Shown here: positions 1 to 64,000 of the stretch, in pieces
Numbering within the stretch: the first letter of the stretch is position 1
How the letters are laid out: each line of letters begins with the position of its first letter
Source of the DNA: a virus
DNA length: 64,000 nt
Reading direction: 5' to 3' (one strand)
Virus record (IMG/VR): IMGVR_UViG_3300032308_001681
Coordinates: 30,542-94,541 of that record
Notes under the pieces: generated by a model
Told to the model about the DNA's origin: nothing
The model's input: the letters and a program-made list of their open reading frames with translations, nothing else
Databases searched by the model: none
Position numbers and translations under genes: made by a program

Positions 1-2
1 AG

Positions 3-425
3 ACCGTTAAAGTAAACAAGCTTTACCGTACTGGTGGGGCAGAAATCCCAGCCACTCTAACTGGAGCCGTAAATGAAATCTTTGTGCTGCGGGGAGCTGA
101 CGCAGCAAAGGTTACCTTTAACGTTGCGAGCCCCGTTTCTACGTTGTCTGGATTGACAATCTTTAACGGAACAACCGCAATTACTCTGAGCCCCTCGTTT
201 AGCGGAACAACCACCAGCTACACCGCAACTGCAACGGGTGCGACCACCTTGCTGGTAACGCCAACAAGCGGTTTCAACTCCAGCATTGCGGTCGGCAACG
301 TCCTCACTAGTTCGGGAGCAACGCGGCCGGTAGCGGTGTCTGGGGCAACGTACAACCTTGTAGTTACCAGCGTTTCCGCGGACGGGTCGTCTACGACTAC
401 TTACACAGTCGTTGTTACCCTCTAG
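3..425 (+). CDS. C-terminal part of a virion/baseplate protein with cadherin-like beta-sandwich domain (5'-truncated)
   Basis: Frame open from window start; 'LSPSFSGTTTSYTAT...VTSVSADGSSTTTYTV' resembles cadherin-like beta-sandwich; upstream of gp5-like gene. Confidence 0.6.
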   Translation, partial: TVKVNKLYRTGGAEIPATLTGAVNEIFVLRGADAAKVTFNVASPVSTLSGLTIFNGTTAITLSPSFSGTTTSYTATATGATTLLVTPTSGFNSSIAVGNVLTSSGATRPVAVSGATYNLVVTSVSADGSSTTTYTVVVTL

Positions 426-434
426 TAGGTTCTT

Positions 435-2381
435 ATGCAGGTAGACAGTTATGGGAACCGCAGGTTCTACGGCCTTTACCGAGGCGTAGTAGTTGAAAAT
501 GCCGACCCATTAAGCCAAAACAGGGTCAAGGTACGGGTTCCGCAGGTCCTGTTTGACGCCACTACTGACTGGGCTTGGGTTCAACAAGCCCATGGAGTTC
601 AGGTAGACCCGCCAGAAATTGGCCAAGGTGTCTGGGTACAGTTTGAGGGGGGCGACCCGTCATTCCCTGTCTGGGTTGGTACATTTGCCGATACGGCTAA
701 GTTAAAACTTGCGTTAAATGACCTTACAGACGTCAACACTGCTGGAGTTACTAACGGGCAAACCATTGTTTACCAAGCTTCGTCTAGCTCTTGGATTCCC
801 GGAGCGGGGGCTCAAGGTGCACAGGGTCCGCAGGGGGCTCAAGGTGCACAGGGTCCGCAGGGTACCCAAGGCACACAGGGGGCACAAGGTGCCCAAGGAG
901 CCGCCTCTACGGTAGCCGGACCGCAGGGCTCACAGGGACCGCAGGGGACTGTAGGACCTCAAGGTACGCAAGGCCCACAAGGTGCTCAAGGTGCGACGGG
1001 TACGCAAGGACCTCAAGGTGTTCAAGGTTCTCAGGGTGCTACTGGCTCTCAAGGTCCCCAAGGAACACAGGGGGCACAAGGCTCTCAAGGCTCACAAGGT
1101 CCTCAGGGACCTCAAGGAACGCAAGGTCCGCAGGGAAGTCAAGGAGCAGCATCTACAGTTGCCGGACCTCAAGGACCGCAGGGGAGTACTGGACCTCAAG
1201 GTACGCAAGGTCCACAAGGTTCGACCGGTTCTACGGGTGCTGGTGGTGCGCTTGGTTATTGGGGCAGTTTTTGGTCTACAAGCACTCAAACAACAGCCAG
1301 CTCTTCAGCCGTAAACGCGGTTACGCTAAACACAACTGACCCAGACTCAAACGGCGTTTCTATAGCATCGTCTTCTCGTGTGACGTTTGCGTACTCTGGA
1401 ACGTATAACGTACAGTTTTCTGCTCAAGTACACGAGCCTTCAAACGGCTCACCTAGTATTGACTTCTGGCTACGGCTTAATGGGACAAACATTCCAGAAA
1501 CAACCGGAACAGTAAACCTCAGTAATCAAATGCCGTATGCGATGGCCGCGTGGAATTACATCTTAGATTTATCTGCTGGTGATTACCTTGAGCTTATGTG
1601 GGCCGCGGATTCGACGAATCCTCGTCTGGAATACAAAGCCGCTCAAACAACCCCTCATGTGGCTCCTGCTACTCCTTCAGTCATACTTACTGCTCAACAA
1701 GTTATGTACACTCAGCTTGGACCGCAGGGGGCGCAGGGGTCTCAGGGTCCTCAAGGAGTGCAGGGTTCTCAAGGAACACAGGGGGTGCAGGGGTCTCAAG
1801 GAACACAAGGAACACAAGGACCACAAGGTGCACAGGGTCCGCAAGGCTCACAGGGTCCTCAAGGAGTGGGAGTACCCGCAGGAGGTACTGCGGGTCAATT
1901 TCTTACAAAAGTTAGTGCGACAAACTATGACACTCAGTGGTCGAACCTTCCCACGGGCTCCGTTATTCAAGTTCTCTCCACCGCAAAGACGACCGTTTTT
2001 TCTACAACGTCCACGTCTATTGTAGATGTGACGGGTATGTCGGTGACCATCACGCCAAAGTCAACAAGTAGCACTATCCTCGTTATGGTGAATTTTCTAC
2101 AGAGCACCAACAACACAGCTACTACAAACTCATTTCGCATCATTCGTGGTTCAACCAGTATCGGCGCAACTGGTTCAACGTATTACTCAAGTCCCTTTCA
2201 GGGCGGTCTTACAGGTTATTGGATGGCACTAACTTTTCTTGACTCACCAGCGTCAACTAGCGCACTTACTTACAAACTTTCTATGTTGACCGGTGCCTCA
2301 ACCACCGGCTATGTAGGCGCGTACTCCCAAAACACGGGCTTGCCGTCAACGTCAACAATTACAGTTATGGAGGTTGCATAG
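435..2381 (+). CDS. gp5/Vgr OB-fold baseplate spike domain fused to collagen-like tail fibre
   Basis: N-term '[27 protein letters not shown]...WA...[23 protein letters not shown]' typical of gp5/Vgr OB-fold; two G-X-Q tracts; beta-rich C-terminal domains. Confidence 0.85.
807..1250 (+). repeat. collagen-like (Gly-X-Gln)n coding repeat, tract 1
   Basis: 9-bp periodic [12 protein letters not shown] codons, with two AASTVA interruptions. Confidence 0.9.
1719..1866 (+). repeat. collagen-like (Gly-X-Gln)n coding repeat, tract 2
   Basis: GPQGAQGSQ... triplets. Confidence 0.9.
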
Positions 2382-2662
2382 TGGTCGACATTCAGACCGT
2401 CCTAAACCGAATTCGCCCCGGTGCTGAGTGGACATTGGACGGGGACTCTTATGAAGGCCTTACTTGGCTAGATGACTCACCTAAGCCAACCGCAGAAGAA
2501 GTCGACGAGGCTTTCCCCGTTGTCGCTGAGCAAATTGCCGCAGAAGAACAGGCTGCCAAAGATGCCGCCCAAGAACTTGAAGAGCAGCGCGCTTCTGCTA
2601 TGGCAAAACTAGCTATGCTTGGTCTAACCCCCGAAGAAGTCCGCGCTGTAATCGGTTTGTAA
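2381..2662 (+). CDS. tail fibre chaperone-like small protein (XkdW-like)
   Basis: 'RPGAEWTLDGD..YEGLTW..KPT' plus 'KLAMLGLTPEE'; directly follows the fibre gene. Confidence 0.55.
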   Translation: MVDIQTVLNRIRPGAEWTLDGDSYEGLTWLDDSPKPTAEEVDEAFPVVAEQIAAEEQAAKDAAQELEEQRASAMAKLAMLGLTPEEVRAVIGL

Positions 2663-2700
2663 GGCAAAAAGTTTAGCTAACCCACTAGGCTGGTCTTACT

Positions 2701-3468
2701 ATGATATCGGTCATTACACCCACATATAACACACCGCCAGATGTACTTGCCCGCACATGGGCATCGCTTAAGTCTCAAACCTATAAGGATTGGGAATGGG
2801 TTATCTGGGATGACTCTACTGTTCCAGAGACATGGGCGCAGATTTACGGTTTCGCTTCTGATGAGCGCTTTAAGATAACTGCGCATCGGTCCCACGTCCA
2901 CTCCGGCTCTATCGGGGAAGTCAAGCGCCGAGGCTTTATGGTGGCGGAAGGCGACATTCTTGTTGAACTTGACCATGACGACGAATTGACCCCCGATGCT
3001 CTTGAGTTAATTGCCAAAGAGTTTGAGGCAGAAAATATCGGGTTTGTCTACTCTGACTGGACAGAAATACTTGCTGATGGTCAATCTGGAAAATACCCTG
3101 ACGGCTGGGCTTTTGGCTATGGGCAGCACTATTGGGATGACGACCTACAGCTGTGGGGCTCCCGTGTTGCGGAGATTAACTCGACTACCTTAGGGCACAT
3201 CGTGTCCGCGCCCAACCACGTCCGTGCATGGCGCGCATCTGTTTACCGCGAACTTGGCGGGCACAACCCGCAGTTGGAGATTGCCGATGACTATGAGCTG
3301 GTTGTACGTACAGCCCTTGTGACTGACTTTTCACATATCCCCAAGGTAATTTACAAGCAGCACGTAGGTGCGCACACTGCTCAACGTAAGCAGAATGAAA
3401 AAATTCAACAGTATGTTGCAGAGATTTCTGCCCAGTACAAGGACGCCATTGAAGAGGCTCTTGCCTAG
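2701..3468 (+). CDS. glycosyltransferase family 2
   Basis: 'MISVITPTYN', 'EWVIWDDS', 'LDHDDEL', 'ADDYEL' GT-A motifs. Confidence 0.9.
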   Translation: MISVITPTYNTPPDVLARTWASLKSQTYKDWEWVIWDDSTVPETWAQIYGFASDERFKITAHRSHVHSGSIGEVKRRGFMVAEGDILVELDHDDELTPDALELIAKEFEAENIGFVYSDWTEILADGQSGKYPDGWAFGYGQHYWDDDLQLWGSRVAEINSTTLGHIVSAPNHVRAWRASVYRELGGHNPQLEIADDYELVVRTALVTDFSHIPKVIYKQHVGAHTAQRKQNEKIQQYVAEISAQYKDAIEEALA

Positions 3469-3530
3469 CCTTTGCCCTATATCTGCCTAGGTATTCCGGC
3501 AGAATAGAAGTAAGACTTTAAGGAGACACT

Positions 3531-3977
3531 GTGGCTAATTACCCCGCTGGGCCAATTTCGTTTACCAATAAGGTAGACGGTGTAGACGCGGTTGTTGCGG
3601 CGGATGTTAACGTTGTCTACGGTGAGGCGGCTGCACTTGGCCTTGAACTTGGGCTTAACCCAAGGCAGAGGTCTTCAAGCACATGGCTAACTACATGGAC
3701 GTCGAGCGGAAACGCCGCACACACTGACGTAAAGTCACGGTTAGATAACGTAGAGAATGGCGCATTTCGAGCCAACACACTCCTTGTCAGCAACGTAGGT
3801 GGCTCAAGCATTGTTGCCTCGGCCGCAAACGTCAAGGGGCTCGTCATTGCCGGTGCAACTAGCCAGTCCGCTAATCTTTTGGAGCTCAAAGCAACTTCAG
3901 CCGGAGACCCTGTGACACTTGTTACTCACGAAGGCAAGTTCATTACGCAAAACATCGATGGCGGAACATCTGCCTAA
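3531..3977 (+). CDS. putative virion structural protein
   Basis: SD AAGGAG, 'ANYP..ISFTNKVDGVDAVVAADVN' N-terminus typical of phage tail-associated proteins. Confidence 0.5.
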   Translation: MANYPAGPISFTNKVDGVDAVVAADVNVVYGEAAALGLELGLNPRQRSSSTWLTTWTSSGNAAHTDVKSRLDNVENGAFRANTLLVSNVGGSSIVASAANVKGLVIAGATSQSANLLELKATSAGDPVTLVTHEGKFITQNIDGGTSA

Positions 3978-3992
3978 TAGGAGCACGCCATA

Positions 3993-6368
3993 ATGGCACG
4001 GTATAACTCATTTATATACAACACGAGTGTTCTTTATGGAGACACCTCAGGAACAACCTATGGGATTGAGCCCTTTGAAGTTCGCGCAATTAATTACGAC
4101 AATATAGTCGTTTCTTGGCAGCAACCTGTAAACGTTCCTGTTACTAGTCCGTATACCCGCTTCCGTATTGTTAGAAGCCATACGCATCCTCCGGAAACAC
4201 AAGAAGACGGCATCATCATCGTAGACGTCGAAGCCCCGTTTAACTCTGGACTTACGCGAGTTATTGACGGTGTGTCTAGAGAGGGGACTGCTTCAAAGAC
4301 GGTTTATTTTACGGACCATCGTGAAAGTGTTCCTTTCTCTACAATAAACACCCGTGCCATTGCTCCGGGTAGAATAATCTACTACGCTGCATGGATTCTT
4401 CGTACAGATGGCGGGAATACCCTGTGGTACCGTGCAGGTGTAGCGCAAACTCTTCTTGCTAAATCGCACGATACACTTTTGGCCAACACCGACGATGAAT
4501 TACTAAACAGCACGTCACGTACGCGTACACGTACGACACATGAAAAAATGATGGAACTGCTTCCACGAGTGTACACAACCGCCAGTCAAAGTCCGCTCGA
4601 TGTTGTAGATGAAGGAAGCGACCTGTACTTGTTTATGCAAGGGCTGGCTTACTCTTACGATGAGGCGATGACCTACGCAGATTTGCTTTTGCCAAACCAT
4701 ACAGCAGAAAACTTCTCTAAAGAGATAGTTGACTCAAAAGCTTACGAGCTTGCACTTATGCCTGATAGTCAAGGCTCGCTTAAAACACAGCGCGCTCTTG
4801 TGCGAGAGTCTCGGTATATTTACACTCGAAAAGGAACTGCCCTAGCGTTAGGTACTTTGATTGAGGCAATGACGGGGTATAACGCCTCCATTATTGACTT
4901 CACAAACTACATGGCTAATCAACAAGACAGCACATTTCGTGGAGGAATTGGTAGTTGGGTAGCGGGAGCAGGGGTGACTTTAACCGCCGACTTTGCGGAA
5001 GCGCCCCCTGTTCCAGAAGATTTTGACGGCGACCTGTCCAATGCTGCAACGTCTAGTGAGTACGCGTTAGACCGGTCATACTGCGGAAAAGTAGTCACTA
5101 CAGGTTCTAGCCAAGTTATCTCAAATGGAGTAACTGCACCAACTACTTTGGGTGTTCCGGTACGTGCGTCTACAAAATACCGTTTTTCTTTTTACGCAAA
5201 AAGGCTTTCTAGCTCAGCAAACATTACGCCAACCATAACTTGGTACGACTATAACGGAACGGTTATAGGAACTCCGGCAGCCAGTACTGCTGTTTCCGCC
5301 ACTACTAGCTGGGCCAAAAAAACTACGGACCTAACATCTCCGGCAGGTGCTGTATATGCGTCTATTAGTCTGTCTTTTGCATCCGCTGGAACGTATTATT
5401 TAGACGCAGTAATGTTTTCTCCTCGGTATACCGTGACTGCCGCATCGGCCAGCGGGGGAATCGTGACGTACACGTCAACCAACTCTTTAGTTTCTGGACA
5501 ACGTGTCTCTATTTCTGGGTTGTCTACCGCGGCGTTTAATCTAACAAACGTATTTGTAGAAGACGCTACAGCTACAGGGTTTACTGTACGAAACCCCGCT
5601 ACTGGAACCGCCGTTAGTGGGGCCACGGCAAACTGCGACCACCCTTACGAAGAGGCTCGAGTAGCCAATGTTCGAGTATCGGCGAATAAGGTTAACTATA
5701 TCTACAACCCGTCATTTGAAGCGAGCAGCACGGGATGGACAGCAACAAGCTCTAGTAGACCAACCGACAGTCCTCTTGGCCTTGTCGGTGGGACAAAATG
5801 TCTTCAAGCAACACTGTCTTCGGGCAACCCCATCAATACAACGACAACGGGTGGAGTAAGCTACGGGGGAGCACTTTTGGCGGGAAAATGGTACACATTT
5901 TCTATTTACGCCAAATCAACCGGAAGCACAGTAAACGCAAGCGTTTACTTAAAAGCAACTAGCGGAGCCAACTCCGTACAAACCCCAGCAAACCCTACGG
6001 CCGCGTATGCAACCGCGATAACTTCTTCTTGGGCAAGATATTCAGTTACTTTGTTTGTTCCCAGTAGCTACACAAACATTACCTTAGAAGCAGGAATTGT
6101 AGGTACTACTGGAACCATCCGCGTAGATGCGGCTCAACTAGAGCCGAGTTATCTGCCTACGGATTACTTTGATGGCAACTACATCATTGGCGGTGCAGAG
6201 TGGGAGGGAGGCAATGCAAACATCCACAATGCAATCTCTTACCTGTATGTCAACAAACCGTTTAGATTCCCACGACTTGTTGAAGAAATGAAAATGTACT
6301 TGCCTTCAAACACCCCCTATACGGTTGAAACCGTAGAGGGTGTCGAGTTTTCTGGATTTTCATCGTAG
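3993..6368 (+). CDS. baseplate wedge/tail protein with carbohydrate-binding-like domains
   Basis: 'LLPRVY...RKGT..ALGTLIEAMTG' (P2 gpI-like) followed by two 'N.SFE...GW...YTFS.YAK...DA.QLE' beta domains. Confidence 0.65.
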   Translation: MARYNSFIYNTSVLYGDTSGTTYGIEPFEVRAINYDNIVVSWQQPVNVPVTSPYTRFRIVRSHTHPPETQEDGIIIVDVEAPFNSGLTRVIDGVSREGTASKTVYFTDHRESVPFSTINTRAIAPGRIIYYAAWILRTDGGNTLWYRAGVAQTLLAKSHDTLLANTDDELLNSTSRTRTRTTHEKMMELLPRVYTTASQSPLDVVDEGSDLYLFMQGLAYSYDEAMTYADLLLPNHTAENFSKEIVDSKAYELALMPDSQGSLKTQRALVRESRYIYTRKGTALALGTLIEAMTGYNASIIDFTNYMANQQDSTFRGGIGSWVAGAGVTLTADFAEAPPVPEDFDGDLSNAATSSEYALDRSYCGKVVTTGSSQVISNGVTAPTTLGVPVRASTKYRFSFYAKRLSSSANITPTITWYDYNGTVIGTPAASTAVSATTSWAKKTTDLTSPAGAVYASISLSFASAGTYYLDAVMFSPRYTVTAASASGGIVTYTSTNSLVSGQRVSISGLSTAAFNLTNVFVEDATATGFTVRNPATGTAVSGATANCDHPYEEARVANVRVSANKVNYIYNPSFEASSTGWTATSSSRPTDSPLGLVGGTKCLQATLSSGNPINTTTTGGVSYGGALLAGKWYTFSIYAKSTGSTVNASVYLKATSGANSVQTPANPTAAYATAITSSWARYSVTLFVPSSYTNITLEAGIVGTTGTIRVDAAQLEPSYLPTDYFDGNYIIGGAEWEGGNANIHNAISYLYVNKPFRFPRLVEEMKMYLPSNTPYTVETVEGVEFSGFSS

Positions 6369-6377
6369 ACTGACTAC

Positions 6378-6653
6378 ATGGATATACTTATTAGCATTTT
6401 CATTTCTAGTTTGGCCGTCGGTTTTTTTGTAGAGGTTATTGCAACTGCATTAAACGGATACGTGACAATTCCTGCAGGCATTAAAGGAATTATTGCCGCT
6501 GGCCTGTCTGTTCTTTCGTGCTGGATTTTAGGTGTTTCTGGATGGACACTTGTAATCGGCGGGTTTGCTTCAGCCTTTATTTACATTTCAATACTGCGTT
6601 GGCTTGACCGTCCAGTACAAATTCAGCAAGTCATGTCGCGCAGACTTCAGTAA
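6378..6653 (+). CDS. small membrane protein
   Basis: About three hydrophobic segments; TAGACT-N6-ATG leaderless-type start. Confidence 0.6.
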   Translation: MDILISIFISSLAVGFFVEVIATALNGYVTIPAGIKGIIAAGLSVLSCWILGVSGWTLVIGGFASAFIYISILRWLDRPVQIQQVMSRRLQ

Positions 6654-6683
6654 TGGTATACGCTTAGTGCCGCGAGGAGGCAT

Positions 6684-7670
6684 ATGCAATTACCATCTGA
6701 ATTTTTCAGTGCAGAGCTGACCCCAACGGAGTTCCGTGTGGCGGTTGGTATGTTCCATTTGTCAACACCTACCGGAAAGGTAGATGTCACCATGGAAGAG
6801 CTTGGCGTGCTCACAGGTTACGGCCGTGAAGCACTTCGTCGCGCCATTCGCCGGATGGAAGAACTCGGCTTTCTGGAGACTACTCGTACCAAACGTAATC
6901 TTGGAAAGTATCACAAAAACGCGTACCAGTTCTTGTTACCATGCCTCCAGCCAGAGGCATCAGAGACTGTACCATGCCTCCCACCAGAGGCATCAACAGC
7001 TGATGAGGTGACAGCTGGTACAGATATACCAGTAAGTACTAGTAATACCAGTACAAGAAATACTTCGTATTTCTTGGTACGCGCCGGGGGCGCGACTCGA
7101 GAGGAGATTGTTGTGGGCCGATGGAACCCTGAGGAAGACGAAGGCATTGCCGGATTTGGTTTGTTCGAAGATGAGATGGAGGCTGGTCAGCCAAAGCCCA
7201 AAGCGGATAAGCGCGACAGCAAGACTCGTGGGCAGCGGACCCGCTCTGAATGGACTGCGAATGACGTGGCTACGGAGTTTTCCCAAAAGCTGGGACGAAA
7301 GCTGCCCTACACCGCTGGCATGGTCAACGTCGGTAAGATTCGCGGTGCTTTAGCGTCTTATCGAAAGAATTATCGAACGAATGCCGACATTGAGTTGGAA
7401 ATTATGGAAATGTTTTTCGATGACGCCCACATCATGCGGGTCGTTGATAAAGACCCCTACAAAGCCTCTAACATCTACCTCGGAATGTTCAAGTCCCATT
7501 TGCCAAAGGCCCTTGAAAACCTTGGTCACACAGGCTCTGCCATGGAAGTACACGAGCCTTCCGACACGCCAGAGTACATCTTCGCCAGCGATGGTCGCCG
7601 GTTTGACAATACTCTGGTTGGACGTAAGCTTGCCGAACGGCATGAAGAGCGCCTGAAGGGGAAAGTATGA
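6684..7670 (+). CDS. HTH replication initiator-like protein
   Basis: N-terminal winged HTH ('MEELGVLTGYGREALRRAIRRMEELGFL'); upstream of DnaC-like loader and DnaB; internal direct repeats. Confidence 0.65.
   Translation: MQLPSEFFSAELTPTEFRVAVGMFHLSTPTGKVDVTMEELGVLTGYGREALRRAIRRMEELGFLETTRTKRNLGKYHKNAYQFLLPCLQPEASETVPCLPPEASTADEVTAGTDIPVSTSNTSTRNTSYFLVRAGGATREEIVVGRWNPEEDEGIAGFGLFEDEMEAGQPKPKADKRDSKTRGQRTRSEWTANDVATEFSQKLGRKLPYTAGMVNVGKIRGALASYRKNYRTNADIELEIMEMFFDDAHIMRVVDKDPYKASNIYLGMFKSHLPKALENLGHTGSAMEVHEPSDTPEYIFASDGRRFDNTLVGRKLAERHEERLKGKV
6937..6995. repeat. two ~26-bp direct repeats (iteron-like), each containing a TGCCTC/GAGGCA palindrome
   Basis: TACCATGCCTCCagCCAGAGGCATCA and TACCATGCCTCCcaCCAGAGGCATCA, 33 bp apart. 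Confidence 0.7.
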
Positions 7671-8383
7671 CCTACCAAATTGGAGAGCTAGTCCCAATAA
7701 AGCGTTACTGGATAGCGCGCAACGGAAACATACCGGAGCGATTCTGGGGCCGCAATTTTGCAGACATCCAAAGAGACACCGGGCAAGAACTGCCGGATGT
7801 CAAGGACTGGGTGTCCGACCTGCTGGCCGGAAAGATTATCAAGAACCCCGGTGGCTTGGGCGAGACTGGTGTGGGAATCCTGCTGGAAGGTGACCCGGGC
7901 CGCGGTAAAACCACCACCGCAGTAACAACCATCATGGAGATTGTCCGACAGTTACCTGACGCTCCGGCCGACATTGCTAAAGTGTTTCACTACGCACCTA
8001 CTGACTGTGGGTTCAACACCCGTGGAGTGTACTACTTGACCATGCCCGACTTCATCAACCAGAAGAAGGCAGTATGGGATGCAGACCCTGATGAGAAGCG
8101 GGAGCTTCAGCGCGAGCTAGACGGGTTCTACGGGCGAGCCAAGGAGGACTGGCTAAACGTCCGCGTGCTTATCCTTGATGACCTTGGCAAGGAATATGGG
8201 TCGGAGTTCAACAAGGTTACCTTCGACGACATTCTCCGCGCTCGATACGACAAGGGAATGCCCACCATCATCACCACCAACAAGCCCTTGGCCCAATGGA
8301 AGAAAGATTATTCGGAGGCAATGCACTCTTTTGCCCGTGAAGCTTTTCGACGCGTTACACTAGAAGGTAAGGACCAACGCTGA
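7667..8383 (+). CDS. DnaC/IstB-like AAA+ helicase loader
   Basis: Walker A GDPGRGKT, Walker B LILDDLGKE, 'PTIITTN'. Confidence 0.85.
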   Translation: MTYQIGELVPIKRYWIARNGNIPERFWGRNFADIQRDTGQELPDVKDWVSDLLAGKIIKNPGGLGETGVGILLEGDPGRGKTTTAVTTIMEIVRQLPDAPADIAKVFHYAPTDCGFNTRGVYYLTMPDFINQKKAVWDADPDEKRELQRELDGFYGRAKEDWLNVRVLILDDLGKEYGSEFNKVTFDDILRARYDKGMPTIITTNKPLAQWKKDYSEAMHSFAREAFRRVTLEGKDQR

Positions 8384-8691
8384 TGAAAGGCTCAACCTCA
8401 ATGCCTGACTGGCGCACTATTCAAATCTTCCTTGAGGATGACGGTGTGTACGAGCTTGAAGCCGACTCAGAAGATTACCAAAAGATGCGCTGCAGTTGCT
8501 CCTTTTACAAAACCGGTAGACGGTGTAAGCACATACGCCACGTTCGTCGCCGTATTGAAGAGAACGACGGAACGTACGCCATTCAGATTCCCTCGACTGT
8601 AAACGACGAAGAAGTCATTGCGGCAATGAAAGACCGCGAACTCTTTCGAAAGTTTTTAATTGACAACGCCAAGATTGAAGTAATCGAGTGA
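8383..8691 (+). CDS. SWIM zinc-finger protein
   Basis: CSC...CKH motif. Confidence 0.7.
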   Translation: MKGSTSMPDWRTIQIFLEDDGVYELEADSEDYQKMRCSCSFYKTGRRCKHIRHVRRRIEENDGTYAIQIPSTVNDEEVIAAMKDRELFRKFLIDNAKIEVIE

Positions 8692-9107
8692 TAAATGGGG
8701 ACATCTCCAATGAGACTCCTCCCCGCCTCATTGTCAATATTGACACCGTAGTAACTTCGGAAATTGCCGAAGAACGTCGGCTTCTTGTTTCAACCAAATT
8801 AACTCGCCGTGTCCTTGGCCTAAACAACCCCGCATTGTCGTTTCTTTGGAATAAGTCAGCTAAGTTTGGGTTGTCCGTAGAACTGGCTGCTTTTGCAACT
8901 GACTTGTGGACACAGGAACACCTCGATAAGCTGATGGCTCGGCTGGATAGCCGTGGGGCTAACCCCTTCAACTATGCAGAACTGTACGACAGTATTGAAG
9001 ATTTCATCGGGGAACTTCCATATCGACCAAATCTAAAGGGTGTCATAGACATTCGAGACCGAGTTGCGCGGTATGGTTCTTGGGGCATTGAACTAGAGAA
9101 CTTGTAA
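8688..9107 (+). CDS. hypothetical protein, degenerate HAD-like fold
   Basis: 'LIVNIDTVV' resembles HAD motif I lacking the first Asp. Confidence 0.4.
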   Translation: MINGDISNETPPRLIVNIDTVVTSEIAEERRLLVSTKLTRRVLGLNNPALSFLWNKSAKFGLSVELAAFATDLWTQEHLDKLMARLDSRGANPFNYAELYDSIEDFIGELPYRPNLKGVIDIRDRVARYGSWGIELENL

Positions 9108-9121
9108 AAAGAGGGAACAAC

Positions 9122-10387
9122 ATGGCACACGATAACGAGTACCGACTAATCAGCAAGGTCATTGCAGACCGGCACATCATACCTGTCATAGAGGCCGGAC
9201 TTAAAGATGACTGGATTGTCGACGACGACCTACGCCGTGTCTGGAAGTTCACTCGCGAGCACTATGCAAAGTACCGCGAAGTTCCTACGTACACTTCTGT
9301 CAAAGATAACTTTCCCAACTTTCAAGCGCTCAATGTCGAGGACACCATTGAGTACCTTATCGACAAGATGGTGGAGTTTCGTCGACGTACCTTGACGCTT
9401 TCCGGCGTCAGTAAGATGGTCGACGAGTTGCAGGGTAACGACCACGAGTCCGCCATTCTGGAGATGTCGAAAACAGTAACGCTCATTAATGAGCAGGGCG
9501 TTATTGGTACACACCACATTGACTTGTCAAAAAACCCTGACGCTCGTTTTGAAGAGTACGAGAGTGTACAGAATCAAACACTGCTTGGCATACCTACCGG
9601 GTTTGCAAAGATTGACGACGCCACTGCCGGGTTGCAGGGCGGTCAGCTGATTACAATCATCGCTCCACCCAAGACTGGTAAGTCACAGATTGCCTTAAAG
9701 ATGGCTATCAACGTACACGAGGCCGGTAAGACTCCCATGTTCCAATCTTTTGAGATGAACAACCACGAGCAGGCTCAACGGCATGACGCAATGCGTGCGC
9801 ATATCTCTCACAAAAATCTTCGTCTAGGAAAGCTTCCCATCGTGGAGGAGCAGCGTTACCGCGACATGCTCAAAGCAATGGCCACGCGACACCCCTTTCA
9901 TCTCGTCGACGCCATCAACGGGTTGACCATTGACTCTTTGGTAGCCAAAGCAGAGCAACTGAAGCCCGACATCCTTTTCGTAGACGGCGTCTACCTGATG
10001 CTTGACCAAGTAACTGGTGAGGCCAACACACCACAGGCTTTGACCAACATCACCCGAGGTCTGAAGCGCGTAGCCCAGCGGTTGGACATTCCTGTGATTA
10101 TTACTACTCAGACTCTGCTGTGGAAGATGAAGGGCGGAAAGGTAACCGCGGACTCCATCGGGTACTCCTCGTCATTTTTCCAAGACTCCGATGTAATTCT
10201 TGGCCTCGAGCCGACTGCGGAAGAAGACGCTATGTCCCGAATCCTCAAGGTAGTCCAGTCTCGAAACTGTGGTCCGGTTGACGCCCTTTTGGTTTGGGAC
10301 TGGGAACGCGGGTGCTTTCACGATGAGGATGAGCGCAATACCTGTAAGTTCTGCGTTCCTTGGTCACCTACCATAGGAACCCCGTGA
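9122..10387 (+). CDS. dnaB: DnaB-like replicative helicase
   Basis: 'GIPTGF..ID..T.GLQGGQL..I.APPKTGKS', 'LFVDG', 'QDSDVIL'. Confidence 0.9.
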   Translation: MAHDNEYRLISKVIADRHIIPVIEAGLKDDWIVDDDLRRVWKFTREHYAKYREVPTYTSVKDNFPNFQALNVEDTIEYLIDKMVEFRRRTLTLSGVSKMVDELQGNDHESAILEMSKTVTLINEQGVIGTHHIDLSKNPDARFEEYESVQNQTLLGIPTGFAKIDDATAGLQGGQLITIIAPPKTGKSQIALKMAINVHEAGKTPMFQSFEMNNHEQAQRHDAMRAHISHKNLRLGKLPIVEEQRYRDMLKAMATRHPFHLVDAINGLTIDSLVAKAEQLKPDILFVDGVYLMLDQVTGEANTPQALTNITRGLKRVAQRLDIPVIITTQTLLWKMKGGKVTADSIGYSSSFFQDSDVILGLEPTAEEDAMSRILKVVQSRNCGPVDALLVWDWERGCFHDEDERNTCKFCVPWSPTIGTP

Positions 10388-11361
10388 GCGTAGACATAGA
10401 GCAAGTTCTAGACGAACTGGGATTTGACTACACCGTTCGCGGTTCGGAGGCCAACGCCCTGTGCCCCATGCACAAAACTCGGACAGGTAAAGATGACAAC
10501 TCACCTTCTTGGTGGATAAACCTAGACAGCGGACAGCACATCTGCTTCTCTTGCCAGTACAAAGGTAACTTGTTCCACCTTATCGCTGACGTAAAACAGT
10601 TCTATCTGCCGTCATGGGGAGACATCGTTGACCACGACATCGCTGCCGCGCACGGTTGGCTGGCCTCTATTGCGGACATTTCTCCGGATAAACTTGCCGT
10701 AGCTTTCCAGCGGATACCCTCCAGAGTAGAGCAGTACGCTCCTCTTCCAGAGATGTCGGAGGCCCGCCTTGCTGTCTTCGGTTCCCCACCCCCGGACAAG
10801 CTAGAAGAACGAAATGTTTCTTGGGAGTCGGCAGCAGCGTATGAAGTTATGTGGGATGCTTCACGAGAAACTTGGGTACTTCCTTTTCGTGACCCAATTA
10901 CTGGACGCCTTCTTGGGTGGCAGGAAAAGGGGACTAAAGAGCGAACGTTTATGAACCGTCCTCCCGGGTTACCTCGTTCAAAAACGTTGTTTGGGTTATC
11001 CCAACTTCGAGACGATGTGGCGTACTTGGTCGAGTCTCCGCTTGATTGCTTACGGTTCCACACCGCGGGGTTCCCCGGGGCCCTTGCTATTTGCGGAGCC
11101 ACAATAAACGAAACCCAGATAAAGCTGATTCGTAACGCCTCTCGTATTATTGTTGCCTTTGATAACCCCAAGGTAGACGCCGCGGGTAAAGCCGCCTCCG
11201 CACAAATCAAAGAGTACGCCTTGAAATACGGACTAAACATGTCGTACTTCAACTACGGAGATACTGGCAAGAAAGACCCGGGAGACATGACCAACGAAGA
11301 GATTGCTTGGGGCGTTGAGAACTCACAGTCCTTTTTAAAGGGAGAGTCCGCCTATGTTTAA
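10384..11361 (+). CDS. dnaG: DNA primase (CHC2 zinc finger + TOPRIM)
   Basis: CPMH...CFSC zinc finger; 'LVESPLD' and 'FDN' TOPRIM motifs; GTG start overlaps helicase stop. Confidence 0.85.
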   Translation: MSVDIEQVLDELGFDYTVRGSEANALCPMHKTRTGKDDNSPSWWINLDSGQHICFSCQYKGNLFHLIADVKQFYLPSWGDIVDHDIAAAHGWLASIADISPDKLAVAFQRIPSRVEQYAPLPEMSEARLAVFGSPPPDKLEERNVSWESAAAYEVMWDASRETWVLPFRDPITGRLLGWQEKGTKERTFMNRPPGLPRSKTLFGLSQLRDDVAYLVESPLDCLRFHTAGFPGALAICGATINETQIKLIRNASRIIVAFDNPKVDAAGKAASAQIKEYALKYGLNMSYFNYGDTGKKDPGDMTNEEIAWGVENSQSFLKGESAYV

Positions 11362-12937
11362 GGGAACGCTAAAGCCGTACCAAGTAGATGCCGTACAAGA
11401 GATGGTTGACAAGAAGAAGATGCTTGTGGCGTATGAGATGGGCCTCGGAAAGACGCCAATGACTATTGCCGCCATAGAGTCTTCTGTACATACATTACCG
11501 TACGATGTGTACAAAACAACTGTTCTGGTACTCTGCTTGGCCAGCCTAAAGTACCAATGGAAGTCTGAAATCGAGAAGTTCAGTGACTCGACTGCGCTTG
11601 TCATTGACGGTACGCCCAAGCAAAGACAGGCGTTCTACGATTCGTATTACGAATACGACTACATCATCATGAACTATGAGCAAGTAGTTAATGACTGGGA
11701 TACCATAAAAACACTTGACATTTCTGCAATTGTGTGCGATGAGGCCACGGCCATCAAAGGGTTTAGAGCCAAGCGAGCTAAGAAGGTAAAAGAGCTCGCC
11801 AAAAAGATTCCAATTAGGTTTGCACTTACAGGAACTCCCATTGAGAATGGCCGTCCTGAAGAAATCTTCTCCATCATGCAATTTGTTGATGCCGATGTTC
11901 TGGGTAGGTTTGACCTCTTTGACAAGACGTTTATTGTACGTAACCACTTTGGCGGAGTTCAGCGTTACCGCAACTTACCCACGCTGCATAAAACGTTGTC
12001 TGAGTCAACCGTTAGGAAATCGCAGAAAGACCCAGACGTAGCACCGTATCTTCCTGACGCAGTGTACCGAGCCCCGCTAATGGTTCCTTTAGACAGAGCC
12101 AGTAAGTTGCTCTACAACTACATTGCCAATGACCTACAGGAGTTGTTGGTGGAGGTTAGCCAGTTGTTTGGTTCTGGGTTTAGTCTTGAACACCACTACG
12201 GTCAGGGTGGAAGTTTTGGCGACCCAGCCAATGAATACCGCGGGAAGATAATGTCACGAATCACCGCTCTTAGGATGCTCTGCTCCAACGCGTCCTTGCT
12301 AACAACCAGTTACGCGGAATTCAGCAAACAAAATGGCAAGGGAAGCGCGTATGTTCATGGCCTAGGCACAGAGGGGTTGTTAGACGGGTTAACTAAATCT
12401 CCTAAACTCGATGCCACCGTCTCATATTTAGCAGAGCACCTAGACATTGACCCTACGTACAAAGCCGTTGTGTTCTCTTCGTACCTTGGCTCCGTTGACC
12501 AGATAGTTAATCGACTAAACGCCAAAGGCTATTCAGCCGTTGCTTACACGGGAGAGATGAATGCCAAAGAAAAAGAAGCAACCAAAGTCAAATTTCAGAC
12601 TGAGGCAGAAGTACGCGTTCTTGTATCTTCGGACGCAGGGGGCTATGGAGTCGACTTGCCGCAGGCCAATCTTTTGGTCAATTACGACCAACCTTGGTCA
12701 GCAGGTCTATCTGTACAACGAAACGGAAGAATCAACCGAACGTCCTCCACTTGGCAAACAATAACTATTCAAGACATTCTCATTCAGGGTTCGATTGAAC
12801 AACGTCAATACGACACGCTTAAGCAGAAAAAGAACGTGGCCGGTGCAGTTATTGACGGTAAGGGTATAAACTCCAAAGGAGGAGTTGACCTGACAGTAGG
12901 CAGCTTGATAGAGTTTCTTAGTATCAAAATGATTTAG
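11354..12937 (+). CDS. SNF2-family helicase
   Basis: 'LKPYQ', 'EMGLGKT', 'CDEA', 'LTGTPIEN', 'GVDL', 'QRNGRINR'. Confidence 0.9.
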   Translation: MFKGTLKPYQVDAVQEMVDKKKMLVAYEMGLGKTPMTIAAIESSVHTLPYDVYKTTVLVLCLASLKYQWKSEIEKFSDSTALVIDGTPKQRQAFYDSYYEYDYIIMNYEQVVNDWDTIKTLDISAIVCDEATAIKGFRAKRAKKVKELAKKIPIRFALTGTPIENGRPEEIFSIMQFVDADVLGRFDLFDKTFIVRNHFGGVQRYRNLPTLHKTLSESTVRKSQKDPDVAPYLPDAVYRAPLMVPLDRASKLLYNYIANDLQELLVEVSQLFGSGFSLEHHYGQGGSFGDPANEYRGKIMSRITALRMLCSNASLLTTSYAEFSKQNGKGSAYVHGLGTEGLLDGLTKSPKLDATVSYLAEHLDIDPTYKAVVFSSYLGSVDQIVNRLNAKGYSAVAYTGEMNAKEKEATKVKFQTEAEVRVLVSSDAGGYGVDLPQANLLVNYDQPWSAGLSVQRNGRINRTSSTWQTITIQDILIQGSIEQRQYDTLKQKKNVAGAVIDGKGINSKGGVDLTVGSLIEFLSIKMI

Positions 12938-12947
12938 GAGGGTATCC

Positions 12948-13391
12948 ATGGCTAACGCAATTCCAGAGGAGCAGGTCCGGTTTACCGACCCTGACAGCCT
13001 TGAAGCGCAGGTGCGCGAGTACGTAAAAGTCAAGTCTACAATTGAGACGATGGAGGCTCGACAGAAGGTTCTGCGCGAAGCCTTGTTTGCCCGTCTTGAT
13101 GAGGATGGCTACGAAGACGACAAGGGTAACGTCCTTATTGAGTTTGACGCAGAGATTGACGGCGTTGTTCGGATTGAAAAGAACCGCCGAGTTCAACGAA
13201 AGCTAGATGAGAGCATTGCTGACGAGATTATTGCTGAACACGGCCTCGAAGATGCGGTTTACGAGATGAAGCGCGTAATCAATGAAGACGCGCTTATGGC
13301 TTCTATGTACGATGGCAAGGTAACCGAAGAAGAAATTGACCGGATGTTTCCGGCCAAGGTTATCTGGGCACTCGTTACAAAGAAGAAGTAA
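12948..13391 (+). CDS. hypothetical protein
   Basis: SD AGGAGG, 147 aa, in operon. Confidence 0.7.
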   Translation: MANAIPEEQVRFTDPDSLEAQVREYVKVKSTIETMEARQKVLREALFARLDEDGYEDDKGNVLIEFDAEIDGVVRIEKNRRVQRKLDESIADEIIAEHGLEDAVYEMKRVINEDALMASMYDGKVTEEEIDRMFPAKVIWALVTKKK

Positions 13392-13873
13392 TGGCTGGCT
13401 TACGTAGCGAAGAAGAGATTCTCAAAGCATTTGAGGGTCTTGACAAGGTTCCGGGGTCAAAGAAACCTCGACGAAGCAGCACTGAAGCTGCAGACCGTCG
13501 ACGGGCAAAAGCCTACGGAGAATCAAACGGTTGGGATGAACGTCCTACCATCAAGGTTCTTCAAGGAGTGGAGACTGAAATCTTTACCATCGGCGCGTTA
13601 GCACACGCGTTGGAGAAAAAGATTGTCACAATCCGCTTGTGGGAGAATAAGGGGTATATCCCTATCGCTCCTTATCGTTTGCGTTCAAAGACGCTTCAAG
13701 GTAAAAAGGTAAACGGGAATCGCGTGTATACTCGTGACCTGATTGAAATTGCCATTGAAGAGTTTAACCGACGTGGACTTCTTGGCTCTTCTCGTATAGA
13801 GTGGAGTCAACACGGGGACTTGACTGAGACGCTAGTGCGTCGCTGGAAAGAGTCCGTGCACCGAGAGCAGTAA
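13391..13873 (+). CDS. MerR-like HTH DNA-binding protein
   Basis: 'FTIGALAHAL...VTIRLWENKGYIP...GNRVYT'. Confidence 0.75.
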   Translation: MAGLRSEEEILKAFEGLDKVPGSKKPRRSSTEAADRRRAKAYGESNGWDERPTIKVLQGVETEIFTIGALAHALEKKIVTIRLWENKGYIPIAPYRLRSKTLQGKKVNGNRVYTRDLIEIAIEEFNRRGLLGSSRIEWSQHGDLTETLVRRWKESVHREQ

Positions 13874-13921
13874 TGCCTCACATCCAACCGAGTGCGTAAG
13901 CCTCATTACCAAAGGAACAAA

Positions 13922-14587
13922 ATGCAGAACCCCACCATGGATGCCACAGATTACGACATCCCCATCGCCCTTGCGGAGGACGCGCCTGACGCGGCTCCCA
14001 AGCACGGCACTTCCGTCCAGTCTGGATGGGGAGCAGCCGACGCTCTTCTGAAGCCCGCGCGGGACAAGGGAGACTACCCGAACGATTTCCGTTTCAGCGA
14101 CTCGGCCCAGTTGGTCCGTTTCCTTGAGAACGAGCCGTTCTCTGTGTACTACCAGCACTGGCTTGACCGCACTGAGGGAAAGCGTTCGTTCGTTTGCCTC
14201 GGCGACCAGTGCCCGTTGTGCGACATCCTTGGCGACAAGCCTCGTGGCAAGTTCGCCTTTAACGTTCTCGTTGTAAGTGACGAGAATCCAACTGTCCAGA
14301 TTCTCACTGCTCCGCCGATGTTCGCTCGTCAGCTCCGTGCTGCAAACGACGACGCTCGTCGCGGTCCTTTGAGCAAGTACTACTGGTCAATCTCTCGGCA
14401 GGGAACCGGGCCCCAGACCACGTACGGCCTTGAGCGTGTACGTGCGACCGACCTTGCCGATGAGTGGGAGCTCGATGCTGAGAAGCTCGATGCGCTCGCG
14501 CAGGAAGCCGTAATGTACGGCCCTGAAACAGTCTACGTAACCCCTCGCGAAGAACTGCTTCAGATTGCGCGTTCGCTCGTAAGCTAA
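13922..14587 (+). CDS. single-stranded DNA-binding protein (gp32-like)
   Basis: 'QHW...SFVCLGDQCPLC...FNVL...ISRQGTG..TTY'; precedes DNA polymerase. Confidence 0.65.
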   Translation: MQNPTMDATDYDIPIALAEDAPDAAPKHGTSVQSGWGAADALLKPARDKGDYPNDFRFSDSAQLVRFLENEPFSVYYQHWLDRTEGKRSFVCLGDQCPLCDILGDKPRGKFAFNVLVVSDENPTVQILTAPPMFARQLRAANDDARRGPLSKYYWSISRQGTGPQTTYGLERVRATDLADEWELDAEKLDALAQEAVMYGPETVYVTPREELLQIARSLVS

Positions 14588-14597
14588 CCCACTCCAC

Positions 14598-14637
14598 GGG
14601 GGCTGAGATGTCTTATCCTTTCTTCATCTCAGCCCCC
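14598..14637 (+). promoter_or_regulatory. 13-bp stem-loop upstream of the DNA polymerase gene
   Basis: GGGGGCTGAGATG / CATCTCAGCCCCC inverted repeat. Confidence 0.6.
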
Positions 14638-14660
14638 CCTTCATCATCTGAGGGGATGGT

Positions 14661-16664
14661 ATGAACATAATTACAACTGAAGCTCAGTTGCAGGAATTCG
14701 TCGACGCCTATTCAAAGGTCGACGCATTTGCATTTGACGTAGAGACCATCGGCGAGAACCGCATCTACCCCATCATCAATGACGTGTGCTGGATTTCGTT
14801 TGCCATTGAAGGCCGTGTAGACGTCATTCCAATGGGACATCCTAACGGTTCGTTCTTGTTTCACACCAAGCCCGTCTTGCTTGAGGGCAAGCGCCGAATT
14901 GCTGCAGGCAAGCCGTTAACTGACGCGCACTATTCAAAGAACTCTAAATTGTGGGTACCTGTCTTTGATGATGCTCCGGCGCAACTTACTCCAGCACAGG
15001 TATTCCGGGCGATTGAACCGCTCATGTTTTCTGACGCACTCAAGATTGGTCATAACGTAAAGTTTGATTTGAAGTCTGTTGCCAAGTATTTCCGTGGACG
15101 AGTCCCTACAAAGCCCTTCTTTGACACTCTCATGGCCTCCTTTATTGCCAATAACCTCACAAAGAATAACCTTGGCCTTGCCGCGTGTGTTAAGCGCGAA
15201 CTCAGCATAGATGTAGAGAAAGGTGTAGGAGCCAACGTGGCTGAGCACTCCTTCGAGGATGTTGCGAAGTACTCCGGCATTGATGCAGAAGTTACGTGGA
15301 AGTTGTACAAAAAGCTTGCCCCACAATTGGTGGGTTCACTGGCCCGTGTTTGGAAACTCGAGATGGATGTCCTTGCGGCCCTCTGCGACATGGAGCAGGC
15401 CGGAGCTTACATTGACGAGGCTCAGCTAGATTCTCTGGCGGAGCAGATTAGCGCGGATAAGCAAGCTGCAGAAGCTCGGGCTTACAAGATTGTTGGCAAG
15501 GCTTTCTCGATTAACTCCATACCCGAGAAGCAACGTCTTTTGTTTACAGAGATTGACGGAAACAAGCCTCGTATTAAACCAAACGTAAACATCCCGACAT
15601 CGCTTACACCAAAGGGCAAGGATGCCAAACGTGCCGGAGAAGAGTTGGTTCCGGCGTACTTCTCAGTATCAGCAGACGCGCTTGAGTTTCACCGGGGTAA
15701 GGACGCTCTTGTTGACGCTCTCTTAGAATACCAAGACCTCAACAAGTTGATGACTACGTACGTTACTCCGTACAAAGGCGGTTCGGTTAAGCACGTCACT
15801 AACGGTAAAGAAAAGATTACTGAGCGTAAGAGCCTTCTCATCAATGGGCGTGTCCACACAAACTTTAAAGCTCATGGGGCAGAGACTGGCCGGTTCTCTT
15901 CTAGTGAGCCCAACTTGCAAAACATCCCCTCATCAGGGAAGTACGGCAAGTTAATCCGAAACCTGTTCATTGCTCCTCCGGGGTGCAAACTTATTGTTGC
16001 CGACTACTCGCAGATTGAGCCGCGAGTTATTGCCGCATTTTCGCAAGACCCAATCATGGTAGAAAACTACCTTAATGGTGGGGACATCTACACCACCATT
16101 GGTGACACTATGGGAGTCGACCGTAAGGCTGGGAAGGTGCTTGTGCTTGCCATCTCGTACGGCGTAGGCCCAGACAAGATTGCCTCCAGCATTGGGTGTA
16201 GCGTAACGCAAGCGCGTGACCTGCTTAAAAACTTTGAGCAGCGGTTCCGCAACATCCCTCTGTACAAGGCTCGAGTAGTCGCACTGGCACGTAACCGTTC
16301 TCCAGTACCTTTTGTCGAAACTATCTTCGGACGTCGTCGGTATATCCCCGAGCTGACCACCGCCACTGAGCGTGGACTAATCTCGCGTGCCGAACGGCAG
16401 GCCTTCAACACGGTCATCCAAGGTTCGGCTGCAGACATCATGAAGTTGGCCATCGCCCGCGCACACTCTTGCTTTATAGACGAGCCGGATATAAATGTTG
16501 TACTTACTGTACACGACGAGTTGGTTACTATTTGCCCCGAGGACCGGGCCGAAGAGGCGGCAGAGGCTATCCGCGTGTCCATGGAAGGAATACATCTTAA
16601 GGAGATTACACTTCCATTAAAGGCAGAAGTATACATTGTAGACAAATGGGGAGAGGCAAAGTGA
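14661..16664 (+). CDS. polA: DNA polymerase family A with 3'-5' exonuclease
   Basis: Exo 'FDVET', 'GHNVKFD'; 'TGRFSSSEPNLQNIP', motif A 'DYSQIEPR', motif B 'K...LAISYG', motif C 'VHDE'. Confidence 0.95.
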   Translation: MNIITTEAQLQEFVDAYSKVDAFAFDVETIGENRIYPIINDVCWISFAIEGRVDVIPMGHPNGSFLFHTKPVLLEGKRRIAAGKPLTDAHYSKNSKLWVPVFDDAPAQLTPAQVFRAIEPLMFSDALKIGHNVKFDLKSVAKYFRGRVPTKPFFDTLMASFIANNLTKNNLGLAACVKRELSIDVEKGVGANVAEHSFEDVAKYSGIDAEVTWKLYKKLAPQLVGSLARVWKLEMDVLAALCDMEQAGAYIDEAQLDSLAEQISADKQAAEARAYKIVGKAFSINSIPEKQRLLFTEIDGNKPRIKPNVNIPTSLTPKGKDAKRAGEELVPAYFSVSADALEFHRGKDALVDALLEYQDLNKLMTTYVTPYKGGSVKHVTNGKEKITERKSLLINGRVHTNFKAHGAETGRFSSSEPNLQNIPSSGKYGKLIRNLFIAPPGCKLIVADYSQIEPRVIAAFSQDPIMVENYLNGGDIYTTIGDTMGVDRKAGKVLVLAISYGVGPDKIASSIGCSVTQARDLLKNFEQRFRNIPLYKARVVALARNRSPVPFVETIFGRRRYIPELTTATERGLISRAERQAFNTVIQGSAADIMKLAIARAHSCFIDEPDINVVLTVHDELVTICPEDRAEEAAEAIRVSMEGIHLKEITLPLKAEVYIVDKWGEAK

Positions 16665-17113
16665 GCTTAAGAAGAAGACCACCATCTCCTAATTTTTCTT
16701 TGACCGAGATTACTTCCCGCATCCGAGGGTTTATTTTAGATTCCCAAGTTAATGAGGCCGACCACATAAGCGGTCTTCTCGGGTGCCCACCAACTAGCGA
16801 TGAGGTTGCCGACAAAGAATCCGATGAAAGCAATATCCGGATGTCTCGTGTAGAGCACCTTATTCCCATCATGTACATGTACGCAAAGACAATGGCTGAT
16901 GGCGTTGTAGACCACCAGCGCACCCACGCTGAAGCCGAACTCGATGACGAAGACCTCAACGGAATGAACGCTGCTGCTTGGGCAGCAACTCGGAAGGCGT
17001 TTACCCACGTTGCTTTGAATACCCTTATGGGAGCCGTATCTCAAATGGTGGATATGGGATACCTTAACCTCGAACCGGAAAAGAAGAGGAAGTCAAGATG
17101 GAAGAACCGTTAA
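16661..17113 (+). CDS. hypothetical protein
   Basis: GTG overlapping polA stop. Confidence 0.65.
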   Translation: MSLRRRPPSPNFSLTEITSRIRGFILDSQVNEADHISGLLGCPPTSDEVADKESDESNIRMSRVEHLIPIMYMYAKTMADGVVDHQRTHAEAELDDEDLNGMNAAAWAATRKAFTHVALNTLMGAVSQMVDMGYLNLEPEKKRKSRWKNR

Positions 17114-17367
17114 AGAAGACTATGACTTACGAGGAAAAGTTTGACATTGCTATTGCCAAACTAAAAAAGATGTCAGACAAACATCCCGCTATGGTCTGGT
17201 ACTCAGAGGCAAAGTTTTTGTACTCATTGCTACCGGAATTGGTTGCAATGCTTGAGCTGGGTAAGCAGTACAACATCGATAGTTTTACTTTTGAAGAAGA
17301 CATCGCTGCTCATTGGGAGCACATTCAATTTGTCAATAAAGTTGTAGGAGAAAAAATCAGTGAATAA
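17098..17367 (+). CDS. hypothetical protein
   Basis: ORF fills the operon gap. Confidence 0.55.
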   Translation: MEEPLKKTMTYEEKFDIAIAKLKKMSDKHPAMVWYSEAKFLYSLLPELVAMLELGKQYNIDSFTFEEDIAAHWEHIQFVNKVVGEKISE

Positions 17368-17737
17368 CGCAGACTGGTGGGCTAAGAAGTTAGGTCAACA
17401 GGCTCCAACACCACAACCCCGGCAAGACCCAACTCCCCAAGCGCCCATAAGCCAGCAACCCATGGCGCAAATGCCGCAGCTCCAACGACCTTCGAGTGAA
17501 AGGGCCCAAAGTGCAGCACAAACGGCTTCATGTCCTGATTGTGGGTCTGGTAACTACATGTCAGTGGCTAATACTGCTCCCCGTTGTTTTGATTGCGGTT
17601 ACCCTCTGGAGCAGTCTGGCTCTCGTTACGGCTCTCTTGCTGGCGCTCACGTCGAAGGGGCTGCGCGCTCGGCGGCAGGAAACAACCCCGTTAGTAACTG
17701 GAACCCCCAAGGCATCATTGGAAGGATTGGCGAATAA
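17360..17737 (+). CDS. zinc-ribbon protein
   Basis: CPDCGS...CFDCGY. Confidence 0.65.
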   Translation: MNNADWWAKKLGQQAPTPQPRQDPTPQAPISQQPMAQMPQLQRPSSERAQSAAQTASCPDCGSGNYMSVANTAPRCFDCGYPLEQSGSRYGSLAGAHVEGAARSAAGNNPVSNWNPQGIIGRIGE

Positions 17738-18144
17738 TGGGTAAGGCATTTTCAAACTTTGACATTGACTTAAAGTTTGGTCAACTCGGCGAAGCGTATG
17801 TTGAAGAGGTTTTTACCGGCGGGTTTAAAAGTGAAGTAAAGACTGACCGTCGTTGGAGAGACACCAACAATATTTACGTTGAAACCCGTTGCTGGAAAAA
17901 CGCAACTCGAACATGGGAAGCTTCAGGGGTATACGCCCCGACGCTCGAGGCAGAGATTTTTACGTACAATCTTGATGGCATGTTAATCTGTGTTCCAATC
18001 GAGTCGTTTATTTATACCGTAGAAAATCACGGTCGACCGATTACTTGCGACATCGAGCCCAACCCAAGTGAGGGCGTTTTGCTTACGGTTTCTGAAATTG
18101 CACGAGGACACCGAGAATGGATTAGGGATAATGACAATGATTAA
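17737..18144 (+). CDS. PD-(D/E)xK-like nuclease-fold protein
   Basis: 'G..GE..V', 'EVKTD...T.NIYVE'. Confidence 0.55.
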   Translation: MGKAFSNFDIDLKFGQLGEAYVEEVFTGGFKSEVKTDRRWRDTNNIYVETRCWKNATRTWEASGVYAPTLEAEIFTYNLDGMLICVPIESFIYTVENHGRPITCDIEPNPSEGVLLTVSEIARGHREWIRDNDND

Positions 18145-19183
18145 CGCTGAAGCACGAAAGATTATGCTTGCCATCAATAAGCGGTTTGGCGAGAATGTTG
18201 TAGTAGTTGGTGAAGACATCCGTGCGGGTCTTATCTCCAAAATTACAACAGGGTCTACGACGTTTGACTATGTTCTCGGTGGAGGATTCCCCGGCAACCA
18301 GTGGAACGAACTCATTGGAGAAGCCAGCCACGGAAAGACCGCCATTGCGCTCAAGTGCATCGCCGCTAATCAAGCGTTGAACCCTGAGCACACCACGGTG
18401 TGGGTCGCGGCTGAGCAGTGGGTTCCTGAGTACGCCGCGATGTGCGGTGTCGACACCAGCCGCGTCATTGTTGTTGAAACTAACATTATGGAAGAGGCAT
18501 ACCAAGCAGTCATTGAGTTCGCCAAGTCCAAAGCAGTGGACGCCATTGTTATTGACTCGCTTCCGGCGCTGGTTCCTCAGCCCGAGATGGACAAGACAAT
18601 GGATGAGATGACTGTTGGTCGTGGAGCCCTGCTTACCAACAAGTTCTTCCGTGTAGTGGGGGATGCCATGAAGCGCAGTCTCATTGAAGAAGAGCGCCCA
18701 GTTCTGGGACTTATTATTAATCAGTACCGTATGAAGATTGGCGTCATGCACGGCGACCCTCGTACGACACCCGGTGGACAGGGCAAGGACTACGCTTTCT
18801 TTACCCGCTCTGAGATTCGTCGCGATGAGTGGATTGAGACGGGTTCCGGAAACAACAAAGTACGCGTAGGTCAGCGAATCAAGATTCGTACGATAAAGAA
18901 CAAGGTCGCCCCGCCTCAGCAGGTTGCGTACATTGACTATTACTTCAAGAACCACAGCATCTACTCCGCAGGTGATTACGATTTTGCCAAGGAAATTGCG
19001 GCAATGGTGATTGTCAAGGGAATTGTAGACCGCAAGGGCGGTTGGATATACTACGGTGAGCGCAAGTGGAATGGCCAAGAGGCATTGGTATCTTCTATTC
19101 GTGAAGAGGTAGACTTCATGGAAGAACTTCGTGAAAAAATTCTAGATACACCCGACAGCATTATGGAGGCAGTTAATGACTAA
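18131..19183 (+). CDS. recA: RecA-like recombinase
   Basis: 'LGGGFP', Walker A GEASHGKT, 'VIDSL.AL.P', 'INQYR.KIGVMHGDP.TTPGG', 'KNKVAPP'. Confidence 0.95.
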   Translation: MTMINAEARKIMLAINKRFGENVVVVGEDIRAGLISKITTGSTTFDYVLGGGFPGNQWNELIGEASHGKTAIALKCIAANQALNPEHTTVWVAAEQWVPEYAAMCGVDTSRVIVVETNIMEEAYQAVIEFAKSKAVDAIVIDSLPALVPQPEMDKTMDEMTVGRGALLTNKFFRVVGDAMKRSLIEEERPVLGLIINQYRMKIGVMHGDPRTTPGGQGKDYAFFTRSEIRRDEWIETGSGNNKVRVGQRIKIRTIKNKVAPPQQVAYIDYYFKNHSIYSAGDYDFAKEIAAMVIVKGIVDRKGGWIYYGERKWNGQEALVSSIREEVDFMEELREKILDTPDSIMEAVND

Positions 19184-19415
19184 AGACTTTGTAATCAACG
19201 ATGTTGAGTGGGCAAAGGTACTCGAATTCCAGTACGAGGTGTACATGGAGGCTTGTTTTGAATCTTTAGACGCGGATGCTGATGATGAGCCTTTTGAGAC
19301 TCTTTCTGGAGAACCGTTTTGTGGTTGCAACACCTGCACAACCCGAGAGACGCTGTTCTTTTTTACCCCCCGCCTTCTTAAGGCAGCCGATGAGGGCAAG
19401 GTTGAGCTTGCGTAG
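19176..19415 (+). CDS. hypothetical protein (CGCxxC motif)
   Basis: 79-aa ORF coupled to neighbours. Confidence 0.6.
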   Translation: MTKDFVINDVEWAKVLEFQYEVYMEACFESLDADADDEPFETLSGEPFCGCNTCTTRETLFFFTPRLLKAADEGKVELA

Positions 19416-19722
19416 CGAAGGCCAAAAACAATCACAGGCGCACGAGAAACGTATTGCCAAAGCAATCGGAGGCAGCACTACTGCTGCCTCCGGTGCTTTT
19501 TGGAGCCGTAAAGGCGACGTGCGCAACGCTGATTTGTTGATTGAGCATAAGTGGACAGGCAAAAAAACTAAAACAATTAGTTCTGTTGAATTAAAGAAGA
19601 TAACTCTTGAAGCCATCATGGATGGTCGGTTACCTGTATTTGGCATCCATCTAGACGGAGAAGACTACGTCATCCTTCTGGAAACTGATTTTCTAGAAAT
19701 GTGGAACAAGCATGAAGGATGA
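19402..19722 (+). CDS. Holliday junction resolvase-like PD-(D/E)xK nuclease
   Basis: 'HEKRIAK...SGA...KGDV....LIEHK'; start codon uncertain. Confidence 0.7.
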   Translation: MSLRSEGQKQSQAHEKRIAKAIGGSTTAASGAFWSRKGDVRNADLLIEHKWTGKKTKTISSVELKKITLEAIMDGRLPVFGIHLDGEDYVILLETDFLEMWNKHEG

Positions 19723-20026
19723 AACGTGGCGCGAACGCGCACGGTGTTCTGGAATAGACACGGAGTTATTCTTCCCTCCTAGGGATAAAAATAAGTACAA
19801 AGACATTGCTACACAGGCCAAGGCCTACTGCTTTGGCGCAAATGGGAACACCCCCTGCCCAGTTCTTAAAGAGTGCTTGTGGTATGCGATAGACTCAGAC
19901 GAGGTTCATGGCATCTGGGGCGGCATGAGCCATAGGGAAAGAAACGCTCTTGTAAGAAAGTGGAAGAAGTCTCCACAAGGAATGACCTTGCAGGAGTACA
20001 TCATGAATCCAGAAAGAGGGAAATAA
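19712..20026 (+). CDS. whiB: WhiB-family transcription factor
   Basis: W..RA.C...FFP...AK.YC...CPV..EC...GIWGG. Confidence 0.9.
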   Translation: MKDETWRERARCSGIDTELFFPPRDKNKYKDIATQAKAYCFGANGNTPCPVLKECLWYAIDSDEVHGIWGGMSHRERNALVRKWKKSPQGMTLQEYIMNPERGK

Positions 20027-20880
20027 TGCCAGAGCCAAAGTCAGACTTGCGTAAATTCTTAGACGCAAAAGCCCGCCCATCTCGAGTTATGGGGGACATT
20101 GAGCGCCACCTTATGGCAAAGCCACCGGGTGACCGGTCTACCACCGTCCTTCACCCCTCCGAAATTATTAAGCGAGACTGGTGTAAGCGTGCTTCGTACT
20201 TCTTGCTGAACGGTGTACCAAAGGTACACGAGAAGATTCCTCTTCGACTTCAGTCCATCTTTGATGAAGGACACGCCATTCACTCTAAGTGGCAACGCTG
20301 GTTTCAAGAAATGGGTGTACTTCACGGACAGTTTCTTTGTTTGGTGTGTGACAAGGTAACTTTGGGAACTTCCCCAAAAGAGTGCGTGCACTGTGACGCC
20401 CCATGGGCAAAGTTGATTTACAACGAAGTAACCCTCCGCGACGAAGAACTGCGCATTGCAGGCCACACCGACGGCTGGCTAAAGGGTATGGGCGATGATT
20501 GTCTTATTGAGATTAAGTCCATTGGTCCGGGCACCATCCGCGTAGAGGCTCCCAGCCTGATGCAGGATGCTGGCGGAGACTTTATGAAGGCATGGGGCAA
20601 CGTCCGTCGCCCGTTCTCTCCGCACATTCTTCAGGGGCAGGTGTACCTCGAGCTTATGCGTCGAATGGGTAACCCTGTAGAAGAGATTGTGTTTATCTAC
20701 GAACTCAAGGCCGACCAGTCCTCGAAAGAGTTCACTATAAAAAGAGACTATGAACTTGTTCGCCATGTGTTTGATGGCGCAGAGAAAGTTCTAAAAGCAA
20801 TCGACGCTGGAGTTGCCCCCGTATGTTCTAACAATTTGGGAGGAACCTGCAAGCAGTGCGCTCCCTACGAGGAGGTCTGA
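20026..20880 (+). CDS. Cas4-like/PD-(D/E)xK exonuclease
   Basis: 'HPSE...C', 'GHAIH', 'GHTDG', 'IEIKS', 'Q..VY', C-terminal C...CxxC. Confidence 0.85.
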   Translation: MPEPKSDLRKFLDAKARPSRVMGDIERHLMAKPPGDRSTTVLHPSEIIKRDWCKRASYFLLNGVPKVHEKIPLRLQSIFDEGHAIHSKWQRWFQEMGVLHGQFLCLVCDKVTLGTSPKECVHCDAPWAKLIYNEVTLRDEELRIAGHTDGWLKGMGDDCLIEIKSIGPGTIRVEAPSLMQDAGGDFMKAWGNVRRPFSPHILQGQVYLELMRRMGNPVEEIVFIYELKADQSSKEFTIKRDYELVRHVFDGAEKVLKAIDAGVAPVCSNNLGGTCKQCAPYEEV

Positions 20881-21341
20881 TGTCTGCTTTGGATAAGTTT
20901 GAAGAAATGGGGCTGGTGTTTACCAAGCCTTCTTTAGAGCAAGTAACCCTGCCCCCAGACATCACCATGCTGAGCAGTGAGCAGCTGGCGGAGAAGTTTA
21001 CCGCGTTGACCGCATGGGCAGACTACATTGCCTCTCAACTGGCCGTGGCTCAAATTGAAGAGCGAGCTGCGCAGCGAGCCCTTGACTTTGAAGAGAACAA
21101 GCAACTCGTTACCAAGATGGGTTCCGCAGCTCGGGGCGAGCGCATCACCCTTGTCAAAGCACAGATTTCTGTTGATGATAAAATTGTTAGCCTGTCTCAA
21201 AAATACGAAGACAATTACGCATATCGCAAGTTGATGGAGATGCTTCTCAACAACCACGAAAGAGACCTGTCTTTAGTTTCTCGTGAGATTACTCGACGTG
21301 GCAGTGACCAACGTGCTTTGCGTAAGGACTGGGGAGTTTGA
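20880..21341 (+). CDS. helical protein, possibly UvsY-like recombination mediator
   Basis: Coiled-coil 153 aa in recombination cluster; function by context only. Confidence 0.4.
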   Translation: MSALDKFEEMGLVFTKPSLEQVTLPPDITMLSSEQLAEKFTALTAWADYIASQLAVAQIEERAAQRALDFEENKQLVTKMGSAARGERITLVKAQISVDDKIVSLSQKYEDNYAYRKLMEMLLNNHERDLSLVSREITRRGSDQRALRKDWGV

Positions 21342-21535
21342 TGGGTGACCGTAAACTTACAGACGCTTACTGGATGGAAATAGGCGCAAAAGCAGAGCGC
21401 GCAAAGATACTTGCAAGTCTGCACCAACTGCTGTCAGACGAAGTCAAAGATGTAGCAGGAGACATGGACCGCGCACGCGGTATTGAAATGGCGATTGAAC
21501 TGATTAATGGCAAAACGCCCAAAACATATACATGA
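21338..21535 (+). CDS. small protein, G-x3-ER family
   Basis: 'GAKAERAKILASL'. Confidence 0.6.
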   Translation: MMGDRKLTDAYWMEIGAKAERAKILASLHQLLSDEVKDVAGDMDRARGIEMAIELINGKTPKTYT

Positions 21536-21630
21536 ATTTGAAGCGTGGGCTTGGTGGATAACCATACTTATCGTGGTTATCGTTTCACCAATAGCTGTAA
21601 TTATTTTATTAAACCTTTAGGAGAACTCAA

Positions 21631-21834
21631 ATGAAGGAGAAAAGCCCTCTTCGCCAGCACGACATCCGAACTGGCGCAAAGCAAGAGCGGGAACGCATCC
21701 TTGCGCTACTAGAAGCCGAGGTGTGGGATGCACCCGAGATTGCTGACCCATACGTGCGACACATTATTGGGCTTATCACTGGAGAAAATAAGGTAAAAGA
21801 AATAAACGATTTGTTAGGAATCATAGGCAAATGA
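21631..21834 (+). CDS. small protein, G-x3-ERERI family
   Basis: SD AGGAG; 'GAKQERERILALLE'. Confidence 0.65.
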   Translation: MKEKSPLRQHDIRTGAKQERERILALLEAEVWDAPEIADPYVRHIIGLITGENKVKEINDLLGIIGK

Positions 21835-22034
21835 CTGCTCGCAAGTACTTTCTTATTGCCGACAAAGCACTGGAGTTGCGTTTCGACGGGTGGACTAAAT
21901 CTCAACGGTTGTCGTACTTTTTAGGGTTTATATCTGCCGAAATAGGAGACGCTCAATTCTCAGTAATTGTAGATAGGTTAATCCAAAAACAAGGTAGACA
22001 ATTGGCAGAGTTTGCAGAAGAAGGAAACAAATGA
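21831..22034 (+). CDS. hypothetical protein
   Basis: ATGA overlaps at both ends. Confidence 0.6.
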   Translation: MTARKYFLIADKALELRFDGWTKSQRLSYFLGFISAEIGDAQFSVIVDRLIQKQGRQLAEFAEEGNK

Positions 22035-22618
22035 CTGCCGGTAGAGAAAAGCACTTTGGTCCCGGAGTATCCAAGACCAAGTTCATTGCCATCGGCATTG
22101 ACCAGTCACTTACCGGATTTGCCCTGTCAGCGGTCAGTTTAGACGACCCTAGCCATCACGACACATGGGTGTACAAGTCCCCGTACAACGGCGTACAGAG
22201 GCTGTACGACATATCCCAGTGGATGCGTGGAAAGTTCATGCTGATGTCTGGCCACAAGATTGTAGACGTTGCCATGGAGGGTACGGTTCTGGCGTCTCAG
22301 TCCGCGTTGGTGCTTGGTGAGCTGTCTGCTGTTGTCAAACTGACACTGTGGGTAATGCACGGAAATCAGCCAGAACTACGTACACCATTGCAGATTCCGC
22401 CCATGACACTAAAGAAGTACGCGTCAGGTAAGGGCACCTCCAAGAAGCAAGAGATGCTACTTCAGATTTACAAGCGGTGGGGCATCGAGTTTAACGACGA
22501 CAACGCGGCCGATGCGTACGCCCTCGCCAGATTGGCTGGAAGCGTGCACATTGACGCCATAGAAAAGGCGATTGTCGAACAAGTTTCTGACCCAAAGTAT
22601 AGGGACCAAATACAGTAG
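22031..22618 (+). CDS. ruvC: RuvC-like Holliday junction resolvase
   Basis: 'IGIDQSLTGF', 'VAMEG', 'LKKYASGKG..KK', 'DNAADA'. Confidence 0.85.
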   Translation: MTAGREKHFGPGVSKTKFIAIGIDQSLTGFALSAVSLDDPSHHDTWVYKSPYNGVQRLYDISQWMRGKFMLMSGHKIVDVAMEGTVLASQSALVLGELSAVVKLTLWVMHGNQPELRTPLQIPPMTLKKYASGKGTSKKQEMLLQIYKRWGIEFNDDNAADAYALARLAGSVHIDAIEKAIVEQVSDPKYRDQIQ

Positions 22619-22674
22619 GACTTCTGTACCCTGAGTATGAGGACGGGCATCGCTAATATTAAGGAACACTACCC

Positions 22675-22968
22675 GTGTCAGAAGACATCGTTATTAATTC
22701 GTCAGAAGAGCCGTTTCTCCGAGTGAGTGCAGGCTCCAATCCCCAAAACGTGGCATCAGCAATCGCTCACGCAATCTACGACACTCACGCCGTAAAGGTT
22801 AGGGCCGTAGGTGCAGGCGCTGTAAATCAGGCTGTTAAGGCCATCGCCATTGCTCGCGGGTACGTAGCCCCTCGTGGCCTAGACCTCACGTGTAAGCCGG
22901 GGTTTGCAACAATCTCGTCTCGAGATGGCGATATTTCTGCAATTGTTTTTGCCGTTACAGCGAGTTAA
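22675..22968 (+). CDS. spoVS: SpoVS-family protein
   Basis: 'RVSAGSNP..VA.AIA...RAVGAGAVNQAVKAIAIARGYVAP.G.DL.C.PGF'. Confidence 0.85.
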   Translation: MSEDIVINSSEEPFLRVSAGSNPQNVASAIAHAIYDTHAVKVRAVGAGAVNQAVKAIAIARGYVAPRGLDLTCKPGFATISSRDGDISAIVFAVTAS

Positions 22969-23006
22969 ATAACCTCTACTCTTGATATAAGAGCTAAGGA
23001 GTTCTC

Positions 23007-23420
23007 ATGGCAAATTGGTCCGACATGGGTCACGGTATGCGCCGCCGCATGAGTGCGCCATCAAACCACCACGAATCGGCAGGTCACGAAATGGCAGAAC
23101 GTAATCACATGACCTCTGACGAGGCAATGGAGCAGTCCGCATACATGGGCAGCGCTCGCGTCCCCGTTGGAGCCACGCCCGAGTTTCAGGGCACTATGAT
23201 GCCCCGGAACAACACGCAGGCCGCTGACCCATCAGACCCCGGTTCAAAGCAGAACCGCGTAAACATTGAGCGCCTTGGTGCTACCTATCGCGTTACTGCA
23301 AAGATGGGCGTATCCATTGACCCTGCTGCAGGTGCCACGATGGCTTCTGCTCGCATTGTCCCCTCGATTCAGGGCCGCGTTAACCCGAACTTCGATTCGG
23401 GTATGCAACAGAGCTACTAA
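23007..23420 (+). CDS. hypothetical protein
   Basis: SD AAGGAG, 137 aa. Confidence 0.7.
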   Translation: MANWSDMGHGMRRRMSAPSNHHESAGHEMAERNHMTSDEAMEQSAYMGSARVPVGATPEFQGTMMPRNNTQAADPSDPGSKQNRVNIERLGATYRVTAKMGVSIDPAAGATMASARIVPSIQGRVNPNFDSGMQQSY

Positions 23421-23431
23421 GGGGCAAAGCC

Positions 23432-23725
23432 ATGTCAGTAGGCAACTTGTCTTCTGCTGCGTTTGGTGCTGGGAAGTACTTGGGGACAGCCGGTCCTCCA
23501 AGCAACTACGGCATTAAAGGCATGCACGAAAACAACTTTGATGACCGTGCGGCTAAAGATGCCACGTCGTTTGCCTCTCACTCCTCAGCCACCAACACGT
23601 CAATGGGTTCCATGACTGCGTGGAAAGCCCGTAATCCAAGCCACGTTGTCGGTCAGGGCGCTTGGAACAAGGGTTGGAGCGTTTCGTTTGACAACCCCGC
23701 GGCCACACCGCGTCCGCCGGTATAA
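23432..23725 (+). CDS. hypothetical protein
   Basis: Tightly packed ORF. Confidence 0.6.
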   Translation: MSVGNLSSAAFGAGKYLGTAGPPSNYGIKGMHENNFDDRAAKDATSFASHSSATNTSMGSMTAWKARNPSHVVGQGAWNKGWSVSFDNPAATPRPPV

Positions 23726-23727
23726 CG

Positions 23728-24519
23728 ATGGCCCGGAACGTTCGTGACCTTCAAGAAGGCGCCTCTGTAGGACGGGATGCCTCGGCTCCAAATGCAGCGC
23801 AGGGAGCCGCTGAGTACGCGCGACAGATAGGCTTGGTACGACCTAACCGGTTTGACAATGTTCTTGTTAACGAACCTCAAGCTCGACGCATTGCCCAAGA
23901 CTATCTTACCGCACCGGAATACGACCCGGCAGCCGAGCCACACTTCCGTGCAATGGCTGAAGAGACAAAACATCAATTTGACTACATGACTCGTCCCCGT
24001 AATCGCGGTGGAATGGGGATGTCGTTTGAAGTGTCTGCTACTGACCCGTACACCAAACCGTCTATTCACCCAGACTCTGAGTACGACGCACCGGACCCCG
24101 CGGCAATGATGCGGGACGTTTCGGAAAACAACCGTATTAAAGTGCTTTCTACCCGTACAACAGGTTCGCATCCGTATTTTACAGACGATGAGAATGACAT
24201 GTTTCGTGGTGTGCACGACGTGTTTGGGCACGCAGCAATAGGTAGAGGGTTTGACGCTCACGGTGAAGAGGCCGCTTTTCGAAGCCACTACGCTATGTAC
24301 GGACCATTGGCGCGTCAAGCCATGGCCGTTGAAACTCGTGGCCAGAATTCAACAAACAATTATGGTGGATTGACCCGAGGTGCGTATGCCCCAAACAAAG
24401 TGATAACATTGCCTTCAACGCAATTAATCACTCCGATTGGTCGTCGTACTGTTTTTGAAACAGCATTTGCGCAGGCCAAGCGGGCACACGAGAGGGCATT
24501 TGGACCAGTAAATGAATAA
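23728..24519 (+). CDS. zincin-like protein (HDxxGH...EE motif)
   Basis: 'ENDMFRGVHDVFGHA...GEEAAF.SH'. Confidence 0.55.
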   Translation: MARNVRDLQEGASVGRDASAPNAAQGAAEYARQIGLVRPNRFDNVLVNEPQARRIAQDYLTAPEYDPAAEPHFRAMAEETKHQFDYMTRPRNRGGMGMSFEVSATDPYTKPSIHPDSEYDAPDPAAMMRDVSENNRIKVLSTRTTGSHPYFTDDENDMFRGVHDVFGHAAIGRGFDAHGEEAAFRSHYAMYGPLARQAMAVETRGQNSTNNYGGLTRGAYAPNKVITLPSTQLITPIGRRTVFETAFAQAKRAHERAFGPVNE

Positions 24520-24715
24520 GAAAACTGTAGGAGTAGACATTCCTACCGCAGAGTATATGCTTGACCTTCCTGAAGGAACGCGGATTCTTTCTGCCTCGGT
24601 TTCCGGAGGAAAGCTCATGCTTACGTTGGATACAGTGCATGACTTTCCAGATGGAAGTACGTTGGTTTACCAGCGAGATGACTACGGTAACACGGCATTG
24701 ATTGGCGCTAACTAA
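24512..24715 (+). CDS. hypothetical protein
   Basis: Coupled ORF. Confidence 0.55.
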   Translation: MNKKTVGVDIPTAEYMLDLPEGTRILSASVSGGKLMLTLDTVHDFPDGSTLVYQRDDYGNTALIGAN

Positions 24716-24763
24716 CCGCCAGTTTACTGGGATATTACATGTTCTATACGGGAACATGGATAT

Positions 24764-25243
24764 ATGACCCGCCTTTCTGCCGCAATCTGGGACAAGGCAC
24801 TCTCAGACTCAGATAAACAAACAAAGTTTTTGGGCAACCCCGTTATCAGCGCCGTTGCGTTTGGTGCTGCCATTCGCAATACCGGCGGAGCTTCAATCAA
24901 TCTGAAGACAAACGAGTTCCTTAAAAAGAATGAGCCTGTGTACATGGTTGGTGGCGAAGAGGGTGTAGCCCCAGCAGAGTTGCCCCCTATCGCAGGTTCA
25001 AATGAACCTCCTTTGAGCGATATTGTTAACCAGTTGCATCGAGTAAAGACTTCTGTTGGAAACTCCGGAGAGGTTTACCTTGGAGCATGGAATAACGAAA
25101 GAGGAAACGTAGTCTTCGACGCTTCTCGTAAATACGAGGATATGGGTCAAGCTATGGGGGTTGCCCGTACTCGTCGTGAAGACGCTATTTATGATGTAAA
25201 AAACGAACGTGATATTCCCGTAGATTACTCGAAGGACAGCTAA
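24764..25243 (+). CDS. hypothetical protein
   Basis: 'YLGAW...VFDAS...A...R.E.AIYD' phage-type motif. Confidence 0.65.
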   Translation: MTRLSAAIWDKALSDSDKQTKFLGNPVISAVAFGAAIRNTGGASINLKTNEFLKKNEPVYMVGGEEGVAPAELPPIAGSNEPPLSDIVNQLHRVKTSVGNSGEVYLGAWNNERGNVVFDASRKYEDMGQAMGVARTRREDAIYDVKNERDIPVDYSKDS

Positions 25244-25776
25244 TGGCCGGTGGATTTAATAACATGTCCCCGTCCCAAAACTGGCAGTCAATCGGTGCCG
25301 GGGGACTGAACGGGTACAACAACCAAGGTGGCTCTGGTACGCCGATTGCGCGTTCAGACCTAGACGCCGTTCGCATTGGTACCGGCCGCGTTCCCTCGGC
25401 CGAATACCCCGACGGTTATCTTGGCACCATCCGCTCGCGCCGTGATGACCGCATTCTTGACAGCATTAAAAACCGTGTCAACCAAAAGTCGTACCAACGT
25501 GGTGTACACAAGGGTGAGCGGATTGAACCCTCGTCATACTTTTGGGCACCAGAGTTTGGTGCAGAGGACGGAATCCGTCGCCAAATGAAGGCAAAACCTG
25601 TTCGGGTTAATGGCGTCATGTCTTACCAGATTCCTCGATTTACGCAAGATATTCGACTTACTCCTGCACCGCACCTTGTTAACGACGGAAAAGCCAACAC
25701 GCGAGCCGGAGAACCGGGAACAATCAACGTCCGCCGCGCGGATATGCTGAACTATCTCAAACCGGTTTGGAGATAA
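25243..25776 (+). CDS. hypothetical protein
   Basis: 177-aa coupled ORF. Confidence 0.7.
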   Translation: MAGGFNNMSPSQNWQSIGAGGLNGYNNQGGSGTPIARSDLDAVRIGTGRVPSAEYPDGYLGTIRSRRDDRILDSIKNRVNQKSYQRGVHKGERIEPSSYFWAPEFGAEDGIRRQMKAKPVRVNGVMSYQIPRFTQDIRLTPAPHLVNDGKANTRAGEPGTINVRRADMLNYLKPVWR

Positions 25777-25777
25777 C

Positions 25778-26710
25778 ATGGCCGAGCGGTTTGTTGCGGG
25801 TCGTCAGAAGAACAGCGCTGTGTTACGTATCTCTAACGGAGATATTAGCCAACAGGTTTTGCATAACGCTGGAATTGAAGCAGTTAATTTTGGGAATACC
25901 AGCACGACTAACACCATTCCCCCTAAGCAAGCTGGGCTGTACTTGCTACCCCATGGACGTAGGACTCTAGACCTAAGCCGTCAGTTTGACACCATGATAG
26001 GGAATACAAACGCGCTCATGGATTACGCTTCTTCTCGGGGAAAAACCCGGGAGTGGAGCCAGTTTTATGTGCATGCCCATGATTACGCTCACGAGTTGTC
26101 TCACCGTTACCGCATCTCTCACGAACAGGCTTCGGGAATCATCGCCTCGATGTCTGGTGGTGGTGGTGAATGGGAAAAGAATAAGGCAAATGCAGAGAAG
26201 TTTTTGTCTGCTTACGAAGCAGGGGTTGTTATCAAGCCGTCTCAGCTTAAGGGTGTAGAACGCAGCCGAATTGCAAACGCTCACAGGATTTTGGCTGGTG
26301 AAGACCCTCAAGAAGTTCTTGGAGACTTGAAGGAGGGTAACTTCATGCGAAGCATCCATAACCCTTCTGGTGATTCAATTACTGTAGATACCCACATGCA
26401 CCACGGAATGACCGGTTGGGTGCGTCCGTGGAAGGTTGAGAACAACCCATCCCTTGGGCGAGTCAATACAGGGGGTGGAGGTGCCCCCGGACTTCAGCAT
26501 AAAAATGTATACCACTTTATGGCAGAGGCTGTACGAAACGTAGCAAACGAACACGGCCTTAACCCTAATGAAGCCCAGTCCACCATTTGGTACGCAAAGA
26601 AGACATTGACTAACAATGTTTTAGGCTCACCTCCGCCACACCACCCCAACTTTGAAAGCTATTACCCCAAAGTCCGTCCCGGAGTTCGCTATAGAAAGCC
26701 GACACAGTGA
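25778..26710 (+). CDS. HhH-GPD/DNA-glycosylase-like fold protein (putative)
   Basis: 'FY..AH..A...Q.SGIIASMS...W..N...K..NF...ITVDTH...Y...Q.TIW' pattern. Confidence 0.45.
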   Translation: MAERFVAGRQKNSAVLRISNGDISQQVLHNAGIEAVNFGNTSTTNTIPPKQAGLYLLPHGRRTLDLSRQFDTMIGNTNALMDYASSRGKTREWSQFYVHAHDYAHELSHRYRISHEQASGIIASMSGGGGEWEKNKANAEKFLSAYEAGVVIKPSQLKGVERSRIANAHRILAGEDPQEVLGDLKEGNFMRSIHNPSGDSITVDTHMHHGMTGWVRPWKVENNPSLGRVNTGGGGAPGLQHKNVYHFMAEAVRNVANEHGLNPNEAQSTIWYAKKTLTNNVLGSPPPHHPNFESYYPKVRPGVRYRKPTQ

Positions 26711-27099
26711 CGACTAGATTCGATGGAAACTACGACCAGACTAAGCCGTGGGCAGGTCCGGGCGATAGTGGTGCAAACGCCACTAATCGTTATGCCCCAA
26801 CTTCGGCAGAAAAGTCTTGGTCGTACCTTGGCCCTTGGGCATCCAACGAAGAACGGCTAACTCAGCAGGCTTTGGTGGTTGCAACCCTACCGGGAATTAC
26901 CATTCAAGACATTGTTCGACCTAATCTGCCCCAGTTGCGATTGTTTCCCGACCGTTTTGGATACGGGCCCCGTACTCAACCCGACATTGAAGACGTTGTA
27001 AGTATCGACCGTGTGTACACCGAGCCTCGCGTATCATGGTACTCGGGGGGCGTTGGAAGCTACTCCGGTTCTTCCCGCAACAGTTTGGAAGGAAACTAA
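26707..27099 (+). CDS. hypothetical protein
   Basis: GTGA overlap. Confidence 0.65.
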   Translation: MTTRFDGNYDQTKPWAGPGDSGANATNRYAPTSAEKSWSYLGPWASNEERLTQQALVVATLPGITIQDIVRPNLPQLRLFPDRFGYGPRTQPDIEDVVSIDRVYTEPRVSWYSGGVGSYSGSSRNSLEGN

Positions 27100-27299
27100 T
27101 GGACGACGGCGACGGCGCGTACACTATGGAGTTGCAGGCTCGTACAATTGCGCAAAATGCAATGGTTTACAGGGGGTCTGCACCCTGCCCGCAGTGCGGT
27201 GTAGTTATGAACCCTGTGGAGTACATGTACAGCAAGGGATTGTGTACGGTTTGTCACGCTGACCGTATGGCCATGCGGGTTCGGAAACGATTGGCCTGA
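27099..27299 (+). CDS. small zinc-binding protein
   Basis: CPQC...CTVC; TAATG coupling. Confidence 0.65.
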   Translation: MDDGDGAYTMELQARTIAQNAMVYRGSAPCPQCGVVMNPVEYMYSKGLCTVCHADRMAMRVRKRLA

Positions 27300-27676
27300 T
27301 GGAAAAGACTCCGAAACCACCCCTGACTGGTGAGCCTGCCTCGGCACAAACTCAGGAAGAGATTACAACGACCGTACGGTCTGGCAGAGCAGCTGCTCGC
27401 TCTGGCGCAATGACCCCCGCTGAACGTGCCCTAAAAGACCAGACTTTTTTAGGACGTCAATTTCGTAAGACTGTTGCTAAAAACCCAAATGCAATTGAAG
27501 AAGTTCCGGACAAGTACGAGATTCAAGTAAATAAAGAAGACAAGGGTTGGAAAACCGTTAAGGTACACAACAATGAACGCGCCGCGGCGGCACACTACCG
27601 TCGAACTCAAGTTGGTCCGAAAATTTCAAAGAGGATTCTTGTAAACGGCAAAGTTGTTCACGTAGAAAAGGGTTAA
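27299..27676 (+). CDS. hypothetical protein
   Basis: TGATG coupling. Confidence 0.65.
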   Translation: MEKTPKPPLTGEPASAQTQEEITTTVRSGRAAARSGAMTPAERALKDQTFLGRQFRKTVAKNPNAIEEVPDKYEIQVNKEDKGWKTVKVHNNERAAAAHYRRTQVGPKISKRILVNGKVVHVEKG

Positions 27677-27678
27677 GC

Positions 27679-28266
27679 ATGCCATCATCAGACGCTCGAA
27701 AGGCACGTCGTGCCGCCAGTCCACAGGCTGGGCTTCCTAAAGCCACGCCTACAATTGGCGCTGACATCGGAGACACTGATGTCACTCGACGCAAAGTTGT
27801 TGCTACGCAGACCAGTGACCCAGAAAACCCAACAACGTACACGCCTGTTCAGGAAGAAAGTTCTGACCAGCTGTACTACGCAACTCCCGGCGCATCGCCA
27901 GAGGCGGTTACCCTTAGCACGCCTAACCTGCCTCCTCACCACACCGTTATGTCAAACTTAATTAGCGCACTGCATTCCGCAAATTCTGCTCTTGTTTCAG
28001 ACGAGTCTGAGCGTAACGGTGTAGAGACTGCTTTGAATAGGTCACTAGAGCACTTGCACGAATCCGCACGGTTCCACGTAAATGGGCAACGCAATGAGGC
28101 TATTCCGGGAATGGTTGCTGCGGGGGTTGGTGTACGTGCAGCTATACGTACAATACAGAAGGGTGCCGCCGATACTCGCCGTCGTGGTCACCTCGAACGA
28201 GGGTTCCCAACTCCACCCACCAAAATCTTAGACAGCACAATCAAGGCTTACCTAGAAAGCGACTAA
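27679..28266 (+). CDS. hypothetical protein
   Basis: 195-aa ORF. Confidence 0.65.
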   Translation: MPSSDARKARRAASPQAGLPKATPTIGADIGDTDVTRRKVVATQTSDPENPTTYTPVQEESSDQLYYATPGASPEAVTLSTPNLPPHHTVMSNLISALHSANSALVSDESERNGVETALNRSLEHLHESARFHVNGQRNEAIPGMVAAGVGVRAAIRTIQKGAADTRRRGHLERGFPTPPTKILDSTIKAYLESD

Positions 28267-28330
28267 CACGCTAAGCGTGCGCAACTACCTACCAACTGCA
28301 ATACTAGAAGTATCGTTTTAGGAGAAAACA

Positions 28331-28537
28331 ATGGCAGTCAACACCTCTCGCTCAATGAATCAGGGCCTCAATGAGGGCGCCACCGACGGTAAGTACCGCA
28401 AGGCTCGCCCCGACACCGAGGTAATCCCCGGAGTTAGTTCAGAAGAAACCCTCGACAACAAGCAGACCCTCCACCCTTTCTACGGCTACGGGTTTGCCAC
28501 TTCTGAGTACCCAAATCCTGTAATTCCCGGCAAGTAA
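28331..28537 (+). CDS. hypothetical protein
   Basis: SD AGGAG. Confidence 0.7.
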   Translation: MAVNTSRSMNQGLNEGATDGKYRKARPDTEVIPGVSSEETLDNKQTLHPFYGYGFATSEYPNPVIPGK

Positions 28538-28610
28538 GGTACTTGCGCTCCCGCGTCTAAGGCGGTAGTCTTTCTTTACTGGCTTCGGCTAGCTAAGAAA
28601 GAGGGAAAAC

Positions 28611-29171
28611 ATGCACGTTCCAAATTGCTATTTATGCAATCGCCAAGACGGCTTACAGTTTATTGGCACAATACTAGACGCTGGAACCACCAACACTCGA
28701 GGGCAAGGCTACACGTATATGTTGGGAGCCCAAAATGGGATGGCGTTTACGGCGTACAACTCCACAAACGTTTCGGGACTTGCCCAACGGTTTGCTCACC
28801 CCGCAGTCCCCGGTAATCCAACTCCATGGAAGCTGCTTGGGTGGTGGCTGGTCATACTCTTTGTTTGGATTTTTGTAGAAGCCATTCCATTTTCTGACTC
28901 TTGGGTAACCGGCTTAATTACAGTATTCCCTTCAGCGTTTTTTGTCTCGGGGATACTGGCTTTTGGACTAACCCTGCTGATAGGGTACCTTGGCCGAAAA
29001 ACAAGCCGTGCCAAACGGTGGCTGTATGCAGTGAATACTCTGCGTAATTCACTATACTGTTCATGGTGTGACGTTGCTTTCAGCCGAGATGCTGTGGCCA
29101 TTCCTGAAGAGTTTGTTCAGCATGTGTTTTACAACAACGTACCCTACGAATACCACGAAATTGCTCGCTAA
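28611..29171 (+). CDS. membrane protein with flanking CxxC motifs
   Basis: Two TM segments; CYLC and CSWC. Confidence 0.65.
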   Translation: MHVPNCYLCNRQDGLQFIGTILDAGTTNTRGQGYTYMLGAQNGMAFTAYNSTNVSGLAQRFAHPAVPGNPTPWKLLGWWLVILFVWIFVEAIPFSDSWVTGLITVFPSAFFVSGILAFGLTLLIGYLGRKTSRAKRWLYAVNTLRNSLYCSWCDVAFSRDAVAIPEEFVQHVFYNNVPYEYHEIAR

Positions 29172-29185
29172 CAAAAGGACAACAA

Positions 29186-29749
29186 ATGGCGGACGCACCC
29201 CTTATCGGTAAACGCGAGTTTGAGCACGATGGGCCAGTTATTCGGTTGTTGATGTGTTTTGTATGCAACTCTATTGAGGAACTTCCGTCGTACAACGGTC
29301 CAAGCGACCAAGACTACTTGCTACAAATTTCTGTTGAGAAGCACGTATTCCCGTCAGGAGAGCCGCACAAGGGTAAGCTCTTTCTTCTTCCGGTAAAAAC
29401 ATGGGCAAATGAAAGCTCTCGTAAGGAAATCATCCAGCAACTGCGTGGAGGGGCTTCTGCCGGTCTTGATGCGCTTTCCCCCGAGGGAAACTACTACGCC
29501 ACCAAGAGCCAGTTTGCCGAAGACGCCATGACGTGCTACGAACGGCATAACCGACCGCAAGTAGGCTGTCCTGATTATGGCACTCCCGAGAAGCGCCTGC
29601 TGCCAAACACGGCAAAAGAACGTGCTGACGTGGGTATTGAAAGCCCAGAGAACGCCCCCGGCCCAAAGATTTATCTGTGCAACTTCTGTCCTATGCACAG
29701 CATCGTAACCAGCAACAAGCGTATGGCGAAAGGGTTGTACAGTGCCTAA
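29186..29749 (+). CDS. Cys/His-rich hypothetical protein
   Basis: CFVC, CNFC; SD AAGGA. Confidence 0.7.
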   Translation: MADAPLIGKREFEHDGPVIRLLMCFVCNSIEELPSYNGPSDQDYLLQISVEKHVFPSGEPHKGKLFLLPVKTWANESSRKEIIQQLRGGASAGLDALSPEGNYYATKSQFAEDAMTCYERHNRPQVGCPDYGTPEKRLLPNTAKERADVGIESPENAPGPKIYLCNFCPMHSIVTSNKRMAKGLYSA

Positions 29750-30029
29750 TACTCGATTCCAGTTCACAGTGTCCATGAATGTAGATGGGTCTGCTTCTGT
29801 AGACCCCAACATTCCGGAAGGAAAAGAGTCAGAGATTGAACGAGAAGCAAACATCTTTGACATCATAGACGCCTCTCGCAAACTCGTCAGTGACCTTGAA
29901 CGTCAACTTATTATTGAGCGAGTTGAGCAGATGCTCTTTGCACTTGCCCCAAAACCAGTTGCTACTCCCGCGGACATGGTGAAGGACGCTTTGAACAAAC
30001 GAGGCATCGAGCCGTCAGAGACCGTCTAG
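29742..30029 (+). CDS. hypothetical protein
   Basis: Coupled ORF. Confidence 0.6.
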   Translation: MPNTRFQFTVSMNVDGSASVDPNIPEGKESEIEREANIFDIIDASRKLVSDLERQLIIERVEQMLFALAPKPVATPADMVKDALNKRGIEPSETV

Positions 30030-30073
30030 TATTAGCCCAGAGATAACGGGCGTACACCAAGTAGACTGGTTAC

Positions 30074-30961
30074 ATGTACGAAACGTCGTATTTTAGTAAG
30101 CCAGCAACTAGCCTTGACCCCACCCTCTTTGAGGGCCGAACGATAAAGTCGTGGGTTCGTCAAGGTATTTTGTCGTTGCTGTACGACTTTCTAAACAGGT
30201 ACTACCGACACCCAGAGTTGTGGGCACACGCATGGCTTGCCGGGTCGGGTGTGTCTTACCAATGGTCGGCCGCTCGCTCTCCCGGAGACTTAGATTGTCT
30301 AGTGGGGGTTGACTACATCCAGTTTCGTAAAGCAAACCCTGAGTTTGCAGGGCTTTCCGACACCGAGATTAGCCAGCAGATAAATGAAGGCTTTCGCTCT
30401 GACCTCCAGCCCGGTACAGAAGACTGGAATGGCTACGAGCTGACGTTTTACGTCAACCCCGGTGCAACAGACATCCGTACAATAAAGCCGTATGCTGCAT
30501 ACGACTTGACGTATAACGAGTGGACAGTCACACCTAACCCAATGGCCAGTGCTCCGGAAGATGCCGATTGGGAACACTCTGCCGAGTCGGATGCGACTAT
30601 GGCTAAACAAATAGGCCTTAGGTTTGCGCAGGCTACGCAAGACATCAAGTATTCTCAAAGCGATGCGCATCGACGCAACGCCGAAGCACGTTTACTGGCA
30701 GCGCTTCAACAGGGCAACGCATTGTTCGATGAGATTCACGCAAACAGAAACCTTGCTTTCTCTGGTAGCGGAGAAGGGTACTCGGATTTCAACAACTATC
30801 GCTGGCAGGCCGGAAAGCGTCTTGGTACTATACAAAAACTTAGGCAGATTAGAGAGTACAGCGACACTCTAAAAACAAAACAAGAGGCTTCTACTTATGG
30901 GGTAGAACTCCCCACCGCGGACACACTTATTCGACGCGCTGCTTTATACGGGAGAAACTAA
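30074..30961 (+). CDS. Pol-beta-superfamily nucleotidyltransferase
   Basis: 'LAGSGVSYQW....GDLDCLV' (GS...DxD) and distal 'ELTFYV'; leaderless TAGACT-N6-ATG. Confidence 0.7.
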   Translation: MYETSYFSKPATSLDPTLFEGRTIKSWVRQGILSLLYDFLNRYYRHPELWAHAWLAGSGVSYQWSAARSPGDLDCLVGVDYIQFRKANPEFAGLSDTEISQQINEGFRSDLQPGTEDWNGYELTFYVNPGATDIRTIKPYAAYDLTYNEWTVTPNPMASAPEDADWEHSAESDATMAKQIGLRFAQATQDIKYSQSDAHRRNAEARLLAALQQGNALFDEIHANRNLAFSGSGEGYSDFNNYRWQAGKRLGTIQKLRQIREYSDTLKTKQEASTYGVELPTADTLIRRAALYGRN

Positions 30962-30975
30962 CTTCGGAGAACTAA

Positions 30976-31461
30976 ATGTACATACTTGTAGAACTTGATA
31001 CCGTGCTAAAAAACCAAGAAGACAAACCGATTCCTGCAGGAGTCATTATGGCCTCCACGCTTACGGCGTACAACAGGCTTACATATATGACTTCATCTGC
31101 TGAGGATGAGGCTATTCGTTGGTTAGACACACACAAAATTGTGGACTTTGACAACATCATCGACAGGTCTGTTGGTCTTGTAGACGAGCCTTTGGCTAAA
31201 CGTCAACTAATCTTTGCTCGGGCTCGAGGCCCTGTCGAACTGTTCATAACAGGTAACCCCAGCATGTGGGTCTTTGCGTTTGAGCAAGGCATTCCTTCGG
31301 TGCTGTTTGGTGCACCGGAGTACTCTCGCCCAGAGTTCCGTCCAGACGCTCCAAAGCGGGTACGCTCATGGGATGAGGTGCAGGCGGCCATAGACAAACA
31401 AAACGCGGTTCGTACACAAGACCTGCGTCTAACCCGTACAGAAAGTCTCCCCTTCGAATGA
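30976..31461 (+). CDS. HAD-like fold protein (degenerate)
   Basis: 'ILVELDTVL', 'YMTS', 'RWL'; PNK-phosphatase-like layout lacking the canonical DxD. Confidence 0.5.
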   Translation: MYILVELDTVLKNQEDKPIPAGVIMASTLTAYNRLTYMTSSAEDEAIRWLDTHKIVDFDNIIDRSVGLVDEPLAKRQLIFARARGPVELFITGNPSMWVFAFEQGIPSVLFGAPEYSRPEFRPDAPKRVRSWDEVQAAIDKQNAVRTQDLRLTRTESLPFE

Positions 31462-32954
31462 AGTTGATTTTTGGCGGAGTAGAGATTCCCAGTAACAGGA
31501 CTCTTCTTGAGCGCAACGGCGTTGAGCAAGTCATGCTTTCTTACTGGGGCTTGCGCAAACGCGGGCTTCCTAAAACCAAGTTGTACCTCATTGACGAGCA
31601 CTTCTTTCCCGGCATGAAAGTCTGGGTTGACTCTGGTGCTGTACAGGCCGACAAATCTAACTTGTCTGAACGTGAACTTGAAGAGTACGCTGCAGATTAC
31701 GAAGATTTTATTGCTGTAAACCATGACCGCATTGAGGGCTGGGTTGAGTTTGACAGCCAGAAATTTGGGTTGCCCAAGATTCAGCAGAACCGTGCAGCCT
31801 TTGAACATGACCCCAAGATGTGGGTGGTCTGGCATGAGGCGTACGGCACAATGGTGCTCCAGCGATGGGCAGCGGAGTACTCCAACATTGCTATTCCATC
31901 TTCTACCATCGAGTCGGTGACTTCTTTGGCTGGCCTGACTCGAGGCTTGTTGAGCAAGCACCCCGTCACGTTCCATGCACTGGCTACGGCCAAGCCAGAC
32001 AACCTTCGTCAGATTCCTTTTGCTTCTGCTTCTACTCTGTCTTACTTGTCGCCTATGCGACGCGGAGAAACCATCGTATGGGATGGTACAAAACTCGTAC
32101 GTTACCCCAAGAAGATGAAGGCTCAAGCTCGTCCTCGTTACCGAGCGGTAGTGACAAACGCCGGACTAGACTTCGATAAGTTCATTTCAGACGACACTCT
32201 TGAGGCCACCCGCTTAGCAATCTGGTCATATTTACAGTTGGAGAAGACCATGGATAAAGACAAACCAGACTTGAAAGCCATCAAAGGTGGCAAGATAGTA
32301 GACAACAGTGACGACACCCTATACACCGGTTTGATGGATTTGATAGGGGGTACTTCTACTAACAGCGGTGTTGAGATGCGGAAACCCGAACGGGCAGAGG
32401 TAATTCAGCGAGACCCACAAGAAGTCACTTCCATGCCTGTCTTTGGCTACCAAATGAAGACTATTGTGGACACCGACGATGCGGGCAACGACATCCTCAA
32501 ACAGGTTCCTGTTGTACACACAAATGCAACATCTATCCGCCAGTGCGACACTTGCTTTGTGGCCTCTACATGCCCTGCTTTCAAAGAGAATAACACCTGT
32601 GCTTTCAATCTTCCAGTAGAGGTAAAAACCAAAGAACAACTCAAGTCTCTGCTCACTGCAATAATTGAAATGCAAGGGCAAAGAGTGGCTTTTATGCGTT
32701 TCTCTGAAGAAATGAATGGCGGTTACGCCGACCCAAACACCTCGCAAGAAATCGACCGGTTGTTCAAACTTGTCCAGTCTGTAAAGGAGTTGGAAGAGAA
32801 CCGGGAGTTTGTACGAATCACCGCAGAACGACAGTCTGCTGGAGGTGTGCTCTCGGCTATATTTGGCGACAGAGCACAGGCACTTAGAGAAATGGAACAA
32901 CCGCTCAACGAAGAGCAGACGACGACAATTATCCGCCAGTCAATCGAAGACTGA
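31458..32954 (+). CDS. TGT/DpdA-like barrel protein with C-terminal CxxC-x5-C domain
   Basis: 'MLSYW', 'VWVDSGA', 'Y..FI', 'VVWH', 'FHAL', 'PF.S'; 'CDTCFVASTCPAF...C'. Confidence 0.5.
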   Translation: MKLIFGGVEIPSNRTLLERNGVEQVMLSYWGLRKRGLPKTKLYLIDEHFFPGMKVWVDSGAVQADKSNLSERELEEYAADYEDFIAVNHDRIEGWVEFDSQKFGLPKIQQNRAAFEHDPKMWVVWHEAYGTMVLQRWAAEYSNIAIPSSTIESVTSLAGLTRGLLSKHPVTFHALATAKPDNLRQIPFASASTLSYLSPMRRGETIVWDGTKLVRYPKKMKAQARPRYRAVVTNAGLDFDKFISDDTLEATRLAIWSYLQLEKTMDKDKPDLKAIKGGKIVDNSDDTLYTGLMDLIGGTSTNSGVEMRKPERAEVIQRDPQEVTSMPVFGYQMKTIVDTDDAGNDILKQVPVVHTNATSIRQCDTCFVASTCPAFKENNTCAFNLPVEVKTKEQLKSLLTAIIEMQGQRVAFMRFSEEMNGGYADPNTSQEIDRLFKLVQSVKELEENREFVRITAERQSAGGVLSAIFGDRAQALREMEQPLNEEQTTTIIRQSIED

Positions 32955-32980
32955 TAGTAGACAATAGGACTACATAGGCT

Positions 32981-33352
32981 ATGAAACAACGGACTCTCGA
33001 AAACAGCGAAGTAATTATCATTGACGAACCTGTCACTACCCGTGTTAGGCGAAAGGCTTTTAGCCAAAAACGTTATCTGTACGGAATTGACGAAGACCAG
33101 TACATGGCTATCGCCAAGGCTCAAAACTATAAGTGTGCTTCCTGCGGAGACGACGCGCGAGGATACGAGCATACGCTTTGCCTTGACCATGACCATGTTA
33201 CTAATGAAGTTAGGGGGCTCTTGTGTTCGGGCTGCAATACAGCTTTGGGGTGGCTTGAAGATAGCCCGGAACGAATCACCAAACTTGCACGCTATATTCG
33301 CAAAGGTGGCCTTGGGGTTTTTGTAACCGACAAGCACGCTGAGCGCATGTAA
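32981..33352 (+). CDS. recombination endonuclease VII-like (His-Me) nuclease
   Basis: 'YGI...Y...Q..KCASC...LDHDH.T..VRGLLC..CN..LG'. Confidence 0.9.
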   Translation: MKQRTLENSEVIIIDEPVTTRVRRKAFSQKRYLYGIDEDQYMAIAKAQNYKCASCGDDARGYEHTLCLDHDHVTNEVRGLLCSGCNTALGWLEDSPERITKLARYIRKGGLGVFVTDKHAERM

Positions 33353-33389
33353 AAGAGGAAGCCCCACCCTTCTGGTAAGGCTTCCTCTT
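33353..33389. terminator. bidirectional terminator between convergent units
   Basis: AAGAGGAAGCC / GGCTTCCTCTT inverted repeat. Confidence 0.7.
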
Positions 33390-33403
33390 CTGGTACGGCT
33401 TCT

Positions 33404-34657
33404 CTACATGAAGTCTGCTACTGCTTCATGTGCTTTCGATACTTGCTGACGGACTCGGTGCAAGTACCCTTCTGTTGTAGAAATTGACTGGTGGCCAAGA
33501 CGCTCCTTGACTTCGTGCAAGTCAACTCCATTCTTGAGTAACTGAGTTGCGTTTGTGTGGCGCAGGTCATGCGTTCGAGGCATCCATGTCATGCCGGACA
33601 GGCGAACTGCTGTACGCCATATCGTACGCCATACATCTCGAGAGAGATGGTCTTCGCTATTGGTGCTGGACGCACCAGTCAACTGACCTTTTAGCATTCT
33701 CCAGTTCTGCTGGTACAGCATGTTGGCTGTTCGACATTCGACACATCGACAACCGCCCTTGGTGTACCCGGTTCGAGTTCCATGCTCATGCTCCATCTCT
33801 TTCTTCGGCGACGAGATGTCCACAATCTTTTTGGCAACCCGGCGGCGGGGAAACAGTAACTCCTCTTGCTGTACATGGTGCTGTACAGCGTAAGACATCA
33901 ACTCATCCATTAGAGGCTTTCCTAGAGTAATTACTCTTGTTCGGCCGCTCTTTGTTCCTTCGATTACTCGAAAGCGCTTGCCTTCGTTTACCTGCGCACC
34001 GAGGTCACTTACGCGACGGCGAACATGGACTTCATTCGTAGTCGCATCCAAGTCTGACAGTCGGAGTTCTGTTGCCTCACCAAATCGACACCCAGAAACC
34101 ACAAGCATCTTGGCCAGCAACCTCGCGCTGTCGTTTGGCAAGTACGGCAATACTCCGTGAAACTCCTCTGGACTCATCACGTTGATTCCCACGGTCTTTC
34201 GTACGGTCTTCACCGTAACCTTGTGGGTAGGGTTCACCTCGATTAGGTCATACTCCAGCAACTCCTTGAAGGCAGAGCCCAAAGCAGACTTCACATGCGT
34301 GCGTACAGCACCGCTCAATCCAGCCGTAGAAAGCCGTTGAAGCAGCATCCGAACCTGCACACGAGTAATCTCGCCAATCTTCTTTGTGCCCAGCACTGGC
34401 AATACATGTGTAGACAACACAGACTGGTAATTTTTTTTGGTGATGGGCATCAGGTCGGCGTTCGCCAGCCATGCTCGGACGTACTCGGCCAAAGTCATGC
34501 TCAGGCGGTACTCTCCAAGTTCGCCCTGCTCTTGGGCAACCTCTGCTCTTGCTAAGGCTTCTGCTTCTGTATCAAACGTACCGGCCGATTTCCGGGTACC
34601 ACCTTTGTCTCGGTAGTACCCGGTGAATCGACTGCCACGCGCTATGGCGTAGACCAT
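33404..34657 (-). CDS. int: tyrosine recombinase/integrase with Zn-finger-like insertion
   Basis: 'GCRFGEA', 'THDLRH', 'LGHQSISTTEGY'; N-terminal arm- and core-binding domains. Confidence 0.9.
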   Translation of the reverse strand: MVYAIARGSRFTGYYRDKGGTRKSAGTFDTEAEALARAEVAQEQGELGEYRLSMTLAEYVRAWLANADLMPITKKNYQSVLSTHVLPVLGTKKIGEITRVQVRMLLQRLSTAGLSGAVRTHVKSALGSAFKELLEYDLIEVNPTHKVTVKTVRKTVGINVMSPEEFHGVLPYLPNDSARLLAKMLVVSGCRFGEATELRLSDLDATTNEVHVRRRVSDLGAQVNEGKRFRVIEGTKSGRTRVITLGKPLMDELMSYAVQHHVQQEELLFPRRRVAKKIVDISSPKKEMEHEHGTRTGYTKGGCRCVECRTANMLYQQNWRMLKGQLTGASSTNSEDHLSRDVWRTIWRTAVRLSGMTWMPRTHDLRHTNATQLLKNGVDLHEVKERLGHQSISTTEGYLHRVRQQVSKAHEAVADFM

Positions 34658-34860
34658 TACTCCTCCACTAATTCAATCTTTTGGTTTTGGAAGTCCCACG
34701 AGTCGACTAGCGCCTTGCTCCACAGGGGCTTGTTCCCGACGTACATATCCGGCATTGGAAGGATGCCTCGCTTTCGATACGTCCAGAGATTTGGGTAGTT
34801 TATGCCAGCGTGCTCGGCCAACTCCCTTGCGGTCATCCAGTTGTTGCTCAGGTTGTTCAT
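34657..34860 (-). CDS. excisionase/AlpA-like HTH protein
   Basis: 'MTARELAEHAGI...L..Y..RG.LP.PD..VG..PLW'; adjacent to integrase. Confidence 0.7.
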   Translation of the reverse strand: MNNLSNNWMTARELAEHAGINYPNLWTYRKRGILPMPDMYVGNKPLWSKALVDSWDFQNQKIELVEE

Positions 34861-35162
34861 TTCTTTTTACCTTTCGAGGTGTTGTTTTCATTGAATCGCT
34901 CCTTCAGTTCTTTGATGTGTACTTCTTTTGTACGGTGACCACGACGGATGCGAGCACGCTCCCACTCTGACGCGCCTCCCCAGATACCATGTGTTTCATT
35001 GTTTGCTATGGCAACAGTTAGGCAGACTTCTACCTCGGGGCACATTGAGCAAATACGCTTGGCCGAGTTAGACATGCCACTGTCGCCCGGGGGTGGAAAG
35101 AATACGTCTGGTGCTGTTTGAGCGCAGAGCGCATTGTCGGGGTCAACTTGGGGGGTGTTCAT
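34857..35162 (-). CDS. whiB: WhiB-family transcription factor
   Basis: 'ALCAQTAPDVFFP...AKRICSMCP....CL..A......GIWGG'. Confidence 0.9.
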   Translation of the reverse strand: MNTPQVDPDNALCAQTAPDVFFPPPGDSGMSNSAKRICSMCPEVEVCLTVAIANNETHGIWGGASEWERARIRRGHRTKEVHIKELKERFNENNTSKGKKK

Positions 35163-35371
35163 TGTGCTTCCTGCTCTTGATAGCCGTGCTGTTTGAGGTT
35201 CCGCTGTATTTGAAACACGGCGTTGATGTCGGACGGTGTGCCGGACGACCATACAGAAGTCCCATCGGGAGACCTCCACTTCAGGTGATTGTTGGTTCTT
35301 CGAGTGACTATCCATCCCTGCCTCTCGGCCTTGCGAATGAGGATAGTCAGTTCTTTAGGGGTTCCCCTCAT
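35159..35371 (-). CDS. HicA-like small protein
   Basis: 'LIRKAERQGW.V....NHLKW.SPDG...SGTPSD'. Confidence 0.6.
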   Translation of the reverse strand: MRGTPKELTILIRKAERQGWIVTRRTNNHLKWRSPDGTSVWSSGTPSDINAVFQIQRNLKQHGYQEQEAQ

Positions 35372-35868
35372 CGGGCTCCCCAGACGTACTCATAGGCTTC
35401 TGGGGCGACTCCAGTATCCTCAGCCCAGCCAAACTGGCTGTACCACGCGTAGTTCTTGCACAGCAGGGCCGTGCGGTGGCTTGAAGCAATAGCATCCATC
35501 CGAGGGCCGTCTTCGGCCCATGGCGGTAATGTTCCGGCCTCGTCAAGGATGCCCAGTGCTCGGGCACGCTCCAGTGTGGCGTGTGCTTTGGTGTCGATGG
35601 TGGTCTTGTAACCACGCTCGCGCCACTCTTCGCACATCCAATCTATGTAGTGCCCCAAAGCAACTTCGTAGCCTCGCCACATCTTGGTGGCCGGGTGGTT
35701 GTACCAGCCCTTGGGCTCCCGGTGGTTGCCCTCTGGGTCGAGTTTGAGGTTGGTCAGCATAATCTGCCAAGCCTCAAGCGCCTGCTTGTTGAGGCGCTTG
35801 TTGTCCAACTGCTGTGCGGTCATTTCAAACGCATAACGCCCATTGGTCGATGTAATAAATGTCTGCAT
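35368..35868 (-). CDS. pyrimidine-dimer glycosylase-like protein (MSMEG_6728 family)
   Basis: 'MQTF...LDNKRL.KQ.LEA.QI', 'GW.NHPA..MWRG', 'SHR..LL.K...WY'. Confidence 0.75.
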   Translation of the reverse strand: MQTFITSTNGRYAFEMTAQQLDNKRLNKQALEAWQIMLTNLKLDPEGNHREPKGWYNHPATKMWRGYEVALGHYIDWMCEEWRERGYKTTIDTKAHATLERARALGILDEAGTLPPWAEDGPRMDAIASSHRTALLCKNYAWYSQFGWAEDTGVAPEAYEYVWGAR

Positions 35869-35890
35869 TTCTAACCCTCCTGTGATTAGT

Positions 35891-36106
35891 TTAGTCGGTT
35901 TCTTCTGGTACATCTTTTGCGTCTTTAGGGTGGCAATCGCACCCACAAGTGACGGTCGCATTGTACGATTCAAACGCTACGATGCAGTTTTTGTGGTTGT
36001 TATCATCCGGTAGACACCAACCAAACAACGAAGTACCAAGGGATTCTTTTGGCACGAGACCTCCAATAAAAATAAAGATGGACGACTGCTGTACGCGTAT
36101 GTACAA
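35891..36106 (-). CDS. small Cys-rich hypothetical protein
   Basis: 'GWC....H..C...CGCDCH'; start uncertain. Confidence 0.5.
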   Translation of the reverse strand: MYIRVQQSSIFIFIGGLVPKESLGTSLFGWCLPDDNNHKNCIVAFESYNATVTCGCDCHPKDAKDVPEETD

Positions 36107-36152
36107 CAGCCGTCCATCATGGGTACCGCCACGGGGTGCAGCGGCTTTACAA

Positions 36153-36482
36153 CTATTTCCTTACATCCAACTCGACGACTTGGTCTTTCTCCACAAGGTA
36201 CTCGGAGAGCAACCCCTGTGTTGCGCTGATGAGGTGTGCCGACAGAAGTATGTCGGTATTTCCAGTCGACTCTTTTATTGCGTTGGCAATCACCATGCCC
36301 TTGAGCAGGTCACCCACCTCACGCTTCAAAAGACGTGAGGACTTGGCCGTGAACTCTACGTTCTGCTCACGTCCGGTAGACCAGAAGGCTACCCAGAGGT
36401 ACCTCTTTCGATGGTGTCGTGCTTCCTGTATGGCCTGTACGGCCACTACAGCATCTTTGAATATGTTTTGTATCGTACCCAT
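36153..36482 (-). CDS. hypothetical protein
   Basis: SD GAAAGGAG; start reassigned to MGTIQN. Confidence 0.7.
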   Translation of the reverse strand: MGTIQNIFKDAVVAVQAIQEARHHRKRYLWVAFWSTGREQNVEFTAKSSRLLKREVGDLLKGMVIANAIKESTGNTDILLSAHLISATQGLLSEYLVEKDQVVELDVRK

Positions 36483-36513
36483 GTTGCTCCTTTCGTTACG
36501 CGACCTAGTCGCT

Positions 36514-36555
36514 GTGCCTGCCCCGGACTTGCACCGGGGGGTCTGCTGGTCAGGC
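36514..36555 (-). ncRNA. tRNA-like intergenic element E1
   Basis: GCCTG-ACCAGCAGACC-CCCCGG[TGCAAGT]CCGGGG-CAGGC-AC. Confidence 0.7.
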
Positions 36556-36562
36556 TTTGTTG

Positions 36563-36739
36563 CTACTTGCTCTCGGGGTTTATGAGTTGAATCGCCGGAA
36601 CACCTACCATAATCTTTTTGCTCCGAACCACCTTCCCCTTGCTCTCCCCAAACAACTCCCACGCTTCTTGTCGGGAAGCGCCTTCGACGATAACGCGTCT
36701 TAGCGTTGTTTCTTGCCAAGTTATTTCGTAGGTGTTCAT
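36563..36739 (-). CDS. hypothetical protein
   Basis: SD GAAGGA; MNTYEITW... Confidence 0.65.
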   Translation of the reverse strand: MNTYEITWQETTLRRVIVEGASRQEAWELFGESKGKVVRSKKIMVGVPAIQLINPESK

Positions 36740-36894
36740 TTGTTTCCTTCCTTGATAATCGTAATCATGCGGTGATAAGTGCACCGGTGGTCAGGGTCAC
36801 ACTCACATTCGGTTTCGAGAAGCGCGATGATGCGCTCGCGCTCAGCCTCCTGACCACGCACGAAATTGCGTTGTGCTGAGGTGGGTGAAGTCAT
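36736..36894 (-). CDS. small protein, G-x3-ERERI family (not in ORF track)
   Basis: MTSPTSAQRNFVRGQEAERERIIALLE...; ATGA overlaps on both sides. Confidence 0.65.
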   Translation of the reverse strand: MTSPTSAQRNFVRGQEAERERIIALLETECECDPDHRCTYHRMITIIKEGNK

Positions 36895-37070
36895 ACCTTC
36901 CCCTCCACTAGGTCGATGAAAGCGGACTGACGCGCCCCAAACCAGATGGGGTGCGTGTCGTCCTTTACAACTTCCAGCAAGCGCTCACGCTCGCTCTGTA
37001 CGCCTGCTTGAAAGGCTTCTGCCGACATCCGGCGCACCTGTTCAAGGCTGAGAGTTACTTCGTCTTGCAT
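36891..37070 (-). CDS. small protein, G-x3-ERER family
   Basis: SD AAGGAG; 'AGVQSERERLLEVV'. Confidence 0.65.
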   Translation of the reverse strand: MQDEVTLSLEQVRRMSAEAFQAGVQSERERLLEVVKDDTHPIWFGARQSAFIDLVEGKV

Positions 37071-37288
37071 GTGTGTTCTCCTTTTATTGTTCGTGCCATC
37101 TGAATAGCGTTTTGGTATTGCTGAGAGAAGGCCTCGTCGTCGAGCCACTCGGCCTCCTCCTTAGCGTTGTTGAGTACGCGCAAACATTCCAGCGTGTCCT
37201 CTGTCATTGGCCGACCGTGGTCGACGTAACACTTCCACAGTTCGTGGATTGCTTCTGCCACGGCTTGCTTGTCCGTGACGCTCTTCAC
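37055..37288 (-). CDS. hypothetical protein
   Basis: GTGA overlap. Confidence 0.6.
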   Translation of the reverse strand: MKSVTDKQAVAEAIHELWKCYVDHGRPMTEDTLECLRVLNNAKEEAEWLDDEAFSQQYQNAIQMARTIKGEHTCKTK

Positions 37289-37452
37289 TTGGCATCTTCG
37301 GGGTTGCTATCCATGCACAGGTAAACGATTTGCTCCATCGCTACTTGCGGAGTAATCATCCCTTCTGTGTACGAAATGGCCACCTTCATCACTTCTGTGT
37401 ACGTTTTGATGATTCGTACGGTTTCGTTGATGCGCCGAGTGTTTTCATCCAT
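37285..37452 (-). CDS. hypothetical protein
   Basis: SD AAGGAG; MDENTRR... Confidence 0.6.
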   Translation of the reverse strand: MDENTRRINETVRIIKTYTEVMKVAISYTEGMITPQVAMEQIVYLCMDSNPEDAK

Positions 37453-37551
37453 CTGCTTGGTTCTCCTTTTTGTATGGGCTCTGTACAGGCTTGTACAAAA
37501 CATGTATTGCTGAGGTGTTGCTGGAACTCCCGCGGCCGTTCGCACGGAACT

Positions 37552-38058
37552 CTATTTGGCGAGGCTTTTGTACACATCCAGTATTGGCTGTACGAATGAC
37601 TGTACAAGAGGAGGGCACAAGGGGTTCCAAGACACGTCTTCTTGCTGGTTCTCTTCGTCAATCTGAGCAATCAGTTGGTCAATCGTCCAGCCTTCAGACT
37701 CTTCCCACAATGTGCGGTCAAGCACCTCGTCTAGTGGCTGAGCGCCATCGCCGTCGAGGACGAAGCCCTCGGGCGACAGCACCGCAAAGTGCTGTACGCG
37801 TTCCGAGTAACCCTCGTCGTACCACTCGTCGTCGACATCGTCGACATCGGCCTCGTTGGGAAAGAACGCCACGATGGGGAATCCAGTTTCGAGGTGGAGC
37901 GCCACAGCAAGACTGTGGCAGTTACCGTTGGTCAGCGCGTATGACGCGCTCTTGAGGTCGCCCTCGGCAACGGTCACCGAGCGCTTGCCACGAACGAGGT
38001 CGCCCTCAGCGTTGATAAACGAGCCACTACCAGCAATATCCAGTGTGATTTTTCCCAT
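37552..38058 (-). CDS. hypothetical protein with possible Cys-His catalytic pair
   Basis: 'NGNCHSLAVALH..TG.PI...HF.V....VLD..G'. Confidence 0.6.
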   Translation of the reverse strand: MGKITLDIAGSGSFINAEGDLVRGKRSVTVAEGDLKSASYALTNGNCHSLAVALHLETGFPIVAFFPNEADVDDVDDEWYDEGYSERVQHFAVLSPEGFVLDGDGAQPLDEVLDRTLWEESEGWTIDQLIAQIDEENQQEDVSWNPLCPPLVQSFVQPILDVYKSLAK

Positions 38059-38342
38059 TATTTTGCCTCCACGAATCGGTCGTACATGTCTCGGAAGTTG
38101 GTGTCGTCCATCTCGCTGGTCTCGAACACGCGCTCGATGTCTTCAGGCTTGACGGTCACGAACATCGCATCGCCGTTGTACAGGCGCGTGAAGTCGAGGT
38201 ACTCTTCGAGAAACTCAATCTCAGTGTTGGACAGGTTGGTCTCGTGTTCGGTCACGATGTCGAGAGGCTCAACAACGAGGAACTCGGCGCTCAGTCGGTC
38301 GAGCGACTTGTTGTACGCGAAGCGTATGTATTTTGTACTCAT
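38058..38342 (-). CDS. hypothetical protein
   Basis: SD GAAAGGA. Confidence 0.7.
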   Translation of the reverse strand: MSTKYIRFAYNKSLDRLSAEFLVVEPLDIVTEHETNLSNTEIEFLEEYLDFTRLYNGDAMFVTVKPEDIERVFETSEMDDTNFRDMYDRFVEAK

Positions 38343-38374
38343 GGTATTCCTTTCGTTAGGCGACCGGAGTCGCA

Positions 38375-38416
38375 GTGCCTGCCCGGGAGTCGCACCCGGG
38401 TCTCTGCTAGTCAGGC
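38375..38416 (-). ncRNA. tRNA-like intergenic element E2
   Basis: GCCTG-ACTAGCAGAGA-CCCGGG[TGCGACT]CCCGGG-CAGGC-AC. Confidence 0.7.
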
Positions 38417-38423
38417 TTTGGTG

Positions 38424-38717
38424 CTAGTCACCGTATCCGGGGGCGTGCATGGATACAGGTTTTGCTGTCTTGTTGGTAATGCAGTTGTGGCACAGCGTGT
38501 AGCCGTGGGTCTGCTCGAAGACCGAATTGCCAATGAGGCCATCGCACTCTTCACAGGAAGCGATGGCTTCAAGGCTGACCGGGAACTCCCAGTCACGCTC
38601 GTCGCTGGCCATCCACGCCTTCCCCTCGTCCCACGAGGTAAAGATGGGCGACCAACTCAGGGGCATCCAACAACGGTTTTCGTAGTCCTTGAACCACACT
38701 CGGTACTTGGGGCTCAT
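38424..38717 (-). CDS. zinc-binding hypothetical protein
   Basis: CEEC...CHNC. Confidence 0.65.
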   Translation of the reverse strand: MSPKYRVWFKDYENRCWMPLSWSPIFTSWDEGKAWMASDERDWEFPVSLEAIASCEECDGLIGNSVFEQTHGYTLCHNCITNKTAKPVSMHAPGYGD

Positions 38718-38980
38718 TTGCCTGCCTCCTCAAAGATTTTTACGCCCTGCTCAAAGTTGCTTACGTTGGTCAGGATGGCCTCGGCGAACAATCGAGCGTG
38801 TTCGTTCGAAATGTAGCACGAGAGTTTCTTGATTCTGTTGGTTCCATTACTCAAGCGAATCTCGATGAGGGTCATGTCGCTCAGGGTCAAGGTGGTCGTG
38901 ACTACCACCGGGTCTCCACGCCCATCGTCACGTCGGGTGGTTGCAATGTTGGGGCTTACTTTCTCTGTTGTAATGCTCAT
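38714..38980 (-). CDS. hypothetical protein
   Basis: SD GAAAGG. Confidence 0.65.
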   Translation of the reverse strand: MSITTEKVSPNIATTRRDDGRGDPVVVTTTLTLSDMTLIEIRLSNGTNRIKKLSCYISNEHARLFAEAILTNVSNFEQGVKIFEEAGK

Positions 38981-39012
38981 TGTGTACCTTTCTGTTGTAC
39001 GGCTAGGCCGTA

Positions 39013-39054
39013 GTGCCTGCCCCGGACTTGCACCGGAGTGTCTGCTGGTCAGGC
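39013..39054 (-). ncRNA. tRNA-like intergenic element E3
   Basis: GCCTG-ACCAGCAGACA-CTCCGG[TGCAAGT]CCGGGG-CAGGC-AC. Confidence 0.7.
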
Positions 39055-39070
39055 TTTGGTAATGCTTGTG

Positions 39071-39286
39071 CTATTGCTCTTGGGCAGGTTTTGTAGGTTC
39101 TGCTTTCTTCCAACCCTCCAACTGAAAGGTCGACTCCTCTTTCTCCCACGAGATTACCCGGGGGTCGTTGAGGTCGCATTCTCCGTCAAGGAGACGGTCA
39201 GCAACGCCTACGGCAGGAATGTAAACGTCTCTATCTACGGTGATGCGGTGTGTTCTTGTTTCGGTGTATGTGAAGGTGAGTGCCAT
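39071..39286 (-). CDS. hypothetical protein
   Basis: SD GAAAGGA; MALTFTY... Confidence 0.65.
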   Translation of the reverse strand: MALTFTYTETRTHRITVDRDVYIPAVGVADRLLDGECDLNDPRVISWEKEESTFQLEGWKKAEPTKPAQEQ

Positions 39287-39319
39287 GTTGTTTCCTTTCG
39301 TTTCCCGGCAAGGCCGGTC

Positions 39320-39361
39320 GTGCCAGCCCGGGGCTTGCACCCGGGAGCCTGCTGGTCTGGC
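39320..39361 (-). ncRNA. tRNA-like intergenic element E4
   Basis: GCCAG-ACCAGCAGGCT-CCCGGG[TGCAAGC]CCCGGG-CTGGC-AC; identical to E5 and E6. Confidence 0.7.
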
Positions 39362-39368
39362 TGTCGTG

Positions 39369-39533
39369 CTACTTCTTTTTCTTTGCAAAAATGCCGATGG
39401 CGATTGCTCCCCGGTCGCTGTCAGACGCCTCTTCAATTTTTTCCCAGTCCGCTTCAGTCCAACCCGAAGTGTCAATGGTGATGAGGTTGTCGGCATCGCC
39501 GTAGGAACCGTCGCTTGCAAAATACGTTGCCAT
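39369..39533 (-). CDS. 54-aa hypothetical protein (not in ORF track)
   Basis: SD AAGGAG; MATYFASDGSYGDADNLITIDTSGW...KKKK. Confidence 0.7.
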   Translation of the reverse strand: MATYFASDGSYGDADNLITIDTSGWTEADWEKIEEASDSDRGAIAIGIFAKKKK

Positions 39534-39568
39534 GTTGCTCTCCTTTTCTTGTTACGGCGGGTGCCGTA

Positions 39569-39610
39569 GTGCCAGCCCGGGGCTTGCACCCGGGAGCCTG
39601 CTGGTCTGGC
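39569..39610 (-). ncRNA. tRNA-like intergenic element E5
   Basis: Identical 42-mer to E4. Confidence 0.7.
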
Positions 39611-39648
39611 TGTCGTACAGGCCACGCATACGTTACCTGTACGTTGTG

Positions 39649-39819
39649 TCACTCTGGGTCTTCACTCGTCTCATCCTCGAACTCGACGAGAGTCGAGCCG
39701 TCGGTATCGAGTTGTCGATTCAGCGACAAACAGATGTTGCCGTCCTCTTCCTCGACGACTCGGATGTCTTTGAGTCCGACAAGGTCGAGCGCGTCGAGCG
39801 CCTGCTTGAGAGTGGTCAT
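39649..39819 (-). CDS. 56-aa acidic hypothetical protein (not in ORF track)
   Basis: SD GGAGG, ATGA overlap; MTTLKQALDALDL... Confidence 0.6.
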   Translation of the reverse strand: MTTLKQALDALDLVGLKDIRVVEEEDGNICLSLNRQLDTDGSTLVEFEDETSEDPE

Positions 39820-40487
39820 GCGTGCACCTCCTCTCGCAATTCGGCCAAGGCCTCTCGGGCTTCGAAGAAGTCTTCCAGCAACTGCTGGAGAACTCCGACT
39901 TCGATTTGCACAAGGCCACCTATACGCGCGCGGTAGGCCGTTCTGGCTGTCTCGTCGTCCCAGTCACCGGTCACGCGAAGCGAGTTTACGGTGACAATCT
40001 CGCCGATGTTGCCCTCGTAGCCGGAGAGCGCCTTCACAGACTGCAGGATGCTGGCCTGTAACGGCTCAAGAGTGTTTGCAATCTTGTCGTGCTCACTGCT
40101 CCGGATGCGCTCCTGTCGGGTTCGCTCGTTCTCCGCCTGTTCTTGCGCCGTGCGGAGCCGAGCAAACTCGGGCTCGACATCGCTCCACAGACCGATTACC
40201 TCGCTGGCCTTCAGCGTGTAGCGCTGGCCTTTGTCGTTTTCAAACAGAAACGACTTGGTTCGAGTCGACTCGAACGCTGGCTGAAACACGTCTGGCCAGT
40301 TTCCGTTGCTGTCTTTCTCGAACCAACTTCTCCGAAACTCGTACGCGTTGGCGTCCACGAACGTGACCTTGTCTACGTCCTTCTCTCGTATACCGGCCAT
40401 GTTCTTGTTGCTCTTCGGGACGTACGCCCACGGTGCAATCACCGCGACTTCGTTTCCGTAGAGTTTGAGTGCTTCTTTGAATTGCAT
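39816..40487 (-). CDS. hypothetical protein
   Basis: SD GAAAGGA; 223 aa. Confidence 0.75.
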   Translation of the reverse strand: MQFKEALKLYGNEVAVIAPWAYVPKSNKNMAGIREKDVDKVTFVDANAYEFRRSWFEKDSNGNWPDVFQPAFESTRTKSFLFENDKGQRYTLKASEVIGLWSDVEPEFARLRTAQEQAENERTRQERIRSSEHDKIANTLEPLQASILQSVKALSGYEGNIGEIVTVNSLRVTGDWDDETARTAYRARIGGLVQIEVGVLQQLLEDFFEAREALAELREEVHA

Positions 40488-40552
40488 GTTGTATTCCTTT
40501 CATATAGGTGCCATACATTGGCAGGTGGTGCTGTTCAGTTGTGGGGGGTGCT

Positions 40553-40577
40553 AGAGGGGGGCTCACGCCCCCCTCTC
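40553..40577 (-). other. GC-rich hairpin with GUGA (GNRA) tetraloop
   Basis: AGAGGGGGGC-GTGA-GCCCCCCTCT right after a stop codon; no U-tract. Confidence 0.55.
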
Positions 40578-40579
40578 GG

Positions 40580-40924
40580 TCAGTTCCAAGTGATGGTGGC
40601 GTACTCAACACCAGAAGGTGTCCAACGCCATATGGCACCGTCCTCGCCGAGGAAAGCAAACGCCGAGTCTGCTGTGACGTACGGCTTGAGCACGGCCAGC
40701 AGTTCTTCGACTCCGGTGTACTTGCTGTCGAAACTGATGAGTTCCAAACCACCGTCGTCGGTACTGTCCACATCAAAGCCCACGTCCTCACAGGCCTCTT
40801 TCACTGTGCCACATCCGCCAAGGTAAGGCAGAGCGTCGAGCGCTTTCAATGCTCCCGGAATGTTTGCCCCGGGAATCTTGATGGTGCTGTTGTCGTATTG
40901 GTACGCGCCTGCGTAGTAACCCAT
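40580..40924 (-). CDS. hypothetical protein
   Basis: SD GAAAGGAG; 'GEDGAIWRW' phage motif. Confidence 0.75.
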   Translation of the reverse strand: MGYYAGAYQYDNSTIKIPGANIPGALKALDALPYLGGCGTVKEACEDVGFDVDSTDDGGLELISFDSKYTGVEELLAVLKPYVTADSAFAFLGEDGAIWRWTPSGVEYATITWN

Positions 40925-41023
40925 GTTGTACTCCTTTCGTATCTATAGTCCTGCTGTCTGTACAACGGTCGTACAGCAGGAGAAACGATGACGACGCCCG
41001 CAGCGGGTCGGTGTCAGTCGTTC

Positions 41024-41065
41024 GTGCCAGCCCGGGGCTTGCACCCGGGAGCCTGCTGGTCTGGC
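41024..41065 (-). ncRNA. tRNA-like intergenic element E6
   Basis: Identical 42-mer to E4. Confidence 0.7.
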
Positions 41066-41073
41066 TGGCCTGA

Positions 41074-41199
41074 CTAGGCCTTGTTGTCTGGACAACGCGT
41101 GTCGTGCAACCGATAGAACAGGTCGTCGATTACAGGAACGCGCCACCAGAATGAGTACCAGCGGTTGGTGTTGTACATCTTGCATACGATGTGAGTCAT
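41074..41199 (-). CDS. 41-aa hypothetical protein (not in ORF track)
   Basis: SD GAAGGGA; MTHIVCKMYNTNRWYSFWW...; fills the E7-E6 interval. Confidence 0.6.
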   Translation of the reverse strand: MTHIVCKMYNTNRWYSFWWRVPVIDDLFYRLHDTRCPDNKA

Positions 41200-41232
41200 G
41201 GTGTATCCCTTCTTGTTGTACGCCGGAGCGTA

Positions 41233-41280
41233 GTGCCTGCCCCGGTCGTGAGCCGGGGTGCCGAGCGGTCTCGGTCAGGC
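41233..41280 (-). ncRNA. tRNA-like intergenic element E7
   Basis: GCCTG-A-CCGAG(ACCG)CTCGG-CA-CCCCGG[CTCACGA]CCGGGG-CAGGC-AC. Confidence 0.7.
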
Positions 41281-41287
41281 CTGCGTC

Positions 41288-41794
41288 TCAAAAGACGCGG
41301 TAGGGCGAGTTGGATGCCTTGGTGCCACACGCGTCGCACAGGCCTCGGACGTTGGTGCTCAACGCCTTGGCCAATTCGAGCAGTTCGGTCAGCCTGCCTT
41401 TGGGCAGAGGAGCGTCGCAGTGGCCACAGGTGGCCGTGTCACCGGGCTCACGAGCCTCGATGGCCTGCGATGCCTGCTCGGCCTCCCAGAGGCTCAGAGC
41501 GCCGTCTGTGGCCTCATCGGCGGTCAGGTCGTCGTCCTCGTACTCGTCGGCCTCACCGGCCTGAGACGCGCCTGCCTGCCAGTGTGGCGTGCCCTGCCCC
41601 ACCGTGGCGTGGAGCACGTCGTAGAGGCGGTTGTGGGTGGCAAACGCGTCGGTCAGCCACCTGACCTCGGCCTTGTCGCCGATGCCACGAGCCTCCACGA
41701 GGTCGGTCTCGGTCTGGGAAACCGTGTTGGCAACGACATCGAAGAGTTCGAGGGCGTCGGCCACGGCGAGCGTGATGGTAACGGTTTGGGTCAT
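41288..41794 (-). CDS. hypothetical protein with C-terminal zinc ribbon
   Basis: SD GAAAGGA; CGHC...CDAC. Confidence 0.7.
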   Translation of the reverse strand: MTQTVTITLAVADALELFDVVANTVSQTETDLVEARGIGDKAEVRWLTDAFATHNRLYDVLHATVGQGTPHWQAGASQAGEADEYEDDDLTADEATDGALSLWEAEQASQAIEAREPGDTATCGHCDAPLPKGRLTELLELAKALSTNVRGLCDACGTKASNSPYRVF

Positions 41795-41876
41795 GGTATT
41801 CCTTTCGTATGGGTAGCGGATGCTGTACGGCCTGAGTCGTACAACACCGTGTGGCTGTCGTGTTTGGCACGACTGC

Positions 41877-41936
41877 GTGCCCGTGGCGGAATCGAACCGC
41901 CATCGCTCGGGGGGAGTGAGCGAGTACCAACCGGGC
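41877..41936 (-). ncRNA. tRNA-like intergenic element E8 (most tRNA-like)
   Basis: GCCCG-GTTGGTAC-TCGCTC(ACTCCCCCC)GAGCGA-TGGCGG[TTCGATT]CCGCCA-CGGGC-AC; canonical T-loop and D-loop-like GTTGGTA, no D stem. Confidence 0.75.
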
Positions 41937-41945
41937 TTGCCCGAC

Positions 41946-43910
41946 CTACCGGGCGAGGCCACGCTCGATTGCGAGCGCGACCAGACTGCGACCGAGCGTG
42001 AGGATGTCACGCGCGGAGGACAGCGAGGCGACGACCTCGCTGTTGTGGCCGTCGACCGAGTCAAGAGACTCGCCGTGGCCGTAGGGCGAGACGTACCCGA
42101 GAGCGGTGAGCACACCGGCCTCGCGCACCTCGGTCACCACGTCCTCAGCACGCTGAGCGTCGCCCCACGCGCCGTCCGTGATTGTGAAGAGAATCTTCAC
42201 AGCACGGCTGGACTTGGAGAACGTGTCGCGAGCGTAGCGGAGGCCGTCGCGAGGCTGTGTGCCACCGAGGTCGCTGGTCAGCGAACGCACCTTCTCGCCT
42301 GCGCTCTCGGCCGAGGAGTAGAGCACCTCTGCCCGACTACCGAACGCCACGACGGTGGTCGCACCGCCGATGTCGTCGATGGCGTGCTTGATGCCCCACA
42401 TGGCCTGTGTGGCCAATTCGAGGGGCTCGCCCTTCATCGAACCGCTGGCATCGAGCAGAATGACGCACTCGATGTCGGTCGCGTCCTCCTTGCCGGGGTT
42501 CCACCGGTCGAAGGCCTCGTTGACGTCACAGCCACGAAGGTAGCGTGTGGCGCTGATGCGACCACTGGCCACCTCGCGCTCCCACCCCGGGTCGTTGGCC
42601 GTCTGGATGGCGCGCAGTTCCTTTGCGAACTCGTCGCTGTAGACACGCACGTTGTCGGCCACCTTGATGTCCGTCGTCTTGGCATCGTTGAGCACGGTGC
42701 CCTCGTCGGACAGACCCTCGTCGTAATCCTCGCCGTTGTAGTCGGCGATGGTGCGAGCGATGTCTGTGGCGTGCTCATTCTCGATTGCGTCGATGATGCC
42801 TTCGAGAGTGTTGACGACCTGCGCAGTCTTCGAGTCAGCGTCACCAGCGCCAGCGCCGTCAGACGGTGTGTCGGACGGTGTGCTGGACGGTTGTCCGTCG
42901 GACGGTACAGCAGGCTGGTCACCACCGGGCTGGCCGTCGCCGGTCTGGCCTCCGCCGGTCTGGCCATCGCTGGCCTCGCCCTCGTCGGCATCGTCGTCGT
43001 CCTGACCCAGACCACCGTTGGTGGCCTCGTCGTCGGACGAGTCGTCGGTCTCGTCGGCCTGACCGGAGTCGGACTGGCCATCGCTGGCCTCGTCGTCGTC
43101 GGTCATGTCGTCGTCGCCCTGCTCGGCCTGTGACGCGTTCTGCTGGTCAGCAGTCTGCTCGCTGGCCGTGGCCGGACGCTCGCCCTCGCCGGACGCGAAC
43201 CCGGTCGGGTCAGAGCCACAGCCACCCTCCGGCTGGTCGCCGGTGTCGGACTTGAGTTGGTCGAGCAACGCGTCGAAGGTGCGAATGAGCGCCTCACCAC
43301 GCGCAAAGTCGCGAGGGAAGATGAGACCGATGTACTCGTCGAGCACGTCGGCGAACGCCTTCACGAGGTGCTGAGCCACGAAGGCCTGACGCACCGCGCG
43401 ACGTACGTCGAGGGGCAGGTACTTGCGACCGTGCGTGAGCACGAACGCCGAACCGATGGCCTTCTCGTCGGCCAGCAGGTGCTGGGCGACCGTAGCCGTG
43501 AGCCACGGCACGACAGCACGGCTGTAGCGACCGGACAGCAGGCGCTCGATGCGAGCGTCCTCAAGGATGTTGAAGGCCTTACGGTAGCCGTTCTCGCGCA
43601 CGAAGCGCGTGATGCGCGCACCGTAGCGAGGCGTGTAGAGGATGTGCGCCAACTCGTGGCAGGTGAGCCCCTTGATGGAGAGCACGCCCTCGGGCAGGTG
43701 CAGGTTGCTGGAGATGTGCTCGGTCGAGAACCAGATGCCCGATGCGTCCGACCACGCCGGTGCCGAAGCACCGCCGTCGACGAGCACCGAGCGAATCTTG
43801 CGACCGGTGACGATGGAGGCAAACCGACCGGCCACCTCGGTCGCACGCTGTGCGCGCGCCCGGTTGGGGTTGGTCGTTGTCTGGTCACGAGTTTCTGTGA
43901 GGATTGTCAT
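41946..43910 (-). CDS. metallopeptidase + acidic linker + VWA domain protein (CobT-like)
   Basis: HELAH and 'FNILEDARIE'; D/E/G-rich linker; MIDAS 'LLDASGSM', 'GGT', 'ITDG'. Confidence 0.9.
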   Translation of the reverse strand: MTILTETRDQTTTNPNRARAQRATEVAGRFASIVTGRKIRSVLVDGGASAPAWSDASGIWFSTEHISSNLHLPEGVLSIKGLTCHELAHILYTPRYGARITRFVRENGYRKAFNILEDARIERLLSGRYSRAVVPWLTATVAQHLLADEKAIGSAFVLTHGRKYLPLDVRRAVRQAFVAQHLVKAFADVLDEYIGLIFPRDFARGEALIRTFDALLDQLKSDTGDQPEGGCGSDPTGFASGEGERPATASEQTADQQNASQAEQGDDDMTDDDEASDGQSDSGQADETDDSSDDEATNGGLGQDDDDADEGEASDGQTGGGQTGDGQPGGDQPAVPSDGQPSSTPSDTPSDGAGAGDADSKTAQVVNTLEGIIDAIENEHATDIARTIADYNGEDYDEGLSDEGTVLNDAKTTDIKVADNVRVYSDEFAKELRAIQTANDPGWEREVASGRISATRYLRGCDVNEAFDRWNPGKEDATDIECVILLDASGSMKGEPLELATQAMWGIKHAIDDIGGATTVVAFGSRAEVLYSSAESAGEKVRSLTSDLGGTQPRDGLRYARDTFSKSSRAVKILFTITDGAWGDAQRAEDVVTEVREAGVLTALGYVSPYGHGESLDSVDGHNSEVVASLSSARDILTLGRSLVALAIERGLAR

Positions 43911-43945
43911 GCTGTATTCCTTTCTGATGTACGGCGGATGCCGTT

Positions 43946-43991
43946 GTGCCCTGCCCGGTCACGAACCGGGTGCCAGCAAACTGGACAGGGC
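43946..43991 (-). ncRNA. tRNA-like intergenic element E9
   Basis: GCCCTG-T-CCAG(TTTG)CTGG-CA-CCCGG[TTCGTGA]CCGGG-CAGGGC-AC. Confidence 0.75.
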
Positions 43992-44011
43992 TGTGGAGCC
44001 GGTGCCACGGC

Positions 44012-45346
44012 CTAGACCGTGACACCTAACTCCTGCGCGATTGCCGTGCGCTTCAGGTCGAAGAGCATGCGAACCGCGTCGAGGTCGACGACGTTGCGGA
44101 ACTTGTCGAACAAGCAGTGCTCGGCTCCGGCCATACCGCCGTCGGGGTCGAGGGCGATGTCTTGGAAGTCGCGCACCATGCGCGTGGTGAAGAGCGTCTT
44201 GACCTCGCGAGCGTCGTACTGCTTGCGAATCGAGAACACCACGTCGAGCAACGTCGACGACTTGATGAACTTGGCCTCGACCTCGCGGTCGTAGACGAAG
44301 GTCGTCGTGACGAACCGGTCTTCGAGCGCCTCATCGAGTCGGTTCGTTCCGGCGTAGCCGGGGTTGGAATCGAAGATGAAGAGCACGTTGTCTGGAATCA
44401 CGATGTCGCGGTTGTCGTACTTCGACACCTGCAACCGGCGTTCCTGCAGGATGCGCAGGAAGAACGCGTTGGCCTTGGACGACATGCGGTTGGCCTCGTT
44501 GATGAGAACCACCGCACCGTTGGGCGAGAACTGCACCGCCTCGGCCAAGGCCGACCAGCGCCACGCCAACTTGTTGCCCTCGCCGGTCGGAATCCACTCG
44601 CCCTGAATCACGGCCTCATCGGTCTGAGGGTTGCAGTCGATGGTGACGAAGGGAACGCCCCAGACCGATGCGATGTGACGAGCCGACGAGGTCTTGCCGG
44701 TTCCGGCGTGCCCCCAGATGCCCACTGACTTGCGTGTGCGCTTGGCCACCGAGTAGAGGTTGCGCTCGGTGAAGCCGGGAGCCAGCGTGCGTTCGACGTA
44801 CCCGGCGCAGTCTTCACGCGTCGGCGTGTAGAGCGCGGTGTGAATCTCGTTGGCAAGGCCAGCGGTCACGACCGGAGCCACAGCGACCGGTGCCGGGGTG
44901 GGCTCGTCAAATGTAGCGAGCACCTCGGGCTCCGGAACCCGGACGACGGTCACGACCGGTGAGGCCGACCCGGCGCGAGGCAGGTACTTGCCAAGCGACT
45001 CGGGCGCACTGACCGTCTCCTGCAGGATGGTGTCGAGCGTGGCCTGCGCCAGCGCCTGTGTGACGTTGGTGCCGGTCACCTTGCGCTGGATGTTTTGAAG
45101 AAGCGACTCGGGCTTCTTGCCTGCGTCGATGTCCTCGGTGTTGCCAGCGGTCAGGCGAAGCGAGGCCGGTGCGCCAATGACGCGCTCGTCCTCGTTGAAG
45201 GTCGGCAGGCCTGCCAGCCACGAACCGGCGATGCCTCGCTTGCCGTGGATGCGTGAGTAAACGACAGCCTCGCCAGCGTGAGCAATGACAACGGTCTGTC
45301 GTGTCTCGTTGGCGTTGGGTGCCGACTGAATGATTGTTGCGAACAT
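44012..45346 (-). CDS. MoxR/CobS-like AAA+ ATPase
   Basis: Walker A GHAGTGKT, Walker B 'VLINEAN', 'NPGYAGT..LDEALEDRF'; start reassigned to MFATIIQ after SD AAGGAGG. Confidence 0.9.
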   Translation of the reverse strand: MFATIIQSAPNANETRQTVVIAHAGEAVVYSRIHGKRGIAGSWLAGLPTFNEDERVIGAPASLRLTAGNTEDIDAGKKPESLLQNIQRKVTGTNVTQALAQATLDTILQETVSAPESLGKYLPRAGSASPVVTVVRVPEPEVLATFDEPTPAPVAVAPVVTAGLANEIHTALYTPTREDCAGYVERTLAPGFTERNLYSVAKRTRKSVGIWGHAGTGKTSSARHIASVWGVPFVTIDCNPQTDEAVIQGEWIPTGEGNKLAWRWSALAEAVQFSPNGAVVLINEANRMSSKANAFFLRILQERRLQVSKYDNRDIVIPDNVLFIFDSNPGYAGTNRLDEALEDRFVTTTFVYDREVEAKFIKSSTLLDVVFSIRKQYDAREVKTLFTTRMVRDFQDIALDPDGGMAGAEHCLFDKFRNVVDLDAVRMLFDLKRTAIAQELGVTV

Positions 45347-45400
45347 GTGTGCCCTCCTTGAGCGGTTGTGTAGGTCGGGTGGTGCAAGCGCGTGAGCGCC

Positions 45401-45449
45401 GTGCCCCTGCCACGTCACGAACGTGGAGACCGGCTGGCCGGTCAGGGGC
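45401..45449 (-). ncRNA. tRNA-like intergenic element E10
   Basis: GCCCCTG-ACCGG(CCAG)CCGGT-CT-CCACG[TTCGTGA]CGTGG-CAGGGGC-AC: 7-bp acceptor + 5-bp T stem. Confidence 0.75.
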
Positions 45450-45456
45450 TGTGGTG

Positions 45457-45753
45457 TTAGTCGACGAAGGTCAGTGCGTCCCACGCGTCGACGAAGGGGC
45501 GCTCCTCTTTGCTGAACGATTTGTGCTGACGCGCGAGCGCCTGCAGTTCGTCGCAGACCCGAACTCGGAACTCGGGGTCGAGCAAGTCGCGGAAGAACAG
45601 GGCGGTCGGTGAGTCGACCGTGCCGTCCGTCTCGATGAGACCGACGATGTCGGCTACGGCGCGTTCGAGTTTCTGCGTCTTGTTGAGCGTGCCGAGAACG
45701 ACGATGCCAGCGAGCGTGCGGTCGGTGATGAGGATGGGGCGTGTGTCTTTCAT
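45457..45753 (-). CDS. hypothetical protein (first gene of minus-strand operon)
   Basis: SD GAAAGGA. Confidence 0.75.
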   Translation of the reverse strand: MKDTRPILITDRTLAGIVVLGTLNKTQKLERAVADIVGLIETDGTVDSPTALFFRDLLDPEFRVRVCDELQALARQHKSFSKEERPFVDAWDALTFVD

Positions 45754-45786
45754 GGTGGTTCCTTTCGGTTAGGCGACGGTGTCGCA

Positions 45787-45835
45787 GTGCCCTGCCACGG
45801 CGTGAGCGTGGATGCCGAGCGGTCTCGGTCAGGGC
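45787..45835 (-). ncRNA. tRNA-like intergenic element E11
   Basis: GCCCTG-A-CCGAG(ACCG)CTCGG-CAT-CCACG[CTCACGC]CGTGG-CAGGGC-AC. Confidence 0.7.
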
Positions 45836-45862
45836 GATGTCACCGTGGGCAACCGGCAAGCC

Positions 45863-46245
45863 GGGGTCACTCGGTCAGAGACCGAGAGCAATTACGCGCA
45901 CCTCTGGTGACGAAGTCTGGACGCATGGTGGCCGGTGACGAGCCGTGTTGCCGGTGGTGTGCCCTTGTCGCCTTGTCGGTTCGCCCGGGTGATTCTCTCT
46001 TGTCGCACCGAAGTGCGCGGAGGGGGGTCGAGCCGAGTCGGTGTGAGGTGCCCGGGATGGGGTCAACGTCGTCGGTCAGATTGCGTCTGGTTGATGTCTA
46101 GGCCGAAGCGCTAGAGGCGTGATGAGCAGAGCACGCGTGCGTCGTTGGTTCGTGTCCCCCGGCCGAGCGCGTCGCAGATGCGACCTTCGGGGCTGGGGAG
46201 CCGGTGACCCATCCTGAACCTTTCGGCGTGAGCGGACGTGACCCC
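45863..46245 (-). ncRNA. putative ~380-nt structured RNA/leader
   Basis: Ends pair (GGGGTCAC/GTGACCCC); two cUUCGg tetraloops and further hairpins on the minus strand; no credible ORF. Confidence 0.5.
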
Positions 46246-46248
46246 CCC

Positions 46249-46276
46249 AGCCTAGCACAGGTGTAGGACACTCCAA
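46249..46276 (-). promoter_or_regulatory. putative SigA-type promoter of minus-strand operon
   Basis: Extended -10 TGcTAGGCT; possible -35 TTGGAG 16 bp upstream; overlapped by an ACAGGTG/CACCTGT inverted repeat. Confidence 0.5.
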
Positions 46277-46862
46277 CACCACCTGTACACAACTCGTACA
46301 CCGCGTGTCGCGGTCATCCGTGAATCGCCCCGGCCTCCTGACAGGCCTGTCGAGGGTGGGGTCACAGGGGAGGGGCACCCTCCCCTCATCCCAAGGCCAA
46401 GGGTGGTGGATAGGGAGAGAGAGAAGAGAGAGACAGACACACTCGTGTCCTCGGCCTGTGATGCTGGCACAGCCCGACGTGGGCGAGGTGGCAGGCCACC
46501 TGATACCTGACAGCAACTCGGGGAGGTGGTCGGTGGTCTGGTCACGCCAGCGGACGGCCTGCCTGCTGTGCTAGCAGTAGCCGAGTCGCCGACGTGGCCT
46601 CGTGGCTGGCACCGCCACCTCGGAGAGGTGCGCCATCGAGCCTGCCATCGCGAGCCCCGGCGACCGCCGAGCCACCGCGCCAGCACTGGCCGGTGTCACG
46701 ACAGCCACATGACTAGAAGTCATGGTGGACGACCAGCCGTACGGCTCGCGCCCAATTCGTACGGCACCGGTACGACAGACCCCCCCACCCTTAGCCGAGC
46801 CGCTGGGCGGGAGCGGCCAGATGAAATCCCCGGATACGGCCTGAAAGTTGAGGCAGTAGCCG

Positions 46863-46896
46863 TAAAACGCCCCTGCAGGTGTGTCAAAATGGTTAT
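46863..46896 (+). promoter_or_regulatory. leaderless promoter motif (AAAACGCCCC-N8-TGnCAnAnT-N6-start); first of 10 core copies
   Basis: Core copies start at 46882, 47869, 48353, 48775, 49735, 51962, 52925, 53767, 55056, 56394; each ends exactly 6 nt before ATG/GTG. Confidence 0.75.
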
Positions 46897-47415
46897 ATGG
46901 CTAAGGCAATCTTTGAGCGGCTCGAGCATCCCGAGGGGCAAGACCTCGGCAATGGTCGGCGCATGGTCGAAGGTCCCATGCCAGAGGAAACGCGCAACCA
47001 ACACACCCTCCGCAGTTACGGCACACCCCGACGCGTGAGCTTTTATGACGACAATGCCAAAGAGTCGTTCGCCGGTCCCTACCTCAAAGAAGACGAGGGT
47101 GGCGAAAAGGGTCTCGTCGGCTATGCGGACATCTACCGCGAGCCGGACCTCCCCTCGGCAATATACGGCACCCAGCCCAATGGTCGGAAAATCATCAACT
47201 TTACGCAAAACACCAATGTTGGCTACATGCGTACTGCAGGCAGGTACCAAGGTGGCGGCATAGGTCGTCAGATGTTCAACTATGTCGTGAACACCACTAA
47301 CCCAAAGAGCCACATCGACCTCGGTCGGGTAGTTGACGAACGCATGGGTCACATGTGGGAACAGCATAAAGAACAAGGCGACACCCCTCACATGCACGGC
47401 AAGGTTTGGTACTAG
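46897..47415 (+). CDS. GNAT-family acetyltransferase
   Basis: 'VGYMRT...YQGGGIGRQMF' acetyl-CoA motif A. Confidence 0.7.
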   Translation: MAKAIFERLEHPEGQDLGNGRRMVEGPMPEETRNQHTLRSYGTPRRVSFYDDNAKESFAGPYLKEDEGGEKGLVGYADIYREPDLPSAIYGTQPNGRKIINFTQNTNVGYMRTAGRYQGGGIGRQMFNYVVNTTNPKSHIDLGRVVDERMGHMWEQHKEQGDTPHMHGKVWY

Positions 47416-47417
47416 AC

Positions 47418-47846
47418 ATGAGCTCTCTTGACTGGACAGAAGTGCCCGACCCTGATGAATACCGGGATGCACGGCGCACGATTGCTTTCCTTGCGTCAAG
47501 CAAGGGCCACGGCTACACGATTCATGACGGTCCCTACAACGACGTAGAAAACGGCACTCACGACGTAGTTATTGACTCTCCAGAAGGAGAGGAAGTCGGC
47601 ACTATGACGCATGACGACTTCGGCCACGTTGGCTACTTCTACATGCACCCAGACCACCACGTTGCCATTCCCAAGCTCTTGACCCACGTAATCGATTGGT
47701 CAGAACAGCACGGGTGGGCACCCCCGCACTCGGGAGGCGCGATGACGCCACAGGCTTACAAGTTTGCAAAGCGAGTGCTGCCCAACAACATTCGGATGAG
47801 TGGTGCTTACGGCGGTGCAGAACCGCACAACCGGTACGAACGCTAA
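47418..47846 (+). CDS. GNAT-like protein lacking motif A
   Basis: 'VGTM...GHV.YFYMHPDH...L...P.S...MT'. Confidence 0.55.
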   Translation: MSSLDWTEVPDPDEYRDARRTIAFLASSKGHGYTIHDGPYNDVENGTHDVVIDSPEGEEVGTMTHDDFGHVGYFYMHPDHHVAIPKLLTHVIDWSEQHGWAPPHSGGAMTPQAYKFAKRVLPNNIRMSGAYGGAEPHNRYER

Positions 47847-47883
47847 CCATAAAACGCCCCGGTAGTTCTGTCACACTGGATAT

Positions 47884-48330
47884 ATGGCACCTGTACCAAA
47901 AGACCCGATGCGCAAGCTCGAGTTCCTCGCTGCTCGCACCAAGTCGAGTGGCCGGTACAGCTTCTTTCACACCTCGGGCAAAAGGCGCCACATTATCAGC
48001 GTGGTAGACAACACCGACCCTATCGGCGTAGTGCAGCCCATCGGCGGTATGACGTGGCACAAGGAGACGGGTGAAGTCGACAACATCGGTGTGCACCCAG
48101 ACCATAGCCATGTTTTGTCAGCATTGCTGATGGAAGCAAAAACCGTCGCGGAACGCGAAGGGTTTGCTGCGCCTACGCGCGGGTACCTGATGACCAAGGA
48201 CAGCGCACGTCTCGTGCGGAAGATTAACCCAGAGGCCATGAACGACCGTCGTGCCAACGTGACCGACAAGACAACTGACTGGCGTGGCCAAGTAGACAGT
48301 GTAGGCATCCACAGCTACAAGCTGGATTAA
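47884..48330 (+). CDS. GNAT-like protein lacking motif A
   Basis: 'IGGMTWHKETGEVDNIGVHPDH'. Confidence 0.6.
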   Translation: MAPVPKDPMRKLEFLAARTKSSGRYSFFHTSGKRRHIISVVDNTDPIGVVQPIGGMTWHKETGEVDNIGVHPDHSHVLSALLMEAKTVAEREGFAAPTRGYLMTKDSARLVRKINPEAMNDRRANVTDKTTDWRGQVDSVGIHSYKLD

Positions 48331-48367
48331 CCTAAAAACGCCCCTACTGTTCTGGCACACTTGATAT

Positions 48368-48724
48368 ATGAGTAGACGTGAAGAGTTTCGTAAGAGTGCT
48401 CTTTATCATGGGACCACTCATCCCTTTGAGATAGGGGACATCATTGAGCCACAACAACGTCCAGATGGCTTTAGAGAGCCTTTGGCATTTGCTGCTGAAG
48501 ACCCAAGGGCAGCTTCTGTGTTTGCGGCTGCCAAGGCACGTAAGCACGATTTGCCACCTCGCCTGTTTAACGTCGAACCCTTAGAGGATGACGACACGTA
48601 TAAGACAGAGGAGGGTCTTGGGGGCATGATGCTTTCCCGCAGTAAAAAAGGCTTTCGTGTTACAGGAAAAGCCACTCCTACGGAAAAAGACCCTTTGGGC
48701 AATACTTTGAAGTACACGCGATAA
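48368..48724 (+). CDS. Arr-like ADP-ribosyltransferase-fold protein
   Basis: 'LYHGT.HPF..GDIIEP...AFAA...VEP...S.KGFRV'. Confidence 0.7.
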   Translation: MSRREEFRKSALYHGTTHPFEIGDIIEPQQRPDGFREPLAFAAEDPRAASVFAAAKARKHDLPPRLFNVEPLEDDDTYKTEEGLGGMMLSRSKKGFRVTGKATPTEKDPLGNTLKYTR

Positions 48725-48789
48725 TCTACGCGCGATTCTTCTGGGTTGGTTATCCCGCCACCCCCTAAATAATCTGGCACACTGGATAT

Positions 48790-48999
48790 ATGAACAAGTC
48801 GCTATCTCACAGCCAGATGAGGGCACTCCACCCGGAGTTCTTTAAAGCCCCCGTAGCGGCTCGCCGTCCAACAGCAGACCTCGGTGACTTGGAGAACGCA
48901 CAGATTGTGCGTCGCCCCAAGGCAGCGCCGCCCAAGCAGACGAAAACACAAGTCATTGAACCCGGCACTATCGTGCCGCCTCGCGTCTACGGAGCATAA
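48790..48999 (+). CDS. hypothetical protein
   Basis: Leaderless motif start. Confidence 0.65.
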   Translation: MNKSLSHSQMRALHPEFFKAPVAARRPTADLGDLENAQIVRRPKAAPPKQTKTQVIEPGTIVPPRVYGA

Positions 49000-49706
49000 T
49001 GGCCCAGCCAGAACTTCCTGAAATTGACTGGGAAAAGTACCACGACCCTCCAACGGAGTTGACGTGGTCGCATGTTATGCATGGCAAGCAGTTTGAGCCC
49101 CACATCGCTCCTCTGGTAGAAAAGTTGGGTAGGCGAGTAGCTCACCGTCGTGCCCAACGCGAAATTGCATACGGCTCTTTGGGAGCTTTCGACAGAGAGC
49201 GGCGAGACCCAGATGCCAAACTTTACCGGGCTGCTCGACAGGCTTACTTTGATAACCAGCCGTTGCCTCGTGACGAAGTTGACAAAGAAGCCTTACCGGG
49301 CATGACGACGGCGCGTTGGGGTTACTCGGCCAGTAAAGCCAATGCAGAAAAACGTACTCTAGATAAAATGTCTGAAGTTGTAGCAGCTCGCCCCTTGCCA
49401 GAAAACATCACAATGGAACACACCTTAAGCATGGGCCAGCCGGAACTGACTGTGTACCACCATAACGAAAACGGCGTTAAGGAGGATATTGGCAGTGTTC
49501 ACTGGAACCCCGAAAACGGGTATGTGTATCACATGGCAATGGGAAGCCACCCCCAGTATGTCCCACACATGATTCTCAAAGCACATGAGATGTCCCAACA
49601 AGCTAACGGAACGGGCCCGTCGTTCTCTGACACACTCAGCTCATTCAGCAGGCGACTGCTACGGAATCAGGCCCCGGAGTTTATCCCCAGAAATCCACGA
49701 GACTAG
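48999..49706 (+). CDS. MAQPELP-family protein with GNAT-like domain
   Basis: Paralogous to 49938..51044. Confidence 0.65.
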   Translation: MAQPELPEIDWEKYHDPPTELTWSHVMHGKQFEPHIAPLVEKLGRRVAHRRAQREIAYGSLGAFDRERRDPDAKLYRAARQAYFDNQPLPRDEVDKEALPGMTTARWGYSASKANAEKRTLDKMSEVVAARPLPENITMEHTLSMGQPELTVYHHNENGVKEDIGSVHWNPENGYVYHMAMGSHPQYVPHMILKAHEMSQQANGTGPSFSDTLSSFSRRLLRNQAPEFIPRNPRD

Positions 49707-49749
49707 TTTTTGCTATAAATACAGTGTAGCAATCTGTCACAATTTACTT

Positions 49750-49935
49750 ATGATACAGTTCAACGACCGCCGTAGCATTGGCAAAGACGTCCCGAACATG
49801 CACATGGGGAGCGGATATGACCCTAAGCGTCGGACCGACGGTGGTGGCGATTACCGCGGCGATGTAGGAGGCGCTCCTGCGATGAAAAAGCCAAAAGGAC
49901 CTAAGCCAAAGTCTCCTTCTAAAGCTCGCCGATAA
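49750..49935 (+). CDS. small basic protein (MIQFNDRR)
   Basis: Leaderless motif start. Confidence 0.65.
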   Translation: MIQFNDRRSIGKDVPNMHMGSGYDPKRRTDGGGDYRGDVGGAPAMKKPKGPKPKSPSKARR

Positions 49936-49937
49936 TC

Positions 49938-51044
49938 GTGGCTCAGCCAGAACTCCCCGGCATTGACTGGGAAAGCCAGAAGGTACAGGGGCCACAAGAC
50001 AACCCTAATCGTCGACCCCGTGGCAACTTCTACGATAACCTGTATGTAGGACAGCAGTGGCGGGACCACATTAATTCTGAACGCCGACGTGTATTCCTCA
50101 GGCACTTTGGTGTTGGGTACGACACCGGAGACGCCTCTGCAAGGGCTAGCATGCTGGCTGACCCCGATTATCATGCTGTAGAGGATTTAAGCAAAAAGAT
50201 TAACGAGGCATACGGCGTTCCGGGCAGCGCTAGCTTTGACCATGTAAAGAACGCTCCGGTGTATCAGCCACTGTCGACGATGTCCAGCAAGCGTTGGGGC
50301 TACACCAATGACGAAGGAAAAGCTGAACAGCAGGGGCTTGACAAACTTAAAATCGCCTCGCGTCGCGAGATGCCAGCTAACTACAGCATGTACGTGGAAA
50401 AACCAGAACCCGGCGAAGAACCCCACTACGCTATAGGCCTAATGCACTTTGGCGAGAAGGTCGGCCACCTTGGCTGGAGCGGAAAGACCGGTCATGTGTA
50501 TGGTCTTAGCGTTGATGAGCCGCATCGTGCGCTTGTGCCACGGCTGATTTCTAAGGCTCACGAGGTTTCTCACGAAGAAGGCCACACTGGCCCAACCTCG
50601 TCGAATGAACTAAGTGCGTACAGCTACAGGATAATGCGTAAGCATGCGCCAGATTTCATCCCAGAAGACACAATGGTTGAGGGTGAGGATGAGCATATGT
50701 ATGACGATGCTGTCCGCGCTCACCAAGAAGCCGCCCAGAAAGTAAAGACCAACTGGGAATTTGCCAAGCCGCATATTCTTGCCGCAATTGGAAATGACGG
50801 CGTCGCTCTTGACGACATCTCTAGACATGATTCGCGCATAACTAGTTTGCTAACGTCTGTAAACGGTGGACATCTAAATACTGCAGGCAATCACGCCAAC
50901 CGCGTGCGTGCAACCAACGACATGCTGTTTGCTAAACACGCAAGAGCTCTGCCGCGAACTGCACAGAACGCTCTAACTAACTCTGACGAGCCGCTGCGCA
51001 AGTTAACCGAGAGCGACTTCTCTGACGAATTGTATGGTCACTAA
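49938..51044 (+). CDS. MAQPELP-family protein with GNAT-like and helical C-terminal domains
   Basis: Shares MAQPELP.IDWE, RWGY...AE...LDK and P.FIP with 48999. Confidence 0.65.
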   Translation: MAQPELPGIDWESQKVQGPQDNPNRRPRGNFYDNLYVGQQWRDHINSERRRVFLRHFGVGYDTGDASARASMLADPDYHAVEDLSKKINEAYGVPGSASFDHVKNAPVYQPLSTMSSKRWGYTNDEGKAEQQGLDKLKIASRREMPANYSMYVEKPEPGEEPHYAIGLMHFGEKVGHLGWSGKTGHVYGLSVDEPHRALVPRLISKAHEVSHEEGHTGPTSSNELSAYSYRIMRKHAPDFIPEDTMVEGEDEHMYDDAVRAHQEAAQKVKTNWEFAKPHILAAIGNDGVALDDISRHDSRITSLLTSVNGGHLNTAGNHANRVRATNDMLFAKHARALPRTAQNALTNSDEPLRKLTESDFSDELYGH

Positions 51045-51046
51045 TC

Positions 51047-51931
51047 ATGGAAAATCAACCGCACCTGTGGGAAGCCGCAGACAACCTGTTCTTTACTCCT
51101 GAACAGAACGCTCAGGTAGACACCGAAGGTAAGCGCCTCCGTAAGATTACGACTAGCCGCCCTCTTCCAGAAGGCTACGAGTTTAAGCACGAGGGCGCAG
51201 AGGGCCTTCTTCCTAGCGGACAACTTAACCGTGTTGAGACCAGTATTGGTGGCTTTGACTTTAACAAGGACTTTCATCGCCTACACATCAATACGACGCC
51301 TAAGCAGTACGCTGAAGGCGAGGGCTGGTCTACTCATGCGACTGTTTCGTGGAACACTAAAACAGGAAAAATAAGTTGGATAGCTAGTCAAGGCGAGCAC
51401 CTAACTCCGCACCTGCTTAATGAGGCCAACCGCTGGTCTGCCGCAAACGGCGCAACACCTCCGCTGTGGTCAGACGACATGACGACGGCTAGCCACCGTG
51501 TGGCAAATCGCCACGCAAGTATGTTTATTCCGCCAAATGCCAAGATAGACGAACAAAGCCTTCAAGCCACTAACGAGCACGCGGTTCCGTTTGTTCACCG
51601 AGTCAAAGAACACGCCGCGCGCCTACACGCGGAAACTATTCAGAGCATTGGCGCTCGGGAAAGCGACGCACGAATTGCAGGCGTTAATAATGATTACACC
51701 AAACTAACAAAGCATTTAAACAAGCTGCATCAAGCCATCTCACAAAAAAATCTTGGCAACATTTATGGGCACACAGAGGAGGCGTCAGACGCAGCCTCTT
51801 CAGTAGGCACTAATGACATCCCCGACCACCTGACTCGTCGCTGGTATGACTTGGGTGACCAAATCTCTACCTTGCACGAGGGTACCCACAGCATTGAAGA
51901 CCTTGACGAAATGATGAATTACCGGCGATAA
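51047..51931 (+). CDS. GNAT-like + helical domain protein
   Basis: 'SRPLPEGY', 'VSWNTKTGKI', 'FIP'; paralog of preceding genes. Confidence 0.6.
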   Translation: MENQPHLWEAADNLFFTPEQNAQVDTEGKRLRKITTSRPLPEGYEFKHEGAEGLLPSGQLNRVETSIGGFDFNKDFHRLHINTTPKQYAEGEGWSTHATVSWNTKTGKISWIASQGEHLTPHLLNEANRWSAANGATPPLWSDDMTTASHRVANRHASMFIPPNAKIDEQSLQATNEHAVPFVHRVKEHAARLHAETIQSIGARESDARIAGVNNDYTKLTKHLNKLHQAISQKNLGNIYGHTEEASDAASSVGTNDIPDHLTRRWYDLGDQISTLHEGTHSIEDLDEMMNYRR

Positions 51932-51976
51932 GTTGCTTAGACCACCCAAAAACGACCAATCTGACACAATTACACT

Positions 51977-52174
51977 ATGATTGAATTCAATGACCGTCGT
52001 GAAGACGTGACAAGAGACTGGCGCGTAGGTAAAGTCAAGGAAATCATGGCAAATCAGCGCCAACAGGCCATCTACGACACCGGATACATCACTCCAGTGT
52101 CCGATAAAGCGCTGCAAAAGGCCGAAAAACAGCGCAAAAAGCGCATAGCTAAGGTAAAAAAGAGCCTAAAATGA
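51977..52174 (+). CDS. small basic protein (MIEFNDRR)
   Basis: Leaderless motif start. Confidence 0.65.
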   Translation: MIEFNDRREDVTRDWRVGKVKEIMANQRQQAIYDTGYITPVSDKALQKAEKQRKKRIAKVKKSLK

Positions 52175-52722
52175 CCTATTCAATGGCCGATAAGCCGTAT
52201 GTCGTGCGTAAAGGCACCATTCTTTACCACGGAACGCACGACGAGCACCTTGACGACATCCTTGGAGACGGCGTAGAGCCCTCGGGCGACCGTGTAACGG
52301 CTGGTGCAAGCGGTGTGTGGGTGTCTCCGAGCTTCCACGACGCTGAGTACTACAGCACGGGCCCCGTTGTGCACCTTGAAGCAACAAAAGACCTGCTTAT
52401 TCACCCCACACCGGCAGATAACCTAGCCAAGATTCGGCGAGCAAAGCAGCTTGTCAACGAAGAGGGCGATGAAGGCCGTACGCTTACTCCAGATGAGCTA
52501 AAGGACTACGGTTATGAAGGAATCGACCGCAGCCATGCCGATGACGTTTCGCATGTCATTGGCCAAACAGGCTATGAAGGCCATTGGGACCCGTTTAACG
52601 GTGCCCACGAGATGGCTATCTACAATCCCGAGCACTTGAAGCCAGTTGGCCACACGGATGGAGACATGAAGTTTCATCCCCTCAACCCCGCACTTAATGG
52701 AGCACAGTTTAATCGTGGCTGA
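52171..52722 (+). CDS. ADP-ribosyltransferase-fold protein
   Basis: 'LYHGT....DIL..G..P...GVWVSP....A.YY...GYEGI...HEMAIYNP'. Confidence 0.7.
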   Translation: MTYSMADKPYVVRKGTILYHGTHDEHLDDILGDGVEPSGDRVTAGASGVWVSPSFHDAEYYSTGPVVHLEATKDLLIHPTPADNLAKIRRAKQLVNEEGDEGRTLTPDELKDYGYEGIDRSHADDVSHVIGQTGYEGHWDPFNGAHEMAIYNPEHLKPVGHTDGDMKFHPLNPALNGAQFNRG

Positions 52723-52903
52723 CAACAGGAAAACACGTCTTCTTGACGCCCTTGAGGACATCACAGACTACGCGGCTATGGTTAAGGGCTCTATGACAGC
52801 TCTTCAAGAGGCCGGGTTGAGCCAACTTGGTGCTGAAGCCGTTTTGCTTAATTTGCTGAACATCCCCGGCTATGAGAGCGACGACTGGGACGACAAAGAC
52901 TAG
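52715..52903 (+). CDS. hypothetical protein
   Basis: Coupled ORF. Confidence 0.55.
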   Translation: MADNRKTRLLDALEDITDYAAMVKGSMTALQEAGLSQLGAEAVLLNLLNIPGYESDDWDDKD

Positions 52904-52939
52904 CCGTACAATACGTACATAACCTGCCAAAATATATTT

Positions 52940-53737
52940 ATGGGTAGACCAAGGCTTCCGGGGCGTCCAGCGCCTAAATTTGGTGGAAAAGCGTATTACC
53001 GGCAGGTAACTGCTGGGTTGCATCCGCCTGCCATGTTTGCAACGCCCGAAGAGATTGTTAGTACGCACAATTTGGCCGACATGGTGTACTACTCGGACAT
53101 GGAACGCCCCGGCCTTACGCGGAATCAGACTCGCGCTGAGAAAAACGCCGTACTTGAGGCAAAACGGAATGACTTTATCGGCGGGGCTCTTGCGGACTCT
53201 GTTGCTACGCACGGATATGTAGACGACACCAGCGCTGACCCGTACCACAGCATTCAGCTGACCGCAGAAGACCATATGACGCATGGTGGCGGCCCGGTTC
53301 TTGGCCCAGTCTTGCTCGGAGGCCACCACCGAATTGCTTTAATGCACAAAGAAGCTCCAAATGACTTTCGTCTAATCCAGACCGCCCGCAACTTTAGCGA
53401 GGCGACTGCACCTACGCAACCGCCTAAGCCGGAACTGGTACAGGGAATACATTCGGCTCGAGGACATCTCAACGAGATACACGCTTTGATGCAGCAAGCG
53501 GTACCCCCGCAGTACGCTACTTCTTTGCGAGATAGCGTAAATGACATTCACGAAGCTTTGCTGGGGTTGCACCGCGTAACCGGTGATGTTGACCGTAGTC
53601 GTCGCCACGCCTTTTTAAATGACGCTGTTTCTCATTTGGACAACCTTGCAGAAGGGTTCCCCACTAACCCTTCAATTAATGCAAAAGTAGTTGGCCTTCA
53701 AAATCACCTAGAAGACATGTGGAATCACGTAAATTAG
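52940..53737 (+). CDS. ParB/Srx-like domain protein with helical C-terminus
   Basis: 'LADSVATHG...IQL...LLGGHHRIA'. Confidence 0.6.
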   Translation: MGRPRLPGRPAPKFGGKAYYRQVTAGLHPPAMFATPEEIVSTHNLADMVYYSDMERPGLTRNQTRAEKNAVLEAKRNDFIGGALADSVATHGYVDDTSADPYHSIQLTAEDHMTHGGGPVLGPVLLGGHHRIALMHKEAPNDFRLIQTARNFSEATAPTQPPKPELVQGIHSARGHLNEIHALMQQAVPPQYATSLRDSVNDIHEALLGLHRVTGDVDRSRRHAFLNDAVSHLDNLAEGFPTNPSINAKVVGLQNHLEDMWNHVN

Positions 53738-53781
53738 GCAGATAGCCTTCTCAAACTGATTTCACCTGTCAAAATTGAGCT

Positions 53782-53988
53782 ATGGCACTTCGTAACCTCA
53801 GCGCTGCACAGCAGGGCGACGACGACTCTTTACAGACTGATGCGTGGGGAAACGAAGATACTACGCGCCGTTCGTACGTTGGGCGTAAAGAACGTCGTAT
53901 TATAGAGTTTATTGAAGCGCAAGAAGCTCAGCAGGAACTTGCGGACGATGTCCTCAAGCGGCACGTTAAAGTTCAGAAGCTTGGATAA
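53782..53988 (+). CDS. hypothetical protein
   Basis: Leaderless motif start. Confidence 0.65.
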   Translation: MALRNLSAAQQGDDDSLQTDAWGNEDTTRRSYVGRKERRIIEFIEAQEAQQELADDVLKRHVKVQKLG

Positions 53989-54180
53989 GAATGTCAGCGA
54001 CTACATCTGGAGCAAAGTTTGTGCAGAACACCTTGGGCGGACCACGTTAACTTATGCTGACGTGTACAGAGTGCGGAGATACGTCCACGGTGCTGTGGTT
54101 GGGCCGATGTGAAGAATGTTGGAACGACGTCGGCCGTCGTCTAGATGACGACAAGTAAACCTTCTGATAGGATGATTGTT

Positions 54181-54417
54181 ATGAATACTGCATATTACAT
54201 TGGAACTGCTAGCGAGTACCGCTCCGGAGATGTCGTCAAGGAGATTGACTTCTACAACACTGCGGAGCTTGCAAAGTACGCTGCACAGAAGAAGGCCACC
54301 GATGCAGGGGCTCTCTTTGGCATGGTGTACGAAATCTCACACGAAGTACTTGAAGACACAACGCCACACAGCCGAGTGCCAGCTACTATTCTGCGGTTTG
54401 TAGACTGGTCGATTTAA
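54181..54417 (+). CDS. degenerate Arr-like ART-fold protein
   Basis: 'YYIGT...Y.SGDVV...A..YA...VYEI'. Confidence 0.4.
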   Translation: MNTAYYIGTASEYRSGDVVKEIDFYNTAELAKYAAQKKATDAGALFGMVYEISHEVLEDTTPHSRVPATILRFVDWSI

Positions 54418-54537
54418 GGCAAAATGCCGAACTACGAGGACCCTATCTATCCCGGGTATCCGGTGCTTACGTGGGGCCGAAAGAAAGAACCGCCTAAACC
54501 ACTTCGCATTGAAGTGCAGGATGATAAGGAACCACGT

Positions 54538-55050
54538 ATGACTGTAACTCCTCAAAAGCTGATAAAAGCTCAGACCGCCCCTGCACGACGCCCCTCGCGT
54601 GCCCGTACAGGCGCTCAGGCGCGTATTAACGCCGATAACATCTGGCTGTACAGGTTTATTACACTAGGCGTAATTGCGGGCGCCCTAGCGGCATTTGCGA
54701 CCTCTTGGGCAGGTCTGCTGTATGTTGCTCAGTGGCAGGCACTTCCTTCTGAATGGCAGTGGCTTACCCCCGTCATGATTGACATCCCCATCGTTGTGTT
54801 GACGCTTGCTGCCCTAGCCAAGCGCTCTCGTGGGGAGAACCACTATTGGTTCCTTTCTTTTGCCATCTTCCTTACTGCCTTGTCAGGAGTAGCTAACTTT
54901 GCGCACACAGTATCTGTTCGTGGCCTTACTGACTACACAGACTGGGTAGGTGCGGGCCTCAATACCTTTGCCCCTGCGTTTGTTTTGCTGACGACTGAGG
55001 TTCTTGGAAGCCTTGTAACCCGTCCTACGGTTACCAAAAAGCGGAAGTAA
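54538..55050 (+). CDS. DUF2637-like membrane protein
   Basis: Four TM segments, 'AF..S..L...A...WL.PV.ID', 'N..H'; start may be 54424. Confidence 0.65.
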   Translation: MTVTPQKLIKAQTAPARRPSRARTGAQARINADNIWLYRFITLGVIAGALAAFATSWAGLLYVAQWQALPSEWQWLTPVMIDIPIVVLTLAALAKRSRGENHYWFLSFAIFLTALSGVANFAHTVSVRGLTDYTDWVGAGLNTFAPAFVLLTTEVLGSLVTRPTVTKKRK

Positions 55051-55102
55051 GACTCTGTCACACTAGAGGTGTGACTGTTTTTGCTTATTTGGACGCTGCC
55101 TA

Positions 55103-55267
55103 GTGGAGCCTACCGAATCCTTTAATCAAGGAATTCAGGATGCTCTTAGGGCCGCCCAAGAACAAGCAAACAGGGAGGGCCGGTCTATTCGTGTCCCCGG
55201 AGGGTGGGTTAACCCATCTTCGGCGGCTTTAGCCAAGCGTCCTAAGGATAAAAATGAGAAAGCCTGA
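55103..55267 (+). CDS. 54-aa hypothetical protein (not in ORF track)
   Basis: GTG overlaps the stop of a 10-codon leaderless ORF (55071-55103). Confidence 0.4.
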   Translation: MEPTESFNQGIQDALRAAQEQANREGRSIRVPGGWVNPSSAALAKRPKDKNEKA

Positions 55268-55517
55268 ATTTGAGAAGGGCTCAAGAGAGCACGCTCTGTG
55301 GCACGGCGATGTGCCCGAGACTGTCCCCAACGACAGCGGTTACGGAAGCAAAATCGAGTACCCGGCACTTCCTTGCTCTGCAGGCCATTGCCCAGCTAAG
55401 TTCTGGGGCGAAAGCAGCCGCAATGCTCACATTGACTTTAGGCACAGCGAATCGCCCTTGCGTCAAAGCCAGAACGATGAGTGGGCTAACGACTACCGCG
55501 GGCCCGGAGAACGGTGA
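55254..55517 (+). CDS. small protein with C2H2-like motif
   Basis: 'C...HC...F......AH...H'; SD AAGGA. Confidence 0.6.
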   Translation: MRKPEFEKGSREHALWHGDVPETVPNDSGYGSKIEYPALPCSAGHCPAKFWGESSRNAHIDFRHSESPLRQSQNDEWANDYRGPGER

Positions 55518-55604
55518 GCTTGCATAATGCTTTTGCAGGTTAGTAGGATGGCTGAAGCTTAAACGTAACACCCCACTGCACCCAATCCCCTAAGGAGTAA
55601 GAGC

Positions 55605-56387
55605 ATGCAGTTGAAGAACGATAACAACCCAACTTTCCGAATGCAGGTGTTTTACCTCCGCAATCGGTGGCACTGTTTCATTAAACCCGCAATCCAAAAG
55701 AAGATTGATGCGGTAACCAACGTAGTATCCAGAAAAGTCCAACAGCATATCGCTGTTCCGGCATTGGCTGGCTTCAAGTACGTGAACCAACTACGGGTCA
55801 ACCAAGCGCGGTTTGTAGCAATCATGCTGGCTATTGTCACTTTGGTAGTTGCACCTAACGTGTGCCCCGACTGTAACGCATCAGGCGCTCGTGCAAGTAC
55901 GTGGGGTGACAATACCCAAACGGTTACTGCCAACGATGTGGAAGTTACCCTGTACGACCGTGGTGGCATCTATAAGCCTACGCTTATCTACCCCGTTGGT
56001 CGCGCACCTATCGCCAGCCCCTATGGATGGCGTACTGCCCCCTGCGCTGGCTGCACGAGCGACCATAACGGCACAGACTTTAACGTTCCTGCTGGGACCC
56101 CCGTAAAAGCCGCTATGACCGGAACAGTCATGTTTACGGGTTGGCAGGGGACCTACGGCTACCTCATGATTATTGATGCCGGGTATGGCTACGTAACCTA
56201 CTACTCTCACATGATTGCCGACTCTACTCCAGCAAAATTTACTGTGGGCAGCTCCGTAAACATGGGCGATGTTATCGGACTTGTGGGTTGTACTGGGGCT
56301 TGCACCGGGGCTCATCTGCACTTTGGCTTGCAGTTGGACGGTTCATTCGTTGACCCCATGCCGGTACTTCAGAAGTACGCCCAGTAG
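55605..56387 (+). CDS. membrane-anchored M23 peptidase
   Basis: 'HNGTD', 'TYYSHM', 'TGAHLHF'; TM segment. Confidence 0.9.
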   Translation: MQLKNDNNPTFRMQVFYLRNRWHCFIKPAIQKKIDAVTNVVSRKVQQHIAVPALAGFKYVNQLRVNQARFVAIMLAIVTLVVAPNVCPDCNASGARASTWGDNTQTVTANDVEVTLYDRGGIYKPTLIYPVGRAPIASPYGWRTAPCAGCTSDHNGTDFNVPAGTPVKAAMTGTVMFTGWQGTYGYLMIIDAGYGYVTYYSHMIADSTPAKFTVGSSVNMGDVIGLVGCTGACTGAHLHFGLQLDGSFVDPMPVLQKYAQ

Positions 56388-56408
56388 TTTATTTGTCACA
56401 CTGTATAT

Positions 56409-56882
56409 GTGAGTATTCCTAGAGCTGAGCGTGTTTGGCGCGAAACAGACCCTAATGCAGGAAAGCTCATTTCTCTATCGGGAGCTAGGGATTTAACTGA
56501 AGAAATCGTCAATCACCCTATGCACGACAGCATTCCCGGCATTGCGGATTTGCGCGCCCAGTTCTCCCGCAGAAGGAACGTCCAGCTATATAACCCACGT
56601 AAAGTGGATATGCCGGAGAACCTACGCGCAGGAATGGATAGAGAAGGCATCCTGCACCTTAGGCCCGAGAAGCTTGATGTAGGAACAGTTACCCACGAGG
56701 CGTCCCATCTTGTAGAGCATCTAGGACGTCAGTTCCACAACATACCTGTGGAAGAGGGGCATAACGCAGTATTCGCGCGCACGCACGCGCGTAGCGTATT
56801 CGGCGCAGTATCCCCGGAGTCTGGGCGCAACTTGATTGCGGCATACCAGCAACACGGCGTTCCCGTAAAGAGGATGCGATGA
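56409..56882 (+). CDS. HExxH zinc metalloprotease-like protein
   Basis: 'VTHEASH...GH...F'. Confidence 0.7.
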   Translation: MSIPRAERVWRETDPNAGKLISLSGARDLTEEIVNHPMHDSIPGIADLRAQFSRRRNVQLYNPRKVDMPENLRAGMDREGILHLRPEKLDVGTVTHEASHLVEHLGRQFHNIPVEEGHNAVFARTHARSVFGAVSPESGRNLIAAYQQHGVPVKRMR

Positions 56883-57277
56883 CTGCCTCTGACCATCTAG
56901 GACCGCAGTTTGTTAACGCGTTCCACGCTGCGCCCCGCCGTCTTAGGAAAGCTATAGAGAAGCAGGGCATTGTCCCGTCCCCAAACAGTTTGGATGACGC
57001 AGAAACCCCGGAATGGGACCGCGTGTTTCCGGTAGAGCACACACAAGGCGCATTCTTTTTTCAAAACAAAGAAGACCTTGAGCACTATGTTGGGGCGGGC
57101 TCGCATGACAGCGACGTATGGCACGGGACTGTTCCTCTCGAGCACACTCACCAAGACCCGTACTTAGACGACGCGGACTACACTACCAAACCAATAAAAA
57201 ATGTGAAAAGAGTCGGGCACACTGCTGAAGACGGCATTCACTGGCATCCTGAAGAAAACTGCCCCCACTGCAACTAG
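56879..57277 (+). CDS. ADP-ribosyltransferase-fold protein
   Basis: 'AFHAAP.....I..QGI.P...GAFFF...DVW...DP'. Confidence 0.55.
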   Translation: MTASDHLGPQFVNAFHAAPRRLRKAIEKQGIVPSPNSLDDAETPEWDRVFPVEHTQGAFFFQNKEDLEHYVGAGSHDSDVWHGTVPLEHTHQDPYLDDADYTTKPIKNVKRVGHTAEDGIHWHPEENCPHCN

Positions 57278-57372
57278 TTCTGGTAAAATCTTTCTAGAGC
57301 GTGCCATAAGGGCGCTTACAAACCGCTGGTCTTCGGACAGCGAAGCACCAGCACTATGTCGTCTAAGGAGAC

Positions 57373-57918
57373 ATGATGAATATCAATTACCCAGATAAGT
57401 ACCGTGGAGAACAAGAGCCATGGATTTCTCCCCCCAAAGTAAAAGAGAAGTGGGCGACGGAACCCCCCGCCCCTAAGCCTGTCACTATCGAAACACTGTT
57501 CCCCAATCTTGGACGTTGGTCCATTGGGTTTGACCCGGTGTTCGATACCCTCAAGACTCTTGCCAAAGAGAAGGCTGCAGCTTACCCCCCGTACAACGTC
57601 ACTAAAAATGGCGAGATGTACATCATTGATGTCGCCCTCGCTGGATTCGACAAGGATGAGGTCGAGGTAACGGTTGTCGACCAGACGTTGACGATTACTA
57701 CCGCAGCGGACGCAAAGATTCCTACGGACTCCCAGATTAAGAAGTCTGGAACCGAGGTCCTGTATCAGGGAATTGCCAAACGAGCCTTTAGGCTCAACTT
57801 TGCGCTCTCTGAATACGTCGAAGTAACGCAGGCAACCATGGAAAACGGCATCCTTATGGTGGTTTGCAAGAACAACATCCCCGAGGCATTGCTTCCAAAG
57901 AAGATTGAAATTAAGTAG
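57373..57918 (+). CDS. small heat-shock protein Hsp20 (IbpA-like)
   Basis: 'IGFD', 'YPPYN', 'ALAGF', 'YQGIAKR.F...F.L', 'MENGIL'. Confidence 0.9.
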   Translation: MMNINYPDKYRGEQEPWISPPKVKEKWATEPPAPKPVTIETLFPNLGRWSIGFDPVFDTLKTLAKEKAAAYPPYNVTKNGEMYIIDVALAGFDKDEVEVTVVDQTLTITTAADAKIPTDSQIKKSGTEVLYQGIAKRAFRLNFALSEYVEVTQATMENGILMVVCKNNIPEALLPKKIEIK

Positions 57919-57928
57919 TACATGAATA

Positions 57929-57964
57929 ATGGCCCCCTTGTAAGGAAACTCATAGGGGGGCCAT
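57929..57964 (+). terminator. rho-independent terminator
   Basis: ATGGCCCCC/GGGGGCCAT followed by a T-rich tract. Confidence 0.7.
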
Positions 57965-58027
57965 TTTGTTTAACCGAATAGTCGTAGAGCCGATTGGTAA
58001 ACTTAGTGAGGGCAATTAGGGAGAACT

Positions 58028-58645
58028 ATGAGCACGTACATCAACACTCTTGCGCAATACCGCATGAGCGAAGGCTGGGAAGGGCACCTCTCTAGGGGCA
58101 ACTCCCGAGGTGGTCTAGACTATGCCGTTAGTACCGGCACACCAATTACTGCCCCCTGTGATGGTCGTCTAGAAAATAGACCAAATAATGGAAATGGCTT
58201 TGGAAACTATATTCGCCTTCATCACGGAGACGGATTCATCGACGAGTACTTACACCTCCAAGACGGCGGGTTCGTTGCCGAGGGCCACTACTCTCAGGGT
58301 CAGGTTATTGGGTACTCGGGTAACACTGGGTTATCAACTGGCCCCCACGTACACTGGCATCTTATAGCCCCTAACGGTGTCCGTGTAAACCCCTTGGACT
58401 ATCTAAGTGGTAGCCCTACTTCAAAAACAAAGGATAAAAATAAAATGAATCTCTGCCACATTGTTACCCCGCAGCCCGACGGTCAGCTCAAGTTCCTCCT
58501 CTTTAACGACTCCTTCTACTTGGAGTTTGTTGGACAGGATGCCGCTAACGCTTTCGCCAGTCAAATCGGTGGAAACTCTGCCGGTGTATCAAAGTCTTTC
58601 TTTGACCTTGTAAAAGCACAGGTCGCCAAGAACCAAGCAAAATAG
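58028..58645 (+). CDS. M23 peptidase endolysin
   Basis: 'GGLDY', 'EYLHL', 'STGPHVH'; followed by holin. Confidence 0.85.
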   Translation: MSTYINTLAQYRMSEGWEGHLSRGNSRGGLDYAVSTGTPITAPCDGRLENRPNNGNGFGNYIRLHHGDGFIDEYLHLQDGGFVAEGHYSQGQVIGYSGNTGLSTGPHVHWHLIAPNGVRVNPLDYLSGSPTSKTKDKNKMNLCHIVTPQPDGQLKFLLFNDSFYLEFVGQDAANAFASQIGGNSAGVSKSFFDLVKAQVAKNQAK

Positions 58646-58670
58646 CCTAACCCCAACCCAAGGAGAAATA

Positions 58671-58913
58671 ATGAACGCGCTTGCGCAGCTCATCCCCGCC
58701 ACCGCTCGTAAGTGGCTCTACGCAATCACCGCAGCGGTTAACGCCATTGCTTTGATTGTCATCCCCCTGCTGGTCACGCTCAACGTCATCCCGACGAGTG
58801 CAGCCGACCAAATCACCATGATTGTCGGTGCAGTGCTTGCCATTGTTGCCGGTCTGGTTGCTGGTGGAAACGTCCCCGCTTCGACGGACAACACGGACGC
58901 CGGAGTAAACTAA
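58671..58913 (+). CDS. holin
   Basis: 'RKWLYAI' plus two TM helices; follows endolysin. Confidence 0.8.
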   Translation: MNALAQLIPATARKWLYAITAAVNAIALIVIPLLVTLNVIPTSAADQITMIVGAVLAIVAGLVAGGNVPASTDNTDAGVN

Positions 58914-58948
58914 CTCCAAGTTTCAACCACTACTTGAGCACAATTCTA

Positions 58949-58984
58949 AGGAAGCCTCCCTGTTAGTAGACGGGGAGGCTTCCT
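58949..58984 (+). terminator. rho-independent terminator
   Basis: AGGAAGCCTCCC/GGGAGGCTTCCT followed by GCTTTT. Confidence 0.7.
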
Positions 58985-59050
58985 GCTTTTGGTAGACTAG
59001 AGGAACCGCCCGCTCTTGGGCGGTTTCTATGTCTACAAGGAGATATTTCA

Positions 59051-60037
59051 ATGGGAATTTTGGGTCAGGGTATTCAAGAAGGCTTGCTTTTGAAGCCTGT
59101 CAAGTATCAGTGGGCAATGGACTTGTACGACCAAGCGGTCGCTAATACATGGTTCCCCAATGAGATTCAGCTTGGCGAAGATATTGCCGACTTCAAGACC
59201 ATGTCTGAGGACGAGCAGCACGCCATTACCTTCTTGATGAGCTTCTTTAACCCCTCTGAGCTGATTGTGAACAAGGCATTGGCATTTGGTGTTTACCCCT
59301 ATTTGAGCGCACCCGAGTGCCACCTGTACCTAGCCAAGCAGATGTGGGAAGAAGCCAACCACTGCATGAGCTTTGAGTACGTGCTCGAGACGTTCCCGGT
59401 GGACCGTGAGGCAATTTACGCTCAGCATGTGGCTGTGCCGTCAATTAAGGCAAAAGAAGACTTTGAGGTCAAGTTCATCACGCGCATGACGGAAGAGCGC
59501 CTTGACATTGAAACCGTAGAGGGCAAGCAGGACTTCGTCCGTAACCTCGTGGCTTACTCGGTAATCATGGAGGGTATCTGGTTCTACAGTGGCTTCATGG
59601 TGGCCCTGTCGTTCCGCCAGCGTAATCTGCTCCGCAACTTCGGCTCACTTGTTGACTGGATTGTCCGTGATGAGAGCCTTCATTTGAAGTTTGGGACCAA
59701 CCTTGTGGTAACCATCCTCGAAGAGAACCCCGACATTGTCACGCCCGAGTTTGCTGATGAAATCAAGCAGATGATTTTGGACGCAGTAGACATGGAAATC
59801 CAGTACAACCGTGACCAGTTCCCCCACGGCATCCTTGGCCTGAACGCTGACTACGCCAGCCAGTACACCAAGTACTTGGCCGACCGTCGTCTTGAGGAGC
59901 TCGGCTTTGGTCCGCACTACAACGTAACCAATCCTGCCAAGTGGATGGCTGCTGCCAACGACACTTTACAGCTTGTTAACTTTTTTGAGGCTACCAACAC
60001 CTCGTATGAGTCCAACGCGTCTGCCACGACAAAATAG
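59051..60037 (+). CDS. nrdB: ribonucleotide reductase beta subunit, class Ic signature
   Basis: 'W.P.EI....D', 'FF..SE', 'EEANH..SF', 'EGIWFYSGF', 'RDESLH', 'NFFE....Y'. Confidence 0.9.
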   Translation: MGILGQGIQEGLLLKPVKYQWAMDLYDQAVANTWFPNEIQLGEDIADFKTMSEDEQHAITFLMSFFNPSELIVNKALAFGVYPYLSAPECHLYLAKQMWEEANHCMSFEYVLETFPVDREAIYAQHVAVPSIKAKEDFEVKFITRMTEERLDIETVEGKQDFVRNLVAYSVIMEGIWFYSGFMVALSFRQRNLLRNFGSLVDWIVRDESLHLKFGTNLVVTILEENPDIVTPEFADEIKQMILDAVDMEIQYNRDQFPHGILGLNADYASQYTKYLADRRLEELGFGPHYNVTNPAKWMAAANDTLQLVNFFEATNTSYESNASATTK

Positions 60038-60074
60038 GTCATACTTTAAGTACGAATAGTACGAAAGGTCCGGT

Positions 60075-61733
60075 ATGCCACTCGGAAAACAGTTTAAGAA
60101 TACCTACTTTGTTAATGAGCAGGGTGAGACAATTTTTCACACCCCAAATGAGGGGGAGACCAATTCCGAAGTACGCCCCATGCCTCATATTGGTTCTCCT
60201 TACATTGGAAGCTCTTATCAAGGCATGCTATTTGACCCGCACTGGGGGACTGGGTCGAGTAAAGACCCGTCTATTTCTGATGACGAACGCCATGCAGCTA
60301 TTGACCGAGTTCTTGGAACGGGTGACGTCGAGGCGTTTCGCCGTGTAAACGGCCCTCTGAAACCCACAAATATCTTTCGACACAAAACTTCCGGTGAAGA
60401 GGTTACTCCAGACCAGATGACTCCGGAAGATAGAGCAAACACATCTAAAAATTACAGGCAATTGAGCGAGCGGGCCCCTCGCGTTAGTGTGGACCGAGCA
60501 ACCATGCAGATTGAAGGTGTTCGAAAAGCCGCTATCGAAAGTGGCATTCCACACCAAGAATGGGCCAACCTAAAACCAGTAGGTGTAGAGGTTCGCCCCC
60601 CACAAAGAACTTGGGGGGGCCACTACGACACTAGCTCTGGAAACATAACATTAAATGAACTAACCAAGTCCGAGTGGGTTGCGCCTAAAGAAAAGCCCGC
60701 GCTACCTCCCGCTAAGCGGGGCGCACCAATTCCTAACCCCAAGTGGCGGGCTCAAACCGAGGCGTTAGGCGAGGAGCACGGATACGGGCACAACCGACTC
60801 TTCACCGAAGGCTTCTCGGGATGGATGGAGGACAGCGGTAGTTGGTACAGCTCTCGCAATGACCCGGAAAATATGCCACGTACCCCGCAGCAAGCAGTAG
60901 CCCCGACGTACTTTAACGCCAAAGGAGAGCCGTACTCCCCCGACAAAGACACGGACGTGCACTATTTACCCGGGGGGCACACCGCAAACATCTTTCCGGG
61001 CAAGGGGGCAAGCACCAAAGACTATATTGCTACTCCTATAAAAACAGCTGTAGAAAACGAATACAGTGGACGAAACAAAACGCTTTGGTACCACTTGCGT
61101 CACGAAGCGGTCCCAGACCCAACTGCTGAAGTAGCTGAACCTAAACAACCTAAATCTAAACGAGTAATTGTTTCGTCCGGAGTTAAACCCGACACGTTAA
61201 CTCATGAGTTGGGGCACTCAATAGACCCAAATATTCGGGACATGACAATGTCTTACCCCGACCCGATTCAAGAGGGCGCGGCCGACGGTTACGAGGATAG
61301 GCATCATAAATACCGTGATGCTTATGAAGAAGCGCTTGACCCGTCACGTCCATCGCGCGCGAAAGAGCTGCAGTCAGAGGGAGGCTACGGCGCAAACTAC
61401 TTCAAAACTAGAACTGGTGGCCGTGTGGCCTCCGCTGCGTACATTGCCGCCCGTGCGCATGTTGCCATGGGTGAAAACAACATGAATACCATTCCAAACA
61501 GGAAAGACTTGTGGAATGGGCAAACCGACGGAATGTACGCCGACGATGCTGCCAAAAAACGAATGACAGTATTGGCACTAGGCCACTTGTACCACCACCA
61601 TGAGCATGTTCGCCAAGCTTTGGCATCAACCGGCTATGAGGCCGAAGGCAAAGCGGCGCACAAAGCGTGGGCTGCGGCATTGACTGATGGTGCTAGGGAC
61701 ACGCAACCGCCCACCCAACCCACTCTGTTTTAA
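60075..61733 (+). CDS. large protein with HExxH metallopeptidase motif
   Basis: 'LTHELGH.ID...QEGAAD'. Confidence 0.65.
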   Translation: MPLGKQFKNTYFVNEQGETIFHTPNEGETNSEVRPMPHIGSPYIGSSYQGMLFDPHWGTGSSKDPSISDDERHAAIDRVLGTGDVEAFRRVNGPLKPTNIFRHKTSGEEVTPDQMTPEDRANTSKNYRQLSERAPRVSVDRATMQIEGVRKAAIESGIPHQEWANLKPVGVEVRPPQRTWGGHYDTSSGNITLNELTKSEWVAPKEKPALPPAKRGAPIPNPKWRAQTEALGEEHGYGHNRLFTEGFSGWMEDSGSWYSSRNDPENMPRTPQQAVAPTYFNAKGEPYSPDKDTDVHYLPGGHTANIFPGKGASTKDYIATPIKTAVENEYSGRNKTLWYHLRHEAVPDPTAEVAEPKQPKSKRVIVSSGVKPDTLTHELGHSIDPNIRDMTMSYPDPIQEGAADGYEDRHHKYRDAYEEALDPSRPSRAKELQSEGGYGANYFKTRTGGRVASAAYIAARAHVAMGENNMNTIPNRKDLWNGQTDGMYADDAAKKRMTVLALGHLYHHHEHVRQALASTGYEAEGKAAHKAWAAALTDGARDTQPPTQPTLF

Positions 61734-61745
61734 TAGGGAACTACC

Positions 61746-61862
61746 ATGGCACGTAAATCCAAAGGCTCTGGTGTACGCAACGACAACCGCAATTGCGGTA
61801 AAGGGTTTAAGAAGCGTCCCAAGATTTTTGACCCTATTAAGCGCCGTCTTGTGAGGGTGTAA
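61746..61862 (+). CDS. 38-aa highly basic protein (not in ORF track)
   Basis: MARKSKGSGVRNDNRNCGKGFKKRPKIFDPIKRRLVRV; TAATG coupling. Confidence 0.6.
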   Translation: MARKSKGSGVRNDNRNCGKGFKKRPKIFDPIKRRLVRV

Positions 61863-62197
61863 TGGGTCGCAATAACGCCGACTTTGAAGAGTCAGCCCTC
61901 TATCACGGGACGGTACACCCCTTTAACCTAGGGGATGTAGTAATTCCCAAGAATTACTCTCACGCTTTTGCTACAGACTCTAAACACGAAGCGCGTGCTT
62001 ATGCCGACTCCGAGGCGGAGATTGAAACGAAGTTACGGGGAGAAACCGTTCCCGCACGAGTCTTTACCGTAGAACCCGTGGACCAAGAAGAGAACCTTAT
62101 CGTGAACCGCGTAAAATACCCTTTGGCTAAATCTCGCAAAACAAAGATATTTAAAAGTCAAAAAGGCTTCAAAATAACGGGAGAGCTTAATGGGTAG
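61862..62197 (+). CDS. MGRNN-tagged Arr-like ADP-ribosyltransferase
   Basis: MGRNNADF + 'LYHGTVHPF..GDVV.P...AFAT...VEP...S.KGFKI'. Confidence 0.75.
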   Translation: MGRNNADFEESALYHGTVHPFNLGDVVIPKNYSHAFATDSKHEARAYADSEAEIETKLRGETVPARVFTVEPVDQEENLIVNRVKYPLAKSRKTKIFKSQKGFKITGELNG

Positions 62198-62438
62198 AAA
62201 TAACGGGGACTTTTATCACGGTAGTTCTCACCCGTTTAAAAAAGGTGACATCATTACTCCACAGGGAGAGCACACTCACGCTTTTGCTACCGACCAAAAA
62301 TGGTATGCCAGAGGATTTGGAGACGTGTACGCAGTAGAGCCTGTAGAAAGTGAGGGCGTTGAGCACTACGACACAGTAGTGGATGCCAAAATGCTTCGCG
62401 CTAGTAAGGGCTTCAGAGTAAAGAGGCGCATACAGTAA
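62190..62438 (+). CDS. MGRNN-tagged Arr-like ADP-ribosyltransferase
   Basis: MGRNNGDF + 'YHGSSHPF..GDII.P...AFAT...VEP...KGFRV'. Confidence 0.75.
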   Translation: MGRNNGDFYHGSSHPFKKGDIITPQGEHTHAFATDQKWYARGFGDVYAVEPVESEGVEHYDTVVDAKMLRASKGFRVKRRIQ

Positions 62439-62791
62439 TGGGCAGGAACAACGCAGACTTTCACGGAGTTACCTTTCGCTATTCGCGTTTCAACGGGGAC
62501 CACTTTGTCTCCGCCAAAGAGCCCGGAGAAGGGCAGGGTGTCGGTTACCTGCACTGGTCTAATCAGGGTGGAAAGATTAACGACATCTATGTTGACCCTG
62601 ACTGGCGGCGTAAAGGTATTGCGACTGGGATGTTTGACTTCGCGCGAGTAATGGCAGAATCATCGCCCCACATTCCGCGCCCTAGGCACTCTGGCGTTCG
62701 TACTGAAGCAGGCGATGCTTGGTCCAAAACTACAAAGGGGTATTACCTACCCACAACAATCACTCCAGATAATGAGGAACAACGTGGGTAG
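62438..62791 (+). CDS. MGRNN-tagged GNAT acetyltransferase
   Basis: MGRNNADF + 'IYVDPDWRRKGIAT'. Confidence 0.8.
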   Translation: MGRNNADFHGVTFRYSRFNGDHFVSAKEPGEGQGVGYLHWSNQGGKINDIYVDPDWRRKGIATGMFDFARVMAESSPHIPRPRHSGVRTEAGDAWSKTTKGYYLPTTITPDNEEQRG

Positions 62792-63050
62792 AAACAACAA
62801 CGATTTTGCCAAAGGGCTGTTTCACGGCACAGACGCTGACCTCAACCCCGGTGACCTTGTAGAACCACGTACTGACGGAGTTGCGTGGGCTTCCACCAAC
62901 CGTGAAGTCGCCGCTAGCTACGGCTCTAAGCTTTATCACGTAGAGCCTTCCGAGGACATTCAACGCCACTCGGGGGCGGCCAAAGAGTTTGGTATCCACA
63001 ACTCGCGCATCGGCTTCAAGGTAAGGGGTCTGGCTGATGGGCCGCAATAA
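62784..63050 (+). CDS. MGRNN-tagged Arr-like ADP-ribosyltransferase
   Basis: GTG start (M)GRNNNDF + 'LFHGTDADLNPGDLVEP'. Confidence 0.75.
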   Translation: MGRNNNDFAKGLFHGTDADLNPGDLVEPRTDGVAWASTNREVAASYGSKLYHVEPSEDIQRHSGAAKEFGIHNSRIGFKVRGLADGPQ

Positions 63051-63330
63051 AGCAGACTTCAACGGAATCTCATACACCTTTACGGATACGCACCCAACCT
63101 CCCATGAGCTCGAGGCCTTTGACCCAGCTGTGGGAGATGTTGTTGGGTACATGCGCTGGAATCGGCAGCATGGCCGAGTTGAAGACATCTCGGTAGACCC
63201 AGAGCACCGAGGCAAGGGAATTGCCACAGGACTATGGAACCACGCTAAAACCTTGGGCGTTACGGCACCACAGCACAGTAGTGTACGTACAAAAAGCGGC
63301 CAAGCGTGGGCGGAAAAAGTCGGCAAATAG
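63037..63330 (+). CDS. MGRN-tagged GNAT acetyltransferase
   Basis: MGRNKADF + 'ISVDPEHRGKGIAT'. Confidence 0.8.
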   Translation: MGRNKADFNGISYTFTDTHPTSHELEAFDPAVGDVVGYMRWNRQHGRVEDISVDPEHRGKGIATGLWNHAKTLGVTAPQHSSVRTKSGQAWAEKVGK

Positions 63331-63445
63331 CCTGTATGCTGTACCTATAACCCGCCGAAAAGTGTTGGCCAACAACTCGTTCCTAGAGTGGCTAGAGCAC
63401 CTGCCGTAGCGAATTGGAACGTGAGCTGCGGATAGGATGGGTTAT

Positions 63446-63518
63446 TCCTCGATAGCTCAATTGGCAGAGCAGCGAGCTGTTAACTCGCAGGTTCGTGGTT
63501 CGAGTCCACGTCGGGGAG
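63446..63518 (+). tRNA. tRNA-Asn (GTT), CCA not encoded
   Basis: Acceptor TCCTCGA/TCGGGGA, D arm GCTCaattggcaGAGC, anticodon loop CTGTTAA, T arm CGTGG-TTCGAGT-CCACG. Confidence 0.95.
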
Positions 63519-63524
63519 CAAAAA

Positions 63525-63554
63525 AATAAGGGAGACAATTAAGTCTCCCTTATT
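63525..63554. terminator. bidirectional terminator
   Basis: AATAAGGGAGAC/GTCTCCCTTATT between convergent units. Confidence 0.75.
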
Positions 63555-63564
63555 CTTAAAGTAG

Positions 63565-63708
63565 TTACTCCGAGTCAGCCTCGTCGGCGTCTTCGTCAGC
63601 TTCGACCTCTTCAGCTTCGACCTCTTCAGCCTCGACCTCTTCAGCCTCGACCTCTTCAGCCTCGACCTCTTCAGCCTCGACCTCTACGGTCTCGTCAATT
63701 TCAGACAT
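63565..63708 (-). CDS. 47-aa extremely acidic repeat protein (not in ORF track)
   Basis: SD AAGGA; MSEIDETV(EVEAE)5EVEADEDADEADSE; 15-bp tandem repeat x6. Confidence 0.65.
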   Translation of the reverse strand: MSEIDETVEVEAEEVEAEEVEAEEVEAEEVEAEEVEADEDADEADSE

Positions 63709-64000
63709 GTTTATTCCTTTTGGTAGATGGTTGGTATTGCCATCAAAAGGATAGCAGAGATTACTTACTTATCGTGATTATCGTGTTTGTGTTTCCAAAC
63801 AGAAACACCGATAGCAATACCAATAAACAGAGAACCAATGACCCCAAGAAGTGTGGTTGCGTCCATAGTTTGACATTATCAGCAAATGCTGTGCTAGTCT
63901 ATGCAACATGAATTCCATGACCGGACCACTTATAGGCATAATCATTGGCGCTGGCACGATTATCGGCAGTGCCGTTGGCGTATCCACCGCTGCACCCGAA

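Follow-up and report, generated by a model that had tools for sequence, protein, structure and literature searches.

The segment at 45863-46245 on the minus strand is probably the promoter-proximal part, i.e., the first 380 nt, of the minus operon's long 5' untranslated leader, which extends for ~490 nt (45754-46243) and carries no coding signal. Our best reading is that this C-rich leader is evolutionarily plastic and not a discrete conserved structured RNA of the kind that the initial annotation had proposed.

The source is a freshwater actinophage of 94.5 kb, represented by a virus record of 94,541 bp with direct terminal repeats, and the window analyzed here is the 64,000-nt stretch that makes up bases 30542-94541 of that record. 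The segment lies inside a gene-free stretch of 1.1 kb (45754-46878; 65% GC) between two divergent operons, of which the plus-strand one starts with an ATG at 46897. The minus operon opens with a 98-codon gene (45457-45753) and continues with genes for an AAA_5 ATPase (44015-45346), a VWA-domain protein (41946-43910) and, farther along, a WhiB-like protein and a tyrosine integrase; given this gene content, we take the virus to be a temperate actinophage. In the 6 kb of the minus operon nearest its promoter, with the leader counted in (~41-46.9 kb), GC amounts to 64-66% compared with ~50% elsewhere, and relatives that share the gene order have GC contents between 40% and 62%. This contrast suggests that 41000-46900 is a module from a GC-richer phage.

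The absence of a credible ORF, claimed in the initial annotation, is borne out by codon periodicity, protein families and protein-level comparison alike. Three-phase GC is flat across 45760-46500, i.e., there is no codon periodicity; the flanking genes show a phase pattern of 0.85/0.45/0.65, and periodicity starts at the first gene. None of the nine ORFs overlapping the gene-free region matched a Pfam family, and six-frame peptides compared with ~290 related loci gave no match except in block A (described below), which is conserved as nucleotides. Single-base insertions or deletions occur in relatives at 46315 and 46758. We did consider that the leader might be translated after all, through a 33-codon ORF (46111-46212, minus strand) whose peptide would couple ribosomes to polymerase and shield the C-rich leader from Rho. 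This ORF is preceded by CGAAAGG (46219-46225), a string found three times on the minus strand in 6 kb, the other two occurrences being ribosome-binding sites of real genes; its spacing to the ATG is 6 nt, compared with 7 nt at the first gene, where CGAAAGG (45761-45767) precedes the ATG at 45751-45753. In addition, GC within the ORF is highest at the third codon position, and the ORF falls entirely within the portion of the leader that relatives keep. However, its codon periodicity (46212-46111) is weak, the 33-residue peptide matches no Pfam family, a distant relative with a similar promoter (L006) has no comparable ORF after its promoter box, and a stray CGAAAGG followed by a start and 33 open codons would arise by chance in 65% GC with a probability that we roughly estimate at ~0.1. 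A translated leader thus strikes us as quite improbable.

Among the elements that the initial annotation had described, the predicted promoter is the best supported. Read from the sequence, it comprises a -35-like hexamer TTGGAG (46271-46276), a 16-nt spacer, the extended -10 TGcTAGGCT (46249-46257; the "D box"), which is present as had been claimed, and, directly after it, a run of seven G (46242-46248) that would serve as discriminator; from this arrangement transcription is predicted to start near 46241-46243. L006, with an ATPase that shares 34% identity with ours, has kept this box. Around the -10, 29 of 35 bases are identical, and the full match covers 39 nt at 82% (GGAGTGTCCTACACCTGTGCTAGGCTGGGGGGGTC in our phage, GGAATGTCCTACGGATGTGCAAGACTGGGGGGGTC in L006), with TCGGAA in the -35 position at a spacing equal to ours; it lies ~450 nt upstream of the first gene of L006. 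For close relatives (runs X3, X4, and X7), the differences listed include a single one within the -10, at 46255, which alters only the free base of TGn. Conservation of the box relative to its flanks, which cannot be aligned with those of L006, thus extends to one distant lineage in addition to close relatives.

The same design, a -10-like NANNNT followed by a G run, recurs at 46780-46792 (the end of block A) and in relatives. In both boxes the second base of the hexamer is A and the sixth is T, with five to seven G directly after it, and the paired boxes of one genome resemble each other, e.g., GCTAAGGGTG7TC (block A end) and GCTAGGCTG7TC in ours, CACGCTTAACTGTG5 and CACGCTCAATTTG6 in L083. 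We read both as predicted promoters of one class that point into the minus operon. A scan with a strict E. coli-type sigma-70 consensus called neither box a promoter, so the prediction rests on an actinobacterial-style reading together with conservation in one distant relative. The putative promoter has the motif layout used here for actinobacterial SigA-type promoters (a -10 whose second base is A and whose sixth is T, an optional TGn, and a -35-like hexamer at 16-18 nt).

Downstream of this promoter, the initial annotation had placed a large structured non-coding RNA with paired ends (GGGGUCAC/GUGACCCC) that might be freed at a tRNA-like element (E11). Spelled out, this reading calls for a discrete molecule of ~380-400 nt that would bind RNA polymerase, serve as its decoy, or provide processive antitermination for the 13-kb operon; a ~170-nt middle part that close relatives lack (see below) would be a dispensable variable domain. 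The sequence features behind this proposal are real. All of the listed hairpins are found, namely GTCGC-ATCT-GCGAC (46184-46171), TCTAGCGC-TTCG-GCCTAGA (46115-46097), CGCAC-TTCG-GTGCG (46017-46004), and CTCGGTC-TCT-GACCGAG (45886-45870), as are the GAAA within CGAAAGG (46225-46219) and the 8-nt end complement, formed by GGGGTCAC at 46245-46238 and GTGACCCC at 45870-45863, where GTGACCCC follows the last hairpin (45863-45886 together) as the 3' partner of the proposed closing helix. The transcribed strand carries strand-specific stable loops, two C(UUCG)G and one GAAA; the two C(UUCG)G loops stand within 100 nt and are two of the three in 6 kb, which is mildly unusual, and one of them sits in the part that relatives lack. 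The closing helix itself fared less well: the complement exists, but in 4.5-5.7% of shuffles (~5%) the 5' end finds an equally long partner far downstream, and GTGACCCC and GGGTCAC each occur twice nearby, the second GTGACCCC at 46358-46365.

Folding energies argue against a large structured RNA. The 383-nt segment has a minimum free energy of -139 kcal/mol, compared with -136.9 ± 6 for dinucleotide shuffles (z -0.35), and the opposite strand gives z -1.41. Its parts do not stand out either (5' part +0.95, middle -1.18, 3' part -1.61), nor does the form with the natural deletion (-0.87), and the leader from the G run and transcription start to E11 scores -1.0 with E11 and -0.01 without it. The segment, its parts and the leader body therefore fold no better than dinucleotide shuffles, and the generic signature of a structured RNA, a folding energy clearly below that of such shuffles, is absent. 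There are six perfect hairpins where 3.3 ± 1.7 would be expected, and half of the six are part of E11. The Rfam search that had been proposed as a check gave no family match for 45863-46245: across the whole window, Rfam 15 at gathering score returned only a tRNA-Asn at 63446, and across 45600-47000 at E ≤ 10, 4227 models returned three sub-threshold, chance-level matches, none of them inside the segment. The families covered include 6S, tmRNA, RNase P, ROOL, GOLLD, riboswitches, and leaders, so that 6S and the large phage RNAs are without a match in the segment even at this permissive cut-off.

Two further points speak for the structured RNA. In relatives, the leaders in this position are far more stable than their shuffles (z -5 to -7 overall and, once the terminal element is left off, -2.8 to -4.4), which means that the group as a whole may have a structured leader that folding energies fail to bring out in the GC-rich version studied here. 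Moreover, a long operon with eleven structured elements would plausibly need antitermination. Close relatives bear on the question from both sides. Contigs from public DNA runs of four studies (X2, X3, X4, and X7), 90-98% identical to our sequence, show in all four runs a joint from 46090 to 45904, with 15 bridging letters that match 45918-45905, for a net absence of ~170 nt; of the public runs that contain the stretch, none is recorded as RNA. This insertion/deletion (45915-46090, minus strand), present here and absent in the four, is edged by a direct repeat CCAGAC (46090-46085 and 45920-45915) and contains the CGCAC-UUCG-GUGCG hairpin and the most C-rich stretch of the leader (C/G up to 2.3; the leader as a whole has 39% C and 27% G). 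It shows that the 383 nt need not adopt any one particular fold, and conservation of the proposed RNA is interrupted in its middle. The relatives that lack the middle do retain both ends of the proposed closing helix. Furthermore, substitutions in the retained non-coding DNA (2.4-4.7%) are no more frequent than in the ATPase gene (1.3-6.8%), which suggests some constraint on the region as a whole beyond that on a mere spacer. ATPases of the closest relatives are 89%, 59%, 56%, and 48% identical to ours, and an exact 25-mer from the leader had no match among viral contigs.

Just below the segment lies E11 (45783-45838, minus strand), a tRNA-like element made up of a closing stem and two hairpins, which immediately precedes the first gene's ribosome-binding site. 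Other members of its repeat family are found at 41229-41279 and elsewhere; E11 shares the fold of the 41.2-kb copy, with changed stems (z -2.6). E11 is likely to be a processing site that sets the 3' end of the leader, and a transcript from the promoter to E11 would be the most likely physical product. The first gene behind it is variable: it is absent in X2 (joint from 45400 to 45787) and in X4 is swapped for 37 other letters (joint from 45407 to 45832), and the two joints coincide with E10 and E11, both of them tRNA-like elements. The 98-codon gene thus has the appearance of a cassette, as would fit a reading of the tRNA-like elements as a cassette array, and the exchange of leader and first gene at such elements, as shown by natural variants, bears on whether they are processing sites, recombination hinges, or both. 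With ~170 nt of the leader missing in relatives and the first gene coming and going, function would depend on bulk properties of the leader and not on a defined fold.

A similar picture emerges at greater evolutionary distance. Neither blastn nor tblastn found matching DNA in the phage collection, and their only hits were ATPases of ≤30% identity in Gordonia and Brevibacterium phages; the search for related loci found none with single proteins as query and, with a protein alignment, only relatives of ≤39% identity. Through alignment of ATPase homologues and a DNA pattern, we gathered ~290 loci of uncultured phages, which our 1.1 kb matches at three places: block A (the first 90 nt of the region), block B (weakly), and the 39-nt promoter of L006. 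Below the promoter box the leader aligns with these distant relatives no better than shuffles do (local alignment scores of 15.5-17 vs. 16 ± 2.6), which leaves the presumed structured RNA without an alignable homologue in the ~290 loci and without the conservation that the initial annotation would have it show. What recurs is the arrangement, as an ORF-free leader of 430-495 nt stands between such a box and the first gene in five lineages. The leader of one relative (L005:6460-6860) holds four copies of CTATCGTCATCCTnnTTGGGG, two of which lie in ~135-nt repeats that end in a G6...C4 hairpin and look iteron-like. Taken with the folding, the Rfam result and the middle part that four runs lack, these comparisons make a discrete structured RNA unlikely, and its proposed roles as polymerase binder, antiterminator, or decoy are unsupported given shuffle-level folding and relatives that do without the ~170-nt middle. 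Of the three outcomes that the initial annotation named as refuting its proposal, two have been observed, namely shuffle-level folding and a lack of conservation in relatives. We therefore retain the long untranslated leader as the preferred reading.

The conserved part of the gene-free region, and the more interesting object than 45863-46245 itself, lies upstream. Across 46358-46866 (minus strand) we count four sequence blocks in summary, described here under A, B, and C, whose order and spacing are kept in >50 uncultured phage lineages (L005, L006, L008-L026, L083, L126, and L178-L295) of 36-65% GC, always between divergent operons and ~1-1.4 kb upstream of the AAA ATPase cluster. Block A (46778-46866), present in >50 lineages and abutting the start of the plus-strand operon, contains GGCTACTGCC (46852-46861), a central motif, and TAAGGGT with seven G (46780-46793). 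Its invariant GGCTACTGCCT lies, on the other strand, just upstream of -10-like TAAAAT boxes of the relatives' plus-strand genes. Block B (46498-46582) contains the second GGCTACTG (46574-46582), GACCAGAC (46536-46543), and TGTCAGGTATCAGGT (46498-46512), with a distance from GGCTACTG to TATCAGG(T) that is constant at 69-77 nt across lineages. Block C (46358-46433) has a pyrimidine tract (46412-46433), a G/C hairpin, AGGGGAGGG-UGC-CCCUCCCCU (46366-46386), and then GTGACCCC (46358-46365). The hairpin keeps two pairs via two-sided changes in relatives and coincides with a sub-threshold Rfam match (46378-46418); with its exception, RNAalifold found no covarying structure in block A or across A-C. 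A long-range pairing of the G run of block A with the C run after the block C hairpin was considered and dropped, as its flanks lack consistent covariation.

Several observations concern the plus-strand side of block A. The contigs of close relatives diverge completely from ours inside the block at 46838/46866, and beyond this point their differing sequence again carries AGGCAGTAGCC, so the motif marks a module boundary that joins different plus-strand gene sets. On the plus strand, a ~45-nt repeated unit TAACC.TAAAACGCCCC...TGTCACACTGGATAT occurs at 46857-46901, 47844-47888, 48328-48372, and 48760-48793; these units end at the ATG of successive plus-strand genes, without a Shine-Dalgarno sequence, and are likely, as predicted from this placement, to be promoters of leaderless transcripts. 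Relatives have GGCAGTAGCC followed by TAAAAT, 6 nt before the ATG, and a literature search for GGCAGTAGCC returned unrelated primers only. The block A pattern found almost only chance matches in genome contigs. A look-alike is present in the genome of Actinobacteria bacterium IMCC26077 (CP015606.1; L310) at ~3575-3655, with GGGCTACTGCCT ... CCATGGCT ... TTTAAGGGGTGGGG, and this stretch may be a prophage remnant and a clue to the host of the AT-rich relatives.

Blocks A-C look like DNA-level control sites, i.e., candidate promoters, operators, and perhaps an origin. An ORF-free kilobase at a point of divergence is a usual site of phage origins, and the segment itself might act as DNA, forming the outer portion of an origin of replication, or of an operator field, that takes up the whole 1.1-kb divergent region, its hairpins being incidental or protein-binding inverted repeats. 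The blocks do behave in a DNA-like manner: their primary sequence is conserved without covariation, and their features include a tract of pyrimidine/purine asymmetry as well as a G/C inverted repeat. They also contain tandem direct repeats, just upstream of the second GGCTACTG before block B (46583-46620), whose position is kept and whose sequence is lineage-specific (TTGATAGC twice, GGTGACA twice, GCCGCGAT twice in L126, GCCACG twice in ours), the pattern expected of a candidate binding site that co-evolves with a lineage-specific protein. Yet no conserved block falls inside 45863-46245, which is the least conserved part of the region, has 170 nt that are dispensable, and lies downstream of the conserved promoter box on the transcribed side. 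For the segment, as distinct from the blocks, a role as DNA site is hence unlikely. Also unlikely, in our judgment, is an arrangement in which the whole 1.1 kb forms one conserved non-coding locus of a large freshwater actinophage clade and yields two tandem non-coding RNAs of ~0.4 kb, starting at the 46780 and 46242 boxes and ending, respectively, at the G/C hairpin with C run (46358-46386) and at E11, with the RNAs, and not the DNA, switching the divergent operons or priming replication. If this were true, 45863-46245 would be the fast-evolving second RNA of the pair.

The preferred reading, a long untranslated leader, has counterparts in well-known systems. Bacterial and phage operons can have long 5' leaders with Rho-dependent attenuation or stabilization by 5' hairpins, as do mgtA and corA of Salmonella and the rho gene. 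Like these, ours leaves several hundred nucleotides untranslated ahead of the first gene, includes a C-rich, G-poor stretch (C/G up to 2.3), has short stable hairpins near its 5' end, and keeps its position while its sequence is poorly conserved. Unlike them, it shows no detectable ligand-sensing or other conserved fold and ends in a tRNA-like element, and a role for Rho would here be suggested by composition only. As with lambda nut (boxA/boxB) and HK022 put, a hairpin-containing RNA would follow just downstream of the predicted promoter of a long phage operon; however, put (~70 nt) has two defined stem-loops conserved among relatives and nut a conserved boxA/boxB, while our leader lacks conservation past the promoter box and has structure no better than chance. 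It shares with ROOL, GOLLD, and 6S RNA the ~400-nt size class, a phage location, and a tRNA-like sequence nearby, but differs in having no Rfam match (4227 models), no evident covariation, and no excess stability. Finally, as in transcripts punctuated by tRNAs for processing, E11 closes the leader and shares its fold with the other tRNA-like elements of the operon, and a predicted cut at E11 would yield a leader fragment with a defined 3' end; the leader itself, in contrast to the elements between genes, falls outside that RNA family.

Our data and these likenesses suggest a simple model. Host RNA polymerase would start near 46242 at the actinobacterial-type promoter (TTGGAG, 16 nt, TGcTAGGCT, G7) and transcribe ~490 nt of C-rich non-coding RNA that carries a few short stable hairpins, and would then reach E11 (45838-45783), the ribosome-binding site, and the ATG at 45753. 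Should enzymes of host tRNA processing cleave E11, a piece of leader ~400 nt long would be set free as a by-product. Candidate roles, suggested by composition, are protection of the 5' end by the hairpins or Rho-dependent attenuation at the C-rich, G-poor tract; either would affect the stability or the termination of the transcript.

While a candidate "large phage RNA" is thereby removed, an ordinary long leader behind a predicted promoter takes its place—an ordinary kind of element inside a conserved, undescribed control region. That control region, shared by >50 uncultured freshwater actinophage lineages and located at the divergence of their two early operons, offers a concrete place to seek promoters, operators, and an origin in a phage group that has no cultured model.

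Follow-up and report, generated by a model that had tools for sequence, protein, structure and literature searches.

A short N-terminal tag on unrelated small proteins of an uncultured phage clade looks like a previously undescribed address label, possibly for virus-particle loading

Why should five adjoining phage genes, encoding enzymes of more than one fold, all open with the same short peptide? The question is posed by a viral record of 94,541 bp (labelled G000 here; other G and L numbers denote genomes and loci of its relatives), whose final 64 kb form the window, the stretch of DNA analysed. Both ends of the record share 123 bp, probably the assembly overlap of a circular or permuted genome. 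Five adjoining plus-strand ORFs spanning 61862-63330 open with M/V-G-R-N-[NK]-x-D-F; these N-termini had been pointed out in an initial annotation of the window, and ORF translation and pattern statistics bear them out. A degenerate DNA pattern of the tag gave 4 matches against 0.01 expected, and none of 100 shuffles yielded 4 or more. A six-frame peptide scan of the window found no copies of the tag beyond the five, nor did the rest of the 94.5-kb record contain any. The features referred to below are as follows.

48368 to 48724, + strand: ART (ADP-ribosyltransferase) paralogue with a degenerate tag (MSRREEF-RKSALYHGT), 118 aa; from the ORF list and translation
52171 to 52722, + strand: untagged Arr-like ART paralogue, 183 aa; from hmmsearch with the ART profile (E=7e-5), N-terminus without the tag
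61746 to 61862, + strand: basic leader ORF, 38 aa (MARKSKGSG...RRLVRV); from sequence and the relatives G015 and L073
61862 to 62197, + strand: ORF1, tagged, predicted Arr-type ADP-ribosyltransferase, MGRNNADF, 111 aa, tag at 61862-61885; from Pfam Arr-ms, AF2 fold and motifs
62190 to 62438, + strand: ORF2, tagged, predicted minimal Arr-like ART, MGRNNGDF, 82 aa, tag at 62190-62213; from the ART alignment
62438 to 62791, + strand: ORF3, tagged, predicted mini-GNAT acetyltransferase, MGRNNADF, 117 aa, tag at 62438-62461; from Pfam and fold search
62784 to 63050, + strand: ORF4, tagged, predicted Arr-like ART, (V)GRNNNDF, 88 aa, GTG start, tag at 62784-62807; from the ART alignment and L044
63037 to 63330, + strand: ORF5, tagged, predicted mini-GNAT, MGRNKADF, 97 aa, tag at 63037-63060; from Pfam and DNA homology to G015
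63446 to 63519, + strand: tRNA-Asn(GTT), the 3' border of the cassette slot; from ARAGORN

The TAA of the leader ORF and the ATG of ORF1 overlap as TAATG, and ORF2 overlaps the preceding gene by 8 nt (ATGGGTAG). The GTG start of ORF4 is backed by its homologue L044, which has an ATG start at the tag. The leader ORF shares 94% DNA identity with the relative G015, an agreement that ends together with the tag; in L073, too, the array is preceded by a similar ORF. At the other border, tRNA-Asn(GTT) lies 3' of tagged enzyme arrays in six loci or genomes, including G015, L044, L059, L022 and L013; in L044 and L059 it follows the array stop by ~30-120 nt.

The initial annotation presented the five products as unrelated enzymes built on two unrelated folds. 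The two folds hold up; the five products are not all unrelated, since the three Arr-like ARTs are related to one another, as are the two GNATs. ORFs 1, 2 and 4 are predicted Arr-type ADP-ribosyltransferases and carry the features of that family. The match of ORF1 to Pfam Arr-ms (PF12120; E=5e-4, 20.6 bits) lies below the cut-off of 25, which its tagged relative L037:7929 exceeds with 36 bits. The AF2 model of ORF1 (pLDDT 80) matches the rifampin ART Arr (2HW2) with a probability of 1.0 and a TM score of 0.64. H-G-[TS] and V-E-P are conserved in the ART alignment, ORF1 having H15-G16, and in ORF2 the F8 of the tag stands directly against the YHG motif. ORFs 3 and 5 are predicted GNAT acetyltransferases of a truncated, minimal form, with scores above the respective Pfam cut-offs (Acetyltransf_7, 30.4 bits against 27, for 62438-62791; Acetyltransf_1, 33.8 bits against 20.7, for 63037-63330). 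The GNAT acetyl-CoA motif (R-x-x-G-x-A/G) is conserved in the tagged GNATs as RRKGIATG, and every top match in a fold search with the GNAT model was a GNAT.

In both enzyme families the alignments show the tag to be the best-conserved segment. Among homologues of ORF3 it is kept in 10 of 10 (nine MGRNNADF and one MPRNNADF). Disorder in both AF2 models (tag pLDDT <50, no secondary structure), a spacing of 0-17 residues between F8 and the catalytic HG motif or ART core, and the existence of untagged homologues, paralogues among them, rule out that the tag is a part of the fold. Outside the clade, Mycobacterium phage Blubba gp73 contains the GNAT as an internal domain, aligned only from profile position 22 onward, together with a ParB-like domain; in the close relative G015, ParB and GNAT are adjoining separate genes, each with its own tag. 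A by-eye guess that the C-terminal half of Blubba gp73 holds ART domains received no support from the profile.

How widely is the tag used? A motif search for partner domains, which had been suggested at the outset, was carried out over IMG/VR with a pattern neutral to synonymous codons. It matched 72 loci, nearly all of which are, by translation, true gene starts with a ribosome-binding site. De-duplication left 70 distinct tagged proteins in 37 groups without BLAST similarity outside the tag, or ~36 once L049, a chance match, was dropped. With ~36 unrelated families, mostly tiny non-enzymatic proteins, the original view of the tag as a signal for ARTs and GNATs proved too narrow. The recognisable cargo comprises GNAT, Arr-ART, ParB_N and a DnaJ-type zinc finger. 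Most of the cargo consists of hypervariable, hydrophilic proteins of 45-100 aa without assigned function; the cargo has a median length of 66 aa, a GRAVY of -1.0 and mixed pI values. All tagged proteins are single-domain, at 42-192 aa. The consensus extends beyond the first eight residues to MGRNNxDFxxG, G11 being present in about half, and complete genomes each carry 1-5 clear copies in addition to some degenerate ones.

The position of the motif is equally restricted. A six-frame reading of 1.1 Mb of clade DNA placed 64 of 64 in-clade copies of GRNNxDF after a start codon. A tag-only profile run against 1.84 billion representative proteins gave 10 significant matches, all beginning at residue 1, in proteins 46-120 aa long; these are too few for listing partner domains. 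Cellular genomes (596 Gb) contain at least 120 matches, by estimate about the number due to chance. The 80 matches read among the at least 120 were all internal, out of context or chance, with none at an ORF start. A literature search for MGRNN returned no relevant paper that mentions the motif.

As judged from gene content and coat-protein identity, all tagged proteins belong to one uncultured clade of phages with ~95-kb genomes, related to Streptomyces phage BRock. Coat-protein identity to Streptomyces phages BRock, LuckySocke and Alone3 is ~61%, every near-complete tagged contig carries this coat protein (MCP) at 70-98% identity, and ORFs in common with five complete genomes occur in 59 of 60 tagged loci. 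An actinobacterial host is likely, given that G000 is collinear with BRock from the terminase to a TGT-like gene and that it also carries a WhiB-like gene. No tag was found in the cultured relatives BRock, LuckySocke and BCD7, even with 2 mismatches allowed, so that it counts as an innovation of this one clade. A de novo search of BRock revealed no other shared N-terminal motif. Next to the portal, G000 encodes a 100-aa protein (7657-7959 of the record); eight other core genes have no homologue in BRock.

Comparison of close relatives showed how the tagged genes change. The coat proteins of G000 and G015 are 98% identical, and DNA homology between the two genomes extends across the leader ORF as far as the final codon of the first tag (61886) and picks up again precisely with the start codon of the fifth gene (63037). 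Between these breakpoints G000 has ART-ART-GNAT-ART and G015 has ParB-GNAT. A second slot, after a homologue of BRock gp47, was compared pairwise in 11 loci with different bodies; upstream homology mostly ends 24-38 nt past the ATG, and downstream homology often restarts within ~10 nt of the stop. Since homology is lost where the tag ends and returns at the stop codon, the bodies behave as exchangeable cassettes.

Such breakpoints could also mean that the tag acts as nucleic acid, as a translational coupling or restart site or as the junction at which bodies are swapped, with the peptide a by-product. Gene overlaps lend this explanation some weight: of 71 tagged genes, 49 overlap the preceding gene as TAATG and 7 as ATGGGTAG, against roughly 15-30% of genes in general, a rough estimate from junction counts. 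So do the adjacent Asn codons, which are asymmetric (AAT for N4 in 31 of 37 families, AAC for N5 in 26 of 37) and point to some nucleotide-level memory or shared descent. The remaining codons speak for selection on the peptide, as the initial annotation had argued from differing codons among the five genes, a difference that the sequence confirms. With one representative per family, Gly is encoded by GGA/T/G/C, Arg by CGT/CGC/AGA/AGG and Asp by GAC/GAT, so that all synonymous forms are used; third positions vary, Arg switches between CGY and AGR, and all three bases of codon 6 are unconstrained, next to residues that are invariant. Moreover, invariant D7 and F8 would be unnecessary for a coupling site, and tag DNA within the array is only ~70-80% identical by our own reading of the five tags, poor for homologous exchange. 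We therefore consider a function at the level of nucleic acid very improbable. As a possible source of the Asn codon bias, we had also considered AAT-AAY TAA serving as the stop of the upstream gene; this arrangement occurs in only 1 of 71 genes.

Overall, these data show that the tag sits strictly at the N-terminus, is selected as a peptide and is independent of the fold behind it. MGRNNxDF very probably serves, as a peptide with a free N-terminus, for addressing or docking, and a single common partner would read it. We infer both the existence of that partner and, more specifically, the capsid as its identity. The observation that prompted this work is thus confirmed and much broader than first noted, with a putative reader of the tag.

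Genomic context bears on who that reader might be. The G000 array lies 3' of RNR-beta, after a strong terminator with a 16-bp stem (58949-58984). A second hairpin followed by a T-run is visible by eye after the tRNA; the terminator scanner did not flag it. No promoter was detected between the terminator at 58949-58984 and this second hairpin, and the array, judging by this arrangement, is probably co-transcribed with RNR-beta. Lying downstream of RNR-beta, where no separate promoter was detected for it, the array would seem to be an early or middle rather than a late transcription unit. Non-structural genes surround the slot in the other subclade.

Both features would suit a tag that docks proteins on a shared intracellular partner, so that, once made, they work inside the infected cell and are never packaged. 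Candidate partners include a host hub (RNA polymerase, ribosome or DNA machinery), an N-terminus-modifying enzyme and a phage chaperone or regulator. The short-linear-motif evidence (disordered, N-terminal only, selected as a peptide) fits such a partner equally, and docking on a shared partner accounts for the data as well as packaging does. On the other hand, no enzyme or other gene lies consistently beside the tagged genes: neighbour clustering across at least 4 contexts recovered only syntenic genes and no partner travelling with the tag. A common host site would also be hard to explain for 36 unrelated proteins, many of them 45-60 aa long, and by eye we recognised no likeness of the tag to known clamp, SSB or ClpX motifs. 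Taken as a whole, with all its candidate partners, we judge intracellular docking to be unlikely. A conserved 120-aa upstream protein that we considered as a clue has no match in Pfam, PHROG or Atlas, and its BRock homologue occurs in an untagged context.

A different fate for tagged proteins would be controlled turnover, in which the tag would keep potentially toxic accessory proteins short-lived by way of a protease from host or phage. The requirement for a free N-terminus and the presence of potentially toxic enzymes among the cargo (ART, GNAT, ParB) are in keeping with this proposal. One subclade, and no other, has an Ntn-hydrolase-like (proteasome-type) gene at a distance of 2.5-4 kb from the slot; this gene is absent from G000, G015 and G019, all of which bear the tag. 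Many cargo proteins, moreover, look like harmless small binders. To our knowledge, the tag is unlike described N-degrons, which also counts against a turnover signal. A role in turnover is accordingly quite unlikely. What probability the explanations considered here leave over falls to a tag with no present function.

Loading into the virion, by analogy with the T4 capsid-targeting sequence, is in our view the likeliest single mechanism, a tentative preference held at distinctly less than even probability. The reader of the tag on exchangeable accessory-gene cassettes would be the procapsid during assembly, through its scaffold, its portal or the inner surface of its coat; the tagged proteins would be loaded into the virion, delivered with the DNA and be the first to act on the host. 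Their actions might include ADP-ribosylation, acetylation, ParB-type nuclease activity and inhibition by small proteins. This mechanism is favoured by the parallel with T4 internal-protein loci and the P1 DarB signal, by cargo types known or proposed as injected (ART, ParB), by small cargo size and by the split form of a fused ParB-GNAT protein in which each part is tagged.

Other results weigh against virion loading. Apparent co-transcription with RNR-beta and the non-structural neighbours of the other slot disfavour it, as do the lack of a co-travelling gene and the capsid proteins (portal, scaffold and coat) that the tagged clade has in common with untagged BRock. So does the failure to detect a prohead protease or a cleavage motif. 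G000 had no S78 or ClpP match, with both controls detected, and no match to the S77 prohead protease, whose control matched nowhere; the portal gene (7963-9696 of the record) and the coat gene (10626-11759) are separated by nothing but a scaffold gene (9748-10593). No T4-like cleavage site follows the tag, positions 9-12 being variable and without a conserved Glu. Loading would then do without a maturation protease, unlike in T4, and we regard a capsid-loading signal that works in this way as doubtful.

Address peptides that give phage proteins a common fate have been demonstrated experimentally in few model phages, notably T4 and P1. What is new here is a tag that looks like a previously undescribed address label, possibly for virus-particle loading. 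It defines a sequence-recognisable, fast-evolving accessory set of minimal ARTs, GNATs, ParB-like proteins and dozens of small unknowns, a ready list of candidate host-takeover or anti-defence factors. If virion loading of this protease-free kind is correct, the whole injected protein set of an uncultured actinophage clade could be readable from sequence alone, recombination at the tag would be all that is needed to bring in new effectors, and the 8-12 residues of the tag would offer a portable handle for loading foreign proteins into such capsids.

Short terminal peptides that direct unrelated enzymes to a shell are known outside phages. Encapsulin cargo-loading peptides and microcompartment encapsulation peptides are short, terminal, found on unrelated enzymes and bind the inner surface of the shell, and encapsulin shells share the HK97 fold with phage capsids. 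The encapsulin peptides are usually C-terminal and those of microcompartments usually amphipathic helices; we recognised no sequence likeness of either to the clade tag. Among phage proteins, the polyvalent proteins and MuF-fused toxins described by Iyer et al. (2017) overlap with the tagged set in their domains (ART, ParB-like, possibly metallopeptidase) and have been proposed as effectors delivered with DNA. Unlike polyvalent proteins, which join several domains and a folded head-associated domain in one polypeptide, the clade has these domains as separate small proteins, each with its own short tag. None of the tagged proteins unites two or more different effector domains in a single chain, and fusion is seen solely in the mycobacteriophage homologue.

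In phage P1, an N-terminal peptide of DarB (N30) is sufficient for sending a protein into the capsid (PMC9024508). The signal of this Dar antirestriction system is N-terminal like the clade tag, its cargo is anti-defence, and the system includes the ParB-domain protein DdrB; such a ParB-domain protein, like the ART Alt of T4, is known or proposed as injected (PMC5512222). Unlike the clade tag, the P1 signal comprises 10-30 residues on one giant protein, has no motif running across dozens of families and shows no sequence similarity to MGRNNxDF.

T4 offers the closer parallel in genomic behaviour, with an N-terminal capsid-targeting peptide on diverse defence-related proteins (PMC3012670). In the T4 capsid-targeting sequence (CTS) of IPI, IPII and IPIII, encoded at the hypervariable IP loci, as in the clade tag, a short N-terminal peptide is the sole feature shared by small, diverse, fast-changing proteins. 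The CTS is ~10 residues long, and its cargo includes anti-defence proteins as well as the injected ART Alt. In both systems the bodies differ between relatives while the tag stays, and here the cassette borders lie at the tag. The differences are equally clear: the clade tag has no similarity to MKTYQEFIAE, no L/I-x-E cleavage site follows it, and its capsid lineage is BRock-like with an SPP1-type portal and a scaffold. Judged by sequence, the clade tag lies outside the T4 CTS family, yet it is CTS-like in its genomic behaviour.

Two hairpins appear, judging from the sequence, to bound a single transcription unit that comprises the RNR-beta gene, a 552-aa ORF, the 38-aa leader ORF overlapping the first tagged gene, the array of five genes carrying the N-terminal MGRNNxDF tag, and a tRNA-Asn gene. 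One hairpin lies after the tRNA; the other, together with two members of the unit, is located in the window as follows.

58949-58984, + strand: terminator-like hairpin (stem of 16 bp) that follows genes for an M23 peptidase and a holin-like protein
60075-61733, + strand: 552-aa ORF with a HELGH motif, directly upstream of the tagged array
63446-63519: tRNA-Asn(GTT), downstream of the tagged array

The tRNA-Asn(GTT) gene is found 3′ of tagged enzyme arrays throughout the clade, both in G000, the 94.5-kb genome that contains the window, and in matching loci from other records (L044, L059, L022, L013, L030); in L044 and L059 the array and the tRNA are ~30-120 nt apart. G000 encodes no other tRNA. 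The tag itself contains an Asn-Asn pair. The codons for these two residues are used unevenly: Asn4 is encoded by AAT in 31 of 37 families and Asn5 by AAC in 26 of 37. An embedded TAA serving as an upstream stop was considered as an explanation for this asymmetry and rejected, as it accounts for just 1 of 71 cases.

Starts resembling the tag, or recurring between proteins, were also observed elsewhere.

Window 23728-24519, + strand: 263-aa phrog_3170 protein (function unknown), start MARNVRDLQEG
G000 792-977, outside the window: 61-aa ORF, start MGANNEDF, a near-tag variant
Window 48999-49706 and 49938-51044, + strand: paralogous proteins of 235 and 368 aa, common start MAQPELP[EG]IDWE

Agreement with the tag at M1, R3, N4, D7 and G11 suggests that MARNVRDLQEG may be a degenerate copy; this start is not kept in the four other complete genomes. 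The MGANNEDF ORF lies ~1.4 kb beyond the tagged array, reached across the contig junction. Other clade genomes carry MGRSNSDF heading a GNAT (G015, a close relative of G000), MGRTNGEF and MGRNTAAF (G019), and VPRNNDDF heading a 276-aa protein (G030). The MAQPELP[EG]IDWE proteins are probably plain paralogues rather than bearers of a second tag.

Gp73 of Mycobacterium phage Blubba (L227, 504 aa) is a fusion of two domains: one is ParB-like and shares 32% identity with G015's tagged ParB, and the other is a GNAT domain whose homologues include the tagged mini-GNATs. This fusion serves as a Rosetta-stone link joining adjacent tagged genes.

Two further genes are associated with tagged genes in single subclades.

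Window 26707-27099, + strand, and 17 IMG/VR loci: conserved ~120-aa homologue of gp47 from Streptomyces phage BRock, of no known family
L008:1578-2147 and 8 further loci; G011 17075-17641; G030 27597-28055: ~188-aa protein, start MMTTLVAIQGDGW

In one subclade a small, hypervariable tagged ORF always comes directly after the gp47 homologue, the two genes overlapping at TAATG; the G000 copy has no tagged gene after it. The ~188-aa protein resembles, by eye, a proteasome/HslV-type Ntn hydrolase. Its gene is confined to one subclade, at a distance of 2.5-4 kb from the tagged slot, with none in G000, G015 or G019.

The 552-aa ORF is absent from G015 and had no match in either Pfam or PHROG. Its HELGH is an HExxH motif, and Atlas gave weak leads alone, to families that typically occur in polyvalent proteins (LPD, ArdC and M78 metallopeptidase).
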